NCBI GenBank assembly: GCA_963674745.2
Contig: CAXXDV010000001.1
Coordinates: 160,001-224,000, forward strand
Origin: Desulfosudaceae bacterium
GTDB taxonomy: Bacteria; Desulfobacterota; Desulfobacteria; Desulfobacterales; Desulfosudaceae
Direction: 5' to 3'
Length of the DNA: 64,000 bases
Shown: one piece after another, positions 1 through 64,000 of the stretch
How the letters are laid out: every line of letters starts with the position of its first letter
How positions within the stretch are numbered: the stretch's first letter is position 1
Notes under the pieces: generated by a model
Seen by the model: the letters and a program-made list of their open reading frames with translations, nothing else
Databases searched by the model: none
Told to the model about the DNA's origin: nothing
Translations under genes and position numbers: made by a program

Positions 1-1101
1 ATCATACAGTTGTCTTTTGGTTGTTTTTTTAATATCGATAACCGCTTCCAGTATCTCGCACTCTTTAACCACTTCGGGCAGGTCCACGGACACTTCGAGC
101 CCGAGGTTGACGTCCCCGCCGGCAACAGCGTCCCTTCTTTCTCCGGAGGGGCCTAACATGACAGCCGTTTCCGGTGCTAGAAGGCGAAGACCGCAATTGT
201 CGGCATATACCGGCCGAAACAGAATCATTTCTTCCGGCAACGGATCGCCCGGATTGCGGTTTGCCTGGAGCTCAAAATCCAGAGACAGGGAACCGCCCGG
301 TTCAAGGGGGTCGGAGATGACAAATGTCCCTGATCCGGCATCATAAACAAAACCCGGAGACATTTCACTGACAGTGACAAAAAAACGGGTCAGGTTGGTT
401 TCAAGGGCAAGGCCCGACGCCCTGCCGTCACCGGTGTTGCTGATGGAAATGCTTACCGGCTGTTTGTGTCCGGAAACAAATGATTCGGGAGAGATATCGA
501 CCGTATAACGAATTTCCGGGGTGGTGATCACGGGGGCCAGGTAATAAATTTTTTCCGACTGGCAGGAATACAACTCATCGGTAAACACATAAACGGACAG
601 ATCTTTGCAGGAAGCGACTTCCAGGTCAAAGGTATACCAGCAGGTTGAATCAGACAGCCGCTCACCGACAACGAGTGATTTCCGGGGCATGCCGATGATC
701 TCCGGGATATCGACATCGATTTTCTGGGCCTGTTCGTCATAGCGGCATTGGACACGATTGGTCGACAGGCTGCCCCGGTAAACAAAGCCTTCCCCCCAGG
801 ACGCGCTGCACTGCAATAAACGCAAAATACCGGAATAGGAATTATGAATCCGGACCCGAAAGGTAATCACATCCCCCAGGTCCGCTTCCGGATAGGCCGT
901 GGGGGATATTGCCTGACCGTTTATTTTGACCGCCTCCAGGTAGGACTCGACACTGTCCTGGACCCTGGGCGCATCGATCACGACCGGATCCGCCTCGTTA
1001 ACGGCGGCCGTGACGCCGGCTGAAAAAAAGATCAAACAGATTAACAACAAAGGCAAAACACGTAAAAACGATAAATTAACCCTCACATTAATCCTTGACA
1101 T
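1..1101 (-). CDS. Secreted protein with Ig-like/DUF11-like beta domains (5' part; runs off window edge)
   Basis: Not in the ORF track because it has no stop in the window. ATG at 1101 follows an AAGGA RBS. Translates MSRINVRVNLSFLRVLPLLLICLIFFSAGVTAA (signal-like), then GDVITFRVRIHN and VSISISNTGDGRA, which are typical DUF11/CARDB-like strands. Confidence 0.7.
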   Translation of the reverse strand, partial: MSRINVRVNLSFLRVLPLLLICLIFFSAGVTAAVNEADPVVIDAPRVQDSVESYLEAVKINGQAISPTAYPEADLGDVITFRVRIHNSYSGILRLLQCSASWGEGFVYRGSLSTNRVQCRYDEQAQKIDVDIPEIIGMPRKSLVVGERLSDSTCWYTFDLEVASCKDLSVYVFTDELYSCQSEKIYYLAPVITTPEIRYTVDISPESFVSGHKQPVSISISNTGDGRASGLALETNLTRFFVTVSEMSPGFVYDAGSGTFVISDPLEPGGSLSLDFELQANRNPGDPLPEEMILFRPVYADNCGLRLLAPETAVMLGPSGERRDAVAGGDVNLGLEVSVDLPEVVKECEILEAVIDIKKTTKRQLYD

Positions 1102-1125
1102 GACGTTCCTTTTAAAAATTACCCC

Positions 1126-1806
1126 TTATGGTACCATCGGGCTGATCACCGGGCGCCTGCCCTCGCCTTCGATGGTGATCCGTGACACGCCGATCGCCAG
1201 TAAAGCCGGTTGCGGCAGGGAATGGCGGTTGAACACATGACCGAAAAAATCCAGAAACGAATGGTAAACGGCGATTACGGTTGCCGGCGGGATATTAAAC
1301 CACCGGACGACCTGCACCACCAACTCCCGTTCGGCTTCGTTTTCCGCCAGGGCCCGCAATAAATCGGCTTTGGTGCGATCATGCCTGAGCATGAAATCAC
1401 AGGTCTCATAAAGACCGCCGAGACCGGTTTCCCATTGAATCAACCAGGTCAACACCTGTTCCGGAGGCGTGCCCCGCTCGTTCAAAACCCCGAGAGCACT
1501 TTCAAAATCCAGGTCCCCCTGAAGGCAGAACAGGATGATCTTTTCCGGTTCAATACCCGCCGCCAGCAGCGCCTCGACCAGCGCCGACGGGGATACCCCG
1601 CTGTTTTTAGCGGCTTTGATAATAAGCGCAATAGGAACATTCGCGTTCAACAGCATCTTCACGGCCGCTGAAACATCGCCTTTTTCAAACGCGGATTGGG
1701 GCAGGGTTTCGCTGTAGGTTGATGCCGGCACATTAATCGCGCCCGCGAACAGCGGCAGGCCGAACACAAAGCACACGACCACACCCAAAACTGTAAATTT
1801 CTTCAT
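1126..1806 (-). CDS. Secreted hypothetical protein, helical
   Basis: 226-aa ORF with an N-terminal signal peptide (MKKFTVLGVVVCFVFGLPLFAGA) and a GGGGGA RBS. Confidence 0.7.
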   Translation of the reverse strand: MKKFTVLGVVVCFVFGLPLFAGAINVPASTYSETLPQSAFEKGDVSAAVKMLLNANVPIALIIKAAKNSGVSPSALVEALLAAGIEPEKIILFCLQGDLDFESALGVLNERGTPPEQVLTWLIQWETGLGGLYETCDFMLRHDRTKADLLRALAENEAERELVVQVVRWFNIPPATVIAVYHSFLDFFGHVFNRHSLPQPALLAIGVSRITIEGEGRRPVISPMVP

Positions 1807-2024
1807 GGTTCCCCCCAGTTTTTACCGGTATTAAAAAAAACCGGCAAATGGAAAGTAAGTACCCAAAAAAACTACATCAATTAAAAAATGAAGATTATCA
1901 CGAAATGAACAGCCCGTCAATTAAAAACTGAAAAAATATCATACACCTGACACTTTCCTCGCCGGAATCTAACAGACTCTCCGGAGACACCCCCAACTTG
2001 CGACATAATCACCTGAGCCCTGGA

Positions 2025-2076
2025 CCTCGAACCCCAAACCTCGAACCTCAAACCCCGAACCCCGAACCCCGAACCC
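2025..2076. repeat. Degenerate heptamer tandem repeat (CCCGAAC)n overlapping the ABC transporter stop
   Basis: cctcgaa-ccccaaa-cctcgaa-cctcaaa-ccccgaa x3. The same heptamer recurs at about 13077-13104. Confidence 0.85.
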
Positions 2077-3883
2077 CCAGCCTCTTAACCTGCTTTTCAT
2101 ACAACTCCGCATAATACCCCTTATTCCGCATCAGCACTTCATGCTCCCCCTGCTCCACAATGCGCCCCTCCCGTAATACCAAAATCCGGTCGGCCAGACG
2201 AACCGTGGAAAACCGGTGACTGATCAACAGGGCACTTTTATTCTCCAGAAGTTCCCGGAACCGGGTAAACACCTCGTATTCGGCCTTGGGGTCCAGGCTG
2301 CTGGTCGGCTCATCCAGCACGATCAGCCGGGCGTCCCGCAAAAAAGCCCGGGCCAGGGCGATCATCTGCCACTGGCCGATGCTCAGTTCCACCCCGTCCT
2401 TGAATATTTTGCCCAGAATGGTCTGGTATTCTTTCGGCAGGGCCGCAATTACCCGGTGGGCCCCGGCCCGTTCGGCTGCCCCTCGAACCGTCGCCATTTC
2501 GGCTTCCGGCAGATCAATGTTGCCGAACCGGATATTGTCGGCCGCAGACAGATTGTATTTGACAAAATCCTGAAAAATAACACTGATCTCTTGCCGAAGA
2601 TCGGCAATACCGTACCTGTCCAGGGGAATACCCTCCAGGGTAATCCGGCCCTGTGGGGGGTCATAAAGCCGGCACAAAAGTTTGGCAATGGTGGTTTTGC
2701 CGGATCCGTTTTCACCGACCAGGGCCACCACTTCCCCGGGTTTGATGCAAAAAGACGTGTCTTTGAGCACCATGGCCGGGGTGTTGGGATAGCCGAACCA
2801 GACATTTTCAAAGCAAAACCCGTCGCGCTCATTCCCGGGTATCGGCAGGGGTTTGTCCGGATCTTTAACAACCGGCTCAACATCCAGAAACTGAAACAGA
2901 TAGGCCAGAAACAGGTTGCACTCGTACAGATCCGCCATCCCGGCCAGCACATTTTTCAAGGCCCCCAGCCCCCGCTGAAAGGCCTGGTAAAACATGACCA
3001 TATCACCCGGCGTAATGGCGCCGGTCACCGCCCGCCAGGCCATGACCCCGAACATGCCGAACACGGCCGCGAAACTGCCCATCTGGGCCAGTAAATCCGC
3101 AATTGCCCGCCGCCGTGAAATGGACAGCTTTTCTTTCCGTAATGACCGCCGCACCCGGTTAAAGCGATGGCTGATCTCCGTTCCAATGCCGAACAGCCGC
3201 ACTTCCTTGGCATGGACGTTGCCGGTTAAAATCCAGTTATAATAAGCGGCCATGCGCTCATCCGGGGTTTTTTGGGCCTGCCAGTTGAACATGACCCGGG
3301 AAAACTTGATCCGGACCAGGATACCCGGCACCGCCGCCAGCACCAGGATGACGGCCACGGCCCAGTGAAATGTCAACAGCAAGCCGGCCATGGCCAGCAA
3401 AGAGATACTGCTCTGCCCCAGTTGAATGAGGGTATTGACGATCTGTGTCGGCCGGAACGGCCCCTCCCGCTGGGCCCGGTGCAGGGTGTCAAAATACTGG
3501 GGGTTTTCATAAAAATCCAGATCCGCCTCAATGGATTTGGCATGCAGCACATCATACATCCGGTCCCCCACCTTGAGGCTCAAGGCCTCGCGCATCAATC
3601 CGGATATGGACTGCAAACCCGCTTGCCCCAGGGCCAGTCCCCCGGCACCGACCACCAGCATCATCACCCGCCCAAAAGCCGCCTGCGGATCCGGTGACCC
3701 CATGGCCCCAATCACCGTATCCACGATCAGCTTCATCAAATACAACGATGCCAGGGGCAAAATCCCCTGCAGGGCCATGATCACGGCCGACCCGACCACC
3801 CGGCCCGGAGCGGCCCGCCACACAAACCCCACCGCCCGGTCCAACCGCACGGCATGACGTATTTTTTGACGCAACGGTTTCAT
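2048..3883 (-). CDS. ABC exporter, fused permease + ATPase
   Basis: 611 aa with N-terminal TM helices, Walker A GENGSGKT, signature LSIGQWQ, Walker B LIVLDEPT and H-loop ISHR. Confidence 0.93.
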   Translation of the reverse strand: MKPLRQKIRHAVRLDRAVGFVWRAAPGRVVGSAVIMALQGILPLASLYLMKLIVDTVIGAMGSPDPQAAFGRVMMLVVGAGGLALGQAGLQSISGLMREALSLKVGDRMYDVLHAKSIEADLDFYENPQYFDTLHRAQREGPFRPTQIVNTLIQLGQSSISLLAMAGLLLTFHWAVAVILVLAAVPGILVRIKFSRVMFNWQAQKTPDERMAAYYNWILTGNVHAKEVRLFGIGTEISHRFNRVRRSLRKEKLSISRRRAIADLLAQMGSFAAVFGMFGVMAWRAVTGAITPGDMVMFYQAFQRGLGALKNVLAGMADLYECNLFLAYLFQFLDVEPVVKDPDKPLPIPGNERDGFCFENVWFGYPNTPAMVLKDTSFCIKPGEVVALVGENGSGKTTIAKLLCRLYDPPQGRITLEGIPLDRYGIADLRQEISVIFQDFVKYNLSAADNIRFGNIDLPEAEMATVRGAAERAGAHRVIAALPKEYQTILGKIFKDGVELSIGQWQMIALARAFLRDARLIVLDEPTSSLDPKAEYEVFTRFRELLENKSALLISHRFSTVRLADRILVLREGRIVEQGEHEVLMRNKGYYAELYEKQVKRLGVRGSGFGV

Positions 3884-3927
3884 TTTTTATTCATTAAATT
3901 TTATTCGGACGGTTATGAAGGTTTTAA

Positions 3928-4063
3928 GTGGTTATGTGGTTATGTGGTTATGTGGTTAGGTGGTTAGGTGGTTAGGTGGTTATGTGGTTATGTGGTTAGG
4001 TGGTTAAGTGATTAAGTGGTTAGGTGGTTAGGTGGTTATGTGGTTAGGTGGTTAAGTGATTAA
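3928..4063 (+). repeat. Octamer tandem array (GTGRTTAD) x17
   Basis: 17 consecutive 8-nt units counted (gtggttat/gtggttag/gtggttaa/gtgattaa). Confidence 0.95.
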
Positions 4064-4081
4064 GTGGTCGGGTTCCTGCCT

Positions 4082-4356
4082 CGTCATTCCGGGCAGTGGA
4101 GCGAAGCGGAACGTGACCCGGAATCTAGAAAAGGATTTAGGTTTTAGCGTTTTAAGGTTTAACCGTCCGTCCGTACTATGTGTCTCGGGTGTAGGGGCGA
4201 CCGGCTGGTCGCCCTTCCATAATGATATTCGACAGAACTGGATTCCGGATCTTGCCCCGCCTTCGGCGGGTCTTGTCCGGAATGACGATGCCAAGGATTG
4301 CGACACACTCTCTTGACCCGGAATCCAGATCGACCATGGCAACCCCGGGCTGAACA
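4082..4356. repeat. Cluster of REP-like palindromes (CGTC-type at 4082-4128, 4238-4287, 4312-4328; GTAG-type at 4191-4215)
   Basis: cgtcattccggg...cccggaatc; ctggattccgg...ccggaatgacg; gtag-gggcgacc-ggct-ggtcgccc. Confidence 0.85.
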
Positions 4357-4503
4357 AAAACAAAACAGAACAACACACCGACACCCCAATCCGTGTAATC
4401 CGTGTCAAAAAAAAGCGGAACACCTCGCACAGGCCACCCCCACCGCTCAAACCCCGCCACCGCCACCGCAATGCGGCCCCGCCACACCTCAAACCCTGCC
4501 CAC

Positions 4504-4591
4504 ATAACCACTTAAACACATAACCACTTAAACACATAATCACATAACCACTTAACCACTTAATCACTTAATCACTTAACCACATAACCAC
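4504..4591 (-). repeat. Octamer tandem array x11, inverted relative to 3928-4063
   Basis: ataaccac/ttaaccac/ttaatcac/ataatcac/ttaaacac units. Confidence 0.95.
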
Positions 4592-4660
4592 CTAAAACTT
4601 ATTGAAGTAAAACAGGACAAACAGGGCATGATATGCCCAGAATGGATTACGACGATACGA

Positions 4661-5248
4661 CTATACTTTTTCGACCGGCCCGATGACCAAATCCCACGGC
4701 TTTCGGCACTCAAAAGCACCCGTGTCCGGCCGGAAGCGGGCCACAACCCGTTTATTGCAGATATATTGAATATGTGTCCCTTTAGCGGAGTTGATCATGA
4801 GCCGGGTGATGCGGGGCCGCCAGAACCAACTGACGATTCCGGATGTCCTGAGTCTGTCATAAAGGGGAAAAATGATTCGAACCCCTTGCCGGCGTACTTT
4901 CCAGTAGCAATGAAGCCCCCAGCCACGGCAACGTCCAAGCCATCCGCCATGAACAATTAAAATACGGCCATTGCGTTCTTTATAACATACCCGGCCCACA
5001 AAATTACTTTCAGTCACCACCCCTTTGTCCTCGTGCGCTAAAGCATCCCCACGAGTTACCAGCCCCCCGCTGATGCGTCGCACCACCCGGTGGACGATCT
5101 CATCTTGCTCTTCCCCGCGCTGCCTGAAAAACACCACCACATCCCCGGGCCTTACCCGCGACAGCGACACAGGCTCAACCGTCAACACATCCCCCGGTTG
5201 AAAGGCGCCTTTCATGCTTAAGCCAAGATATACTCGTTGTGTATGCAT
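4661..5248 (-). CDS. S24/S26 family (signal peptidase I-like) peptidase
   Basis: GLSM (catalytic Ser), PGDVVVF, IVHRVV (His) and TRGD motifs. Start placed at ATG 5248 to avoid overlap with the upstream ORF. Confidence 0.8.
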   Translation of the reverse strand: MHTQRVYLGLSMKGAFQPGDVLTVEPVSLSRVRPGDVVVFFRQRGEEQDEIVHRVVRRISGGLVTRGDALAHEDKGVVTESNFVGRVCYKERNGRILIVHGGWLGRCRGWGLHCYWKVRRQGVRIIFPLYDRLRTSGIVSWFWRPRITRLMINSAKGTHIQYICNKRVVARFRPDTGAFECRKPWDLVIGPVEKV

Positions 5249-5261
5249 TCTCAGACCTGCG

Positions 5262-5528
5262 CTACCAGCCGGGCGAATCGCCCGTGTGACAACTCTCACC
5301 CGCAGTCCCACCATGCGTATAACAATTTGAAGTTGCTACATTGCCAGTTGGGCAATATGGTGTGTATGCAGGATCATTGCCCCATCCGCAGGTCAAACCA
5401 GCATTCGATCCACCTCTACATTGATCTCCTGCACTGGTTCCATCGCTACACGATTCCCCCAAGACTGAAGCGATTTTCCCCACAGCCATGCTCTTCGGTT
5501 TTTCATATTTAATTTTTTTGTTTGGCAT
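5262..5528 (-). CDS. Putative RiPP precursor peptide (YEKP leader, six Cys repeats)
   Basis: 88 aa with an AGGGG RBS. Basic leader, then a Gly/Ser/Thr-rich core with Cys at 27, 37, 47, 59, 69 and 80. Lies inside the rSAM/PqqD operon. Confidence 0.85.
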   Translation of the reverse strand: MPNKKIKYEKPKSMAVGKIASVLGESCSDGTSAGDQCRGGSNAGLTCGWGNDPAYTPYCPTGNVATSNCYTHGGTAGESCHTGDSPGW

Positions 5529-5545
5529 AACGCACCCCTGTCAGG

Positions 5546-6115
5546 TTAATTGTCAGAAATTTTAATTATAGTTTCATCTAATCTTTTTTGCAACAAAGAG
5601 ACAACCGACTGCTTTTCAAGCGAGAATTGCAACTGCCATCCCGGATATTGCCTGGCCATCAAAACCGCGAACTGAAACCATCTTTGTGCCAGATCCGGGC
5701 GGGTCTTTTTTCGCTGGATATCAATCTCAAAAACCGCGTCCATAAGATATTCACAGGTTTTAATCGAAGACAGTGGCTTTAGGTCAGTATGTTGAGCTGC
5801 GAAAATACGAACAATGGCATGCAGCGGATACCACCTATCCTCTTCCTGCAATATCTCCTTATACGTACTGTCGTTTTCATATACCATAGATTTAATTTGG
5901 CGGCCGCTCATTACCCCCCAAATCCCGTTGTTCAATGATCTGGCAAACACCAGATCATCCGCGATCAAATAAAAATGGTCAGAAAGCAATGAGCTTAGCG
6001 TCGTTTTGCCGGAGCAGGAATGCCCCATCAACAAAATAGCGCCATAGGGGCCATCAACAGCCGCCGCATGCAAAAACAGACCGAATTTGCTATGAGAGAC
6101 AATTGGTTCCGGCAT
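5546..6115 (-). CDS. HPr kinase-like P-loop protein (ScmC-like)
   Basis: FLHAAAV, Walker A GHSCSGKTTLS and IADD motifs match HprK-related kinases. ATG 6115 follows a GAGG RBS. Confidence 0.7.
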   Translation of the reverse strand: MPEPIVSHSKFGLFLHAAAVDGPYGAILLMGHSCSGKTTLSSLLSDHFYLIADDLVFARSLNNGIWGVMSGRQIKSMVYENDSTYKEILQEEDRWYPLHAIVRIFAAQHTDLKPLSSIKTCEYLMDAVFEIDIQRKKTRPDLAQRWFQFAVLMARQYPGWQLQFSLEKQSVVSLLQKRLDETIIKISDN

Positions 6116-7304
6116 GTTTAACCTCATCGCCTGGTTCATTTGGTGTGTGGCTGTTTTCGATATATGTACGACGGCGTGAATCCGGAAACAACCCGCGTGC
6201 TGCCGCTTCCTGGCACATGGGATCGGGCGATATTAATTTCCCATTTACCACATAATTCTGGGCCACACAATGCATCAGGCATCTGGAAGAGTGAATACAG
6301 TCACCGCAGATACCGGGGTATTGACCGGCAAGGCCGCTTCGCAATTCGTTCAGCAGTGGATGATGGATCCAGACATCTTTTAAATCATCCGTACCCAGAC
6401 TGCCGAAACAAAGCTCCGGAATGGTGCGCCCAATACCGCACAGCGCCATTTCTCCACTCCCCAGGATCCCCAGAACATTTAACACATTACAGGTTCCACA
6501 CGATTTCCCGACGCGGAGGATCTCGGATATGGCGAGCAGGGCCGGAGGCATCATGATGGTCAATGGGATGGAAACGCGCTGCTGAAGCTCCTGATTTATA
6601 TAATGCACCAGTTTGAGCGTCTCATCAAACACGAGGGTATCCCCTTTTTTGTGCAGCCCATCCCCCCGGCCGACACTATTGACCGGGTTGAATTTAACGG
6701 ACCCGACCCCAAGATCAACCGCTAATTGAACCAGGTCGTCTATTTCATGAAGATTGCCACGATGCGGACACATGATGATCTGCGGCCGGAACCCGGCTGC
6801 AACCAGATTTTTAACCCCCTGAACCGCCTTATCAAAAGCGCCTTCAACGCCCCGGAACCAATCGTGATAAGACGGTCTTGGGCTGTCAATGCTGACCGAT
6901 ATGTGCCACAGGCTTGTATTTTCTTTTAAATGAACTGCCAGATCTTTGTCGATCAGCGTACCATTGGTTTCCATGGTCAACGGGATTTTCTGTTCCGTAA
7001 AAAAATCGACGATTTCGACAAACTGGGGGTGTAAAACCGGCTCCCCGCCGGTCAGCTTGGCATTTGTCAATCCGAGGGGCCTGGCAGCTGCCACGGCATT
7101 CTTAAGCTGTTCCAGATCGATATATTCACCCGGTGTCGGCTTGCCATCCACATATGTCGGCGCGATCCAGCAATGTCGGCAGCGCAGGTTGCACCCATTG
7201 GTCAGGTAGAGATAAAAAGAATGTAAAGGGGGTACCCCCTCCGGAAGGTCCAATTGTTCTTGTATAGATTCGGCTTGTTCGGGCGGTTGCATATCACAGC
7301 TCAT
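6090..7304 (-). CDS. scmF: Radical SAM/SPASM maturase, SynChlorMet ScmF-like
   Basis: YLYLTNGCNLRCRHCWI, TGGEP and a C-terminal Cys-rich SPASM region (CGTC, CGDC, C..HC). ATGA overlap with the upstream PqqD gene. Confidence 0.8.
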   Translation of the reverse strand: MSCDMQPPEQAESIQEQLDLPEGVPPLHSFYLYLTNGCNLRCRHCWIAPTYVDGKPTPGEYIDLEQLKNAVAAARPLGLTNAKLTGGEPVLHPQFVEIVDFFTEQKIPLTMETNGTLIDKDLAVHLKENTSLWHISVSIDSPRPSYHDWFRGVEGAFDKAVQGVKNLVAAGFRPQIIMCPHRGNLHEIDDLVQLAVDLGVGSVKFNPVNSVGRGDGLHKKGDTLVFDETLKLVHYINQELQQRVSIPLTIMMPPALLAISEILRVGKSCGTCNVLNVLGILGSGEMALCGIGRTIPELCFGSLGTDDLKDVWIHHPLLNELRSGLAGQYPGICGDCIHSSRCLMHCVAQNYVVNGKLISPDPMCQEAAARGLFPDSRRRTYIENSHTPNEPGDEVKHAGTNCLS

Positions 7305-7903
7305 TCGATGACCTCTCCGATAAAACCGGCTGATTTGAGTTGTTCAATGAAGGCCTCCACATCATTCACAACCTGGTCCTCAGGCACGTCTTCACAGACA
7401 TCCAGCAGATACTCGACAATCTCCTGTTTTGTCCGTGGGTATTCCAGAGACTCCCAAATAGCCAGTCCTGTGGGATTGATGGCCTGAACCGCGTCGGTTT
7501 CCGGGTTGAACAAAATCGCGCCTTCAGGCTCTTCAACACGACAGGAGATGTCGCGATTCATGCTGTATTTTGTATTTTCCATATTTTTAAAATCCTTAAT
7601 GCCTGAAAGTCGGCCCACCTCTTTTATAACAGACTGATTATTCAAATCAATTAAAATGGCCATAACGTCCTGTGCCAACAAATCAGTGGATGTTTCATAG
7701 GTGACATTCAAGACATTAACGATATCATCTACCGTTTGTTTACCATCCAGAAGATTGAGGACATCCCGCGCAACCGCGTTGATTTTCACCAGCCGGCGTT
7801 CCTCGGGCAAAAAAATCAAGGATTCGTCACCAAAATCTTCAATGGCCACATTCTGCCGGACAACATAACGATTATTTAACTCCTGGTCATCGTATTCAAC
7901 CAT
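7301..7903 (-). CDS. Tandem double PqqD/RRE domain protein (ScmD-like)
   Basis: Two PqqD-type units: EDFGDESLIF..INAVARDVLNLLDG and EEPEGAILFNPET..INPTGLAIWESL..DVEAFIEQLKSAGFI. Confidence 0.85.
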   Translation of the reverse strand: MVEYDDQELNNRYVVRQNVAIEDFGDESLIFLPEERRLVKINAVARDVLNLLDGKQTVDDIVNVLNVTYETSTDLLAQDVMAILIDLNNQSVIKEVGRLSGIKDFKNMENTKYSMNRDISCRVEEPEGAILFNPETDAVQAINPTGLAIWESLEYPRTKQEIVEYLLDVCEDVPEDQVVNDVEAFIEQLKSAGFIGEVIE

Positions 7904-7922
7904 TGTTGGTCTCGCAAAAATA

Positions 7923-8004
7923 GTCATTCCGAGCAAGTCCTGCCGAAGGCGGGCCCGCTGGATCCCGGCTCACATTTCGCTTCGCTCCATTGGCCGGGAT
8001 GACG
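7923..8004. repeat. REP-like palindrome inserted between the scmE-like and PqqD genes
   Basis: tggatcccggctcacatttcgcttcgctccattggccgggatgacg is nearly identical to 51872-51917 and resembles the reverse complement of 4082-4128. Confidence 0.75.
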
Positions 8005-8061
8005 AGTTGTGAGACAGTCTCCAAGCCCGGAATTACGATGGCAACACTTTTTATAAAGCCA

Positions 8062-9504
8062 TCAGCCATGGGACAATTCATCAATAAACGGTTTATCAAA
8101 AGCCATTACCTGATTTTTGAATCGCCGATAACAGTCATGGGGATTGGCCCGGTTAATCTCCCCGGTCATTTCATGGGCCAGGCCCGGGCAACTGCCGTTA
8201 CAATACGGCGCCCATTCACAATCTTCGCAACCCGGCACCTGGGTCATGAGGATTTTTCGCCGGTCTTTGAGGGCCTGTAAGGATGAGTGATGCTTCCAGA
8301 TATCGGTTAATCGGCCCTGGTTAACCTGACCCAGCACCACTTTGGCCAGCATGTTACATGGCGTGATAACCCCGTCCGGGTGGACAGAAAGTTTGTTGTA
8401 CATACAGCCACAGGCCGTCAGATAGCCCATTTTCCATCGAGCAGTCATTTCCCCGGTGGCTTTGGCGTGCTCCATTTCCCGGTATGAATACCACTTGGCC
8501 AGGGGACCGGCCGTAGCGGTAACCCGGCCGTTGTATTGTTTTTCCAGCCGGGCCAGGGATTTCATGGCTAGTACCTGCTGCTGCGGTGTCAGTGTAATGG
8601 TTTTTTGATTATTACACCCGGAACCCATGGGCATGGCATCATTGGTTCCGAAACTGTTTATGCCCACATCCTTCAGCAGCAGCCGGGCGATATTATCAAG
8701 GTCGTCTACATTGTGGCGATTGACCGTTACCCGGACGGTTACCGGAAAACCGGTTTCTTTGAGCAGACGCAAAGCCCGGTACGCTTTCTCAAAACTCCCT
8801 TTACCACGGCTTTTGTCATGGACCTCGGCGCAGGAACCGTCAATAGACACCTGGATGCTGTTTAGCCGTTGGCGTCGGTTGTGTTTTTCAAATTCGGACA
8901 AAACCGTTTCCGTAATCAGTGTGCCGTTGCTTAGGATGCTGTAACGCATGCGGCTGTCAATAAGCGCGTCAATCAACGCCCATAAATCCGGCCGGACAAA
9001 GACCTCTCCTCCGCTCAGGGTGGCGCTCCGGACTCCGAATCGTTTTAACTCATCAAAAAAGGTCAGCCATTCCGGAAGCGGCAGGTCCGGACGAGAAGCC
9101 ATTTCATCCGCGTAAAAGCAGTAGGCGCAATGAAGGTTGCATTTTCCGGTCAGGGACAGATCAAAATCTCGAGGGGCATCGGCAATATTTGAATACGCTT
9201 CTGTCGGCATCGGTTTTTCGACCGGGGTTTCCGAGGCAACAGCAAACCCTTCGTTCAGTAATTCACCCGAAAATTCGGTGACGTCGGACAGAATTTCATC
9301 GTTGACGGAGATGTCGCAACGGGCGGCAAGGGTTTGGGCAAGGGCATCGGTGTGCGCCGTGCCGTCCATGGCCTGCCATACGATCAGGCCGGTGAGGTTG
9401 ATGACTTTTTCCCGGCCGGTGTCCGGGTCAAACAAGATGGCATTGTCCCCTTCAAGGCAGACGGAGATTTGGGGTTGGCGGGACCAGTATATTTTATTTT
9501 TCAT
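8062..9504 (-). CDS. scmE: PqqD/RRE fused to radical SAM/SPASM maturase, ScmE-like
   Basis: N-terminal ~95-aa PqqD-like domain (AILFDPDTG..INLTGLIVWQAMDG), then DLSLTGKCNLHCAYC, SGGE and SPASM Cys motifs (CGC, TPC, CEDCEWAPYCNGSC, DC). Confidence 0.8.
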   Translation of the reverse strand: MKNKIYWSRQPQISVCLEGDNAILFDPDTGREKVINLTGLIVWQAMDGTAHTDALAQTLAARCDISVNDEILSDVTEFSGELLNEGFAVASETPVEKPMPTEAYSNIADAPRDFDLSLTGKCNLHCAYCFYADEMASRPDLPLPEWLTFFDELKRFGVRSATLSGGEVFVRPDLWALIDALIDSRMRYSILSNGTLITETVLSEFEKHNRRQRLNSIQVSIDGSCAEVHDKSRGKGSFEKAYRALRLLKETGFPVTVRVTVNRHNVDDLDNIARLLLKDVGINSFGTNDAMPMGSGCNNQKTITLTPQQQVLAMKSLARLEKQYNGRVTATAGPLAKWYSYREMEHAKATGEMTARWKMGYLTACGCMYNKLSVHPDGVITPCNMLAKVVLGQVNQGRLTDIWKHHSSLQALKDRRKILMTQVPGCEDCEWAPYCNGSCPGLAHEMTGEINRANPHDCYRRFKNQVMAFDKPFIDELSHG

Positions 9505-10100
9505 TTTTATTTATTTTTAATGTATGAGTCCATTTTTATTCTGGATTCCGGGTCAAGCCCGGAATGACGAAGCGAAAGACCCGTCATTACGAAACGAAAG
9601 GCATTCGGCATGCCGCCGGCGAAAGGCCCGTCATGACCAAGCGCAAGTCCGTCGTCATTCCGCCAACGCAAGGCCTTCATTACTCGTCATTCCGGACAAG
9701 CGCAACGAAGCGGAGGCCGTCATTACTCGTCATTCCGGACAAGCGCAACGAAGCGGAGGCCGTCATTACTCGTCATTCCGGACAGCGCAGCGCAGCGGAG
9801 CGTGATCCGGAATCCAGTTCTGACGAGCATTATTATACGACTTTACGTTTATTAGCAATACAGCCGGTTGTTTCTGTCTTTCCATTCCCTTTTCTTGTAC
9901 GGCCTTGGTTTGCCATGGCCGATCTGGATTCCGGGTCAAGCCCGGAATGACGAAGCGAAAGGCCCGTCATTACCAAACGAAAGGCATTCGTCATTCCGCC
10001 AACGCAAGGCCGTCATTACTCGTCATTCCGGACAGCGCAGCGCAGCGGAGCGTGATCCGGAATCCAGTTCTGACGAGCATCTTAGCACGACTGAACATAT

Positions 10101-10406
10101 TCACCCGGACTGTTTAATCGAATCATACAAATCTTTCCAGTGCGGGTTTGTTTTTTCAATAAGTTCAATCTTCCACTGACGCTTCCAGTTTTTTAGCTGC
10201 TTTTCCCGGGTAATGGCGGATTCCATCGTGGCATGCAGTTCATACCAGACCAGTCGATGCACATGATATTGTTCGGTAAACCCTTTTATCTGATTGTTCT
10301 TGTGTTGCCATATGCGTTTGACGATATTTGATGTCACGCCGACATAAATCGTGCCATTTTGCCTGCTGGCCAGAATATACACGGCCGGTTGTTTCTGTCT
10401 TTCCAT
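10101..10406 (-). CDS. Small GIY-YIG nuclease family protein, copy 1
   Basis: 101 aa with VYIL..IYVGVT..R..H..E motifs (AITREKQLK) and an AAGGGA RBS. Confidence 0.9.
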   Translation of the reverse strand: MERQKQPAVYILASRQNGTIYVGVTSNIVKRIWQHKNNQIKGFTEQYHVHRLVWYELHATMESAITREKQLKNWKRQWKIELIEKTNPHWKDLYDSIKQSG

Positions 10407-11007
10407 TCCCTTTTCTTGTACAGCCTTGGTCTGACTCCTGCCGATCTGGATTCCGGGTCAAGCCCGGAATGACGAAAGCGAAAGGCCCGTCATTACGAAA
10501 CGAAAGGCATTCGTCATTCCGCCAACGCAAGGCCGTCATTACTCGTCATTCCGGACAGCGCAGCGCAGCGGAGCGTGATCCGGAATCCAGTTCTGACGAG
10601 CATTATTATACGACTTTACGTTTATTAGCAATACAGCCGGTTGTTTCTGGCTTTTCATTCCCTTTTCTTGTACAGCCTTGGTCTGACTCCTGCCGATCTG
10701 GATTCCGGGTCAAGCCCGGAATGACGAAAGCGAAAGGCCCGTCATTACGAAACGAAAGGCATTCGGCATGCCGCCGGCGAAAGGCCGTCATGACCAAGCG
10801 CAAGTCCGTCGTCATTCCGCCAACGCAAGGCCGTCATTACTCGTCATTCCGGACAAGCGCAACGAAGCGGAGGCCGTCATTACTCGTCATTCCGGACAAG
10901 CGCAACGAAGCGGAAGCCGTCTTTCCTCGTCATTCCGGACAGCGCAGCGCAGCGGAGCGTGATCCGGAATCCAGTTCTGACGAGCATCTTAGCACGACTG
11001 AACATAT

Positions 11008-11313
11008 TCACCCGGACTGTTTAATCGAATCATACAAATCTTTCCAGTGCGGGTTTGTTTTTTCAATAAGTTCAATCTTCCACTGACGCTTCCAGTTTTT
11101 TAACTGCTTTTCCCGGGTAATGGCGGATTCCATCGTGGCATGCAGTTCATACCAGACCAGTCGATGCACATGATATTGTTCGGTAAACCCTTTTATCTGA
11201 TTGTTCTTGTGTTGCCATATGCGTTTGACGATATTTGATGTCACGCCGACATAAATCGTGCCATTTTGCCTGCTGGTCAGAATATACACGGCCGGTTGTT
11301 TCTGTCTTTCCAT
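11008..11313 (-). CDS. Small GIY-YIG nuclease family protein, copy 2
   Basis: Identical to copy 1 except A13T. Confidence 0.9.
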   Translation of the reverse strand: MERQKQPAVYILTSRQNGTIYVGVTSNIVKRIWQHKNNQIKGFTEQYHVHRLVWYELHATMESAITREKQLKNWKRQWKIELIEKTNPHWKDLYDSIKQSG

Positions 11314-11611
11314 TCCCTTTTCTTGTACAGCCTTGGTCTGACTCCTGCCGATCTGGATTCCGGGTCAAGCCCGGAATGACGAAGCGAAAGGCCCGTCATT
11401 ACGAAACGAAAGGCATTCGGCATGCCGCCGGCGAAAGGCCGTCATTCCTCGTCATTCCGGACAAGCGCAGCGCAGCGGAGGCCGTCATTACTCGTCATTC
11501 CGGACAGCGCAGCGCAGCGGAGGCCGTCATTACTCGTCATTCCGGACAGCGCAGCGCAGCGGAGCGTGATCCGGAATCCAGGCCAAGCGAACCCCGGAAT
11601 GACGACACCAA

Positions 11612-12811
11612 TTAATGCCTAAATGTCTTTACCAGTTCAACCAATAACCCAAAGGGACGAAAAAGAAAATAAAACCCGGAAAACCGTGAATCCCTGGAAT
11701 GCTTTTCCCAATCTTTCTGGGTGGGGATAAAAATCCGGCGCAGAAGATAATGAAACTTGTCTCCGGGATGTTCCCGGATTTTCAAATAATAAGGAAGCTC
11801 AGCAATACGACCTTCGATCCCTTTTGTCTGATGGTTGCCATCAAATAAATCCGTATATATTCTTTGAACAATTTTTCTAATAGTTTTGTCTTTTTTAATA
11901 TTATCAACGATTTCCACCGGCAATGTGATGCCAAACACATCCCGGGCCAGAAAAAGGCCCAGCAGCAACCGTCTCCGGCAATGAAGCAATCCGGCCAGCT
12001 TGAGCGTCAATTGCCAGTCAAGCGCCGGATGTTGGCCTATCCATTCGGCAACACATAGGACCTTCTCCAGATGATTCCAGATATCATGGGCACCGTTAAG
12101 GCACAGACACAACAGCATATCTTCCGCTGACAGGCTGAGTATATCCCGGCCATCAAAACTAATTTTTTGCAGCCGTTCTTTGCAGAATTCATAATCAAAA
12201 GCCTGCCGATAAGGCACGCTGACCTGCCAGTGCAGATCGATTTGCAGCTCTTCAGCTGCATCTAAAAAATGGCACTCTCTGGCGTATTTCAGAACCTGCA
12301 CAAAACGTTTGCCGGACAGCCATTTTACAGAAGGAAACAACCGGGATTCCAGAAGCGCGTCCCGGGCCGAAACAACCTGATCTTCCGGCACCAGTACATC
12401 CACATCCTGATAATACCTGAGGGCGCTGTCACCATACAGGCATTGTGACAACAAGGGCCCTTTGTAAAGAACAGCCGGGATACCACGCTGCTCAAACCGA
12501 GCCAGGACAGCCATCAGCTTTTTGCATATCCTGAGGTTGTAGGCGACTATATTTAAATACTGACGGGAAAAGTTACTTTGCACGGCCTCCGGCAACACCG
12601 GCAGCAATCCTGCCTTCTTGATATTGGCATACAAAACCGGCAGAACACGGTGATTTTCTGCCAGCCGCAAAATCCGCTCCCAGTCAACCCCTCCGATTTC
12701 AACCAGCTCGCCTGCCCGCCTGATCCTTTCCGGCGTCAAATCCGCCCGGATCAGGACCAGAAGCAACTCAAAATCAGCCGATTGTTTCTTACTGACAAAT
12801 TCGCTATACAC
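11612..12811 (-). CDS. Nucleotidyltransferase family protein (NTP_transf_5-like)
   Basis: DWE..LAENHRV, LYKG..LY..R.YQDVDVLV and IDLHW motifs; GTG start. Confidence 0.85.
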   Translation of the reverse strand: MYSEFVSKKQSADFELLLVLIRADLTPERIRRAGELVEIGGVDWERILRLAENHRVLPVLYANIKKAGLLPVLPEAVQSNFSRQYLNIVAYNLRICKKLMAVLARFEQRGIPAVLYKGPLLSQCLYGDSALRYYQDVDVLVPEDQVVSARDALLESRLFPSVKWLSGKRFVQVLKYARECHFLDAAEELQIDLHWQVSVPYRQAFDYEFCKERLQKISFDGRDILSLSAEDMLLCLCLNGAHDIWNHLEKVLCVAEWIGQHPALDWQLTLKLAGLLHCRRRLLLGLFLARDVFGITLPVEIVDNIKKDKTIRKIVQRIYTDLFDGNHQTKGIEGRIAELPYYLKIREHPGDKFHYLLRRIFIPTQKDWEKHSRDSRFSGFYFLFRPFGLLVELVKTFRH

Positions 12812-13098
12812 TCACACCCCGCCTGCCTGAAACGAAAAACCACTGTTTAATCAATCTTTCTTTAATGGGTGCCACATTTGTCCTGTACAACCTCGGCATA
12901 CCACGGCCGCTCTGGATTCCGGGTCAAGCCCGGAATGACGAAGCGAAAGGCCGCCATTACTCGTCATTCCGGACAGCGCAGCGACAGCGGAGCGTGATCC
13001 GGAATCCAGTAGGGCGGCCCACCCCACTGCTCACACCCCGCCCACATAATCACATAATCACATAAACACCTAATCACCCCGAACCCCGAACCCCGAAC

Positions 13099-13123
13099 CC
13101 CAAACCTGCCCCGCAGGTTTGGG
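13099..13123 (-). terminator. Hairpin immediately downstream of the sugar transferase stop
   Basis: Perfect 11-bp stem cccaaacctgc-ccc-gcaggtttggg; no clear U-tract. Confidence 0.4.
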
Positions 13124-15130
13124 TCACCCGCTCCTGGCGCTCTTCACAAAAATATTATACAGCGCCCAGAATCCGTAATACAGGTCCGTCTTGACCGGAT
13201 TTTTCAAATAGGCCCGCAGATATTTTTTTTCGGAAGCACAGATTTCCTCAAAGGTTTCGGGCATATCCACATAAAAGGGCGGAATCAGACCCGGCTTGGT
13301 CTGCTGGCGCAAATTGCGCAACGCTTCGTCATACAGGCTCAAATAATGGGTGCTCAAGGGCCGGACCCCGACCACTTTCAAATCCCCCCTTAACCAGTTG
13401 TACAGCATGGGCAGCTCATCGATCCACAACTTGCGAAACACCTTGCCCCAGCTGGTGACCCGAAAATCATCCTTGATCTTCCCCCCCTCCTTCAGCCCCT
13501 GATGTTCAAATACATAATCCTGCAAGAACTCCGAATAGGGATGCATGGTCCGCAGCTTGAACACATCAATCATCTTTCCCTGGTACCCGCTCCGGCGCAG
13601 GCTCACCATGGGACCGTAAGTGGGGTTTTCATTAAACGACGGTTTTTTCGCTTTCCGGGCAATCACCCACATTCGTCTGTCTATCTCCTGTTCAGCCACA
13701 ATATCAAATCCGCAGAACGACAACCGGCCCAGCACCTCGGCCCGGGAAAGAATCCGGTTTTTGCCCCTGGTAACGACAAAATACAAAGCATTGATCCGGG
13801 GCAGTTTGGGCAGGACCCGGTTAAACAGAAAGTCCAGGCTGTACAAAACATGGGCCAGCAGCCGCGGGAACTTGCGGTAGACCCATTCATAATGGGTTTT
13901 GATGGTATGGGCATAACCGATAAAATACCCTCCGGCCAGCAGCCCCTGGTGGATATTCAAAAAATATTCATTCACCCTTCGCACGTCATTTATTTTATGC
14001 AGGTTGATAAACAACCGGGTGGGGATTTCTTCTTCCAGGTTTCGAAACAACGGATCGCTGCTTTGCTCAATGGCGGTCTCCAGGCACAGGATCTCGTTCA
14101 GCTCCGGGATGTTTTCTTCAATAAAGTCAAAAACCCCGGGCAAGGCAACGGCCAACCGCTTTTCGATTTTGTTTTTTGCCGGGGCCAGCAGTTTTTCACG
14201 GATGGCCTCGATATCCACATTCATGTCCACCGGTGCCTGGTCCAGGATCTGCTGGACCGCTTCCACGGACTCGATATCTTTTTCCGCAGCCCGTTTCTTA
14301 CGCCCCCCCAGCACGACGGACAACAGAACCCCCTCAAGCACCATCAAAAAAACAACCGTGCCAAACCCCTGGAACCGGGAAAAATGAAACAACCGAAAGG
14401 CGAATACCACCACCCCCACGCTGGCCAGCATGATCATCCCGGCCTTTTCCCATTGCCAGAACACATCATAAGCGGTTTGCGACCGGAGGATGACAAACTT
14501 TTTTGTGGCCAGGGCACAAAAAAGCCACAGCACCAGCATCACCAGCAGCAACTTGTCATAGGCCGGCAGCAACCCCCAGTGCCCCCGTTTCATGTAATTG
14601 ACCAGAAAAAACGAAATCAACACCAGGGCCAGGTCCGCGGCCACCAGCCGGTAATGGATTACGAACCGGGCAACATCCCGGGGCATGGTCTCCCCGCCAT
14701 GGTCGGCATCAGCCGTTTGATAGGCAGCAACCGGCTGCCAAATCGACCAGGCCAGCACATTCAACAAAAAAAATAACAGGCCGGTGGCAAACACCTGCAC
14801 CCGAGAATACATGGTCAGACCGAAAAACACGATCAGAAAAGTGATGACATAGGTCAAATAGCAATTGGCCTTGAAAACGACCACCAACCCGTCCCGGTAG
14901 CCATCGTACTCCCCGGGTTGAAACTTTTTGGCCACCAGAGAAGACACCAGCCAGCAGACGACAAACAAAAGCAGCAGAAGGTCATACCTTGGTGGCAGGA
15001 GCAAATCCCCCCGCTTGAAGTAATTGCCCAGAAAAAAAGCAATCACCAGCAAACCAAAATCCACCCAGAACAGCTTGCGCCCGGTCAGCACCATCCCTTT
15101 TGATTCATTTCCACCGTTCTTCAAATCCAT
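13124..15130 (-). CDS. Membrane sugar transferase (polyprenyl-phosphate glycosylphosphotransferase, Bac_transf C-terminal domain)
   Basis: Many TM helices, then FKLRTM, DFRVTSWGKVFRKLWIDELPML.NWLRGDL.VVGVRP and KPGL motifs. Confidence 0.85.
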   Translation of the reverse strand: MDLKNGGNESKGMVLTGRKLFWVDFGLLVIAFFLGNYFKRGDLLLPPRYDLLLLLFVVCWLVSSLVAKKFQPGEYDGYRDGLVVVFKANCYLTYVITFLIVFFGLTMYSRVQVFATGLLFFLLNVLAWSIWQPVAAYQTADADHGGETMPRDVARFVIHYRLVAADLALVLISFFLVNYMKRGHWGLLPAYDKLLLVMLVLWLFCALATKKFVILRSQTAYDVFWQWEKAGMIMLASVGVVVFAFRLFHFSRFQGFGTVVFLMVLEGVLLSVVLGGRKKRAAEKDIESVEAVQQILDQAPVDMNVDIEAIREKLLAPAKNKIEKRLAVALPGVFDFIEENIPELNEILCLETAIEQSSDPLFRNLEEEIPTRLFINLHKINDVRRVNEYFLNIHQGLLAGGYFIGYAHTIKTHYEWVYRKFPRLLAHVLYSLDFLFNRVLPKLPRINALYFVVTRGKNRILSRAEVLGRLSFCGFDIVAEQEIDRRMWVIARKAKKPSFNENPTYGPMVSLRRSGYQGKMIDVFKLRTMHPYSEFLQDYVFEHQGLKEGGKIKDDFRVTSWGKVFRKLWIDELPMLYNWLRGDLKVVGVRPLSTHYLSLYDEALRNLRQQTKPGLIPPFYVDMPETFEEICASEKKYLRAYLKNPVKTDLYYGFWALYNIFVKSARSG

Positions 15131-15209
15131 GCCCCCCCTCTGGCCCCTGAAACCCCATAACAACCTTACAGGTAACTACACTAAAACCTTCCCCCCCTGC
15201 GAACCAGTC

Positions 15210-16076
15210 TTACAAAAATTTCATATTGTTCAAAACATGGCGGAAGTACTCCCTGGACCAGACATCCAGATCTACTGGCCGGGGGACAAAGGGCAGAATA
15301 TCGGCCTTGGCTGCTTCAAAATCCACTGCGTCAATCCGTTGCCCAATCATATCCAGACAACGGGATTTATCCAAAGGCCCCTCCTCCTTATAAACGCCTT
15401 TTTGCCGCAGCCGTTCTTCCAGATGAGATAGCAGCAAGGGAATATTTTTCCGCACCAGGAACGCAAAATCAAACCAGTCCCGGCCTTTCACCCGGTTTTG
15501 CCATCCACGAGACAAAACCGCGTCCATTTTTCCCGCAAAAAGCGCCGGACCGGAATACGCCCGCAAGGAAAACGGAACCGGCTCGTCAATGTAAGCCACC
15601 TCGAAGTCTGCGCCAGATGGCGGGTCAATATCCACTTCCAGCTTTACTTTACAAACCGCATCCCGATGAATCCTGCCGGCAACAGCCTCCGGCACTTTGG
15701 CCTTCATCATATGAATCCGTGTGTTTGCCTTGATAAATGCCGACGCAATCGGCGAATCTTGCTTTTTCCGATGCGCCTGAATATCCACCGTAAAGCCAAA
15801 GGCGCTCATCTCGTCTTTTAATGACGCGAAAAAAGCGGCCAGGCTAAAATCCCCATCAGGTGCCATCAAGGAAAAATCAAGGTCCTCGGAAAATCGGTCC
15901 AGGTGATACAATAGTCGCAGAGCTGTTCCCCCGTAAAACGCGGCATAAGAAAAAAATCCACCGCGCGACAACCCCAGCAAAGCAATCGATTGAACTGTTT
16001 CTGCAAGTGCCCGGTCCACTGCCCCATTATATTTCTCAAGATACGACTCTAATAATTGAACACTTGCCTCACGCAT
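15210..16076 (-). CDS. AbiEii-type nucleotidyltransferase toxin (type IV TA)
   Basis: FYGGTALRLLY.LDRFSEDLDF, K.EVD and KGRDWFD motifs. Confidence 0.9.
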   Translation of the reverse strand: MREASVQLLESYLEKYNGAVDRALAETVQSIALLGLSRGGFFSYAAFYGGTALRLLYHLDRFSEDLDFSLMAPDGDFSLAAFFASLKDEMSAFGFTVDIQAHRKKQDSPIASAFIKANTRIHMMKAKVPEAVAGRIHRDAVCKVKLEVDIDPPSGADFEVAYIDEPVPFSLRAYSGPALFAGKMDAVLSRGWQNRVKGRDWFDFAFLVRKNIPLLLSHLEERLRQKGVYKEEGPLDKSRCLDMIGQRIDAVDFEAAKADILPFVPRPVDLDVWSREYFRHVLNNMKFL

Positions 16077-16079
16077 TGC

Positions 16080-16709
16080 TTAGCCAGCCTGTTTCCCGAC
16101 AAATTTCATCAACATCCCCAGCGTCACTGTCCGGTAGTGCTCCGCCAATTGCATTAAATCCCCATAATCCAAACCACTGAATCCTTCCGGGTCTACCCGT
16201 AAATCGCCAAAAAGCAGTTGCTCCAGCCGCTCCAGAGACCGGACCCCCGAAATTCGATACAGCGTGTCACAAAGCGCCTTTTCCGCCGTAGCCATAAGAA
16301 AACGATGCCGCCCTTCTCCTGCCAACATGACACCATGCGAATACGCCCTGGACGGGACATCCTGATACAAAAAAGAGCCCACCGGTGTATCATATCGCTT
16401 GGATCGGCCCTTTTCATAAGTGGCCGAAGTAATGTGAGACACATGCTCCGGAATCAACCCGTGCCACCGCAGGGCATACACAAAAGACACATAAGACGGG
16501 CCATAAATCCGGTTGGCGGCCTGGCCCAGAACATAGGGATTATGCACGGCCTCCGCTTTAACATACAATCCCCTCTTAAGACGATGCAAAATGCCCTGTC
16601 GCACCAGGTATGCGATCTTTGATTTGGGATTGGCGTAATGCGAAAAATGATCCTGCAGCCATAAAGCATCCGGCAAATCCACCGGTATTTCCGAAGTATA
16701 CTTTTGCAT
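16080..16709 (-). CDS. AbiEi-type antitoxin/transcriptional regulator
   Basis: LHRLKRGLY, PSYVSF.YAL..HGLIPE and ATAEKALCD motifs; GGAGG RBS before ATG 16709. Confidence 0.85.
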   Translation of the reverse strand: MQKYTSEIPVDLPDALWLQDHFSHYANPKSKIAYLVRQGILHRLKRGLYVKAEAVHNPYVLGQAANRIYGPSYVSFVYALRWHGLIPEHVSHITSATYEKGRSKRYDTPVGSFLYQDVPSRAYSHGVMLAGEGRHRFLMATAEKALCDTLYRISGVRSLERLEQLLFGDLRVDPEGFSGLDYGDLMQLAEHYRTVTLGMLMKFVGKQAG

Positions 16710-16812
16710 AACTCCTCCAACAAGTATAAATACGATATACTTACTGGCGCAAATATGCAACAAAAAAATCAAGCCGAACCGCATTCGCCAACCGCCCCAA
16801 CAAAGCTTCCTT

Positions 16813-17032
16813 CGTAATGCCGGGCCCTCTCTCCTCGTAATGCCGGACCCCTCTCCTCGTCATGCCGGACCCCGATCCGGCATCCATCCCTTTCGTCATG
16901 CCGGACCCCTCTCCTCGTCATGCCGGACCCCGATCCGGCATCCACAAGCGCCAAAACCTTCCCCTTAACCACATAATCACTTAACCACTTAATCACATAA
17001 TCACTTAATCATTTAAACCCCTGCGAAGCAGG
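16813..17032. repeat. Junction element: cgtcatgccgg REP array + octamer array + CCTGCGAAGCAGG hairpin
   Basis: Read directly from the sequence. 16915-16996 is repeated at 27064-27144. Confidence 0.85.
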
Positions 17033-18337
17033 CCCAACAATCTCCGGGAACAGCGATATCGCATACAAAGGGATGTTGACGACCCGGGTTTCTTTCCTCA
17101 GATTAAGCAATGTCGTTCTTGCCAGCATCGGCGGACTGAACTTCCTGTCAAACGACTGCAGGCTTTTGCTTTTGGGATTTATTCCTGCTTTTACTTCCAG
17201 TGGCAGAATCACGCTACCGTGTTCGCAGACAAAATCGACTTCAGCAACACCGCCGCTTTGCCAGTAATACAGGTTCAGTCCCCTTCCGGCCACCAGTTGA
17301 TTGGCCACAAAATTCTCAACCAGTGCGCCTTCGTAACCCCGAAAAACCTGATCCCCCTGAATCATGGCGGCAGGATCAATCCCGGCCATGGCGGCGAGCA
17401 GGCCAACATCCAGAGCGAAAATTTTGAATATATTCGACTCCCGGTAAGCAGACAATGGATGACGGGCTGTGCTGACGCGGAAAGAGCGAAGGATCAATCC
17501 GGACTTTTCCAGCCACTCCAAAGCGTTTTCAAAATCTCTGATTCGGGCACTTTTTTTAAGCTTTGAAAAAACAAACTTCTTGTTTTCTTTGGCAAGCTGC
17601 CCGGGAATGGCATCCCAGATCATTTGCAGCTTCGGAATATCGGGGGATGAGGCGTACTTTGCAAAATCCAGCGCATAACCCGTAAGAATATCAGACTGAA
17701 TTTTTCGCACACCGGTTAAATCTTTGTTTTTTGTGTAATGTTCGACTACTTCCGGCATGCCACCGGTAAAATAATAGATTCGCAACTTTGAGATCAGCTC
17801 CTGATGCAAGGGATCAGGCAACGGTTGAGGATCAGTCATTTTAGTTAAATATTGACGCAATTGTCCTGCTCCAATAGCGGCTAAAAACTCCATAAACGTC
17901 ATCGGATAAAGATCCAGGAAGTTGACTTTGCCGACAGGAAACGTTCCCGGCCCTGAAAGCGTTATGCCCAGAAGCGATCCTGCACCCGCGACATGAAAGT
18001 CAGGTGCGTTTTCAAAAAAATACTTCAGCGATTTGAGCGCACCGTCCGATGCTTGAATCTCGTCAAACACGATCAGGTCCCGAACGGGACGAATACGACG
18101 GCCCGCATACAGTGACAGGTTTTCAATAATTTCCGCAGGTCGCACTCGCCCTTCGAAAAAGCCTTTTAAATTCGGGTCTTCTTCAAAATTGAAATAAACC
18201 AGCGACTCATATTCCGCCTTACCAAAAGTCTTCAGCAGCCAGGTCTTGCCAGTTTGCCTGGCACCACGCAACAACAATGGTTTTCTTTCCGAAGCGGATT
18301 TCCATTTCTGCAGTTGTGAATATATGTCACGTTTCAT
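17009..18337 (-). CDS. AAA+ ATPase with DUF4143 / PD-(D/E)xK C-terminus (#1)
   Basis: GARQTGKT, IVFDEIQ, AGS, TGGMP, DVGLL and EVDF...LEVK motifs. Confidence 0.9.
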   Translation of the reverse strand: MKRDIYSQLQKWKSASERKPLLLRGARQTGKTWLLKTFGKAEYESLVYFNFEEDPNLKGFFEGRVRPAEIIENLSLYAGRRIRPVRDLIVFDEIQASDGALKSLKYFFENAPDFHVAGAGSLLGITLSGPGTFPVGKVNFLDLYPMTFMEFLAAIGAGQLRQYLTKMTDPQPLPDPLHQELISKLRIYYFTGGMPEVVEHYTKNKDLTGVRKIQSDILTGYALDFAKYASSPDIPKLQMIWDAIPGQLAKENKKFVFSKLKKSARIRDFENALEWLEKSGLILRSFRVSTARHPLSAYRESNIFKIFALDVGLLAAMAGIDPAAMIQGDQVFRGYEGALVENFVANQLVAGRGLNLYYWQSGGVAEVDFVCEHGSVILPLEVKAGINPKSKSLQSFDRKFSPPMLARTTLLNLRKETRVVNIPLYAISLFPEIVGPASQGFK

Positions 18338-18567
18338 AATTATAAATTATCATTTTGTGAGAAAATGTCAATTAAACATTGGAAAAACGTGATAAAATAA
18401 TAAAAATAGCAAAATTACATTGAAAAATCTTCTTCTAAGTAACAACTTTTTGTCTCAACATTGTTTATAGCGGGTTGGCTTCGAACCTGGACCGCCGGAG
18501 CTGCTCGTTTCAAGCGTAAAACGACCGGAACCGAAGCCCTAAAACCCTAAAACTTTAAAACCTAAAA

Positions 18568-18637
18568 CCCTTTAAGCCACAAAACGGCTATTGTTACTTA
18601 TAGGTTTGGTTCCGGGCCATTCCCGGGTGAGTCGCTT
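18568..18637 (-). repeat. ~70-bp dispersed repeat (other copies at 62750-62819 and, diverged, 54044-54118)
   Basis: Reverse complement aagcgactcacccgggaatggcccggaaccaaacctataagtaacaatagccgttttgtggcttaaaggg matches 62750 with few mismatches. Confidence 0.85.
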
Positions 18638-18725
18638 AACACCTTAAAACCCTGATATGGTTGATTTGGTTTTCCGATGAGAAGAGATTCGGTGATAAGG
18701 GATATTGTATCACCGTTCAAAGGCA

Positions 18726-19223
18726 TTAAATCTTATGGGCATGCTTAAGGGCAAAATCTATTACCCTCTGGCTTAAATAAATACCATTTGATTGCATTCT
18801 ATGCATTGCTTCGCGCATTGAAAAATCAAGGCCACTGTTTTTTGCCCGGATCAGCACACCTATCGATCCGGTTAAATGAAGACCGTTTAACCGAGCAACG
18901 CGCCTTCCAACCACCTCATCAATGCAAACAGTTTGTATCTTTTTATTTAACGCCAGTTGAATAACCGAAGCCTCCCCCAAATCCAGTGAATTTTTTAAAA
19001 AATTCATAATGGCTATCGGTTCTGTTTGTTTCTGTAAAAAATCACAAGTCATAAATTCTTTTACGCCAAAAGCAGTGGCCCCACCCGTCTCTATTTCCTG
19101 ACATACCTCAAAAGGGACAAGGACGCGTCTGTAAATCTTCTCCAGTATAGACAAATCACCATAACCCGCTGTCAGAGCAAGCAAAGGACCGGTGTTTATT
19201 ACCAGTGATTCTGTTTCAGGCAT
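18726..19223 (-). CDS. DUF3368 family PIN-like putative toxin
   Basis: VINTGPL, LDLGEASVIQLA, IDE..GRRVA and TGSIGVL motifs; overlaps the upstream UPF0175 stop. Confidence 0.85.
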   Translation of the reverse strand: MPETESLVINTGPLLALTAGYGDLSILEKIYRRVLVPFEVCQEIETGGATAFGVKEFMTCDFLQKQTEPIAIMNFLKNSLDLGEASVIQLALNKKIQTVCIDEVVGRRVARLNGLHLTGSIGVLIRAKNSGLDFSMREAMHRMQSNGIYLSQRVIDFALKHAHKI

Positions 19224-19470
19224 TTTGCATATCCGTCGAGAGTTCTGCCTCATCAAGATCTATCATGGGCACATTGAAACGATGAAGATTAAGCAAAAAT
19301 TTCGTCCGGCTACATCCAGCCAATGACGCTGCCATTCCAGATGAAAGGCGCTTCAACTCAAACAGCTTTACCGCCATCGCCATTCTGGCCTCATCCTCAA
19401 ACGCCTGCTTTGTCATTTGAAGAACATCCGGCAAGTTCTGCGGATATTGGATATTCAATTGATTTGGCAT
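19216..19470 (-). CDS. UPF0175 family putative antitoxin
   Basis: AVKLFE..RLSSGMAASLAG.SR..FL motif. Confidence 0.85.
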   Translation of the reverse strand: MPNQLNIQYPQNLPDVLQMTKQAFEDEARMAMAVKLFELKRLSSGMAASLAGCSRTKFLLNLHRFNVPMIDLDEAELSTDMQNA

Positions 19471-19570
19471 AAATCACCTCAAAATATCTTATTTTCCATT
19501 GTTCTCAAATCTTTGATATTTTCTAATATAATATGAATCCCCAACGAACTCAAGAAAATCAACCCCGACC

Positions 19571-19672
19571 ACATAACCACTTAATCACATAATCACATAA
19601 TCACATAATCACATAATCACTTAATCACGTAATCACATAATCACGTAATCATTTAAACCCCTGCGAAGCAAG
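19571..19672. repeat. Junction element: octamer array + cctgcgaagca hairpin variant
   Basis: About ten (a/t/g)taatcac-type units, then atttaaacccctgcgaagcaag. Confidence 0.85.
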
Positions 19673-19688
19673 TACCTAAAAAATAAAC

Positions 19689-19717
19689 TTGACATTACAT
19701 GTATCTTTGAGTATTTT
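19689..19717 (+). promoter_or_regulatory. Sigma70-like promoter of AAA #2
   Basis: TTGACA-17 nt-TATTTT. Confidence 0.5.
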
Positions 19718-19749
19718 TAATCACAACATTGAGCAAATTGTATAAAAAT

Positions 19750-20943
19750 ATGAAGCTACCTGAATTCAAAAGATATAACGTCGATATTCTTTTTGATCGA
19801 TTACTGGAATCACAGCCTTTTATCCAGATCGTTACCGGGCCCCGCCAGATCGGCAAAACAACCGCCCTGCTTCAGATCATTGAAAAATGGCCGGGACCCA
19901 CCTTATTCGCTACGGCTGACGCTCCAGCCCCTCCAGGACCGGAATGGATCGAACAAAACTGGCAAACAGCCCGAATCAAAGCTGAAGAACAAAAGCCAAC
20001 GCTTCTGGTTCTAGATGAAATTCAAAAAGTCCGTGGCTGGGATGAAAGCGTCAAATATTTCTGGGACCAATCAAAATACCAGGACAACCCCATCCGGGTA
20101 ATCCTTTGCGGTTCTTCATCGCTACAAATTCAAACCGGATTGACCGAAAGCCTGGCCGGCCGCTTCGAACTCGTCCCCATGACACACTGGTCCTACCTGG
20201 AAATGCGGGACTGCTTCGGCTGGGACCTTAACACTTACTTTTATCATGGGGGTTACCCGGGCGCCGCTTCGCTGATCCACGATTCGCAACGATGGGCGGA
20301 TTATATACAACAATCATTAGTGGAAACAGCCATCGGCAAAGACATTCTGATGTTGCATCGCGTGGAAAAGCCGGCGCTTTTGCGCCAATTGTATGCGCTC
20401 AGTTGTGATTATGCCGGTCAGGTCGTCTCTTACCAGAAACTGGTGGGGCAACTCCACGATGCCGGCAATACCACCACCCTGGCCCATTACCAACGGCTTC
20501 TGGAAGGCGCCTTTCTTATTCAAGGTCTGCCCAAGTGGCATGGGGCAAAATTGCGTTCGCGCGCCTCAAGCCCCAAATGGCAGCCGCGCAACACCGCCCT
20601 GGTAACCTCACAATCCGGTCTGACTTTTGAACAATGGCGCCAGGAACCGATTCGCTGGGGACGACTGGTGGAGATCGCTGTCGGTGCCCATCTGATTAAT
20701 CAGGCTGACGAAAAAGGCTATACCGTTCATTACTGGCGTGAAAGAAACAAGGAGGTGGGTTTCATCATCTCCGGCAAAGGCGGACTGGCCGCCCTGGAAG
20801 TCAAAAGCGGTGTGTTTTCCAAACCTCACTCCGGCCTGCAACTCTTCAAAAAACAATGGCCGGAAGCAAAAACATGGATAATCGGCCCCAACGGTCTGGA
20901 CCTGAAAGATTTCTTTACATTCGACCCGACCGACCTGTTGTAA
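19750..20943 (+). CDS. AAA+ ATPase with DUF4143 (#2); nuclease motif reads EVGF
   Basis: GPRQIGKT, LVLDEIQ, CGSS, HGGYP and EVGF...LEVK motifs. Confidence 0.88.
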   Translation: MKLPEFKRYNVDILFDRLLESQPFIQIVTGPRQIGKTTALLQIIEKWPGPTLFATADAPAPPGPEWIEQNWQTARIKAEEQKPTLLVLDEIQKVRGWDESVKYFWDQSKYQDNPIRVILCGSSSLQIQTGLTESLAGRFELVPMTHWSYLEMRDCFGWDLNTYFYHGGYPGAASLIHDSQRWADYIQQSLVETAIGKDILMLHRVEKPALLRQLYALSCDYAGQVVSYQKLVGQLHDAGNTTTLAHYQRLLEGAFLIQGLPKWHGAKLRSRASSPKWQPRNTALVTSQSGLTFEQWRQEPIRWGRLVEIAVGAHLINQADEKGYTVHYWRERNKEVGFIISGKGGLAALEVKSGVFSKPHSGLQLFKKQWPEAKTWIIGPNGLDLKDFFTFDPTDLL

Positions 20944-21063
20944 ATACCTAATCACATAACTACTTAATCACATAATCACTTTTACCCCTTGACATCCATA
21001 TTTTTATATAATAGTGTTTGAATAAATTTATTCATTAACAATTATCTAAAATTGAATGTTCTC

Positions 21064-22440
21064 ATGGATATCCGTTTTTCACCGCATAACACTCACCTGG
21101 AATCGCCTGACGAATTTTCCATTAGAGATCCCCACCTGGCCCGCCTGGGCAAGTTACCCCTGACGCATACATCCAGCCTGCTTGACGACCTGCCCTTTGA
21201 AACGCCGGGAATATATACCTTGGGCGGTGGACGCCAGGTCGGCAAAACGACCTTGACCAAACAATGGATATCACATCTGCTGCAAAAAAATATAAAGCCC
21301 CGGTTCATAAGATATCTATCCGGTGAACTGATTGACGATCATCATTCACTCGTGCGTCACCTGACTGACATATTTGACGAAATGCCTGTCGGTAACGACA
21401 TGCGTTATCTTGTCCTGGACGAAGTAACGTACATAAAAGAGTGGGACAAAGGAATCAAGTACATTGCCGATGCAGGCCTGCTTGAACAAACTGCCATTAT
21501 GCTCACCGGATCGGATATTGCTTTCATATCGGAGGCCCGCATGCGGTTCCCCGGTCGACGAGGGCCTGCGGATCAGGTCGATTTTCATCTCTATCCGTTA
21601 AGCTTCAGAGAAACCGTCCATTTAAAAGGCCTGCTTCCCCGAGAGGCACTATCCGATTTAAACCAGCCGGACCTTCAGCCGTCAGAACCCGTCATCACCG
21701 CCCTGTTCGATGCCTTTGATGCCTATCTCATTCACGGCGGCTTTCTTACGGCGATCAACGACATGGCCGCTCATCACCGCGTCCTGCCCGCGACCTTTGC
21801 CATATACAGTGACTGGATTCGCGGCGATATGATCAAAAAAGGCAAAAAAGAACACTACTTGAGAGAACTGCTGGATGCCGTTATCCGGCATACAGGCAGT
21901 CAGATAACATGGAATGTACTGGCGCAAAGCCTTTCAATTGACCATCCACAGACCGTCTCCGACTATGCAGCCCTGCTTGTTTCCATGGATGCGCTTTTCA
22001 TCCAGCAGGCCCTGATCGAAGACAAACTGACGGGAGCGCCGAAAAAAGCCCGCAAGCTCATGTTTACCGACCCGTTTATCCACCACGCGATATACAACTG
22101 GCTGAACCCGACAGCCGATCCATACCAGCGTATCCTCGACACCCTTTCAACCGATGCCTCCCTGCCGGCAACGATCGCGGAAACCGTTGCCGCCTGCCAT
22201 TTCCGGAGGCATTTCCCAACCTATTATATAAAGGCCAAAGGTGAAGTGGATATCGCCTACATCCACCAGAACCGCTTCTGGCCGGTTGAAGTTAAATGGA
22301 CAAACCAGCTCCGTCCCGGGGATCTGAAACAAATCGTAAAATATCCCAACGCCCGTATTCTAACCAGAAACAAACAGCCCGGCACCATTCAAGGCATCCC
22401 CACCACACCACTGCCCCTTGCTCTTTTCCAACTAACCTGA
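21064..22440 (+). CDS. AAA+ ATPase with DUF4143 (#3)
   Basis: GGRQVGKT, LVLDEV, TGS, HGGF and EVDI...VEVK motifs; TTGACA at 20989. Confidence 0.88.
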   Translation: MDIRFSPHNTHLESPDEFSIRDPHLARLGKLPLTHTSSLLDDLPFETPGIYTLGGGRQVGKTTLTKQWISHLLQKNIKPRFIRYLSGELIDDHHSLVRHLTDIFDEMPVGNDMRYLVLDEVTYIKEWDKGIKYIADAGLLEQTAIMLTGSDIAFISEARMRFPGRRGPADQVDFHLYPLSFRETVHLKGLLPREALSDLNQPDLQPSEPVITALFDAFDAYLIHGGFLTAINDMAAHHRVLPATFAIYSDWIRGDMIKKGKKEHYLRELLDAVIRHTGSQITWNVLAQSLSIDHPQTVSDYAALLVSMDALFIQQALIEDKLTGAPKKARKLMFTDPFIHHAIYNWLNPTADPYQRILDTLSTDASLPATIAETVAACHFRRHFPTYYIKAKGEVDIAYIHQNRFWPVEVKWTNQLRPGDLKQIVKYPNARILTRNKQPGTIQGIPTTPLPLALFQLT

Positions 22441-22454
22441 ATTCACCTCCACCC

Positions 22455-22590
22455 CTTCTAAGTAACAAAACCATCTTTTCTTTTAGAGCTGATTCAGAAA
22501 CAGGGCCAACCGGGATGCTAACCACATAACCACTTAATCACTTAACCACTTAATCACATAACCACTTAACCCCCGCGAAGCAGGACTTAA
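22455..22590. repeat. Junction element: ~65-bp repeat shared with 62836-62905, octamer array and cccgcgaagcagg hairpin
   Basis: taagtaacaaaaccatcttttcttttagagctgattcagaaacagggccaaccgggatgctaaccac closely matches the reverse complement of 62836-62905. Confidence 0.85.
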
Positions 22591-22986
22591 TCACCCGACC
22601 TGAATTATCTGATTAAGGCATTGACAAACTTCATTAAAAACTTTATCTGGCAGTTTTTTCAGCGGATGCGTCCTTGCCCGGCGTACGCGCCAATCAAAAG
22701 ATTTTGGCTGATGGCAGAGCACATAACTGTTTTTTCCCGTTCTGTTTGCCCCCTTGGCCCGCCCCGCGGCGACAGCAAAAGGATTATCGGCATTATATTC
22801 CGCTGTGGTCATGGGCAAGCCGATGACCAGAGATGTTTTGTCGTTGAAGTTGCGCGGGGACAGCACCAAAAAAGGGTGCACATCCCGCATCTCCTGTCCA
22901 GCTTGAGGGTTGCAATCGATCCAGATCACATCCTGCCGGTCCGGCACCCATGAACGTTTCCTGGTGGTTTGCCCAGACTTTACCAT
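22591..22986 (-). CDS. mazF: MazF/PemK family endoribonuclease toxin
   Basis: PDRQDVIWIDCNPQAGQEM..HP.LVLSP..FN, PMTT and KSFDWRVR motifs. Confidence 0.88.
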   Translation of the reverse strand: MVKSGQTTRKRSWVPDRQDVIWIDCNPQAGQEMRDVHPFLVLSPRNFNDKTSLVIGLPMTTAEYNADNPFAVAAGRAKGANRTGKNSYVLCHQPKSFDWRVRRARTHPLKKLPDKVFNEVCQCLNQIIQVG

Positions 22987-23234
22987 TGTTCCACCCCGAC
23001 CGCTTGAGTCGGCATCACCTCACCCCCGTGCCTCTCCGGGTCAAACCGTTCCAAACGCTGCTCCAGGGTCAATTCCGCGTCCCGAATAGGACGAATTACG
23101 ACGGCCCTGTCTTCCACTGTAACGCGGACTCGCTGATCGATTTGCAACCGTGCTTCACGAGCTACCGCGGCAGGCAGGCGGACCCCCATACTGTTTCCCC
23201 ACTTCTTTAAACTCAGCACGCTTTCGGTCATCAC
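22980..23234 (-). CDS. mazE: MazE/AbrB family antitoxin
   Basis: KKWGNSMGVRLP motif; C-terminus VGVEQW; AGGAGG RBS. Confidence 0.9.
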   Translation of the reverse strand: MMTESVLSLKKWGNSMGVRLPAAVAREARLQIDQRVRVTVEDRAVVIRPIRDAELTLEQRLERFDPERHGGEVMPTQAVGVEQW

Positions 23235-23257
23235 AACCTCCTCTTGGCCATTGTCAA

Positions 23258-23298
23258 ATGTATAAACATAGTTTATACATCCAATGCCCTCCGGTCAA
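23258..23298 (-). promoter_or_regulatory. mazEF promoter with palindromic operator
   Basis: TTGACC-17-TAAACT on the minus strand, with a perfect inverted repeat atgtataaac-ata-gtttatacat (23258-23280) over the -10 box. Confidence 0.7.
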
Positions 23299-23348
23299 GC
23301 AAAAATCTTCAGCAGATCGAACCCATCCCCCCCTTCTCAAACCCCGCC

Positions 23349-23522
23349 CACATAATCACTTAACCACTTAATCACTTTCCCCACCTAAAACCTTAACACT
23401 TTAAAACCTCTAAAACCCTTTCCGTAAGGAAAGCCGTCAAATCTTCCTTCTCCCCCACCATCCGCTTTGCCTTATTCCGCCAACCCCCCCGATCTTCAGG
23501 CGCCATTAAAATCTCAACCCCC
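23349..23522. repeat. ~170-bp direct repeat of 27118-27289 (3' end of the DUF354 gene plus downstream octamers)
   Basis: Near-identical by eye; partial third copy at 27012-27062. Confidence 0.9.
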
Positions 23523-24627
23523 TCAAAAAACCATCTCCCCGCCGCACAACAATATCACCGACTTTCCGTTCGTGTTTCAAATGCAACACAACCTGCATCG
23601 CCGGGATCCCATAACGGCAGGAAAAATTCACCAGCGCCCGACCGGGGTTGTCTTGGGCCCGCTTTACTTCGATCAACTGTTCCGGCTGATTATTCTCCAC
23701 CAGACAAAAATCCACCTCAGCGCCGTCCTTGGTGCGAATATAATGCAAGCCGGCCTCCCGACCTTCAACATCAGCCAGACCGCAGACATGCTTCAACAGG
23801 CACAGCGCCACCATATTTTCAAAGCGGGCACCCTCGTCACCATGAACCAGGCCGGTATCATAAAAGTATATTTTGGGTGTCTTCACGATCGATCGGGCGA
23901 TATTTCTGGCGTAGGGCGTTACACGAAAAACAACAAACAAAGATTCCAGTATCTGAATATATTTTTTAATCGTATTGGGTGCTACGCCCACATCCTCGGC
24001 CAGAGACTGATACGAAACCGGCGTACCTGTTCGTGATCGCAGCAGTTCAAAAAGCAGTTGGATTGCCTTGAAGTCATGGATTCTTTCAAAATCCAGAATA
24101 TCGGTCCGAACCAGCCCGTCCACATACTGCATCCGCCAGCGGTCTGCGGCCACACTATCATCGGCCAGAAACGGTTCAGGGTATCCGCCCCGGCTCAAAA
24201 ACCGGGCGATCTCTGCTGTTTCACCCACATGATCCACCTCCGCCGGAGAAAACGGCAGCAGCCGATGCCTGAAAAACCGACCTGCCAGCGAATCCCCACT
24301 CTGGCGAAACGCCTCCAGCCGGGCGCTGCCGGTCACCAGGATCCGCATGCCCTCCGGCCGTGTATCATAAACGCCTTTCAGATAATTCTTCCAGCCACTC
24401 ATTTTATGAAGTTCATCTAAAATGAGCAGTTCCGTATCTTCCAGCCAGGCCTCGTCTTTTATAATGTCGCGGTCGCCCGCGCTGTCGTAATTCAAATACA
24501 CACTGCGGGAGAAAGACCGGGCAATCTCTTTGGCCAGCCAGGTCTTACCCACCTGTCGCGGCCCGGTGATGAACACCATCTTTTTTTCAAGATCTTTGAC
24601 AATAGCTGCTTTCTGCTGACGATCCAT
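23506..24627 (-). CDS. AAA+ ATPase with DUF4143 (#4)
   Basis: GPRQVGKT, LILDELH, TGSA, RGGYPE, KIYFYDTG and EVDF...IEVK motifs. Confidence 0.9.
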   Translation of the reverse strand: MDRQQKAAIVKDLEKKMVFITGPRQVGKTWLAKEIARSFSRSVYLNYDSAGDRDIIKDEAWLEDTELLILDELHKMSGWKNYLKGVYDTRPEGMRILVTGSARLEAFRQSGDSLAGRFFRHRLLPFSPAEVDHVGETAEIARFLSRGGYPEPFLADDSVAADRWRMQYVDGLVRTDILDFERIHDFKAIQLLFELLRSRTGTPVSYQSLAEDVGVAPNTIKKYIQILESLFVVFRVTPYARNIARSIVKTPKIYFYDTGLVHGDEGARFENMVALCLLKHVCGLADVEGREAGLHYIRTKDGAEVDFCLVENNQPEQLIEVKRAQDNPGRALVNFSCRYGIPAMQVVLHLKHERKVGDIVVRRGDGFLRGLRF

Positions 24628-24648
24628 AACATCCCCACACTCCATATC

Positions 24649-24678
24649 GACTATTCTGCACTATTTTGCAGAATAGTC
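24649..24678. promoter_or_regulatory. 12-bp inverted repeat (putative operator) upstream of AAA #4
   Basis: gactattctgca-ctattt-tgcagaatagtc overlaps a minus-strand TTGACT; a similar half-site tgcggaatagtc lies at about 24699. Confidence 0.6.
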
Positions 24679-24735
24679 AAGACCATCCCGCAAAACAATG
24701 CGGAATAGTCAGGGCATCCGCCCTTCCCTAAAACC

Positions 24736-25524
24736 CTAACTCTTACCCTCTCCCTCTTGTCCCGCCCACATCTCCCGAAAATAAAGAACCCGCTCCCTCT
24801 GATCCGATGTAAACAAAAAGGGCTCCACGTCACGCGCCAGAAATTCCAGGTCCAGCTTTTCCAACCGTTTGGTGAACATGCGGCGAAACTCATCAGCACC
24901 CACCCGTAATGTTTTTTCAATATAGTCATAATCCGGACGGGTCATCCCCAGCAAAAAAGAAACGTCAAAAAAATCCCGCCCCTTCTCCCGCTTCCGGAAC
25001 AACACCGCCATCATTTTTTGGGCCAGAAGGACCCCCGGCGGCGCCCCGAGTATGCGCCTGAAGACGCCGAATTTGTTTATGACAACCACCTGCGATTTAT
25101 AATTTGGCTCCTTGCTTTCACTGTCTACCTGCACTAAAATTTTTCGTCCCTTATCCGGGCTGATTCCGGTTTGATAAAGAATTTCCGGGAACCGGAGATA
25201 GCAATGAAAAGCACCGCGCTCGACCATCCGGTATTCCACCATAAACCCTTTGTATTCCATATCCCGACAAGCCGTTGCCAGCAGCGCTTCAAATTCTGTA
25301 AAGGTCAGCCCGAAACTGTCAAAATCCAAATCTTCGGAAAACCGAACGCTTTGGTGTAAAATACGCACGGCAGTCCCTCCGATAAAGCATAAACGTGCCG
25401 CTGCCCTGTTTTTAAACAACGAATCAAGGAGCTCATACTGCAGATATTCCACCAGCGCCCCTTCCGGGTTGCGCCGGAAAACATCTTCCGGAAAATAAGC
25501 GGCAATCTGGTCTATGGTAAGCAT
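24736..25524 (-). CDS. AbiEii-type nucleotidyltransferase toxin (#2)
   Basis: FIGGTAVRIL..SVRFSEDLDF and KGRDFFD motifs. Confidence 0.9.
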   Translation of the reverse strand: MLTIDQIAAYFPEDVFRRNPEGALVEYLQYELLDSLFKNRAAARLCFIGGTAVRILHQSVRFSEDLDFDSFGLTFTEFEALLATACRDMEYKGFMVEYRMVERGAFHCYLRFPEILYQTGISPDKGRKILVQVDSESKEPNYKSQVVVINKFGVFRRILGAPPGVLLAQKMMAVLFRKREKGRDFFDVSFLLGMTRPDYDYIEKTLRVGADEFRRMFTKRLEKLDLEFLARDVEPFLFTSDQRERVLYFREMWAGQEGEGKS

Positions 25525-26111
25525 GTCAGCGCCCAACGCTCAAGTTTCTTGCCCCCAAAAGCCGCCAGGTATTTACGAAATCGTTCTTCATCCACAAGTT
25601 CCCGCAATAGATCTTTATTTAATCGGATAGCCGCTATGTCCGCCGGGCTGTTGATTGTCTTCAGGTTCAGATAAAGATAGTCCAGCAAGGCCTTTTCCGG
25701 TTCAGCCAGCAGATACGAGCCATTCCCCGTTACTATTGTTTTATACCCCCAAAAAAGCGTCTTTTTGATATGACGATAAACAAAATGGCCGAAATAGTTA
25801 TCAAACCTCCGGTTAATCTTGGCGGTCACGCAAATCTGCGCATATACCATTTCCGGAATAAAACCATAATGCGCAAGCGCGCTCTCTAAGCTGATGTAGG
25901 ACGGCTGGTACAAAAGGCAAGCGACTTCTTCTTTTGTGATGCGCTCCGCTTCCCCGGCAAAAACATATAGGCCGTTCTTCAGCCTCAACAAATATCCCTT
26001 TTTCATCCAAAGGCTTAGCTGATAATCATAAACCGTTACCCCGCTAAGTAGAAGGTCCTGCCGGGAAAAAACAGGGCCTCGGATATATTTTTTCAGATCA
26101 TTATATTTCAT
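25512..26111 (-). CDS. AbiEi-type antitoxin (#2)
   Basis: LRLKNGLY, PSYISLESAL.HYGFIPE and AEPEKALLD motifs. Confidence 0.85.
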   Translation of the reverse strand: MKYNDLKKYIRGPVFSRQDLLLSGVTVYDYQLSLWMKKGYLLRLKNGLYVFAGEAERITKEEVACLLYQPSYISLESALAHYGFIPEMVYAQICVTAKINRRFDNYFGHFVYRHIKKTLFWGYKTIVTGNGSYLLAEPEKALLDYLYLNLKTINSPADIAAIRLNKDLLRELVDEERFRKYLAAFGGKKLERWALTCLP

Positions 26112-26159
26112 AAACTTATTATTAATAATAAATTAATGAAATGTCAATAACCCATTCCC

Positions 26160-26382
26160 CGTCATGCCGGACCCATTCCTTCATCACTCCGCCTCATTCC
26201 TCGTCATGCCGGACCTGATCCGGTATCCAGATAAAATTGCCCCGATTCCTCGTCACTCCGGACTCCGATCCGGAGTCCGGAGTGCCACATAAAGCGCGCC
26301 CTAAAACCCTTAAACCCAATACCTGATACCCGAAACCCATAACCACTTAATCACGTAATGATTAAAACCCCTGCGAAGCAGG
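26160..26382. repeat. Junction element: cgtca(t/c) REP cluster + octamers + CCTGCGAAGCAGG hairpin
   Basis: cgtcatgccggacctgatccggtatccag; cgtcactccggactccgatccggagtcc; hairpin at 26370-26382. Confidence 0.8.
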
Positions 26383-26498
26383 CCCATAACCCCGAATTAC
26401 TTCCCTGATATCTAAAAAGACCTATTGTTTTTTATTGGATTTGGTTATTATAATTATGTTATTCTAATTGAAAATATTCGTATACCTTACAATTAAGT

Positions 26499-26714
26499 AT
26501 GATGGAGAACAAAATGATAACCTTGAATCCTCAGTATGTTATTGATAACAACAAACGCCCCAAGGCGGTTCTTCTGACGATCAAAGAATGGAATGATATT
26601 GTGGATGCAATTGAAGAGCTTGATGATATACGCGCCTATGACGCTGTAAAATCAGGCCCACAAGAGGCCATTCCATTAGAACAAGCTGTACGGGAAATCC
26701 AGAAAAAATATTAA
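26499..26714 (+). CDS. Small putative antitoxin (RelB-like partner)
   Basis: 71 aa with an acidic C-terminal half (EELDDIRAYD); directly upstream of the RelE-like gene. Confidence 0.75.
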   Translation: MMENKMITLNPQYVIDNNKRPKAVLLTIKEWNDIVDAIEELDDIRAYDAVKSGPQEAIPLEQAVREIQKKY

Positions 26715-26715
26715 A

Positions 26716-26970
26716 ATGGCATATAAGGTTGAGATACTTCGCTCAGCGCAAAAACAGCTCGCAAAAATTGCCCCCCAAGAACAAGACCGCATTATTGACT
26801 CCCTACGCAACTTGTCAGAAAATCCCCGGCCCCACGGTAGTAAAAAACTTGTTGCACGACCCGCCTGGCGCATCCGTGTTGGTTCCTATCGTGTAATCTA
26901 TGAGATTCATGATGATCAATTAACCGTGTGCGTAATTACTATTGGCCACCGCAGCCATATCTATCGATAA
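26716..26970 (+). CDS. relE: RelE/ParE family toxin
   Basis: YKVEI..SAQKQL, NPRP.GSKKL, WRIRVGSYRVIYEI and IGHR motifs. Confidence 0.88.
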   Translation: MAYKVEILRSAQKQLAKIAPQEQDRIIDSLRNLSENPRPHGSKKLVARPAWRIRVGSYRVIYEIHDDQLTVCVITIGHRSHIYR

Positions 26971-27160
26971 CCCCGTCCACCTAAAACCTAAAACTTTAAT
27001 ACCTAAAACTTAAAACCCTTTCCGTAAGGAAAGCCGTCAAATCTTCCTTCTCCCCTACCATCCTCGTCATGCCGGACTTGATCCGGCATCCACAAGCGCT
27101 AAAACCTTCCCCTTAATCACATAATCACTTAACCACTTAATCACTTTCCCCACCTAAAAC

Positions 27161-28201
27161 CTAACACCTTAAAACCTCTAAAACCCTTTCCACCAGGAAA
27201 GCCGTCAAATCTCCCTTCTCCCCCACCATCCGCTTTGCCTTATTCCGCCAAACCTCCCGATCTTCAGGCGCCCTTAAAATCTCAACCCCTTTTTGAACCG
27301 ACCGTACCTGGTCTTCCTTAGAAGCAGTAAAATTAAAAACCAGCCCGTACTTTTTATCCTGCACCTCGGTATACCCCCTGCCCCGGTCATCGACAAAAAT
27401 TGCCGGTGTGCCCAGACACGCCGCCTCCGACGCCATGGTAGCACTTTCCCCGTACAATAAGTCCGCAAAAAACAGCACGTCATGAATTTTTTCCGGGGAA
27501 CCTGGCAAAAGATATTCCTTCAGATCGTCCGGCAGTTCATGCTCGGAAGAAATAAATACCTTCACGTATTTTGAGAATTCTTCTACAACTTTTCTTTTTA
27601 TATCCGTCGACAATCCCCGTCCACCGATATCATGAACAGACGTCCTGGAAACAAAACGAACAACTACGAACCGTTCACCGTCCTTTAACCCAAGAAACGC
27701 CAAAACCCCCGGATCAGGGGTGAAGTATTTGGGATGAAGATAGGCCAGCGTGTTGTAGCTATTATATCGGATCTGCTTTTTGCCCAACGTTCTTTTGTAG
27801 CATGTCGGCGTAAAAACTTGTGATGCAAAAGGAAACGTCAGAAAAGCATCATGCGCCACCGGTTCGGTGTCCGTGATCACAATCGCCGGAAAGCCCAGAA
27901 CCTTTCCCACCTGGGGCAGGTAAAAATCTCCCACGCCGATGGACACATCCGGCCTGATTTGCCTGCATAGCCTATACGTCCGCACCCATCTGCTGAAATA
28001 GTCGATTATCTTGTAACTGATCGTCTTCCGATGAGAAGAAATCCGGTGATAAGGGGTATTAAATTGATCCAGCAGAAAACAGACAAACTCTTTCTCTCTG
28101 GCAGCCACAAAAATTTCATGGCCCCGGCCTTTCATCTCATCAATGAAATGCTTAAAAAAATGAACATCCGCCGGATGCCCTATAGCCAGAAGTATCTTCA
28201 C
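27161..28201 (-). CDS. DUF354 family putative glycosyltransferase
   Basis: HPADVHFFK, LAYLHP.YFTPD, VVRFV..SVHD and GESATMASEAACLGTPAI motifs. Confidence 0.8.
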   Translation of the reverse strand: MKILLAIGHPADVHFFKHFIDEMKGRGHEIFVAAREKEFVCFLLDQFNTPYHRISSHRKTISYKIIDYFSRWVRTYRLCRQIRPDVSIGVGDFYLPQVGKVLGFPAIVITDTEPVAHDAFLTFPFASQVFTPTCYKRTLGKKQIRYNSYNTLAYLHPKYFTPDPGVLAFLGLKDGERFVVVRFVSRTSVHDIGGRGLSTDIKRKVVEEFSKYVKVFISSEHELPDDLKEYLLPGSPEKIHDVLFFADLLYGESATMASEAACLGTPAIFVDDRGRGYTEVQDKKYGLVFNFTASKEDQVRSVQKGVEILRAPEDREVWRNKAKRMVGEKGDLTAFLVERVLEVLRC

Positions 28202-28241
28202 CGCCTCCCTTCTTCACCTAAAACCTTAACACCATAAAACT

Positions 28242-29015
28242 TTAAAACCTTCGAATCTTAATCAACCCCTCTTTAATCACATTCTTTACATTCTGCCCGA
28301 TAAACTCTTTTATCCACCGTGCCCCCAAAGCATTCCATCTCTGGGGATGAACCGTAATCATCATTTGATCCGGCAAAGCGCCCTGCTTGGCCAGGTCCAT
28401 AATGTGGAAGGTGTTTCGAACCCCAATGTCAAACCCGGAATTTACCCTGTCACGTATGCTGGCGCCTATATTATTCCATTTTCGTCCCGTATCCGTTAGG
28501 TAAAACACTTTTGTATAATCAACATCCAGGTATGGCTCACCAATAATACCGAGTTCGCTGTAATCATACTTTTTCCATAAATCAAGATTGTTCATCCGTG
28601 ACAGCGGGCTACCGTGCATGCAGATAGTGGTCACAGGCGTTAGCTCCCGCAGCTTTACCAAGTTGGCCTGAAAATCAGCCCAAGCTCGGTCGAGATCGCC
28701 ATTGCAAACAGACAAATTCTCATAATGATAACCGATTTCGTGGCCCAGGCCAGCGATCTTCTGGATTACGGCCGGATCCCAACTTTCCGTAACGGCTCGG
28801 AAATAATAGGATGCCGGTATGCCCAAGTCATGCTCCAGCCGAGCGATTTTCAAAGCATTGCCAGGCACCCTATCCACGTCATGGCGCAGGATAATGACCT
28901 GATTTGCCGCAGTTCGCATATAATCTGTAAAAGATTGGAATGTAAAACCCTGTGCAATCAGAGTTAAGAGGAGACGATTAAAAGTATTAAGCGTAAAATC
29001 CATCTCATAAATCAT
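28242..29015 (-). CDS. Polysaccharide deacetylase-like protein
   Basis: [19 protein letters not shown] and HPQRW motifs. Confidence 0.7.
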
Positions 29016-29505
29016 CCCTACTCCCTATAATCTTTGCTGGCACTCCGGCAACAATCGAATATGCACGAACATTTTTTGTAACAACCGCACCAGCCCCAAC
29101 AACCGCACCTTCCGCTATATTAACACCTTTAAGAACAGTTACGTTTGCCCCTATCCATACATCATCACCTATGATAATCTTTTCATATTTGTGTGGTTGC
29201 TCATTTATTTTTTTCCCTACGTCCATACCATGATCTCTACCCCAAAAGACCGTCTGAGGTCCAATCAGCACATTATCACCAATGACAATTTCTCCAAGAA
29301 AATGACAACCAGCGTTCATATAAAAATCATGGCCAATTTCTATTATTGGATGGCCAATCATGCGGCACCGATCCTCAATAGTAGCTCTTCCTTTAAAAGT
29401 AACTCTATTGATATAGCACTGATTACCAATCTTCACATCCTTGGACAAGGCCATGATTCTGTATAACATCATGTAAAATGGCCCGAAAAATGACTTAATG
29501 ATCAT
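29005..29505 (-). CDS. Acyltransferase (left-handed beta-helix)
   Basis: Hexapeptide repeats [36 protein letters not shown]. Confidence 0.9.
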
Positions 29506-30667
29506 ATAATTCTCGTTTTTTCCTACGTTTGTATTTCTTAATAATGTTTATAAAGCTAAATAAAAATGGCAACGGATCTTTGCGATCCCATAAGGCTAGT
29601 ACTGTTTTATCACACTGAAATAAATTTTTTTTAAAAATTCGGAAATACTCTTTTCTGGTTAATAAATTTATTAACTCATAAGTTAAAAATACGTAATGAG
29701 TTTCCGTAGCCTGGTTTTGTTTTAATCGTGGGATTATTCCTTTTGTAGCATCAAGATACTGGATGTAATTCAAAGGAACGTTTGATAACGCCCCCACACG
29801 ATGCCACATCATGGGCCTTAAATTTATTTCCATCAGTTTAAATTGTCCATCGCGATAATCAAACTTATACTCCGGCTCATTGATACCCCACAAATCCATT
29901 CCATTTAACAATCTCCTGCTTTGTTCTATTAAGCGTTTTGGCGCTTGGTTAGAAGCACTGGAGAAAACGCCAAAGTCATCAGGGAACTGGGACAGTTTTT
30001 TACCTATCCATTCGCCTAATATCTCCCCTGTTTTTGCACGGTAACCTGTATAGGCAAAAATATTCGAACCGTCACCAGGGATAACTTCTGATGCAACATA
30101 TGTAATACCTGTGGACATAAAAAATTTTAATTGTTCAAGATGGTCTTCAATATCTTCTTTCTTGTTTAACAATAGCGTCCTAAATACACGACTACTTAAA
30201 TTATCTCTTTTGGTGGGTTTGATTAAAATAGGCAATGTGAGTGAAAAAATCTTCCCTAGATCTTTTTCTTTGTTGACCCCTGTAAAATTCGGACATGGAA
30301 TATTAAGTGCTTTGCAATACTGATACTGATTCAATTTGTCTTGAAATAGAACAGCATTTTGGGGATTAAATGCGGTAAAACAAAAATCCTTAATTAAAGG
30401 ATACAAGTCACATAAATGCTCTACAAAAATATCCTGATTCGGATAGAGTATCAACATCTCGAAACTTCGATAGATTTTTTTTAAAACCCTAAGAATGCTG
30501 TCTTTATCGTTTTCAATGATATAAAATTCATTAATTTTATTGCTATAAGCAGAAATATCCTTTGTTACATCCAGAACATAAATGTCCCTGACGTTATTTT
30601 CATACAATTCTTGTATGATTGAATAGCCATTAACATAGGACCCTAATATTATGTTTGCAATTTTGAT
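29495..30667 (-). CDS. ATP-grasp carboxylate-amine ligase (D-aspartate ligase-like); start codon uncertain
   Basis: [35 protein letters not shown] motifs. The frame continues upstream of the TTG to an ATC at 30667 ([14 protein letters not shown]). Confidence 0.75.
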
Positions 30668-30681
30668 AAATAAAAACCTTT

Positions 30682-31842
30682 TTAGGAATGTTTCTTCAGG
30701 GCTTCACGTTCCGATTTTTTATTTAGAAAAAATTTTATTGTTCTTTCGATGCCCCACCGGATCCCATTCTGCCTAGTCAGAAAACAAAAAGCATAAGTAT
30801 ATCTGCAAATATTATTTACAATAATATTAATCTTTGACAACGTAAAATATAGCGGTCTTGGAAGCTTGAAAAAAAGGCTATAAAATTTAACCATCGATAA
30901 AACTAAATCTTTCTTATAGCCAAAAAATTCTTTAACAATTGGATCATTAGGCAGTTGATACATTGGGACATGCTCAACAGTTAAGGCATGTGTATCTATA
31001 ATGACCATCAGGGATAACCTGTTCTTCAAACGCCATTTTTTATAGGTCGGTTTTCCAACAAAGTGATAATCCTTTGTTGTCATTATCTTTCTTGGTACTA
31101 CATGCGGATAAGAAATATGGGTAGGCGGCTCAATATAAAAATTGGGGAAAAGAAAATTTCCAAGGCACATGTATGCCTTTTTTTGATTAAATTCAACTAT
31201 TCCCTGAATACGATGTGCATGCATTCCAACAATACAAAGAACCTTTTTATGAGCAAGTATTTTTTGAGCAAGCATAATCAATTCATAATCAGGCAGGGCT
31301 ACATGTTCTCGCCCCCAATGAAAATGCAGAATGGCTTTAGTGCCATCTGGCAGGCCATCGAGATCACAGATAATCTTTTCAAAGGATAATGGGTTAACAC
31401 CAGGGTTATCGATCGTTGCTGGTTGCACTTTTTTTAAATATGATTTCCCGAACTCACAGTAACCAAGTACACATGTTTTATTATCTATCCAAAAAGGGGT
31501 ACCTGCTTTCGCTGAATTCTCTCCAGCCCCAAAATATTGTATATTGTAATTTTTCAGCGATTGAAAAGTATCAAATATGCCAACATCACACTTATCCTGA
31601 ATATGATTGTTGGATAACGCCACCGTATCCAGTCTGAACAGTTTAGCAAACGCCAGGTTTATCGGAGAAGAAAATAAAGTGTATTTATTTTCCAATCTAC
31701 CGGAATATTCTGTAACAGGTTGTTCTAAATTGGCGATACGCATATCTGCGACATCGAAGGAGTAGGAATCAATAAAGTTGTGGCATTCGGCCCCAACGAT
31801 ATCGCCTCCTAAAAACAAATCTCCCGTAAAGCACACTTTCAT
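30682..31842 (-). CDS. CapA family metallophosphoesterase (PGA_cap)
   Basis: FTGDLF, NLE, LSNNHIQD, HWGRE, GMHAH and LGNFLF motifs. Confidence 0.85.
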   Translation of the reverse strand: MKVCFTGDLFLGGDIVGAECHNFIDSYSFDVADMRIANLEQPVTEYSGRLENKYTLFSSPINLAFAKLFRLDTVALSNNHIQDKCDVGIFDTFQSLKNYNIQYFGAGENSAKAGTPFWIDNKTCVLGYCEFGKSYLKKVQPATIDNPGVNPLSFEKIICDLDGLPDGTKAILHFHWGREHVALPDYELIMLAQKILAHKKVLCIVGMHAHRIQGIVEFNQKKAYMCLGNFLFPNFYIEPPTHISYPHVVPRKIMTTKDYHFVGKPTYKKWRLKNRLSLMVIIDTHALTVEHVPMYQLPNDPIVKEFFGYKKDLVLSMVKFYSLFFKLPRPLYFTLSKINIIVNNICRYTYAFCFLTRQNGIRWGIERTIKFFLNKKSEREALKKHS

Positions 31843-31855
31843 GAAATCTCGAGAT

Positions 31856-32965
31856 TCATATGTTAACTTTTAAAACTCTTTGATAAACAATATAATAATT
31901 TCTAGCGATTTTATCCCAGTTGTGTTCAGATAAAATCTTTCCATAAGCTCTCTCTGCCTTTTCTTTCATAAGGACATCATTCGCAATCGCCTGTTGTAAT
32001 TTATTCCTTAAGTCCTTATAATCCCCATTTTTAAAAAAAAACATCTCATCATCATCAAACACATCTTTGTTTTGTGGAATATCACTCGCTATCACTGGTA
32101 TATTAAGAGATGCGACCTCCAATAACATATTTGACATCCCTTCAGAATAAGAAGGGAATACAAAAATTTTCGATTGATTGATCTTTTTGAAAAGCTCACG
32201 TTTATTTTTTAAAAGCCCCGTAAAAATACAATTTAACCCCTTTGATAACATTAGAATTTCTTTTTTATAGGACTTGTCTTGTTCAAAATCACCAACAATT
32301 AAAACTTTACCTTTAAAATTAAGCTCATTTAACGCCGAAAGAAGTAGATGCAAGCCTTTAAGGTAAAATATTCGGGCAGCAGAAAAGGCAATTTCATACT
32401 CCTTTTCAAAATTATCTTGATTACAATTCAAATTATCATCCACTCCATTTGGAATAAATTTTACATTTGAGGGATTAAATTTTTCAATTCTCGGGACACT
32501 ATTTTTCTCAACAGTTATTATTTGAGTAGCAAATATAAACCCGATTATTTGAAACAAGTCAAAAAGTCTTCTTTCATACCAAAACCATTTTTTATTGTGA
32601 CCAGACCCATTGGGCAAACCATGAACGTTCAACACAACCGGATAACGAAGTCGAAGAAAAGGCACAACAAATCCAGCTGCACGATGATTAACATGAATCA
32701 AATCATAATGACCTTTAACCAAAGCATGGATCAACGATTTGATATAATATATGAGGACTGAAATTTTAGTATTATTATACGATTTGAAAATTATTTGTTT
32801 GATCCCTAAATATTTTTCATCTTTTGCATGAGAATCAATCGCGTAAATAGTTACATCAAATTGATCAACTAGTCTCATAAAAACCGCTTCATTCGTGCGG
32901 GCAGCCCCTCCCCAAGCTGGGAGGCCCTTCGCCCCGATTACCCCTATCTTGGGTTTTATTTTCAT
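31856..32965 (-). CDS. Glycosyltransferase family 4
   Basis: IPNGVD, KGL..LL and VFPSYSEGMSNMLLEVA motifs. Confidence 0.88.
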   Translation of the reverse strand: MKIKPKIGVIGAKGLPAWGGAARTNEAVFMRLVDQFDVTIYAIDSHAKDEKYLGIKQIIFKSYNNTKISVLIYYIKSLIHALVKGHYDLIHVNHRAAGFVVPFLRLRYPVVLNVHGLPNGSGHNKKWFWYERRLFDLFQIIGFIFATQIITVEKNSVPRIEKFNPSNVKFIPNGVDDNLNCNQDNFEKEYEIAFSAARIFYLKGLHLLLSALNELNFKGKVLIVGDFEQDKSYKKEILMLSKGLNCIFTGLLKNKRELFKKINQSKIFVFPSYSEGMSNMLLEVASLNIPVIASDIPQNKDVFDDDEMFFFKNGDYKDLRNKLQQAIANDVLMKEKAERAYGKILSEHNWDKIARNYYIVYQRVLKVNI

Positions 32966-32975
32966 TGAGTAGGTC

Positions 32976-34058
32976 CTAGGAGTTACTTTGATTTCTTTGG
33001 TAAATTGAATCTGTCATCCGCCATATTTTTTTCCAGTCAAAATTTTCAACCGAGTGTTTTCTGTTTATCCCCGACTTGGCAACAGCTGATTTCTGCAATA
33101 GCGACCTTAACTCATCAAGAAAGATGTTGTCACTTACTTCCTTAAAGCATTCATCTTCCGCTATACCCATTTGGCTATAATCAAAAGAGAAATCGTTGGG
33201 TGTTGATATTAGTATTCTACAATCCATTGCTAACGCCTCAAGAATTGAATTGTTGGCCGTGGCAAAGTCCATAGGCCTTATAAATAAGCAACAATTCATA
33301 TATAAAGATTTTAGCTCATCGTCCGAAATATTTTGCAGCACTCTTAAATTATCAAATCTACAGTTGAAGCCCTTTAGACCGACTACAATAAAATTTGTAT
33401 CACTATTATCTTCTATTGCCTCATATAGTAACTTCTTATTAACGCCGTGATTGCCAACGCAAAGAACGAAACTGCTCTGATAATGCTGCACGTTATACTT
33501 AAAATTGATCATATTGTCAGGTGACCAATATTCCGTGTTGACACCATGAGGCACAAATTCATATTTGGATGACCGCTCATTCTTTGGTATCAAGTTTCTT
33601 GCGACAACAAATACCTTCCGACTGTGCTTTATTACTCGCTTTTCGATACATATATATTTCAAATACAAGAAAACCAAATAAATGAGTTTGACATTTTTAA
33701 CTACAAATGGGGACACATGAATAGTTGAATAGAAATTCGGATGTGATTGAAAGAATCCACAGTCACTATAGAGCGCATGTACTATTTGAAATTGATTTTC
33801 GATTTTTTTTGCATACAAGGAAATGGCTAGTCGTTTTGAAAAAAGAAAATCTCTTCTCATCAGTGGTTTAACATAATGCACATTAACACCGTTTTCACAT
33901 GACACCTTATTTTCCCGACCCCAGGTTACAACAGTGCAATCGTAGGTATCCTGCGCAAAATAAACCAACGCTTGATATCCAGAATATTTCGAATGATGCG
34001 AGTTTTCTTTCCAGTGATGCGTTAAGAATAATATTTTTTTCATGTTCAACTCATTCAT
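32976..34058 (-). CDS. Glycosyltransferase family 4-like
   Basis: VPHGVN, ATANNSILEALAM and FDW motifs. Confidence 0.8.
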   Translation of the reverse strand: MNELNMKKILFLTHHWKENSHHSKYSGYQALVYFAQDTYDCTVVTWGRENKVSCENGVNVHYVKPLMRRDFLFSKRLAISLYAKKIENQFQIVHALYSDCGFFQSHPNFYSTIHVSPFVVKNVKLIYLVFLYLKYICIEKRVIKHSRKVFVVARNLIPKNERSSKYEFVPHGVNTEYWSPDNMINFKYNVQHYQSSFVLCVGNHGVNKKLLYEAIEDNSDTNFIVVGLKGFNCRFDNLRVLQNISDDELKSLYMNCCLFIRPMDFATANNSILEALAMDCRILISTPNDFSFDYSQMGIAEDECFKEVSDNIFLDELRSLLQKSAVAKSGINRKHSVENFDWKKIWRMTDSIYQRNQSNS

Positions 34059-34116
34059 TCAGGTTCTGCCCGATTTCAAAATCACCCCGGTGGATAACGT
34101 TCTTTTCACAACGTCT

Positions 34117-35376
34117 TCAGACCTGGGCATGATTCTTCTCTAATTGAGAAACAAACACCTTTCGCAAACTTTCACTCACATACTCGACTGTATGCCGCGA
34201 TAAAAATACCTGCCTGGCTTGTTGGTGATAATACGTTCTGAGCTCATTATCACAGCACAAATCCCCAATGGCCCTAGTCAGTTTCTCAACGCTGCATTCG
34301 GTTACAACATGCGCCCAATTATCTCTACGGGCGTATCGCGTCAAGGCGAAGTCTTCCGGTGCTAAAACTAAAATGGGAACGCCCGATGCCATATATTCCG
34401 AGGTTTTTGTCGGCATGGAATACTTGATATAATTCTTTTGAGAATCGTCAAATGACAACGGGAGCAGCAGGATGTCACTGTTAAGCAGTTCACCGAGAAT
34501 CTCTTTATTGTTCATGGGGTCGCATAATACGATTGAACCCATATGTTTTATCTTTTCATGTATATACACTTTTCTGATGTAACCAATAAATTTCAACTTC
34601 ACTAAAATCCCGCGGTCTTTTCTCAAGCGCTCCAATGCCAACGAAATTTTTTCAAAAATGTCATAATTATGCTCACCGATTGTACCCACAAAGGTAATGG
34701 TATGAAAACCGTTTGTTGTCTGTCTCTCTTTTATTTCGTAAAAATCCTCAGCGGGATTATGAAAAACATAAAAATGTTTTTCAAATTTTCCCTGATAGTA
34801 ATCCTTCATTTCCTGACTGATGGCCAAACAAATATCCGAATCATTTATCGCCTTTTTAAAATCTTTCGATAAAAAAGGCGCAAAAATATTTTTAAAATAC
34901 CCAGACCGGTTGTGTTCAACCCAATTATCAAAAATATGCGTGGCTATCGGTAAATTGACCTTTTTCTTTAACTCCAGCAAAAATGGTATATCGCGTGCCT
35001 CGAACAGGACAAAATAAATTAAGTCAAATGCATTTGATCGGATCCAGTCAGAAAATTGCTGATCCACGCATTTTCTATTAATGACATGTTTTAACTCTAA
35101 ATGTTTTTTTAACCCTATCGTCAATTTCTTTGTAAAATTATTTTTGCGGGCATTGATATCGACTATTTGCGTCTTTTCATTCTTTTGCGATTGATCGCTT
35201 GGTGCCCCTTTGCCAATTTGAAAATATGTATCGCAGGATTGAGTTCTTATAATCTCGGTATGCGCATTGCCCAGTTTTTCTTTAGGCCAAGTCCGAAATA
35301 AATTTTGTATCGTAATGCCACTTCCAAGAGAATCAAAGGAACAGTTCAATATCAAAACTTTGGGATACTTATCCAT
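34117..35376 (-). CDS. Glycosyltransferase family 4-like
   Basis: SDILLLP..KYSMPTKTSEYMASGVPIL motif. Confidence 0.8.
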   Translation of the reverse strand: MDKYPKVLILNCSFDSLGSGITIQNLFRTWPKEKLGNAHTEIIRTQSCDTYFQIGKGAPSDQSQKNEKTQIVDINARKNNFTKKLTIGLKKHLELKHVINRKCVDQQFSDWIRSNAFDLIYFVLFEARDIPFLLELKKKVNLPIATHIFDNWVEHNRSGYFKNIFAPFLSKDFKKAINDSDICLAISQEMKDYYQGKFEKHFYVFHNPAEDFYEIKERQTTNGFHTITFVGTIGEHNYDIFEKISLALERLRKDRGILVKLKFIGYIRKVYIHEKIKHMGSIVLCDPMNNKEILGELLNSDILLLPLSFDDSQKNYIKYSMPTKTSEYMASGVPILVLAPEDFALTRYARRDNWAHVVTECSVEKLTRAIGDLCCDNELRTYYHQQARQVFLSRHTVEYVSESLRKVFVSQLEKNHAQV

Positions 35377-35398
35377 AACAGAATCAATTTGTCGATGT

Positions 35399-36256
35399 TT
35401 ACAACAACCGGTTTACTTTACGATGCATTTCCAACAAATTTTTAAAAATGAAATTTTCGACATGATAGTTTGGTAAATCTACATTATATTGCGAAATCTG
35501 TTTTTTGAAACCCTTGAGGCAATAATCATAAAGTTTAATATCGGCCTGGTTATATTTAATAATACACTCTTTCTCTTTGTCAGATATCAGGTGGTAATCA
35601 TTTTCTTTTTTTTGTATATTTTGATTCATTTTATAGTAATAATAGTTCCCATGACCGCCAAGTAATTTACTCAATAAGAATATTGTTTCGTCGAAAGCTT
35701 CCGTAATACCGACCATTAAAAAATTTTTTTTAATATTTTCAATTGCCATCTCATATAACAACTCTTGATCATCGCATTTTTTAATATCTTTCCCATACCC
35801 GAAGTTATCATTCACATAAACACCTGCGATTTGTTTTGCTGCCCCATTCCGAGCTTCCGGACTGACCCTTGTGACATATTCCTCAAGCGATATCGATTTG
35901 CTTTGCCGTTCTTTAAACAAATAATGATTTTTTTTCCAAGCAGAATATTTATAATGTGACACCACTCTTTGCACAGGGTCTCTTAGAACCGTAAAATATT
36001 TTGGATCATTGATATCAAACCAGTCATGAAAGCCATAGACGAAATGCCCTCGAATTAATCCAATGTTCCTCTTCCAGTGAATAGGCATTTTCTTTATTCG
36101 TTCCATGCATGTTTCTGGCGTTAACGTTGAATAATAATACTGTTTTGATCTTCTGAAATTTCTATCTAGAATATGATTCAGCGTTGTCCCACCCGCTTTG
36201 GGAACGTGCAAATAGATCCAATTCTTCCGGTTGGTTGCTCTTGGTTCTTTTTTCAT
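35399..36256 (-). CDS. Sulfotransferase family protein
   Basis: PAPS-binding motifs LHVPKAGGTT and LRDPVQRVVSHY; N.ADIKLY. Confidence 0.85.
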   Translation of the reverse strand: MKKEPRATNRKNWIYLHVPKAGGTTLNHILDRNFRRSKQYYYSTLTPETCMERIKKMPIHWKRNIGLIRGHFVYGFHDWFDINDPKYFTVLRDPVQRVVSHYKYSAWKKNHYLFKERQSKSISLEEYVTRVSPEARNGAAKQIAGVYVNDNFGYGKDIKKCDDQELLYEMAIENIKKNFLMVGITEAFDETIFLLSKLLGGHGNYYYYKMNQNIQKKENDYHLISDKEKECIIKYNQADIKLYDYCLKGFKKQISQYNVDLPNYHVENFIFKNLLEMHRKVNRLL

Positions 36257-36284
36257 TTCAATAAAACCGTCATCACCCGGCTAT

Positions 36285-36704
36285 TTATATGACCCAATAA
36301 TCTCCATCAAACCGATAATCATCTTTCGACGCATCTTGAATTTTACCGGAAGAAAATACGCCCAAAAGTGCGTCTTCCGTAAGCATGAAACTCGCATTGG
36401 CATACCCGGGAGGGATATGTAAGACAGACGGTTTTAAACTGGAAAGGACGAATTTTTGGATCGGCAGATCTCTTGATGGATGATCCCAATCGTCAGGCGC
36501 CACCGCATATAATACCCAGTTACCTTCTAAGGCAATGAACCATTTATGTTCCAGCCGATGACCGACCCATCCTCTCAAAACACCTTTCTTATGTGATGTG
36601 ATTGTGTAAAATCGGTTCACGCCAGTAAATCCAAAATCATTAACAAATGAAATAACGCCTCTTTCATCGACATGCAGCCCGCCCAAAATATGCTCTATTT
36701 CCAT
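36285..36704 (-). CDS. Cupin (WxcM/RmlC-like) sugar epimerase/isomerase
   Basis: DERG, RFY, RGWVGH..EHKWF and LHIPPGYAN motifs. Confidence 0.8.
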   Translation of the reverse strand: MEIEHILGGLHVDERGVISFVNDFGFTGVNRFYTITSHKKGVLRGWVGHRLEHKWFIALEGNWVLYAVAPDDWDHPSRDLPIQKFVLSSLKPSVLHIPPGYANASFMLTEDALLGVFSSGKIQDASKDDYRFDGDYWVI

Positions 36705-36705
36705 C

Positions 36706-37845
36706 TTATTCTTTCCTGTGCCAGACATAACGATTGATATAATTCGTATAACTGAGAATAATCCGCAATACCTTATCTGACACATTAGGGGCTAAATAAT
36801 CAGCCACTGCATTTAACGACCTATTGTCTCCCCTAGGCTGTGTTTTCAGGATTTCAAGGCCCTGCAGCACTCTGCCCACTATCAGACCGGTCAGCATTAC
36901 TGATGCTTCCTCCATGGCTTCCGGCCGCTCATGGGCATTGCGAATATTTAATGCCGGAAAATTTAATATTGAGCTCTCCTCGCTGATCGTTCCGGAGTCG
37001 GACAGGGTTGCGCGGGCTTTGGTTTGCAAATGCACATAATCAAAAAATCCCAACGGCTTCATGAACTCCACCAGCCCATTAATTGTGCCGCCTACCTCAT
37101 CAATCCGCTTTCTTGTACGGGGGTGCGTAGAAACAATGATCCTTAATCCAAATTGACGGGTAATAACATTAAGGCAATCTACCAGGTTGCTAAACTGAGT
37201 TGGATCATCAACATTCTCTTCCCGGTGAGCGCTGACCAGAAAGAATTGATCTGGTTTCAGCCCCAACCGAGCAAGGACATCCGAATCGTCGATCCGGTCC
37301 CGGTAATAAGAGAGGACTTCAAACATGGGGCTGCCTGTCTTGATAATTCTATCTGGAGGAAAGCCTTCGCGCAAAAGGTATTCCCGGGCGATTGAACTGT
37401 AAGGCAAATTAACATCACTTATATGGTCGATGATTTTCCGATTGATCTCCTCGGGAACGCGCTGATCGAAACACCGATTTCCAGCCTCCATGTGAAACAC
37501 GGGGATTTTGCGACGTTTTGCCGGATAAGCGGCCAGGCAAGAATTGGTGTCTCCTAAAACCAGGACAGCATCCGGACACACCTCGGCCAAAACATCATCA
37601 ATTTTAGCGATGACTGCGCCGACGGTCTGACAAGCGGTATTATCTTGCCCTGCACTGTCCAGAAAATAGTCGGGCTTGCGGATTCCTAAATCGTCGAAAA
37701 AAACCTGGTTCAGCTCATAATCATAGTTCTGGCCCGTGTGGACGATAATGTGTTCAAGATGTTCATCCAGCCGGGCCATAACACGGGACAAACGGATAAT
37801 CTCGGGACGAGTGCCGATTACAGTGAGGACTTTAAGGGTATTCAT
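36706..37845 (-). CDS. fnlC: UDP-2-acetamido-2,6-dideoxy-L-talose 2-epimerase (FnlC/Cap5G/WbjD)
   Basis: GTRPEIIRLS, HTGQNYDYELN, HMEAGNRCFDQRVPEEINR and SDSGTISEE motifs; third gene of the fnl triad. Confidence 0.88.
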   Translation of the reverse strand: MNTLKVLTVIGTRPEIIRLSRVMARLDEHLEHIIVHTGQNYDYELNQVFFDDLGIRKPDYFLDSAGQDNTACQTVGAVIAKIDDVLAEVCPDAVLVLGDTNSCLAAYPAKRRKIPVFHMEAGNRCFDQRVPEEINRKIIDHISDVNLPYSSIAREYLLREGFPPDRIIKTGSPMFEVLSYYRDRIDDSDVLARLGLKPDQFFLVSAHREENVDDPTQFSNLVDCLNVITRQFGLRIIVSTHPRTRKRIDEVGGTINGLVEFMKPLGFFDYVHLQTKARATLSDSGTISEESSILNFPALNIRNAHERPEAMEEASVMLTGLIVGRVLQGLEILKTQPRGDNRSLNAVADYLAPNVSDKVLRIILSYTNYINRYVWHRKE

Positions 37846-37909
37846 GAGTTGCCTTTCGTAATTTCACCACAATGAACAGGAAGGAAGCGCAAAAGGGAGA
37901 CGATCTCTT

Positions 37910-39055
37910 TTATACGTTTTCAAAATACGTATCTCCATCCTCAGGATCATAAAATTCGTTGATCCAGAACATGGTATATAAGTCCTCGTCCCCAATATTA
38001 GTGATATTATGGGTATACCAAATCGGCATGTCCACAAACGCCGGTTTGGCACCATCCAGGTCAAAAAAAAATGTGTCTGTGGTCCCGATTCTACGGATCT
38101 CTATCCTGGCCCGGCCCTTGATCACGGCAAAGCGTTCGAATTTCCGAGTATGAAAATGATTGCCCCGGGTAATTCCCGGCACAGTTGTTGAAAACGAAAC
38201 CTGCCCGCCGGCGTTGTCCAGTTTGAGGACCTCAACAAAACTACCGCGCTGATCCGAATGCGGCACAAGCTTTCCCGGATAAAAGGTCGAAAGGTCGATA
38301 TAGCAGACAAACGTATTAAACAGGTTCCGTTCGAAAGGGGTCGGAAGCCAAGGGATGATCTGCTTATCGAAATATGTATGTTTATAGCCCCGAAGTTTTT
38401 CCAGAAGATCTGAAACTTTGATCGTTGCCGTATGGGGAAGTTGGAGGACAGTTATCGGCGTCTGATCATCTGTATCGGTTGACGGGTGCCCGGCGATGCA
38501 TTGGACAATAACTTGAGCCAATTCGGCCACATACATGAGCCTGAGTTCACCGTCCAGATCGATTTCCGGTTGTTCGTCATGAGTCAACTGGTGACAGAAG
38601 GTGGCCACTACGGAATTGTAGTAGGGATGGCCGAACGGACCAAACACGTTGGGCATGACCAGTCCGGTAAACCGGGCCTGGTTTCGCTCTGCCCATTGCT
38701 CAAACAGTATGCGCCCCTGTTTTTTTGACTGGCCGTAGGGATTGTCCCGCTCTTCCTGAATGGAAGAGGCGAACAGCACATGGGGCCTTGACCCAGTTTT
38801 TTCCATGGCATGAATCAAACGCTGTACCAGATCCAGGTTGGTGTCATAAATGATCTGGGGGCTATTGTGCCGATTTAAAGCGGCCAAATGAACGATCACA
38901 TCACACTGGGAGACAAACTGCTCAAAAGCGGCGCGATTTTTGAAAAAATTCCGCTCGAAAGGCACTCGTTGAAAATTATCAGGTTTAAGGCCCAGCGTGT
39001 TGTACAAATGTGTACCGATAAATCCGTCTTGCCCGGTGATTCCGATATTTAACAT
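37910..39055 (-). CDS. fnlB: SDR reductase + cupin (FnlB/Cap5F/WbjC)
   Basis: ITGQDGFIG, YGQSK, YNSVVATFC and GITRGNHFH motifs. Confidence 0.88.
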   Translation of the reverse strand: MLNIGITGQDGFIGTHLYNTLGLKPDNFQRVPFERNFFKNRAAFEQFVSQCDVIVHLAALNRHNSPQIIYDTNLDLVQRLIHAMEKTGSRPHVLFASSIQEERDNPYGQSKKQGRILFEQWAERNQARFTGLVMPNVFGPFGHPYYNSVVATFCHQLTHDEQPEIDLDGELRLMYVAELAQVIVQCIAGHPSTDTDDQTPITVLQLPHTATIKVSDLLEKLRGYKHTYFDKQIIPWLPTPFERNLFNTFVCYIDLSTFYPGKLVPHSDQRGSFVEVLKLDNAGGQVSFSTTVPGITRGNHFHTRKFERFAVIKGRARIEIRRIGTTDTFFFDLDGAKPAFVDMPIWYTHNITNIGDEDLYTMFWINEFYDPEDGDTYFENV

Positions 39056-39079
39056 TTTCAGTTAACCTTTATCAGCTCA

Positions 39080-40117
39080 TCACGGCTCATAAACTGCGTC
39101 CAGTTCTTCACCCAGAACATCTCGCCGGATAAATCGCAGTTTCAACAACAATTCTTTTGTCTCATCCACATCCAACCGCCGGGTATTGTGCGAAGTATAT
39201 TTTTCCATCCGAGTAATCCGCTCATCCCCTTCTGTAAAATACTTCCCGTAATTAAGATCCCGCGTGTCCGCTGGTATGCGGTAATAATCACCCAGATCCT
39301 CAGCCTTGGCCATCTCCTCCCGGCTGACCAAAGATTCATAGACTTTTTCTCCGTGCCGGGTGCCGATGATCTGGATCGGATTATTCTCGCCATAAAGTTC
39401 CAGTAAGGCTCTAGCCAGGTCCGCGATGGTGACGGCTGGTGCTTTCTGAATGAAAATATCTCCCGGCTTGCCGTTTTCAAACGCGAACAGGACCAGTTCC
39501 ACCGCGTCTTCCAGAGTCATCATGAAGCGGGTCATGCCAGGGTCCGTTATGGTAAGGGCTTGACCGCTTTTGATCTGGCCCACGAATAAGGGGATCACGC
39601 TTCCCCGAGAGGCCATGACATTGCCGTAACGGGTTCCGCAGAGCATGGTGGAACCGCCATTCAAGTGCCGGGCTTTGGCGATCATCACCTTCTCCCCCAT
39701 GGCCTTTGACATGCCCATGGCATTGATTGGATAAACCGCCTTGTCCGTACTCAAACAAATCATTTTCTGCACACCGTTGTCCAGGGCCGCGCCAATAACG
39801 TTTTCCAATCCCATGACATTGGTCCGCACGGATTCCATGGGAAAAAATTCGCACGAAGGGACCTGCTTGAGCGCAGCGGCATGAAACACATAATCCACGC
39901 CTTCCATAGCATAGCCGACACTTCGCTGGCTGCGCACGTCTCCGATATAATACCTAATTCGGTCATTGCGGTAAAACTGCCGCATGTCATCCTGTTTCTT
40001 TTCATCCCGGGAAAAGATACGAATCTCGGAGAAGGTCTCGGCAGTCAAAAAGCGACGGAGGACAGCGTTACCGAAGGAACCGGTGCCGCCGGTAATGAGA
40101 AGGGTTTTGTTTGCCAT
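39080..40117 (-). CDS. fnlA: UDP-GlcNAc 4,6-dehydratase/5-epimerase (FnlA/Cap5E/WbjB)
   Basis: TGGTGSFG, SRDEKKQDDMR, HAAALKQVPSCEFFP, STDKAVYPINAMG and RYGNVMASRGSVIP motifs. Confidence 0.92.
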   Translation of the reverse strand: MANKTLLITGGTGSFGNAVLRRFLTAETFSEIRIFSRDEKKQDDMRQFYRNDRIRYYIGDVRSQRSVGYAMEGVDYVFHAAALKQVPSCEFFPMESVRTNVMGLENVIGAALDNGVQKMICLSTDKAVYPINAMGMSKAMGEKVMIAKARHLNGGSTMLCGTRYGNVMASRGSVIPLFVGQIKSGQALTITDPGMTRFMMTLEDAVELVLFAFENGKPGDIFIQKAPAVTIADLARALLELYGENNPIQIIGTRHGEKVYESLVSREEMAKAEDLGDYYRIPADTRDLNYGKYFTEGDERITRMEKYTSHNTRRLDVDETKELLLKLRFIRRDVLGEELDAVYEP

Positions 40118-40174
40118 AATTATTTGCCTTGATTCTAACTCTTTCGATTTGCCTTTAGTTTGATATAAAAGAAT

Positions 40175-41443
40175 TCACCGGTTATTTCTATCAAGCAAAG
40201 GTTGAAAATACAATCCTGGTATAATAACTAACAGCATTAAAAAGGGTTCTCGGCCGGCGATGTTTTTCATTAGCCCCAATAAGACAAAGGCGCCGACACA
40301 AAGAAGATAATAAAATTTAGATTGAGTATCAAACACAAAAGCAACCGCCTTAACTATTTGAAACAAAACGAATACAAAAAACAAAAAACCAGGGACCCCC
40401 CAGAGAGCCAACCGATACATCCAATACAAATGAGTCCATGCCCCCCTAGGATATGAAATAAACCGTCTACTATCAGAAGCCGCGCCCAATAACGGAGAAA
40501 TTTTTAACTCTTCAAAAAGGAAAGGGTAACGCCCCATCCTGCCACCTGCACCGGTAGTCCAATCCAATTGAAAATCCTGAACAAATTGAGCCGCATCTGT
40601 TAGTTTGTTATACATAATTGAATTTTTGTCAAAATGTGAACTTAATCCCAAAAGCATATCAACATAGGAATGAGTTGGAATTATTAAAAAAATAATGGTG
40701 ATCGCGACTACTATCACGATAGATTTTCTAAAGCTTCTGGCGCCAGCAAGTGAAAATATCGTGATAACAAACGCTACAAGGACGTTTGCAAATACTTTTG
40801 AACGGACCAAAGTTACAAGTATTAAAACAAGTACTAAGATCAATCCCTTTCTATGAAAAATCATTTTTTTACCTGACTTTATATAATAAACCAGAACAGG
40901 AATTAAGCAGCACAACGCCTGTGCATAACCGTAACTAGCTGCACCCGTAATGTTGAAAAGCCAGGCCTGAAAATGAGTATAATTTCCTGGAGATGCAGAT
41001 TGACGAACAGTCATAGGATCAAAAAAAAGGGCTATATTGGTCATAATAATTGTTATTAGTACAAAATAAAAACCTAGTTTACCAACACTCGCAAGCCCCT
41101 TGTAATCCTTTCGACGATAATAATAAAACAAAATAACGGCAAAAATAAAAATAGAATAAAATTCATCTAAAGCTTTTATACGATGCCAAGCCGGCATATC
41201 TTTCCACAAGGTATACTGTAATATACCAAGGGATAAGGTTGCATATAACATTAAATATAATACGGCTTTTTCTTTAAATACTGATGAGCACGACAATAAA
41301 ATTGAAAGCAGGGCAGCCGGCCCCCAAAAGTAACGGAAACTGCCCACTACCGGAGGCAGATTATTCGCGACCACATACAAAGAAGTCATTAAAACCGTAA
41401 TTTTGAGAACGAATGGGACAGAAATTTTTGTTGGCAAATACAT
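40175..41443 (-). CDS. Polytopic membrane protein, probable Wzy polymerase/O-antigen ligase-like
   Basis: About 10-11 hydrophobic segments with a large loop and a conserved His (WTHLYW); located among GTs near the flippase. Confidence 0.6.
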   Translation of the reverse strand: MYLPTKISVPFVLKITVLMTSLYVVANNLPPVVGSFRYFWGPAALLSILLSCSSVFKEKAVLYLMLYATLSLGILQYTLWKDMPAWHRIKALDEFYSIFIFAVILFYYYRRKDYKGLASVGKLGFYFVLITIIMTNIALFFDPMTVRQSASPGNYTHFQAWLFNITGAASYGYAQALCCLIPVLVYYIKSGKKMIFHRKGLILVLVLILVTLVRSKVFANVLVAFVITIFSLAGARSFRKSIVIVVAITIIFLIIPTHSYVDMLLGLSSHFDKNSIMYNKLTDAAQFVQDFQLDWTTGAGGRMGRYPFLFEELKISPLLGAASDSRRFISYPRGAWTHLYWMYRLALWGVPGFLFFVFVLFQIVKAVAFVFDTQSKFYYLLCVGAFVLLGLMKNIAGREPFLMLLVIIPGLYFQPLLDRNNR

Positions 41444-41456
41444 TACTAATTAATGA

Positions 41457-42719
41457 CTATTTCTTGCGGGATAAATTTATAATATCAGAATATATTTTCA
41501 AAAGTTTGTTTGCATTTTCTGCCTTATCATGTCTCTTCAAAGCACGCCGTCGTGCATTTTGGCCCATTTCTATAGCCTTGGTGAAATTTTCTTTCAATTC
41601 TAAAACAGCACCTGCCATGGCCCAGGGATCTCCATTTTGTATAAGAATACCCTCTTGGCCATCCGTTAAAAGAGAACCGGTACCGCCGACAAAAGTTGCA
41701 ATACAGGGCATGCCAAGTATCATTGCTTCACAAAGATTGTTAGGGCTGTTCTCAATATGTGAGGTCATCACGTAAATATCCGCTTCCAACATTTTTAGAA
41801 TCAAGGCATCTTCAGTTAAAGGGCCAAGATACACCAAATTTTTATTCGGAAATTTACTTTTTAGTTTTTTCTTTACCACTTTAACAATCAAATCATTTTC
41901 TCTGATACCAGCGACTCTCCATTCGCAGTCAATGCCAAATTTGTTCAATTCATTTAGAGATAGACAAAGGGTTTCAAACCCTTTGTGAAAGAGATTGCCA
42001 TTCGTCGTGTGCAGGATCAACTTTTTCTTATTCTTATGTACCCATTTCGTATGATAAAAACCATCTCGCAAAATTCTATCATTATGGAAATAGCCCCTTT
42101 TGGGTGCCATTAAGCGGCTAATTCGCCTATCCCAATCAGTACGGCCTATACAATACTTACAATTTTTCCAGTTTCTTTCTTCCAGCAACTGCATTTTGAT
42201 AAACATACTTCGTTTTTTTTGAAAAGAATGCGGGAAAAGCAACGTTTTGGGATTAGAAACGCGAATTCTTTTTAATCTTAGATAATTGCTCTCAATTCCG
42301 CTACAGAATTTATGAAGGCAAACAGTTACATTGCCCTGAATGGTTAGTGCAATAGGGATTTCTGTTTTACCAAGTATGCATCCAAATGGATTTTCTGTCC
42401 CATGTATATCAATAATGTCCGGTTGAATTTTATTTATGATGTTCAAATAAATATCTATATGCTTGGTATCAATAATCTCGTTGAACAAAAGCGTCTTAAT
42501 TTCTTCAAATAAATGCTTATATTTCCTAATGGGATGATACGTTGTTTTTCCATGTCGGAAACTACCAATGTTTTCATTATGATAAAATGCGACATGAAGT
42601 TCAACTTTCTCTTGAATTGCTTTATCCAGCGCTTTGAGCCATCCTCCCGTACCCGACAGTTGATTGTTGAAATATTCGTCACTATTTGCCGAAGTATTTG
42701 AAAACCATAGAACTTTCAT
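41457..42719 (-). CDS. Glycosyltransferase family 4
   Basis: HGTE and SHIENSPNNLCEAMILGMP motifs. Confidence 0.85.
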   Translation of the reverse strand: MKVLWFSNTSANSDEYFNNQLSGTGGWLKALDKAIQEKVELHVAFYHNENIGSFRHGKTTYHPIRKYKHLFEEIKTLLFNEIIDTKHIDIYLNIINKIQPDIIDIHGTENPFGCILGKTEIPIALTIQGNVTVCLHKFCSGIESNYLRLKRIRVSNPKTLLFPHSFQKKRSMFIKMQLLEERNWKNCKYCIGRTDWDRRISRLMAPKRGYFHNDRILRDGFYHTKWVHKNKKKLILHTTNGNLFHKGFETLCLSLNELNKFGIDCEWRVAGIRENDLIVKVVKKKLKSKFPNKNLVYLGPLTEDALILKMLEADIYVMTSHIENSPNNLCEAMILGMPCIATFVGGTGSLLTDGQEGILIQNGDPWAMAGAVLELKENFTKAIEMGQNARRRALKRHDKAENANKLLKIYSDIINLSRKK

Positions 42720-43678
42720 TTATACTTATTAATCATCCTTTTCAACAAAACATAAAATCGATAGGTATTATAATTTTGGTACTTTATATATAATTTTATT
42801 TTTTGCCTAAGTGGTAGTTTAAAATAATTAGGTATTACATTGTTCAAGCATTTATTCGACAAAGGATCAGCAAGCGAATAGTTAAAACAGTTCTCACAAT
42901 CAATTGTTTGTTTAGAAAAGATATTTTCACTGATGGTTCCACAATGGATTCCGCTGCCATCATGCCCCCAATTTCGTACTTTTGAAATAATCGGGAAAAT
43001 ACAGAACTTGTCATCTTCTATTAAATAAGTCGCGATAGCTCTATCTCCAGTAGGATTTTTTTTCTTAGCTATATAAGACAGGATATTGAAAAACCGCCTT
43101 TCGTCGAAACGTTTAATTTTCTTTATAATTTTTTTATTCTTCAACAATTCCTCAAGTTCAAAAACAGTATAGATATCTTTGAAATTACGATTCTTCCAAG
43201 TTCCATATCCCCATGCTGAAAATCCTTTTCCATAGAAATAATTATAGTCTTCAGAGCAATTAATTGTAACCGGATAAAGGTATCCACAAATCGCTAAAAC
43301 TCTATCATCAGCTTCAAATTTGTCTAACCCTTTATTAATATAGTCCAAAAAATTGGGAGAGAACTCATTATCATCTTCAGAGAAGATTATTCTATCAAAT
43401 TTCCCAAAAATAATTTTCATGGAATTTTTTAGGTTTTCACGTGCCCCAAAGTTTTTTTCCCTTTGTATAACTTCTATAGAATTAAACCCTTGGATAGTCG
43501 GTAGATATTCAACAATTTTCCGATAACCTTCCCAGTGAGAATCATTTAAGGGAAGATCCAAAGCGATGAATAGATCTGTTTTCTCAGCATGGGTACATCT
43601 TGAAAGAGATTCAACGCATCTTCTGAAGTGTTCATACCTGTTTAACGTCGGAATTAATACCGGGGCAAATTTATCCAC
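42716..43678 (-). CDS. Glycosyltransferase family 2-like (GT-A)
   Basis: PTLNR..H, N.G, IFSEDD, FSAWGYGTW and N.GHDGSG.H motifs. Confidence 0.8.
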   Translation of the reverse strand: MDKFAPVLIPTLNRYEHFRRCVESLSRCTHAEKTDLFIALDLPLNDSHWEGYRKIVEYLPTIQGFNSIEVIQREKNFGARENLKNSMKIIFGKFDRIIFSEDDNEFSPNFLDYINKGLDKFEADDRVLAICGYLYPVTINCSEDYNYFYGKGFSAWGYGTWKNRNFKDIYTVFELEELLKNKKIIKKIKRFDERRFFNILSYIAKKKNPTGDRAIATYLIEDDKFCIFPIISKVRNWGHDGSGIHCGTISENIFSKQTIDCENCFNYSLADPLSNKCLNNVIPNYFKLPLRQKIKLYIKYQNYNTYRFYVLLKRMINKYK

Positions 43679-45200
43679 AAACTTTAGCTCTCAATAACAT
43701 TTTTTTTATAATCTCAATGGCAAAATTCTTCTCTTTCTTTTCTAAACCGACAAAAAAGATTGCCGCAAAAAGAACGAACATTGAAAAGATAGAAAAACAA
43801 AAAAATCGGATTATGCCACAGGGAAAATACGGTTTGATAAAAAAAAGAGGCCCTGTCAGCAGAGCAACATATAGTATTTTAACGTAGGATGTTTTTATAA
43901 AATATTTTACATCAAAATCGATCAGGGCTTTCAACAAAATTTGTCGCGATACCACATTTAAAATAGCCGTTGCAATATAACCTATTTGTATCGCATAAGG
44001 GGGATATCCTGTTTTAAATAGTATATAACCAATGGGCAAACTTATCAGAGAAGTGGTGCTTAAAATAATCTGAAAATATTTAATTTTCCCTGTTGCATCC
44101 ACCAGCGCGGGAACACCGGCACCAAGGCTCTCCACCAGTTCGTTGATTATCATAAGCTGGCAAAAAATTACCGTGTATGGCGGAACAACATCTAACCACA
44201 CCTTAATTAAAAAATCCGTTTCCAGCAAAATCGGTAATGACGGAATTAGCATTAAAAAACAGGTGTATTTTGAAATATGGGCGGCCAGGGTAACGGATCG
44301 GTTGGTGTTACCACTGCTGAAACTTTTGGTGATCTGCGGAATAGCCGCCTGCCCCAAATTCCTTGAAAAAGCCGACACTACTCCATTTACTTGTTTGGCG
44401 ATACCAAACCCCGCGTTGAGCACCGTCCCAAAAAATGCATTAATGATAAGTGCAGACCCTTGAATTTTTCCAATTGCAGCAATGCCCCCAATTGTCACCC
44501 AGCCTGAGAAAGACAACATTTCTTTATATTTAGAAAACTCTTTTCGAAATTTCCATTTAATGATTTCCTTATATTTTTTTTTGCAGTATGCAAAAAAAAG
44601 AAAAGAAGGCGTACCATTGGCTATGGCGATCAGTACTGCATAAAGCCTTAGTTTTTCATCGGTGTAAAAAATTATGAGCGCCGCAATAAATGCCAGTACA
44701 CTTCTGATAATTTCTATGATTACCCGTACTGCAAATTTTTCATTGGCTGTTACCAGACCCTGGTAAGGAATACTAACCACAGAGAAACAAGTAGCCAACG
44801 CAGAAAACCGCATTACAAACAATGCATCAGCTATTTTTCCAGCATCAACATTTAGATAGTTTTTCACATAAAAAACGCCGGCTGTCTCAGCCAGAACTAA
44901 AACCAGTATTGCCAGGCAAAGGTGTATAACCAGGCTTATATTAAAGACCTGGTTGACACCGGCGACACTTTTTTTGCCCATTTCATACGCGATAAAACGG
45001 TAGGTTGTTGAAGTTAAAATTGGGTTTAAAAAAGCCAGCATAACCACAATCCCACCTACCACACTGTACAATCCATAATCGGTAACGCCGAGGCCTTGAA
45101 TTACAAAACGAGATGCTACCAAGCCTAATATTGATGTAAACACCAATCGGAAAAAAAGAATGCTGCTATTTTTAAGTATAATAATATTATCTTTTGACAT
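43671..45200 (-). CDS. wzx: Wzx polysaccharide flippase (MOP/MATE-like)
   Basis: 509 aa with about 12-14 TMs; LG..DYGLYSVVGG motif. Confidence 0.85.
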   Translation of the reverse strand: MSKDNIIILKNSSILFFRLVFTSILGLVASRFVIQGLGVTDYGLYSVVGGIVVMLAFLNPILTSTTYRFIAYEMGKKSVAGVNQVFNISLVIHLCLAILVLVLAETAGVFYVKNYLNVDAGKIADALFVMRFSALATCFSVVSIPYQGLVTANEKFAVRVIIEIIRSVLAFIAALIIFYTDEKLRLYAVLIAIANGTPSFLFFAYCKKKYKEIIKWKFRKEFSKYKEMLSFSGWVTIGGIAAIGKIQGSALIINAFFGTVLNAGFGIAKQVNGVVSAFSRNLGQAAIPQITKSFSSGNTNRSVTLAAHISKYTCFLMLIPSLPILLETDFLIKVWLDVVPPYTVIFCQLMIINELVESLGAGVPALVDATGKIKYFQIILSTTSLISLPIGYILFKTGYPPYAIQIGYIATAILNVVSRQILLKALIDFDVKYFIKTSYVKILYVALLTGPLFFIKPYFPCGIIRFFCFSIFSMFVLFAAIFFVGLEKKEKNFAIEIIKKMLLRAKVCG

Positions 45201-45239
45201 TTGTGCGCAAAATCCCTATAAACACAATGGTCTTTATTT

Positions 45240-45896
45240 TCATGGTTTCATGGCTTCCATCACCAGTGTTTCGTGCTTTCTTACTGCTTCTTCTTTCATT
45301 AAGCGTTTGTCTGTACCAGTTTCACCAAATTTTAATTCTTTTATATTTTTGAACCCTTGCATTCCAAGAGCTACAGTTAACAATTCAACATCCCAAACTG
45401 AATGATGGCCCCAGTTTTGAGTCCAATTGCCAATCGCTTCTGCTTTATACTTATAAAGAGGATTCACAATTTTACCATTATAGATATCTACAGCAATTTT
45501 TAAATCTGGTACATTGATATGAAGCCAACAGCCTGGTTTTAAAATTCTATATATTTCACTTAATAACTGGTAAGCATGATTTGGCCATAAATGTTCAAGG
45601 GTATGGCCAGAATAGACACCATCAACGACATTGTCCGGGCAATTTAGAGGAAATCGCAAATCAGTTTCTACTTCCGGCAGCCGTCTTTTCTTCCACGGCT
45701 TACGAAGGTTATGATAAAAATCTACATGAATCCAACCATCCGTGAAATTGTTACCCACACCGATATCGACAAGCATGGGCTTCTGGTTTAAGGGGAACCG
45801 GCTTTTAGTGTTGTAAAAAAAACGTCTCCCAAAAAAACTATTCAATTCGAAAGAGAACTCTTGCCAGAACGATGGAGCTGAGTAATTTGGATACAT
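45240..45896 (-). CDS. Class I SAM-dependent methyltransferase domain protein
   Basis: VDIGVG, HTLEHL and YRILKPG motifs. ATG at 45896 preferred. Confidence 0.75.
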   Translation of the reverse strand: MYPNYSAPSFWQEFSFELNSFFGRRFFYNTKSRFPLNQKPMLVDIGVGNNFTDGWIHVDFYHNLRKPWKKRRLPEVETDLRFPLNCPDNVVDGVYSGHTLEHLWPNHAYQLLSEIYRILKPGCWLHINVPDLKIAVDIYNGKIVNPLYKYKAEAIGNWTQNWGHHSVWDVELLTVALGMQGFKNIKELKFGETGTDKRLMKEEAVRKHETLVMEAMKP

Positions 45897-45938
45897 TGCT
45901 TTTAGACTTTGCTTCTGCAAAAAATTTTATATTTAATA

Positions 45939-47711
45939 CCTGAATTTTGCACGTAACATCCCGCAATCGACCTTCTGGCCACGTTAAAATTATTCGGTGG
46001 TAGTCATTCTCTCCCGCCGATTCACATATCAATCACCCTCAGCCTTCGTCCTTCAAGCATCCGGATGGCCGCTGACCCGAATAACTTTTTATTTTCACAA
46101 CACATATCGTACAAATTTTTCTTTGCTCTTATTATGCGATAGTAAAATTTTGCGGCCAGCCGTTGTCGTTTATCCAAGCCTTGGGCTTGTGTCGGGCCTC
46201 ATCCAAAAAATTGAGAAAGTTGATCATGGCCGGCGTTCTGGCATCGTGGATCGAATATTTCACCTTAGTCCGGTTCTGAGCCATTACCACTTTTGCGGCA
46301 ATAAAAAGCATCTTCAGTCGGGCGATCCGGAGGGTATTGGTGCCGATCTCTTTCATGCCTAGCGCTGATTCTTCCGTACTCTCTGCGGCGGCCTCACTGT
46401 TAACGGCAAGTAGCTTCATATAACGCCAGATATTATAGGCCAGCATGACCAATTGAAAAAATGCGTAGTTGCTTTTGAATTTGCCTGTTGGGATGGCGTC
46501 CAGCCCTTCCCGTTTGGCCTCACCAACAAGATTTTCCACGTCGGCACGCTTATCATATTCAGAGACAACTTTATGCGCCGGACCGGCTTTATCCGTACAA
46601 AAAATCCGATAAGTGAAACGATCTTCTTCTAAAATTTCCTGCTGGACCGGCTTGTCCGTTTTTTGTTCTTTGGGGATGCGCATAGCAACAAACCGGCAGG
46701 GCTCCTGCCAGCCCATGGGCTGATAAATGCAATCATTATATTCGATATCACTCCTTTGATAAGGACGGTACCAGGTATGTGGATCAAACCAAGGAGCGCA
46801 CTTCTTATTGGCAATAATAAACCGAAAATCACAATCTTTGGCAGCGGCTACGGCCTCCCAGCTGCAAAACTCGCCATCGGCCCGAAGCAACACAGCCTGC
46901 ACACAGCCGGGAAGCTGATTTTTGATTTCGTGAATAAAGTCGGCAGTCTCTTGTCCGGAGATGGTTTCTCCGGCGCGCAATTTACCGGCAATATATTCCC
47001 GGGTCTGATCAATAAAAGCCAATACCGGCCGATAACCTTTCTTGCCCCGGTGTTTGGTGTTATGGCCTTTGCGTCCGCCTTGCTGACGGCCGTATATCGT
47101 CTCCACCGTGGTATCGATACTGATGTTTATCTGGCCATAATACAAACCAAGCTGCTTCCAGACCCGTTCACGCAGAACGCTCATGACCATTAAAAGAGAT
47201 TTGCCCTGGTTAATCCCCATACTGTCAACGTATCGCCAGAAGGTGCTGACCACAGGAAGTCGCTCCAACTTGAAAAACCCGCACATCATGGCATCCAGTC
47301 GAACATATGCAAAATGGCAGATACGGTTGAACCCTATAAACAGTAGCATCAAAACACCAACCACCATCGAATAATGACCCAGCTTGGGATCGCGACGAGG
47401 CGCAATATAGGATGAGTCAAAGATTTCAGCAAAATTGACCAGATCCAAAAATTATATCAATCCCAAAAGCCCGCCAAATGGGCTTAAATGTTCAGAGCAG
47501 GTATCAAATCCTGTTGAAGCGGTGATTTTTCTGGCATTGGCAAATTTTCTTTTAAACCCTTACCGACACGCTTTTTACTGTTATTCTTTTTACGCTGTTT
47601 TACCATCTGGGTACCTCCTGTTTTTATTATTGGTTGTTTCGCAAACCCCAATATAACAGGAGGCCCGGATGGTTTCTTCTATTTTTTTAAAGCAGTCGTG
47701 CAAAATTCAGG
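45939..47711 (-). mobile_element. IS1380-family insertion sequence (1773 bp)
   Basis: Perfect 15-bp terminal inverted repeats cctgaattttgcacg (45939-45953) and cgtgcaaaattcagg (47697-47711) enclose a DDE transposase. Confidence 0.88.
46132..47606 (-). pseudogene. IS1380-family DDE transposase, probably inactivated at the 5' end
   Basis: SIDTT, LRADGEF and YDKRADVENLVGEAK motifs. The AGGAGG-ATG at 47606 is out of frame with the body, and an in-frame TAA at 47452-47454 interrupts LSPFGGLLGLI*FLD. Confidence 0.75.
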
Positions 47712-47749
47712 TGATAATAGTAGTTGAATATTGCCGGTGCATCAAAAAA

Positions 47750-48382
47750 TCAAGCCAATCCACCTCTTTTTGCCGGGATCCCAACAACTGTTTGGCCGTC
47801 AGCAATATTCTTGGTAACCACAGCCCCTGCACCAACGACAACATTATTGCCTATTTTTATTTTAGGCAGTATTACACAACCCGTCCCTAATGAACAAAAA
47901 GCACCTATTTGGCAATTACCCGCGACATGAACCCCGGGCGACAGTTCTGTATATTTCCCTATTTTTGTATCATGGGAAACTGTGCAATTTAAATTCACAA
48001 GGCACCCCTCACCGATAGTTGTATCATTTTCTATTATAGCCCCAGTCAGTATATTGCAGCCTAGCCCGATTACTGTATTAAAGATTCCAATATCAGCTTT
48101 TGGAGAAATAAGTGTCGTAAGTCTACCACCAATTTCGATAAATTTTTTTGACAGGTTAAATCTTATCTGGGGGCGACCAACACCTATAACAAATCGGCTA
48201 TCACCAGCTGAAAACAACGCCTGGGCCTGTTCGAAGTTTCTTAATATTATAAATTGATCGTATAATTTCTCCGGCAAGTCTTTGTTCGTATTATCAAAGA
48301 AAAAAATATTCTCTAATTCTCCAAGTTGACTGAAAATCTGTAATATCTGTTTTGAAAACCCTTTTGCTCCTATAACCAACAT
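47750..48382 (-). CDS. Sugar N/O-acetyltransferase (NeuD/PglD/VioB-like)
   Basis: IGAKGF, NCTVSHD and hexapeptide repeats. Confidence 0.88.
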   Translation of the reverse strand: MLVIGAKGFSKQILQIFSQLGELENIFFFDNTNKDLPEKLYDQFIILRNFEQAQALFSAGDSRFVIGVGRPQIRFNLSKKFIEIGGRLTTLISPKADIGIFNTVIGLGCNILTGAIIENDTTIGEGCLVNLNCTVSHDTKIGKYTELSPGVHVAGNCQIGAFCSLGTGCVILPKIKIGNNVVVGAGAVVTKNIADGQTVVGIPAKRGGLA

Positions 48383-48443
48383 AAAAATACTTCCTTTCAG
48401 TTATTAAGCTTAAACCTCTCAACTGACTTTGAGTCGGGGCTAC

Positions 48444-49577
48444 TTATCTTTTATGTTTGGTGATTATTTCTGCAATATTGTCTACATGTTCCAGTCCCAA
48501 ATCTGGAAAAATTGGCAGACACAACACCTCTTCCGCCACTCGGGTAGCCACCGGCAAGTTTTTCGGTTCCGCTTCGGGCAGGGATCGGTACATACTAAAG
48601 GATGAGATCAGCGGATAAAAATAACGGCGGCAGAAATAGTTATATGTTTTCAAGTGTTCATAAAGCGCATCCCGGGTCCGGCCAAAGGTGGCGGTGTTCA
48701 CAAATATAGGAAAATAAGCATTATTGTAATCCACATCCGGTCCGGGTCTCAGAAAGGAGATACCCTCAATGCTATCCATCAGGCCCATGTATCTCTCGGC
48801 AATAGCTTTGCGCTTTGCTCTGACTTGATCAAAGTATTTTAACTGCAACAAGCCCAAACCGGCCTGAAATTCGTTCATCTTGGCATTGATCCCGGGCGCC
48901 ACTACCGTGGTCTCTCCGGCAAATCCGAAATTTTTCAGGTAGCCGATACGCTTGCGGGTCCTGGCATCGTGACAGATAATGGCCCCGCCTTCAAAGGTGT
49001 TAAAGGCCTTGGTGGCATGGAAGCTAAGCACGGATAGATCCCCAAAATCCGCCAGAGACCGCCCCCCCAACCGGACCCCAAAAGTGTGGGCCGCGTCATA
49101 GATCAGATGCAGCCCGTAGGTGCCGGCGATCTCTTGGAAGCGATTTACCCGACAGGGATTTCCGTAGACATGAACCGGCATGATGCCCGTGGTTTTGAGT
49201 GTGATGGCGGATTCCACCCTTTCCGGATCCAGATTATAATATTCCGGTTCGATGTCCACAAACACCGGCCGAATGTTGTTCCACCACAGCGAATGAGAGG
49301 TGGCCACAAAGCTGAAAGGCGTGGTGATAACCTCACCGGTGACCCGCATCACCTGCAGGGCAAGGACCAGGGCCAGGGTGCCGTTGGCGCACAGTGCCAC
49401 GTAGGGCACACCAAGAAATTCGGCCAGCTGCCTTTCAAATTCCTCGTGAAAGGGACCGGAGTTGGTGAGGCATTTGCTTGTCCAAATCTTTTCAAGATAC
49501 GGCTGGAATTCTTCAATCGGCGGCAGATATGACTGTGTTACGAATATGGGCTCAGTGGCTTTTTTGTCTGTTATCAT
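48444..49577 (-). CDS. DegT family aminotransferase (VioA-like)
   Basis: NGTLAL, TTPFSFVAT, YDAAH, SFHATK.FNTFEGG and GINAKMNE motifs. Confidence 0.9.
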   Translation of the reverse strand: MITDKKATEPIFVTQSYLPPIEEFQPYLEKIWTSKCLTNSGPFHEEFERQLAEFLGVPYVALCANGTLALVLALQVMRVTGEVITTPFSFVATSHSLWWNNIRPVFVDIEPEYYNLDPERVESAITLKTTGIMPVHVYGNPCRVNRFQEIAGTYGLHLIYDAAHTFGVRLGGRSLADFGDLSVLSFHATKAFNTFEGGAIICHDARTRKRIGYLKNFGFAGETTVVAPGINAKMNEFQAGLGLLQLKYFDQVRAKRKAIAERYMGLMDSIEGISFLRPGPDVDYNNAYFPIFVNTATFGRTRDALYEHLKTYNYFCRRYFYPLISSFSMYRSLPEAEPKNLPVATRVAEEVLCLPIFPDLGLEHVDNIAEIITKHKR

Positions 49578-49622
49578 AAGTTTAAGACCTCTTTTTAAAA
49601 ACAAAAATTTTAAGCCGTCTGC

Positions 49623-50270
49623 TTACAGGTCCAAGGGGGATAAGCTCTTGACAATTTTCCCGGGTACGCCCACTACAAGTGAATTGTCCGCGACATCTTT
49701 TGTAACCAACGCGCCAGCGCCAACAATAACATTCATGCCCAGACAAATATCAGGAAGCAAAACAGCACCTGAACCAATTTTACAGAACTTGCCTATCCTG
49801 CATCTGCCTGAAATATGCACACCGGGCAATAACACTGAATACTTTCCGATAAATGTATCGTGGCCAATGGTGCAGTTAAGATTTATCAAAGCCCCTTCTT
49901 CAATGGTAATCTCGCATGTGACAACGCTCCCGGTCATGAGGTTGACGCCCCGGCCAATGGCAACACCAAATTGTCCGATATGCGCATTAGGCGAAATTGT
50001 CGAGGTGTATTCCCCGCCCCATTTCGTAAATTTTGCGGCTAAGGAATACCGAAGAACAGGATCACCGAGACCCACAGTAAACTTTTTGGAATAACGGCTA
50101 AAAACATCTACTACATCAGCCTTGTTTCGCAGCACCTTAAATTTATTGTACAAGACTTCGGGAACGTGATCTGATATATCGTCATAAAAAAATATTTCTT
50201 CACTAAGCGGTTTTTGGGACAGGACTGCCAGCACTTCTTTTGCAAAGCCTTTTGCGCCGACGATGATCAT
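49623..50270 (-). CDS. Sugar N/O-acetyltransferase (paralogue of 47750-48382)
   Basis: VGAKGFAKE, NCTIGHD and hexapeptide repeats. Confidence 0.88.
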   Translation of the reverse strand: MIIVGAKGFAKEVLAVLSQKPLSEEIFFYDDISDHVPEVLYNKFKVLRNKADVVDVFSRYSKKFTVGLGDPVLRYSLAAKFTKWGGEYTSTISPNAHIGQFGVAIGRGVNLMTGSVVTCEITIEEGALINLNCTIGHDTFIGKYSVLLPGVHISGRCRIGKFCKIGSGAVLLPDICLGMNVIVGAGALVTKDVADNSLVVGVPGKIVKSLSPLDL

Positions 50271-50422
50271 CTTAATACCTCGCTTTCGCCCTGCCTGAGA
50301 AGGCATGCCACACGTTGAAAGTGCGTTTGAGCTTTATTGTCTCGATTGTCGATATAAAATATAAAAATTTATTGATCTAAAAGCTTAATTCTCGACTCGT
50401 TTATCATACTCTTTTTAGGTTA

Positions 50423-51769
50423 TTATTGTCGTTTACGGCTACGCGTTGCATATTGCGTCGCATACTCCACGACAATGCGGGCCAGACGCTCGGTGGCCAT
50501 TCCGTCCAGCGGACCAAAAAGTTTTTCCCGGATCTTTTTCCTACCTTCAGCAAACCATGTAGGGTCGGCAAGCGCCCGGCGAATTGCGCCCATCAACTCT
50601 TCAGGTGAATTCACCAGGGCAATGGTTCCTTCGTCCACAAGAAAACGGAAATGCTTTTTCAACCATCCGTGTTGAAAAAACTGTTCATATTCTTCAGCCA
50701 TAATCGGATTGAAAGCCGGCACGACAGTCGGAGTGTCAAAAATAGCCGCTTCTATAGTCATGGTGGATCCGGGGCTGACGCAGACATCTGCATGCCGCAG
50801 CAGATTACCAGCGAGAATATTTTCATCTCGCGACGGCCACCAACGCATGCCAGGGCAATACCTGGAATATCTGGAGAATACGATATCTTTCCGCGCTCGA
50901 AATTCGTCAAAGTAATGATCTATAGACAGGGGATGAAGCCTCAACACAACCTGCGGCGGTCCAGGCAGCGCCGCCTCATCCAGCGCATTCAGAAACGCCC
51001 GAAAGGTGCCAGTCTCATCCCCGAACATTCGCAACTGCCCCATAGTGGCAAAAAACAGAATAGGCCGCTCGGGATCAAGGCCCATGTGGTCACACAATTT
51101 TTGCCGGGTCCAAATACTTTCGGTTTCAAAATAAGGGTCAAATATCGGCGCGCCGATGACCTCGATCTGCTCGGGCAAATAGCCGCTGATATTAACCAAA
51201 CCGTCACGCATAACTGTTGACCAGCAGGTCAGTCGATCGGGCCTGAAACGCTGTGGGGTGAAGGGATGATCCCAGGAAAAAATGTTGCCGAGCGTGGGTA
51301 TCCCCTTAAGATAGCAAAGGCCCAACAGACCGCGGCTGAAACCCTGATTGAAATGGGCCGTAACAAAACAATCCGGTTTGAATTCTTCGAGAAAATCGTC
51401 CAGAAAGGCCGCATCGGCTGCGTTAACGCGGGCGCTGAAAATTTTCCACATCCATTGCCGGGCACGCCGCCATTTAACGTGAGAAAGTATACTATCAAGG
51501 CGTCTCTCGACCTTGAACAGCAGGGGGTGGCGTATCTTTTGAGCCTGCTGGACGGAAAAATAAGAAAAACTGGTACCAGGTAAACGATATCGCTCGATAA
51601 ATGGTTCGAAGCAGGCGCCGGGGGATAGGACATGGACCTCGGCCCCTAAATCCAGACAATGCTGGAGAAAATTGTTTTCAAGAATAGCGCTGGCTGAACG
51701 GCCGTCGCCGGTTTCGAGCAGGATACGTAAAGGCCTGTTTGGTTTTTTTGAGGATAACTTCTGTTTCAT
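50423..51769 (-). CDS. GT-B fold protein (CDP-glycerol transferase-like; possible nonulosonate transferase)
   Basis: SWD, RLHP and STMTIEAAIFDTP motifs; lies directly downstream of the NeuA fusion. Confidence 0.6.
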   Translation of the reverse strand: MKQKLSSKKPNRPLRILLETGDGRSASAILENNFLQHCLDLGAEVHVLSPGACFEPFIERYRLPGTSFSYFSVQQAQKIRHPLLFKVERRLDSILSHVKWRRARQWMWKIFSARVNAADAAFLDDFLEEFKPDCFVTAHFNQGFSRGLLGLCYLKGIPTLGNIFSWDHPFTPQRFRPDRLTCWSTVMRDGLVNISGYLPEQIEVIGAPIFDPYFETESIWTRQKLCDHMGLDPERPILFFATMGQLRMFGDETGTFRAFLNALDEAALPGPPQVVLRLHPLSIDHYFDEFRARKDIVFSRYSRYCPGMRWWPSRDENILAGNLLRHADVCVSPGSTMTIEAAIFDTPTVVPAFNPIMAEEYEQFFQHGWLKKHFRFLVDEGTIALVNSPEELMGAIRRALADPTWFAEGRKKIREKLFGPLDGMATERLARIVVEYATQYATRSRKRQ

Positions 51770-51812
51770 AGAAAGGTTTTATGTTTTAAGTGTTAGGATA
51801 ATAAGGTAATGC

Positions 51813-53903
51813 TCATTTATTTTTCCTGGATGCCGGATCGGGGTCCGGCATGACGAAGGAAAGGGTGTTGTTGGACCCCGGCTCACGTTTCGCTTCGCTC
51901 CACTGGCCGGGATGACGATGGAAAGAGCATTGGATTCCCGGTGGGCGGAGGGGTTCGTTGTCTGCTGGTTTGCGGGTGTAAAAAGTCATGAAATTTCCGT
52001 AGAAAGGGGGTGATGTTTTCTGTTTGTCGAACAGGCGGAGCAGATTTTCTTTTGTGAAATGGCGTGTGTTAAAATAGGGAAAATCCACTTTTTCAATGAT
52101 AAAACCCTCATCCCGAAGAAGGCGATACATGGATTCCTGCGTAAAAAGGCTGACATGGGTTTGATCATGGAGCAGCCGATAGCGTTTTCCAAAAAGACGG
52201 GCACAGCCGCTGTCAAAATCCGGGGTGCCCAAGATCATCCAGCCGTTCGGGCGCATTACACGACGGACTTCACGCAGGGTGGAAAACGGATCATCGAGAT
52301 GCTCGATAACGTGATGAAACACTATGGCATCAAAATGGTCGGAAGGGTAAGCGGCATCTTTGAGTTTGCCACAGAATATACGGCCATGGGCTGTGGCATG
52401 TTCCGCGGCAAAGGCTGACACTTCGGTTCCGTAGCGTTCCCATTTGGAGTCCAGAGCGGAAAGAAGGAACCCGGGTCCGCAGCCTACATCCAATATTCTT
52501 CCACCCGGCAGGTTGTTTAAAAATCTTAATTCTGAAGGAATGTCTGCCAGGGACCGATCCCGCTCCTGGAGGCGGTCTCTTTTCACCCCGTCGGGATCTT
52601 CTATTTTACCCCAGTAAGATTCTTCGTAGTCCGGTAGGCTCGTGGGTACGCGGCGGACAAAGTAGATGCCCTCGCCTTCATATTCAATTTTATCCGCTTG
52701 GCTTTTAGCCTTTATAAACGCATCACAACATTCCCGGACGGCGCCATGGCCGCCACGGAAGCAGAGCACCCAGGCGGCAAGAGGGGCAAGGGAGGGATCA
52801 GCGTCAGCGACAAGAATGGGGATTCCGGCCCAGCACAGAGCTTCCCGGTCATTGGTATCATTGCCGACAAACGCAACCGACGCACGATCGATATTCATTG
52901 AATCAGATAGTTTAGAAAGGGCGACAGCTTTGTTACTCGCACCGGTAATGCAGGCAATATCCAACTTACGGCAACGGGCTTCCACGACCGCATTCATTTC
53001 GGTTGAGACCACGGCAACACGGATGCCTGTTTGTCTTCTGAGTTGCGTCAATCCCCAGCTATCAGACCGGCTGCAACAGACGCTTTCGTGACCATCGTCA
53101 TTTACCCAGACATGATTGTCGGTAAGCACACCGTCAAAGTCCAGGGCCAGCAGCTGGACACGGCGTAGTGTGCTTTGCGGGGGAACGCGGGGCTGAAGTA
53201 GCGCCGGGGGCGAGGTGTTTTGTATTTCCGGCATCATGAGTTTTTCAAGGAACCGCAGGTCTTCGATGGTGTCTATTTGAAAGGAGCGTTCCAGCGGCAT
53301 AGGGTAAATGCCGATGCGGTTGCCCATGCGGGCACCGGTTTGCTTTAAAACAAATGGCTTGAATACGTAAATACTGCCGTTTTCCAAGTATTCGGAAGGG
53401 TTATCCTGACGTCGGGGTCGGTTGGCCGGGTCAAAATTCAAGGGACGGGCACAGCCGGTTTCATCCTGTTGCCAGCGGCCGATAAAATGGCCTTCAAATC
53501 CGGAAAACACACTGTCGTAATTGTTGCTTAATAGGAGATTCACTGCACCGTCAATATCCGAGGCCAAGCGATAAGGAGAGGTGGCCTGAAGAAAAACAAC
53601 CAGGTCCGGGTTATATTGTTCGTTTTGCGCCAGCTTGTCCAGCACGTGCAGGAGAGCGGATTCGGATGAGGCAGTATCGGTGGCCAGTTCCGGTGGTCGG
53701 TGGACAATTTTAGCGCCGTATGATTCGGCCACGGCGGCGATTTCGTTGTCATCCGTGGAGACGATCACGCGGGTGACTGCATCTGATGCCAGGGCGGTTT
53801 CGATGCTCCAGGCGATCAGGGGTTTGCCGGCAATGGGGTGTAGATTTTTGCGCGGGATGCCTTTGGAGCCGCCGCGGGCGGGGATGATGCAGAGGGTGTT
53901 CAT
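51813..53903 (-). CDS. Fusion: CMP-nonulosonate synthetase (NeuA) + HAD phosphatase (KdsC-like) + SAM methyltransferase
   Basis: IPARGGSKGIPRKN and LQATSP; then LDFDGVLTD and VGNDTND; then LDVGCGPG and HVIEHL. Confidence 0.88.
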   Translation of the reverse strand: MNTLCIIPARGGSKGIPRKNLHPIAGKPLIAWSIETALASDAVTRVIVSTDDNEIAAVAESYGAKIVHRPPELATDTASSESALLHVLDKLAQNEQYNPDLVVFLQATSPYRLASDIDGAVNLLLSNNYDSVFSGFEGHFIGRWQQDETGCARPLNFDPANRPRRQDNPSEYLENGSIYVFKPFVLKQTGARMGNRIGIYPMPLERSFQIDTIEDLRFLEKLMMPEIQNTSPPALLQPRVPPQSTLRRVQLLALDFDGVLTDNHVWVNDDGHESVCCSRSDSWGLTQLRRQTGIRVAVVSTEMNAVVEARCRKLDIACITGASNKAVALSKLSDSMNIDRASVAFVGNDTNDREALCWAGIPILVADADPSLAPLAAWVLCFRGGHGAVRECCDAFIKAKSQADKIEYEGEGIYFVRRVPTSLPDYEESYWGKIEDPDGVKRDRLQERDRSLADIPSELRFLNNLPGGRILDVGCGPGFLLSALDSKWERYGTEVSAFAAEHATAHGRIFCGKLKDAAYPSDHFDAIVFHHVIEHLDDPFSTLREVRRVMRPNGWMILGTPDFDSGCARLFGKRYRLLHDQTHVSLFTQESMYRLLRDEGFIIEKVDFPYFNTRHFTKENLLRLFDKQKTSPPFYGNFMTFYTRKPADNEPLRPPGIQCSFHRHPGQWSEAKREPGSNNTLSFVMPDPDPASRKNK

Positions 53904-53907
53904 AGAA

Positions 53908-54197
53908 TGTGGTTATGTGTTTATGTGATTAAGTGTTTATGTGATCGGGGTTTGAGCCTGCTTTGCAGGAGTTTGAAAGTTTTACGTTTTAGAGTTTTAG
54001 GTTTTTAGGTGAAGGTGGTTATGTGGTTATGTGATTAGGTGGTTAGCGTCCCACCCGGGCACGGCCCGGGACCAAACCTATAAAGAACAAAGACTTACAG
54101 CCTTTTTAGCTATAAAGTGGTTATGTGATCAGGGTTTGGGCCTGCTTTGCAGGCGTTTTTAAGGCAATTGGTGGATGCGCGGTGCTTATCCACCCCA
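53908..54197. repeat. Junction element: octamer arrays, two cctgctttgcagg hairpins (53957, 54141), a diverged 70-bp repeat copy and a ggtggat..atccacc palindrome
   Basis: Read directly from the sequence. Confidence 0.8.
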
Positions 54198-54296
54198 CAA
54201 AAACAGAATGAAGAATTAAAAGTTGAAAATGCATTAATGCTCTATAATAGGGTGAAAATTGGAACGCATCCACCGAATCTGCCAAATTGCCGGGGG

Positions 54297-55655
54297 TCAC
54301 TTTTGATCTAATGGATAATACCCCCCTGTTTTAGGTGGACCTTGAAATTTGATTTTATTTTGGTCGCGCAGTTCTTTTAACCAGCGCTCCAATGTTCTTT
54401 GCGGCAAATTCAGGGCGGTTTTAATCTCCGTGGATTTTTTGCCGGGGTTGGTTTTAATATAATTTAAAAGATTATTTACTCCGCCATTTACTCCGCCATT
54501 TACTCCGCCATTTACTCCGCCACCTGGTACTTCACTGATTGGAAACAATGTTACCTTGAAATTATCGGCAATTGTTTCAAACACAGGTTCTGGTGATCCT
54601 GCATCTGCCATCGACTGCATCACCCGTTTAATCCCGGAACCATACTTTTCTATAATTCCGGCCTCTTTAAATATTGAGGCAATCTGTTTGTTTCTTGGAT
54701 TGGATGCCAGCCTCCCGGAAAGGATGTCCTTTATTTTCATTCCCTTGGGGAGTGGTCCCGGGTTGAAAAACTCCATTCTATTGTAAAATATTTTAATGGC
54801 CGAATCACCTTGCGCCTGATAATCTCTATGGACAATCATATTTACGATAATTTCTCTTACAGCTTCCAGTGGGTATTCCCAGACCTCATCTCTTTGGGGT
54901 TTGCCTGAAATAACAAACCTTTTGCTGATATGCTTGCGGACAAAAGCCATACACGCTTCCACTTCTGAAAAAAGGTCATTTCGAATGGTGGTGCTGTCCT
55001 TTATGATTGTTTCAGAATCAAAACGGCCTGCATCAATAGTGGAAACCATAGACGGATTATTGCAAAAAAGCAAAAAACAGCCAAAAGAAACAGCGTTCTC
55101 ACGAAGCAGTTCAAATTTTTTGAGTACGGTCAAAGGGTCATCATTTATAGGATAATCCCGGAAACGATTCGAATTCTCGATAAACTGATTCACTTTTTCC
55201 AGTGAAATGTCAGAGATGTCGTGACTTGGGTCACGCGCAAAATCCCAGCTGAGGTTAATTGTTCTCAGGTGTTCATTGGCTATTTCATTTAAATCCATCA
55301 GGTGATTGGCGTTGTGAACCCTTTTGTAATACTTGCCTTTGAAGCTTATGGGTTTAATGGGATATGAAATGACAGACAAGCTGACGACTGTTTTACCCTC
55401 ATGGACAAACGTCTCTGCATCAGGAATGATAGACGGAGATGTTGAATTTTTTATCTGGTTGATCCACTTCTGAATACTTTCCCGAGAAACCTGAACGCCT
55501 ATTACAGCCCCCTTGTCATTTATTCCGATCAAGACCGTCCCACCCCGGGTATTGGCAAAAGCACACAATGCCTCTATGGATTCTTTCCCAAAGGAAGCCT
55601 TGAACTCAAGGTGTTCGGATTCACCTTTTTGTATGAAAGGTTGAAGTTCGGTCAT
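54297..55655 (-). CDS. Schlafen/AlbA_2 domain + HATPase_c_4 + C-terminal HTH protein (often annotated RecG-like)
   Basis: GESEHLEFK, AFANTRGG, REIIVNMIVHRDY, NPG.L, PRN and IEKYGSG motifs; a GGVN x4 linker (12-bp repeat at about 54476-54522). Confidence 0.85.
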   Translation of the reverse strand: MTELQPFIQKGESEHLEFKASFGKESIEALCAFANTRGGTVLIGINDKGAVIGVQVSRESIQKWINQIKNSTSPSIIPDAETFVHEGKTVVSLSVISYPIKPISFKGKYYKRVHNANHLMDLNEIANEHLRTINLSWDFARDPSHDISDISLEKVNQFIENSNRFRDYPINDDPLTVLKKFELLRENAVSFGCFLLFCNNPSMVSTIDAGRFDSETIIKDSTTIRNDLFSEVEACMAFVRKHISKRFVISGKPQRDEVWEYPLEAVREIIVNMIVHRDYQAQGDSAIKIFYNRMEFFNPGPLPKGMKIKDILSGRLASNPRNKQIASIFKEAGIIEKYGSGIKRVMQSMADAGSPEPVFETIADNFKVTLFPISEVPGGGVNGGVNGGVNGGVNNLLNYIKTNPGKKSTEIKTALNLPQRTLERWLKELRDQNKIKFQGPPKTGGYYPLDQK

Positions 55656-55997
55656 GGAGATTAAGCATTAAATTATAAGGGGTTCGAGGATTATATTCGC
55701 TTTTTTCAGCTTTTGGTGGATGCGTGGTGTTTATCCACCATATCAGGTTTTAACCTGCGTGCCTATGAGGGTCATCTATAAAATCAGCTTATCACGGGCA
55801 AGCTGTCGCTTTGCCCGTGGCACCCATTTTCGTTCTGTTTTGACCAGGAAAAAAGATTGCTGGATAATATTTGGAAAGGCTGAACAGGCTGTCCAATAAC
55901 CCAGAACAATCGTCATTCGAACGAAATCCGGATTCAAAAAAATTATCATATCAGTTTTATACTGGATTCCGGGTCGGAGCCCGGAATGACGAAAAGC

Positions 55998-56879
55998 CTA
56001 AGGCTCCAAGGGGGCGCGGCGGAGTTTTTCCATGACCGGGATTTCATCCGGATGGAGGCGTTTAACGCCGTCACCCAGGGCTGATTCCACGCTGCGGATG
56101 TCGCGTACCAGGCGGGCAAAGCCCTGGGGCTCTACCGAGGCGGATTGATCACTACCCCACATGGCCCGGTCCAGGGTCAGGTGGCGTTCGATCATGCAGG
56201 CGCCCAGGGTTACTGCCGCGACCGATGTTTGGAGCCCGACCTCGTGGCCGGAATAGCCGATGGGGCAATCGAATTCTGTTTGAAGCGTCTGGATGACGCG
56301 AAGGTTCAGCATTTCGACCTTTGAGGGGTAAACGCTGGTGCTGTGCGCTAGCACAAGGCGATCCGGGTCGAGCAGATCCACGGCGTGGCGGATCTGATCC
56401 ATGGTGCTCATGCCGGTGGACAGGATGATCGGCCGGCCGGTTTCTTTGAAATACCGAAGCAGGTCATCATGGGTCAGGCAGGCAGACGCGATTTTATGAC
56501 AGGGCGGATCAAAAGATTCGATAAAATCAATTGAACTTTTGTCCCAGCAGGAGGCAAACCAGAGGATACCTTTATCCCGGCAATAGGTGCCAATTTCCCG
56601 GTATTCGTCGAGACCGAATTCCAGGCCATATTTGAGTTCACCATTGGTGGTGCCAAAAGGGTTTTCCCGGGGCTTAAAAAGTTCTTCCGGGGTATATACC
56701 AGGTCAACGGTTCTTTTCTGGAATTTAACGGCCTGGCAACCGGCCTCGACTGCCGCGTCAATAAGTTTGAGGGCGGTGTCGACCTCGCCGTTGTGGTTGA
56801 TGCCAATTTCGGCAATAACAAAGCAGGGGTGCCCGGGGCCTAGTTGGTAGTTTGCGATTTGGATTGTTCGTTTGATCAT
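55998..56879 (-). CDS. neuB: NeuB family nonulosonic acid synthase (short form)
   Basis: IAEIGINHNG, VKFQKR, STGM, GYSGHE and ERHLTLDR.MWGSD motifs; 293 aa with no obvious C-terminal SAF domain. Confidence 0.88.
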   Translation of the reverse strand: MIKRTIQIANYQLGPGHPCFVIAEIGINHNGEVDTALKLIDAAVEAGCQAVKFQKRTVDLVYTPEELFKPRENPFGTTNGELKYGLEFGLDEYREIGTYCRDKGILWFASCWDKSSIDFIESFDPPCHKIASACLTHDDLLRYFKETGRPIILSTGMSTMDQIRHAVDLLDPDRLVLAHSTSVYPSKVEMLNLRVIQTLQTEFDCPIGYSGHEVGLQTSVAAVTLGACMIERHLTLDRAMWGSDQSASVEPQGFARLVRDIRSVESALGDGVKRLHPDEIPVMEKLRRAPLEP

Positions 56880-56994
56880 AAGGTGCCTGAAGTTAAGGTT
56901 TTATGGTTTTAAAGTTTTAAGATTTAGGGTTACAAATCGAATAGTATCAATTTGATTCTGGATCCTCCGGGCAAGCCGGGGGATGACGGAGTAA

Positions 56995-57864
56995 TTAAAT
57001 TATATCCGCAAAGGTGGCTTCCATGCGGCGGAAATAGAATACGCCTGATAATAAAAACAGGAAGGCGGCCATGGCCGAGACAGCGATCATGAAGCCCGGG
57101 GCGGTATCCGTGCCCAATAGAGCCCAGCGAAACCCTTCAACAACGCCTGCCATGGGGTTTAAACCGTATAATGTGTGCCAGGGTTGTTTTAATAGACTGC
57201 TGGGATAGGCAATGGGCGTGGCAAACAACCAGAACTGCAAAATAAAGGGCAGAATATAGCGTACATCCCGATAGCGAACGCTTAAGGCCGACAGCCACAG
57301 GCCTGCTCCCAGGGCGGTGACCATGGCAAGCAGGACCAGGGCCGGGATCCAGAACACATTCCATGTCGGTACGATGCCATAGCCTACCATAAATATAAGC
57401 AGAACAAAAAACGCGATGGCCATGTCGACCAGGGCGGCAAATGTGCAAGACAGGGGTATGACCAGACGGGGGAAATATACTTTTTTGATCATACCGGCAT
57501 TACTCACCAGGCTGCTAGAGGACTGGCTTAACGCACCGGAAAAAAAATGCCAGGGCACAAGGGCGGCAAAGGAAAAAATCGGGTAAGGCAATCCATCCGA
57601 AGGCACTTTGGCCAGTCGGCCGAAGAACAGGCTGAAGACCAGCATGGTCAGCAACGGCTGCAATATGGCCCAGCCTGCCCCCAGTATGGTCTGTTTGTAT
57701 CGGACCTTGATGTCCCGACAGGTCAACAGGCGCAGGAGATCGCGATACGCCCATATATCCCGCAGGTTGATGTGCGCCCAGCCTTTTAAGGGACGGATAC
57801 GGGTTAGGGACGAGGCATAAGTATCAGGTGATGCGGCTGCGGTTATGTTTGGGTTTTTCTGCAT
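56995..57864 (-). CDS. wzm: ABC-2 polysaccharide permease Wzm
   Basis: RDIKVRYKQT.LG..WA.LQP, KKVYFPR, TPIAYP and LNPM motifs. Confidence 0.92.
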   Translation of the reverse strand: MQKNPNITAAASPDTYASSLTRIRPLKGWAHINLRDIWAYRDLLRLLTCRDIKVRYKQTILGAGWAILQPLLTMLVFSLFFGRLAKVPSDGLPYPIFSFAALVPWHFFSGALSQSSSSLVSNAGMIKKVYFPRLVIPLSCTFAALVDMAIAFFVLLIFMVGYGIVPTWNVFWIPALVLLAMVTALGAGLWLSALSVRYRDVRYILPFILQFWLFATPIAYPSSLLKQPWHTLYGLNPMAGVVEGFRWALLGTDTAPGFMIAVSAMAAFLFLLSGVFYFRRMEATFADII

Positions 57865-57937
57865 TCAGGATTACAATGTGGTTATGTGATTAGGTGTTTA
57901 AGTGATTATGTGATTAAGGGTTAGAAGATTTAGCGTT

Positions 57938-59206
57938 TTATGGGTTTTGGGTTACACAGTTTGCGATGCTTTCTCCGAGTTTCAAGGCGTCATGGTGGAG
58001 TTGTTGTGATTTGTTTTTCAGATGCGCGTTTAAATCTGACCTTTTGTCCATAATGTATTTTGCTTCTGCGCCTATCTCTGATCGGCAGCTTTTTAAATAA
58101 GTGGCATCATAGGGTGTTGTACGCTGCCATTCCAGCATTTCACAGAGGCCTTGCATCTTGTGGTTGTTGACGGACAGCGGGATAAACGGGCAGCCGGCCA
58201 TTGTTCCGAAAATAACATAGTGGTAGTGGCCGGATACCAGAAAGGACGCGCCTTCAAATAGAGGCCACAGGTCGTGAAATTCATGTTCCGGGCCGAAAAA
58301 CAGGGAATCGGTTCTCTCGGCGACATCTTCTAAAAAAAGGCACCAGGGGTCCTTGGCCACAAGAACGGCCTGGAGGCCAAGGGTTGTTTTTAACTCTCTG
58401 ACCAGGGCAGTAACTTCTCCGTCCCACGCACCCCGGGGGGTGCTGACCGGAAGGCCGGAAGCAGACAAACAGAAATAGGTTTGATCGGCCAGGCCATGTT
58501 GGTGGCGCCATTGATCGACCCGGTCTTTTGGATAGTCTTCGGGGTGCAAGGCAAAAACCACGTCCGGAAAACATTGGGCGTTTGTGATGCCAAGCGACTG
58601 AAGGTTGGTCAGAGAACAGGGCTCCCGGGTAGCCACCAGGTCCAGTTTTGGAAAGGTTTCTTGTATCATGCCGGTCATGATCGGACGGACCGTATTCTGT
58701 TGACAGGTGTGGTTGACAATGCAGGCGGGTTTGTCCAGCCGGGTTCTGGTCAGCCAGAGCAGAAAAATGCCGTGACACCCTTCGGAAGTATTGCGATATA
58801 GAGAATTCTCTCCATTGTAAACAACCATGTCTGCTTTGCCGGCCAGGTTAAGGAACTCATCCGCCTGCCCGCCCACGTTGCCCTTGAGCCACTCATTCGC
58901 CCAGCAGTCAAAATCGTCCGCAACCTCGGGATAGAATTTTTCGAGTACGGTGCTACGGTTCACAACCCGACGCGTGAGTCGGCCGCGCTTTTTCTCCGGG
59001 ATTACCCATCCGCCCAGCGCAGATTTTAATCGGCGTTGATAGGAGCTTACCAGCCAGGCGTGCGATAAAGAAGTTATTTTAACATCGGGTATGCTATGTC
59101 TGATAATTTTAGCCAATGAAGGTGGGGTTGCCTGGGCGCCCCAGTTGATATGGGCAGAATTGTCATTCAGGAGAAGGATTCGAACCATTATTTTTTTGCC
59201 GGGCAC
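57938..59206 (-). CDS. Polysaccharide pyruvyl transferase family protein
   Basis: NWG, NGE, RE..S, PDVVF and SGHYH..I....AG.P motifs. Confidence 0.7.
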   Translation of the reverse strand: MPGKKIMVRILLLNDNSAHINWGAQATPPSLAKIIRHSIPDVKITSLSHAWLVSSYQRRLKSALGGWVIPEKKRGRLTRRVVNRSTVLEKFYPEVADDFDCWANEWLKGNVGGQADEFLNLAGKADMVVYNGENSLYRNTSEGCHGIFLLWLTRTRLDKPACIVNHTCQQNTVRPIMTGMIQETFPKLDLVATREPCSLTNLQSLGITNAQCFPDVVFALHPEDYPKDRVDQWRHQHGLADQTYFCLSASGLPVSTPRGAWDGEVTALVRELKTTLGLQAVLVAKDPWCLFLEDVAERTDSLFFGPEHEFHDLWPLFEGASFLVSGHYHYVIFGTMAGCPFIPLSVNNHKMQGLCEMLEWQRTTPYDATYLKSCRSEIGAEAKYIMDKRSDLNAHLKNKSQQLHHDALKLGESIANCVTQNP

Positions 59207-59213
59207 ATAGCCC

Positions 59214-60194
59214 TTAAAGATTTATATCGTGATAAGCCGTCATATCACATCTGGCACAAACCGGCAGTGACGACAGGTCCTTTGCTTCGTGCAATTGACG
59301 AATTCTTCTCAGGCCGGAATCATGCAGCCAGTAATCAGAAATATTTACGTGGCACACGTTACCCATATTGAAATTTCCTTCCATCGTATCCATACAACAA
59401 AGGGTAATCTGTCCATCCCAGAGGATCTGTACCTGTTGCCAAAGAAGAGGGCAAGGCTTGTATATTGAGGGGGTTGGAATCATTGTGTCATCTCTTGTTC
59501 CACCCCAATTATGAACAGGTGTGACACGGACTTCATCAACAACGCCCTGCCATTTTTCCTTTATACGCCTGGCAAGCGGCAGATTGTTGTCATAAAGAGT
59601 GGCTTTAAGCGTAACCCTGCAGTGACTGCCTTTTGCCTTATTGATTTCACAAAAATGGGAAAAATTCGAAACAACCTGATCATAGGCGTCTTTTCCGTTG
59701 AGACGCTGATATTCGGTTGGATCATCCGTATCAAGACTGGCTTTAAGTCTTGTAAGCCCGGCATCCAGAAGTTTTTCAGAAAGATCAGGTTTCAGGGCGA
59801 CACCATTGGTAGCAAAACCGATAACCCCGACATTGGGAACATTACGTGCCGCTTTTACATAATCGACCAGTCGTGAATGGAGGGTTGGCTCTCCGGACCC
59901 GCTGAGGGCGATCTCAGCAGGAACACCTGCTGACGCTATATCTCGCAGTATTTTTTCAAAAAGGTCATCGTCAATAAAACCCCTTGTACGTGTTGTGTTT
60001 ACAAGGGGACATTTAGCGCACTTAAGATTGCAATTATTGGTGAGTTCTATGGCCACCATGGAGGGAAGCGGAAAAGAACCAGGCCTTTTCAGGCGATCTT
60101 GTTTATGCCTGCCACGCAAATAAGTGATTGCAAGACGAGTACCCGGAATCTGTTTTATTCGCTTACGCATCAGATCTGTTAACTGATATGCCAT
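59214..60194 (-). CDS. Radical SAM protein with SPASM/twitch domain
   Basis: IELTNNCNLKCAKC, GEP, PC..LW..DG...CC.D and C..C motifs. Confidence 0.88.
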   Translation of the reverse strand: MAYQLTDLMRKRIKQIPGTRLAITYLRGRHKQDRLKRPGSFPLPSMVAIELTNNCNLKCAKCPLVNTTRTRGFIDDDLFEKILRDIASAGVPAEIALSGSGEPTLHSRLVDYVKAARNVPNVGVIGFATNGVALKPDLSEKLLDAGLTRLKASLDTDDPTEYQRLNGKDAYDQVVSNFSHFCEINKAKGSHCRVTLKATLYDNNLPLARRIKEKWQGVVDEVRVTPVHNWGGTRDDTMIPTPSIYKPCPLLWQQVQILWDGQITLCCMDTMEGNFNMGNVCHVNISDYWLHDSGLRRIRQLHEAKDLSSLPVCARCDMTAYHDINL

Positions 60195-60202
60195 CTAACA
60201 GT

Positions 60203-61393
60203 TTAATCCTTTAACATGCCAAGCATTTTCTTTGTTCGTCGTTTAAAAAATCGATACGTTCTTAAAAAAATACTGGGGTCTTCCGCCTTTCTCTGTGCTG
60301 CCAGTCGTTGTGCCAAAACACGCGACCATTGTCCAGTCGTCCCATGATCCGCAGCCAACGACAACAAAGCTTCGTATCGCACGCGCCTTCGCTCCTTATC
60401 ACCCATTCGTAACTGTCTGATCTGCTGGAGAGAAATATCGTGCTCAAAACAAGGAGGTCGCTCGAGCCCAAGAGCCCTGAATGTCAGGATATTACGCATG
60501 CACTTTTCACAGTTGCAACAATTCCGATCCTTTTGCAGACCCTCCCAACATACTCGCAAATCCGCCAATAATTCCGGAGAACCGGATATAGCCAGAATCT
60601 TATCTGCTCTTGTAAATGCAGCACCATCGGGTATTATCTTAAAATTATCGCTGGAAAGCAGAGGGTCCGTTAATGCGTTAACACCTTCGATAATCTTCAG
60701 GACATCACCATAGGTAACAGTCTGTCCGATTAAGCCTTCCGAAAAGCCCCTGCTAAAAAGGTGCAAACAAGAGGCTATAGCAGCGCCATGGCTGTGGGGC
60801 CAGTCTCCAATTATTTCTCGATAATTCGTAGAAACAGTGAACAACTCGACCCCGAGATTTGACAGTATGCGCCGGGAACGATCTGTCGCTCGTGCAAAGC
60901 CCTGGGGATCATCTAAAGGGATATCAAAACCCTGAACCATTACTGCCGCTGTGAGATTTCTAGGAAAGCGTTCGTAGCCGGCACGTGTGTGTCGAAACGC
61001 CGTAAAGCATGAATCAACGCCGCCTGAAAAAGTCATTATTGCCTTATTGCTTGTACTGTTGATCGAGTCTTCCTGTTCATGATCGGCATAAATGGAAACT
61101 TTTTTATATTTTGGACGCATAACAGACCATGCCGACTGGAATTCGCAGAGATTGCGCAACAATGATGGTGAGACCTGTCCATGGATACGAACGTCAAGAC
61201 CGGTTTCCATCATCAAAAAAACAGCCCCAACAGCAAAATGATCGCTGGAAGTTGCAAGGTGATCTTGAAATTTTTCAGGAACCGTGTATCTAAGGGTTTT
61301 TCTGTCCGCACCAGGAGTTTCAATCACCGCTGAGAGCAGGACTGAACCTTCCTGCGTTAAAGGTTCCTGTGGCCAGATATGCAATGTGTCCAT
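60203..61393 (-). CDS. PP-loop-like (SGGxDS) hypothetical protein with Cys cluster
   Basis: TFSGGVDS and LRVCW..NCCNCEKC.R motifs. Confidence 0.65.
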   Translation of the reverse strand: MDTLHIWPQEPLTQEGSVLLSAVIETPGADRKTLRYTVPEKFQDHLATSSDHFAVGAVFLMMETGLDVRIHGQVSPSLLRNLCEFQSAWSVMRPKYKKVSIYADHEQEDSINSTSNKAIMTFSGGVDSCFTAFRHTRAGYERFPRNLTAAVMVQGFDIPLDDPQGFARATDRSRRILSNLGVELFTVSTNYREIIGDWPHSHGAAIASCLHLFSRGFSEGLIGQTVTYGDVLKIIEGVNALTDPLLSSDNFKIIPDGAAFTRADKILAISGSPELLADLRVCWEGLQKDRNCCNCEKCMRNILTFRALGLERPPCFEHDISLQQIRQLRMGDKERRRVRYEALLSLAADHGTTGQWSRVLAQRLAAQRKAEDPSIFLRTYRFFKRRTKKMLGMLKD

Positions 61394-61406
61394 GCTATGT
61401 TCTTTA

Positions 61407-62618
61407 TCAATTTTTACTGATCGACCAATCAGACTGAGGCACAAGCACTCGATCGGCAATGCTTTCAACCCGGCCTCCGCCCTCTATGGAAATATCCACC
61501 CACTCAGAAAAAAAGCGTTCGGTCAGGCCGTCTTCAGGGTGGGCGATAATTTTGATCCGGGAGGAGTAGATCATGGGCCGAAGCCATAAAGGGGGTAGTG
61601 TGATTTTGAGTTCATACCTACCGGGATGCTGCAATTCAGAAAAGCGCTCTGAGTTGATCGAATCAAGCACCAAATTCAAGCCTTCGGGCGTGACAATACC
61701 TAACTGAACAAACAGATTCCAGTAGCGTTTTTGAATATCAAGCTCAAAGCTGAAGATTAATGGTGTTGATGGATCCAGTGAAGAGCCGGATGGTTCCATT
61801 GTATATCTTCTGATGATAACACCCTGGTCTGATCGATTTGATAAATCTTCCTCATCCCGGGCGGTCACCATACGGCCGTATGTCGTGACCACATCGCTGA
61901 TGGACCCCATAGCTGCTATCTTTCCATCATCCAGAAGCAGGCCTTGTTTGCACAGGCGTGATACGGCACCCAGGTTATGACTGACAAAAAGTACAGTCCG
62001 GCCCTCTTTGGCGACATCGCTCATTTTATCAATGCATTTTTTCTGGAAAGAGGCATCACCAACGGCCAGAACTTCGTCAATCATCATTATTTCGGTTCTC
62101 AGGTGCGCGGCCACCGCAAAGGCCAGACGCAGATGCATACCACTGGAGTAGCGCTTAACGGGCGTATCTATAAATTTTTCGACGCCGGAGAAGTCCACGA
62201 TCTCATCAAACCGATCGGAAATCTCTCGCTCTTTCATGCCCAGGATGGTTCCGCTTAAGAATGTGTTTTCCCTGCCTGTCAATTCCTGGTGAAAGCCGGT
62301 ACCGATTTCAAGCAGGCTGCCGACCCGGCCCGCGATATCGGCTTCGCCTTCGGTGGGAGGGGTGATCCGGGAAAGGATTTTTAAAAGAGTGCTTTTACCG
62401 GAACCGTTTCGCCCGATGATGCCCAGGGTGTCACCACCGTGAAGCTCGAAAGAAACATCACGAAGGGCCCAGAACTCCTCGGCGCTGTTGTGTTTGCGAA
62501 GCGCCATGCGCTTGAGGCCGTCGGCTACTGAACCGACAAGGGTGTCGGGCCGGTTGACGGTCGATTGAACGAGAAATTTTTTTCCGATATTTCTAGCCTG
62601 GATAACGGGAGTAGTCAT
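61407..62618 (-). CDS. wzt: ABC polysaccharide ATPase Wzt with C-terminal extension
   Basis: FWALRDVSF, GRNGSGKST, YSSGM..RLAF and IDEVLAVGD motifs; ~150-aa C-terminal domain. Confidence 0.92.
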   Translation of the reverse strand: MTTPVIQARNIGKKFLVQSTVNRPDTLVGSVADGLKRMALRKHNSAEEFWALRDVSFELHGGDTLGIIGRNGSGKSTLLKILSRITPPTEGEADIAGRVGSLLEIGTGFHQELTGRENTFLSGTILGMKEREISDRFDEIVDFSGVEKFIDTPVKRYSSGMHLRLAFAVAAHLRTEIMMIDEVLAVGDASFQKKCIDKMSDVAKEGRTVLFVSHNLGAVSRLCKQGLLLDDGKIAAMGSISDVVTTYGRMVTARDEEDLSNRSDQGVIIRRYTMEPSGSSLDPSTPLIFSFELDIQKRYWNLFVQLGIVTPEGLNLVLDSINSERFSELQHPGRYELKITLPPLWLRPMIYSSRIKIIAHPEDGLTERFFSEWVDISIEGGGRVESIADRVLVPQSDWSISKN

Positions 62619-62649
62619 GGTGACTGTCTAGCAGGGTTTTAGGTTTTAG

Positions 62650-62925
62650 GTGTTAAGTGATTATGTGGTTAAGTGGTTATGTGATTAGCTTCCTAGCCGG
62701 CTATTTTTTTTGGAATACGTTCTAAAAGAATCATGGTTTTGTTATTTAGAAGCGTCCCACCCGGAAATGGTCCGGTACCAAACCGATAAGTAACAATAGC
62801 CGTTTTGTGGCTTAAAGGGTGATTATGTGTTTATGTGGTTAGCATCCCGATTGGTCCTGTTCCTGGATGAGCTCTAAAAGAAAATATGGTTTTGTTACCT
62901 ATAAGTGATTAAGTGTTAGGTTTTA
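62650..62925. repeat. Junction element: octamers plus the two dispersed repeats shared with 18568-18637 and 22455-22525
   Basis: Direct comparison by eye. Confidence 0.85.
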
Positions 62926-62930
62926 GGCGG

Positions 62931-64000
62931 TTAAAACACCTCTCCCTGCCACAACAGTTGTGAAAACTTTACCGCGGGAATAATTTCTATTCCATCGGTG
63001 GTGATTCTTGGTTTGTCCTCACAGCAGACCACGATTCTTCGTTTGACATCGGAATGGTCCTCTTTCAGGCATCTAAGCCCTTTGAGGTGATTATCCGTTA
63101 TTTTTCTGGAAGCCTTGGCCTCAATGGCTACGTCCATGTTGTTTATTATAAAATCAACTTCCGTCCCACTGGCGAGACGCCAATAATAAAACACGGCTGA
63201 TATTTCATTATACATGTTATACGCGTTAAGCTCATGGAAACACCAGTTCTCAAACCCTTTGCCGAACAATTCTGAACCGATCTCAAGTTTTCCGCGTTTG
63301 GCAAGAAAATTAACGACTCCTACATCTGAAAAATAGAATTTTGCGGATGCCACCACCCGCCTTTTCGGTCGTTTTCGAAAACTGGGCAACCACCGGCCCA
63401 GCAAAGTATCTTCAAGAATCTGAAAATACTCCCTGATCGTCTGGCTGGAAACACCGCAATCGCGGGCAATAGTAGAAAAATTAACCGGTTCGGTATCTGA
63501 AAGTGCCGCCATATTAAGAAAGTCGGAAAAGACGGGCAATTTGCGCACCAGCCCTTCGGCGGCTATCTCTTCCTTCAAGTAATTGGCCACGTAGGCATTG
63601 AGCAATCGCTCCGGTTGTTTTGAGAGATAGATCCGCGGCAAATATCCATGATTCAGTATTCTGGTTAGATCAAAATCAGAACCAAGCTCCGTGGCGCTAA
63701 AGCCAAACAGTTCATAGCGTATCGCCCGGCCGCCTAAAAGGTTGGCGGAACCGCGTTTTACTTTTCTGGCACTTGAGCCGCATAAGGCAAACTGCACGTT
63801 CCGATTTTCGAAAAGCCAATGGACTTCATCTAATAGTTCAGGAAGTTTCTGCACCTCGTCAATAACCACAAAGGGCATTTCCCCCTCCTGGGGCAATTCC
63901 TGCCGGAGAAACTCCGGGTTGTTGAGATAACGACGAAATTCCTCAGCCTTTAATAAGTCAATCCAGACCGCATCCGGGTAGACCGTTTTCAGCAGAGTCG
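62931..64000 (-). CDS. AAA+ ATPase with DUF4143 (#5); 5' end outside the window
   Basis: Frame is open to 64000 (TLLKTVYPDAVWIDLL..). VIDEVQ, CGSSARK, GYLP, KFYFSDVG and EVDF...IEAK motifs. Confidence 0.88.
   Translation of the reverse strand, partial: TLLKTVYPDAVWIDLLKAEEFRRYLNNPEFLRQELPQEGEMPFVVIDEVQKLPELLDEVHWLFENRNVQFALCGSSARKVKRGSANLLGGRAIRYELFGFSATELGSDFDLTRILNHGYLPRIYLSKQPERLLNAYVANYLKEEIAAEGLVRKLPVFSDFLNMAALSDTEPVNFSTIARDCGVSSQTIREYFQILEDTLLGRWLPSFRKRPKRRVVASAKFYFSDVGVVNFLAKRGKLEIGSELFGKGFENWCFHELNAYNMYNEISAVFYYWRLASGTEVDFIINNMDVAIEAKASRKITDNHLKGLRCLKEDHSDVKRRIVVCCEDKPRITTDGIEIIPAVKFSQLLWQGEVF

Follow-up and report, generated by a model that had tools for sequence, protein, structure and literature searches.

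A divergent ScmA-type peptide as the probable precursor for a SynChlorMet-like radical SAM cassette in a Desulfosudaceae bacterium

The stretch of Desulfosudaceae DNA analysed here (64,000 nucleotides, hereafter the window) contains an 88-codon open reading frame within an operon that also encodes two radical SAM (rSAM) enzymes. Is this frame a gene, and does it encode the peptide on which these enzymes act? Our analysis indicates that it is very probably translated, as a RiPP precursor of the ScmA type on which the surrounding operon acts. The operon is located on the minus strand in the order ScmE-like, ScmD-like, ScmF-like, ScmC-like, peptide, S26 peptidase, MsbA-like exporter. The features discussed below are:

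2048..3883, minus strand: MsbA-like ABC exporter, 611 aa (NCBIfam/Pfam; no peptidase family among its Pfam matches)
4661..5248, minus strand: SipW/Sec11-type (S26) peptidase, 195 aa (TIGR02228, 48.6 bits, cut-off 51.85)
5262..5528, minus strand: ScmA-type precursor peptide P0001, 88 aa (translation; C-x-x(-x)-G units; TIGR04252, 9.7 bits)
5546..6139, minus strand: short ScmC/HprK-like P-loop protein, 197 aa (Walker A GHSCSGKT at residue 39)
5565..5593, minus strand: promoter-like TTGCAA-17-TATAAT, 10/12 (consensus match alone)
6090..7304, minus strand: ScmF-like radical SAM/SPASM enzyme, 404 aa (TIGR04251, 367.4 bits; C38-x3-C-x2-C)
7301..7936, minus strand: ScmD-like protein with two PqqD/RRE domains, 211 aa (TIGR04248, 71.1 bits; PF05402 in two stretches)
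8062..9504, minus strand: ScmE-like radical SAM/SPASM enzyme, 480 aa (TIGR04250, 387.2 bits; PF05402, PF04055, PF13186)
11612..12811, minus strand: PF14907 nucleotidyltransferase, LppN-like (PF14907, 169.4 bits)

The peptide P0001 consists of MPNKKIKYEKPKSMAVGKIASVLG followed by six Cys units, and re-translation gave the same 88 residues, leader, units and Cys spacing as the initial annotation. The leader carries the motif Y8-E-K-P11. The first Cys is located 15 residues past P11, the gaps between successive Cys residues are 10, 10, 12, 10 and 11, and 8 residues lie beyond the last Cys, the C-terminus being SPGW. Five of the six units are CxxG and one is CxxxG; the residues at +6 are A, A, P, A, T and P, unit by unit. 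The start ATG at 5528 is preceded by AGGGG and 6 nt, and lies 17 nt downstream of the stop of the ScmC-like gene. On the other side, 13 nt separate the peptide stop from the ATG of the S26-like gene at 5248. The description of a co-oriented frame with a good ribosome binding site holds in its operon position and binding site, but the strand is minus and a 217-aa call for the neighboring frame (4661-5314) overlaps the peptide gene. The overlap disappears if the S26-like gene starts at ATG 5248.

The promoter-like site is in the 3' end of the ScmC-like gene, about 37 nt 5' of the peptide ATG, in a region where the consensus scan returned 19 sites against 11.7 expected. No Rfam family matched positions 1-16000 at gathering scores. 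Two DNA sequencing runs from one study contain the stretch, and no RNA sequencing run containing it is listed. A Sec signal peptide was considered and rejected on inspection by eye: the leader is charged and has no long hydrophobic run, and the S26 protein has no hydrophobic N-terminal stretch.

Among 5.8 billion clustered proteins the peptide has a single close homologue, P0002, which is 77 residues long, 61% identical and one unit shorter; a cluster representative, P0093, is 50% identical. The nearest clusters in the ESM Atlas are unnamed hypothetical proteins of 75-89 residues (scores 0.91-0.92). Searches of genome and metagenome contigs with P0001 alone found no related locus. When compared by tblastn with the frames beside bona fide ScmE genes (>400 bits), P0001 matched at four loci (E 1e-09 at L053, 7e-07 at L051, 1e-06 at L049 and 3e-06 at L056). 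A ScmA-like profile run over 1.84 billion proteins identified 1,529 clusters at 50% identity, and 140 of the 142 small proteins in its top 150 matches carry both [YFW]xxP and at least two CxxG. Peptides of this kind adjoin ScmE/ScmF genes across many phyla, with a YxxP leader, a CxxG every 10-11 residues and A, V or P at +6.

The rules of the ScmA type were drawn from 55 unique cores, and P0001 conforms to them. Gly at +3 is the most conserved position other than Cys (308 of 358 Cys, 86%), and A, V or P occupies +6 in 251 of 357 cases. Of 305 Cys gaps, 198 measure 10-11. The first Cys is 13-17 residues past YxxP in 53 of the 55 cores, and 41 have 6-8 residues beyond the last Cys. The ACGX-repeat and anSME-type motifs were considered and set aside; the unit here is CxxGxx[A/P].

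The initial annotation took the precursor of the SynChlorMet family to be unidentified in the original descriptions, subject to verification. This premise is outdated and finds no support: NCBIfam release 20 already contains TIGR04252, 'SCM_precur_ScmA'. P0001 scores 9.7 bits against this model (E 0.95, cut-off 35). Ten further peptides from loci L044-L059 also stay under 35 bits, the best at 22.8, so the TIGR04252 cut-off does not separate P0001 from the other cassette peptides. P0001 is a divergent variant of an already named kind of predicted precursor, and is real and not unprecedented.

Could the frame nevertheless be a chance one in the spacer between the ScmC-like and peptidase genes? 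It matches no curated family above its cut-off, a Pfam scan of P0001 found no match, and its GC3 of 0.40 is below that of its neighbors (0.49-0.71). These properties would fit a non-coding frame. However, other phyla have homologues in the same slot in which the Y, P, Cys and Gly columns are conserved, P0002 shares 61% identity, and nearly all small proteins among the best profile matches share both motifs. The ribosome binding site and tight spacing also fit a gene. Shuffling further opposes chance: in 200,000 shuffles of the 64 core residues, at least five CxxG arose in 171, and all Cys gaps fell within 10-12 in 6. We regard a chance frame as extremely improbable.

The genes around the peptide have a SynChlorMet-type architecture, with two rSAM/SPASM genes, a PqqD-type RRE, an HprK-like gene and the Cys-repeat peptide in one operon. 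The ScmE/ScmF-like assignment of the neighbors held in that SynChlorMet models were their best matches, while every score is below the model cut-off (387 of 400 bits for ScmE, 367 of 400 for ScmF, 71 of 100 for ScmD, 16.6 of 125 for ScmC under TIGR04249, and 9.7 of 35 for the peptide). The next family for the ScmE-like protein scores 124.8 bits, and bona fide ScmE proteins of the same phylum reach 509-654 bits to TIGR04250. Both rSAM enzymes retain CxxxCxxC, C122-x3-C-x2-C in ScmE, and C-terminal Cys clusters. The ScmE-like protein has a fused N-terminal PqqD/RRE domain (residues 23-87). Its nearest solved structure is SkfB (E 1.4e-17), its better named matches include StsB (E 3.7e-32), and its best characterised relative by score is WgkB, named radical SAM/SPASM peptide maturase in NCBIfam. 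The nearest solved structure to the ScmF-like protein is PqqE (E 4.3e-15), and its nearest named families include the cofactor enzymes AhbD, NirJ2 and MftC. MftC-like C-terminal chemistry for ScmF was considered and rejected, as the C-termini of the family are not conserved. The ScmC-like protein gives E 0.0025 to HprK_rel_A and E 0.0037 to ScmC, both far under the cut-offs.

The S26 protein aligns to SEC11A at the SM..P, HRV and GD motifs and has a candidate triad of S11, H53 and D68. It is likely the leader peptidase. The PF14907 gene is located upstream of the cassette across a 2.1-kb repeat-rich spacer. A sugar transferase is encoded at 13124-15163, and polysaccharide genes lie beside the cassette.

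The SynChlorMet families (TIGR04252 ScmA, TIGR04249 ScmC, TIGR04248 ScmD, TIGR04250 ScmE and TIGR04251 ScmF) share with the window two PqqE-like rSAM/SPASM enzymes, a PqqD-type RRE, an HprK-like protein and a Cys-repeat peptide. Beyond the scores, the window differs from them in the RRE fused to ScmE, the two RREs in ScmD and a ScmC of only 197 aa. Its peptide, with SPGW at the C-terminus, also exceeds the 49 positions of the ScmA model. No paper was found for the cassette name, the accessions or the chemistry, in a search that was thin in subscription journals; the SynChlorMet cassette is known only as database families.

Do such peptides accompany ScmE and ScmF elsewhere? A six-frame scan of other scmE/scmF loci had been proposed as a check, and it recovered the predicted frames. 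Of 20 loci surveyed in 19 genomes, 16 carry both rSAM genes, and 12 of these contain a YxxP and CxxG-repeat peptide. In three of the four loci lacking one, the contig stops no more than about 0.5 kb from the cassette; the locus L060, with full flanks, has no peptide match. A wider survey of other phyla and archaea gave a peptide match in 53 of 80 loci. Methanospirillum lacunae (L095) is a carrier that has been cultured. PqqD-ScmE-ScmF followed by S26, ABC and/or PF14907 genes is a recurring order in most of the 20 loci, with S26 peptidase homologues in 15 and PF14907 homologues in 8, as well as in L066 and L067. Exporter homologues of 50-55% identity follow the cassette in L044, L053, L055 and L059.

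Across 185,579 species genomes, ScmE relatives were located at 374 places. The four closest (L064-L067, 53-58% identity) share the order ScmE(RRE)-ScmD(2xRRE)-ScmF-ScmC(short), the short ScmC-like protein being kept in the same slot at 30-33% identity. L066 and L067, which belong to other phyla, have a P0001 homologue in the slot between ScmC and S26 (E 2e-11 and 3e-08). The two closest relatives, L064 and L065, have no peptide and no S26 gene within their 8-kb flanks. In a 401-genome sample, a ScmE-type gene (E<=1e-60) is present in 34 genomes and a ScmA-like peptide (E<=1e-5) in 31: 27 have both, 7 the ScmE gene only and 4 the peptide only. These counts are not phylogenetically independent, and the profile (A2) was built with peptides from 7 of the 27 double-positive genomes as well as G000. 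The two genes are at most 10 kb apart in 18 of the 27.

Apart from its rSAM enzymes, the cluster resembles a pathway characterised in 2026. Linear polyphosphorylated peptides (LPP) are made by lppA-K-B-S-D-N of Paenibacillus alginolyticus (Popov et al., Nat Commun 2026, PMC13381572). [quoted passage not shown] Polyphosphorylation of Ser3 of the core is the work of the kinase, leader cleavage depends on the RRE, and the family is described as restricted to Bacillota. The window encodes a peptidase, an RRE, a PF14907 enzyme, an ABC exporter and a YxxP motif, and has a weak kinase match (E 0.0025), the comparison being one of descriptions. As in LPP, the putative leader peptidase is an anchor-less archaeal/SipW-type signal-peptidase-like protein with Ser/His/Asp, the genes lie beside polysaccharide genes, and S26 of P0001 is in the register of LppA Ser3 (Y+18). 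The genes other than the rSAM pair thus probably correspond to the LPP pathway. Unlike LPP clusters, whose linear product implies no core-crosslinking enzyme, the cassette here adds two rSAM/SPASM enzymes, and its core is a Cys repeat. The terms 'radical SAM', 'rSAM' and 'SPASM' were not found by text search of PMC13381572, and past YxxP the P0001 leader differs from the YxxPxVLxHQxIxFET given there.

The same text documents experimentally that RRE domains bind YxxP leaders, as the initial annotation had stated, and reports that TbiB1/TfuB1-type RREs bind [Y/W]xxP leaders (PMC13381572). In the PDB, the ScmD family profile is nearest to TbiB1 (E 2.6e-10), 9x8z_B and TfuB1. The cassette resembles lasso-peptide systems in its B1-type RRE and in a tailoring set of the paeninodin type; HprK-like kinases and nucleotidyltransferases tailor lasso peptides (PMC8498205). 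In contrast to those systems, NCBIfam and Pfam searches with the 10 proteins encoded at 1126-15163 gave no lasso cyclase or B2 peptidase match.

The genome contains a second ScmA-type precursor (L063, 9120-9404) at a distance of 120 kb. This satellite locus has an RRE of its own and a ScmC::peptidase fusion, and lacks rSAM genes. The ScmC of the genome's fusion to an S26 peptidase is a true one (144.9 bits). The ScmC-like protein of the window is 42% identical to this bona fide ScmC over 48 aa, and the S26 peptidase is 29% identical to the fusion over 194 aa. The fusion ties the ScmC and S26 activities together in the same genome. A second ScmE/ScmF pair that could serve the satellite locus was sought in the genome and none was found. 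The second precursor probably uses the ScmE/ScmF of the window in trans.

A locus without rSAM genes also raises the question of whether the peptide is a substrate of the LPP-like half only. It would then be exported as a linear, phosphorylated, free-thiol or metal-binding product, and the rSAM enzymes would act elsewhere or make a cofactor. An LPP module is by itself enough to process a YxxP peptide (PMC13381572). The satellite locus has an RRE and ScmC::S26 without a rSAM gene, in 9 of 27 genomes no peptide was placed within 10 kb of ScmE, and cofactor enzymes are among the nearest named families of ScmF. Against this, the peptide occurs without a ScmE-type gene in just 4 of 31 genomes, all four 62-90% complete, and the RRE fused to ScmE points to a peptide substrate. 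The 10-11-residue periodicity and the Gly at +3 resemble an enzyme recognition unit, and the LPP precursor motif differs past YxxP (PMC13381572). We consider this explanation very unlikely, and favor modification of the peptide by the rSAM enzymes.

What would these enzymes make? The most likely product would have one thioether per unit, from the Cys sulfur to carbon, and our preferred guess is that each Cys(i) would be joined to the Gly(i+3) alpha-carbon, so that six small rings form without nesting. Precedents are found in sactipeptides made by SPASM rSAM enzymes, in which the Cys sulfur is joined to the Gly alpha-carbon. Streptosactin (GggA/GggB) has unnested i to i+3 rings, Cys25-Ser28 and Cys31-Gly34 (PMC8172795), and StsA (StsA/StsB) has three Cys-Gly links (PMC10288494). 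The nearest solved structure to ScmE (SkfB), the presence of StsB among its matches and the conserved Gly at +3 are indirect leads toward this family. The known cases have two or three links and one rSAM enzyme each, whereas cores of the type described here have six to ten periodic units; the available parts of PMC8172795 and PMC10288494 mention no S26/HprK/PF14907 module.

The rSAM enzymes may instead modify the peptide in another way, through thioethers to beta- or gamma-carbons (ranthipeptide type, for example at +6), through links between units, or through two chemistries, a crosslink together with epimerisation or a C-C bond. The two rSAM enzymes are distinct and conserved as a pair, and the conserved A, V or P at +6 and the 6-8 residues past the last Cys would not be needed by an acceptor at +3 alone. 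The relatives of the enzymes fit as well: the best characterised relative of ScmE by score is the peptide maturase WgkB, and ScmF is nearest to PqqE, which forms a C-C bond. The 86% conservation of Gly at +3 argues for the alpha-thioether, as does the experimental precedent for Cys-to-Gly alpha-thioethers at i+3 (PMC8172795). We give another chemistry a chance slightly short of even.

Taken with the favored Cys-to-Gly thioether, the components suggest a pathway. The Y8-x-x-P11 leader would be bound as an added beta-strand by one of the three PqqD/RRE domains, two in the ScmD-like protein and one fused to ScmE. In a complex test, ScmD with residues 1-40 of P0001 gave an ipSAE of 0.57 (best control 0.02; partner pLDDT at least 54, contact agreement at least 78%), rated as weak support. 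Of the pairs used for calibration, the mark was passed by 116 of the 157 solved complexes and by 2 of the 215 mismatched pairs, and scores of 0.60 or less included 18 of the 157 solved complexes and both mismatches that passed. RRE-leader complexes have already been solved, so the ScmD-leader score may reflect likeness only. The RRE would hand the core to the two radical SAM/SPASM enzymes, and each C-x-x-G-x-x-[A/P] unit would be modified.

Once the LPP-type module is recognised, which the initial annotation missed, the likely pathway also includes phosphorylation and a leader cleavage guided by the RRE. Where leader and core meet, a Ser may be phosphorylated by the HprK-like protein, with S26 as the candidate. 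By analogy with LppB/LppS, the RRE would present the junction to the anchor-less SipW-type peptidase, removing about 23-24 leader residues with a predicted cut near L23/G24. The MsbA-like ABC transporter would then export the product, which the PF14907 enzyme may decorate. In its most complete form the proposal is a previously undescribed hybrid product, in which two cooperating rSAM enzymes form six successive four-residue Cys-S-C(alpha)-Gly(+3) rings, repeating the unnested topology of streptosactin every 10-11 residues like beads on a string, S26 is phosphorylated before an RRE-guided cut, the product is exported, and one ScmE/ScmF pair serves two unlinked loci. That all these parts hold together is rather unlikely.

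ScmA-type peptides are a large orphan RiPP family, and we found no paper on their product. The curated ScmA model misses P0001 and all ten other scanned peptides, so such genes probably go unnamed in family-based annotation. The window is a compact and complete test case: besides one precursor and three RRE domains it encodes two rSAM enzymes, a kinase-like protein, a peptidase and an exporter. Through LPP, functions that have been tested become available for the genes other than the rSAM pair, and the link suggests that machinery of the LPP type extends far beyond Bacillota. If the hybrid product is real, SynChlorMet cassettes would be a radical-SAM branch of the LPP pathway, present in anaerobic bacteria and methanogens beyond Bacillota.

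The 88-residue sequence that the initial annotation proposed as a precursor peptide (P0001) is the exact translation of positions 5262-5528 on the minus strand. The spacing described for its six cysteine units is also correct: the Cys-Cys gaps are 10, 10, 12, 10 and 11 residues, with xxG after five Cys and xxxG after one. The ribosome-binding site claimed is found as AGGGG, 6 nt before the start codon. P0001 starts 17 nt past the stop of the upstream ScmC-like gene, and 13 nt separate its own stop from an ATG of the downstream S26 peptidase gene. In 200,000 shuffles of the 64-residue core, five CxxG motifs were reached in 171 and gaps all of 10-12 in 6. The observation is real, and a chance pattern is excluded. 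P0001 and the surrounding genes all lie on the minus strand, consistent with the co-oriented operon described earlier.

Features of the cluster and its surroundings
13124-15163, minus strand: polyprenyl glycosylphosphotransferase-type sugar transferase, adjoining the cluster
12811-11612, minus strand: PF14907 nucleotidyltransferase (169 bits), upstream past a 2.1-kb repeat-rich spacer
9504-8062, minus strand: radical SAM (rSAM)/SPASM enzyme with N-terminal PqqD domain (TIGR04250 ScmE, 387 bits, cut-off 400)
7936-7301, minus strand: protein with two PqqD domains (TIGR04248 ScmD, 71 bits, cut-off 100)
7304-6090, minus strand: second rSAM/SPASM enzyme (TIGR04251 ScmF, 367 bits, cut-off 400)
6139-5546, minus strand: P-loop protein, 197 aa, with faint HprK_rel_A and ScmC matches (E ~0.003) and Walker A at residue 39
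5593-5565, minus strand: sigma-70-like site TTGCAA-17-TATAAT, a near-consensus pattern match only, at the end of the ScmC-like gene just upstream of P0001
5528-5262, minus strand: P0001, ScmA-type peptide, 88 aa
5248-4661, minus strand: S26 (signal-peptidase-like) peptidase of archaeal/SipW/Sec11 type (TIGR02228, 48.6 bits, cut-off 51.85)
3883-2048, minus strand: MsbA-like ABC exporter

The neighbours had been assigned to the SynChlorMet (Scm) cassette. Matches to the ScmE, ScmD and ScmF models were obtained, but each falls under its curated cut-off. Both rSAM enzymes keep the CxxxCxxC and C-terminal Cys clusters. The alignment of the S26 peptidase with SEC11A spans the Ser, His and Asp motifs, with S11, H53 and D68 as the candidate triad; a hydrophobic N-terminal stretch was not seen by eye. 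The putative sigma-70-like site could give rise to a separate precursor transcript.

Several repeats are found in and around the cluster. Two 8-nt tandem-repeat arrays (GGTTATGT / GGTTAGGT type; 3892-4099 and 4485-4604) lie in inverted orientation between the S26 and ABC genes, with arms of 101-114 nt that are 80-85% complementary and enclose ~420-460 nt. They have no Rfam match. The spacer between the ScmE and PF14907 genes (9505-11611) contains two near-identical 101-aa ORFs (10101-10406 and 11008-11313), GIY-YIG-like by eye, and five exact copies of a 47-nt element. This element is absent from the rest of the genome at up to 3 mismatches; diverged copies are located at 4074-4128 and, inverted, at 7958-8006.

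According to the initial annotation, the original family descriptions gave the precursor as unidentified. This premise is out of date. NCBIfam release 20 contains TIGR04252 'SCM_precur_ScmA', and the precursor of the cassette was therefore already named; our literature search found neither the cassette name nor its accessions in any paper. TIGR04252 is a narrow model. P0001 scores 9.7 bits against it (cut-off 35), and none of ten other cassette peptides reaches the cut-off (best 22.8).

Similar peptides are found at other loci. Among 401 genomes of the window's phylum, TIGR04250 is above cut-off in 21 and matched at E<=1e-60 in 34. We surveyed 20 loci from 19 ScmE-positive genomes; 16 of these loci contain both ScmE and ScmF. 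Scanning such loci had been proposed as a check, and YxxP + CxxG peptides are present in 12 of these 16. Detection combined a homology-free pattern scan with a small HMM of the leader and first units, trained on ten peptides of the same loci; new by HMM only are L046, L047, L055, L062 and a second copy in L059. No peptide was found in the other four two-enzyme loci (L060, and L043, L058 and L061 with contig edges beside the cassette) or in the four further surveyed loci, which carry ScmE alone. Among the matches listed for a tblastn search with P0001 are small ORFs in L053 (1e-09), L051 (7e-07), L049 (1e-06) and L056 (3e-06). In L059, whose record is identical with that of L134, two ScmA-type genes (at 11205-11690 and at 2708-3184) carry a long (Gly-Thr)n run between leader and core; downstream, the second copy is out of frame.

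A search of the same 401 genomes with A2, the alignment of ScmA-type peptides, found a peptide in 31 at E<=1e-5. Both peptide and ScmE occur in 27, ScmE only in 7, peptide only in 4 and neither in 363; the counts are phylogenetically non-independent, and seven of the 27 double-positive genomes, besides the window's own, contributed rows to A2. The four peptide-only genomes are 62-90% complete. The peptide lies within 10 kb of ScmE in 18 of the 27. ScmA-like peptides are likewise found within 1-3 kb of a more distant group of ScmE-like genes, which score 215-242 bits against TIGR04250 and come in part from the order of the window (two genomes, G078 and G342); examples are G078:C66, G342:C589, G091:C2 and G012:C61.

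Family rules come from a set of 55 unique cores that together contain 360 Cys. Gly occupies +3 of Cys in 308 of 358 cases and A/V/P occupies +6 in 251 of 357, and 198 of 305 Cys gaps are 10-11. YxxP is separated from the first Cys by 13-17 residues in 53 of the 55 cores (mode 14, placing Cys at Y+18), and the tail past the last Cys is 6-8 residues in 41. P0001 conforms to every one of these rules, and is very probably a real ScmA-type precursor. Among 1.84 billion representatives the A2 profile matched 1,529 clusters at E<=1e-3; in the best 150 of these, 140 of 142 small proteins contain [YFW]xxP and at least two CxxG. Four long proteins (P0003, P0007, P0019 and P0031; 770-1843 aa) are matched in 5-14 stretches, all of them to the repeat part of the profile; they could be giant relatives or Cys/Gly-repeat proteins of unrelated origin.

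Searching 185,579 species genomes with the ScmE alignment gave 374 relatives, and 80 loci were kept. The closest four among these are 53-58% identical and come from two Verrucomicrobia MAGs (L064, L065), a Clostridia MAG (L066) and an Anaerolineaceae MAG (L067). The gene order in all of them is ScmE (with RRE, the PqqD-type leader-binding domain), ScmD (two RREs), ScmF and short ScmC. L066 and L067 encode P0001 homologues (E 2e-11 and 3e-08) in the same slot as in the window, between the short ScmC and S26 genes; in L064 and L065 neither peptide nor S26 gene was found within 8 kb. An alignment of four sub-type peptides has invariant K5, Y8, K10, P11, G17 and G24 in the leader, five of the six P0001 cysteines (C27, C37, C59, C69, C80), and G30, G62, G83 and P86 in the core. 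By sequence comparison, P0001 belongs to a divergent sub-type of the catalogued cassette. It lies outside the NCBIfam equivalogs by curated cut-offs, but judging by architecture and peptide rules it would function like one of them. The leader HMM matches 53 of the 80 loci, in several bacterial phyla and methanogens; three loci in the set of 80 duplicate records used for its training. On the chromosome of the cultured methanogen Methanospirillum lacunae (L095), five paralogous long ScmA-like peptides surround one ScmE relative; this organism is a possible experimental host.

YxxP leaders are bound by RREs in relatives (PMC13381572). The nearest PDB entries to the ScmD profile are TbiB1, 9x8z_B and TfuB1. 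The predicted complex of ScmD with peptide residues 1-40 has an ipSAE of 0.57 versus 0.02 for the best control. Of 157 solved complexes, only 18 fall in this range (<=0.60), as do both mismatched pairs that passed. Partner pLDDT is no lower than 54, and contacts agree to 78% or more. The prediction, rated as weak support, hints that ScmD may bind the P0001 leader, and the score may be explained by RRE-leader complexes already solved.

ScmE and ScmF would then install a single crosslink in each unit. That some thioether is formed seems reasonably probable. The link that we prefer, itself less likely than not, would join Cys to Gly(+3) at its alpha-carbon, because this Gly is the most conserved position and because streptosactin and StsB provide precedents and SkfB is the nearest solved structure to ScmE. 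Streptosactin has alpha-thioethers Cys25-Ser28 and Cys31-Gly34 in unnested rings (PMC8172795), and StsB makes three Cys-Gly sactionines (PMC10288494). However, unit conservation reaches +6, 6-8 residues are kept past the last Cys, and two different enzymes are always there, all of which argue against the Cys-Gly(+3) link.

The non-radical genes of the window resemble the gene set of clusters for linear polyphosphorylated peptides (LPP; PMC13381572), the kinase counterpart being a faint match. The LPP clusters encode an archaeal-type signal-peptidase-like LppS (S29/H68/D93), the RRE LppB, the HprK-like kinase LppK, the NTP transferase LppN and an MsbA-like pump. They are sited in capsular-polysaccharide loci, a context echoed by the sugar transferase gene beside the window cluster. 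LppK polyphosphorylates core Ser3, LppS cleavage after T-1 depends on LppB, and the unphosphorylated precursor is a poor cleavage substrate. Text searches of this 2026 paper did not find the terms 'radical SAM', 'rSAM' or 'SPASM'. In the LPP leader motif, YxxPxVLxHQxIxFETxxS, the cut lies between Y+15 and Y+16 and the phospho-Ser at Y+18; the same positions in P0001 would be L23/G24 and S26. Most ScmA-type peptides have their first Cys at Y+18.

The same genome contains a three-gene satellite Scm locus outside the window (L063 7526-9962; G000:C1, ~283.5-286 kb). One gene encodes an ScmD-like RRE of 105 aa and another an ScmA-type peptide of 94 aa that carries six CxxG units; in the third product (554 aa), an S26 peptidase is fused to a bona fide ScmC, which scores 144.9 bits against a cut-off of 125. 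This fusion links ScmC function with peptidase function. No rSAM genes are present in the satellite locus. With two ScmA-type genes but only one ScmE-type and one ScmF-type gene in the whole genome, the satellite peptide probably relies on the ScmE and ScmF of the window.
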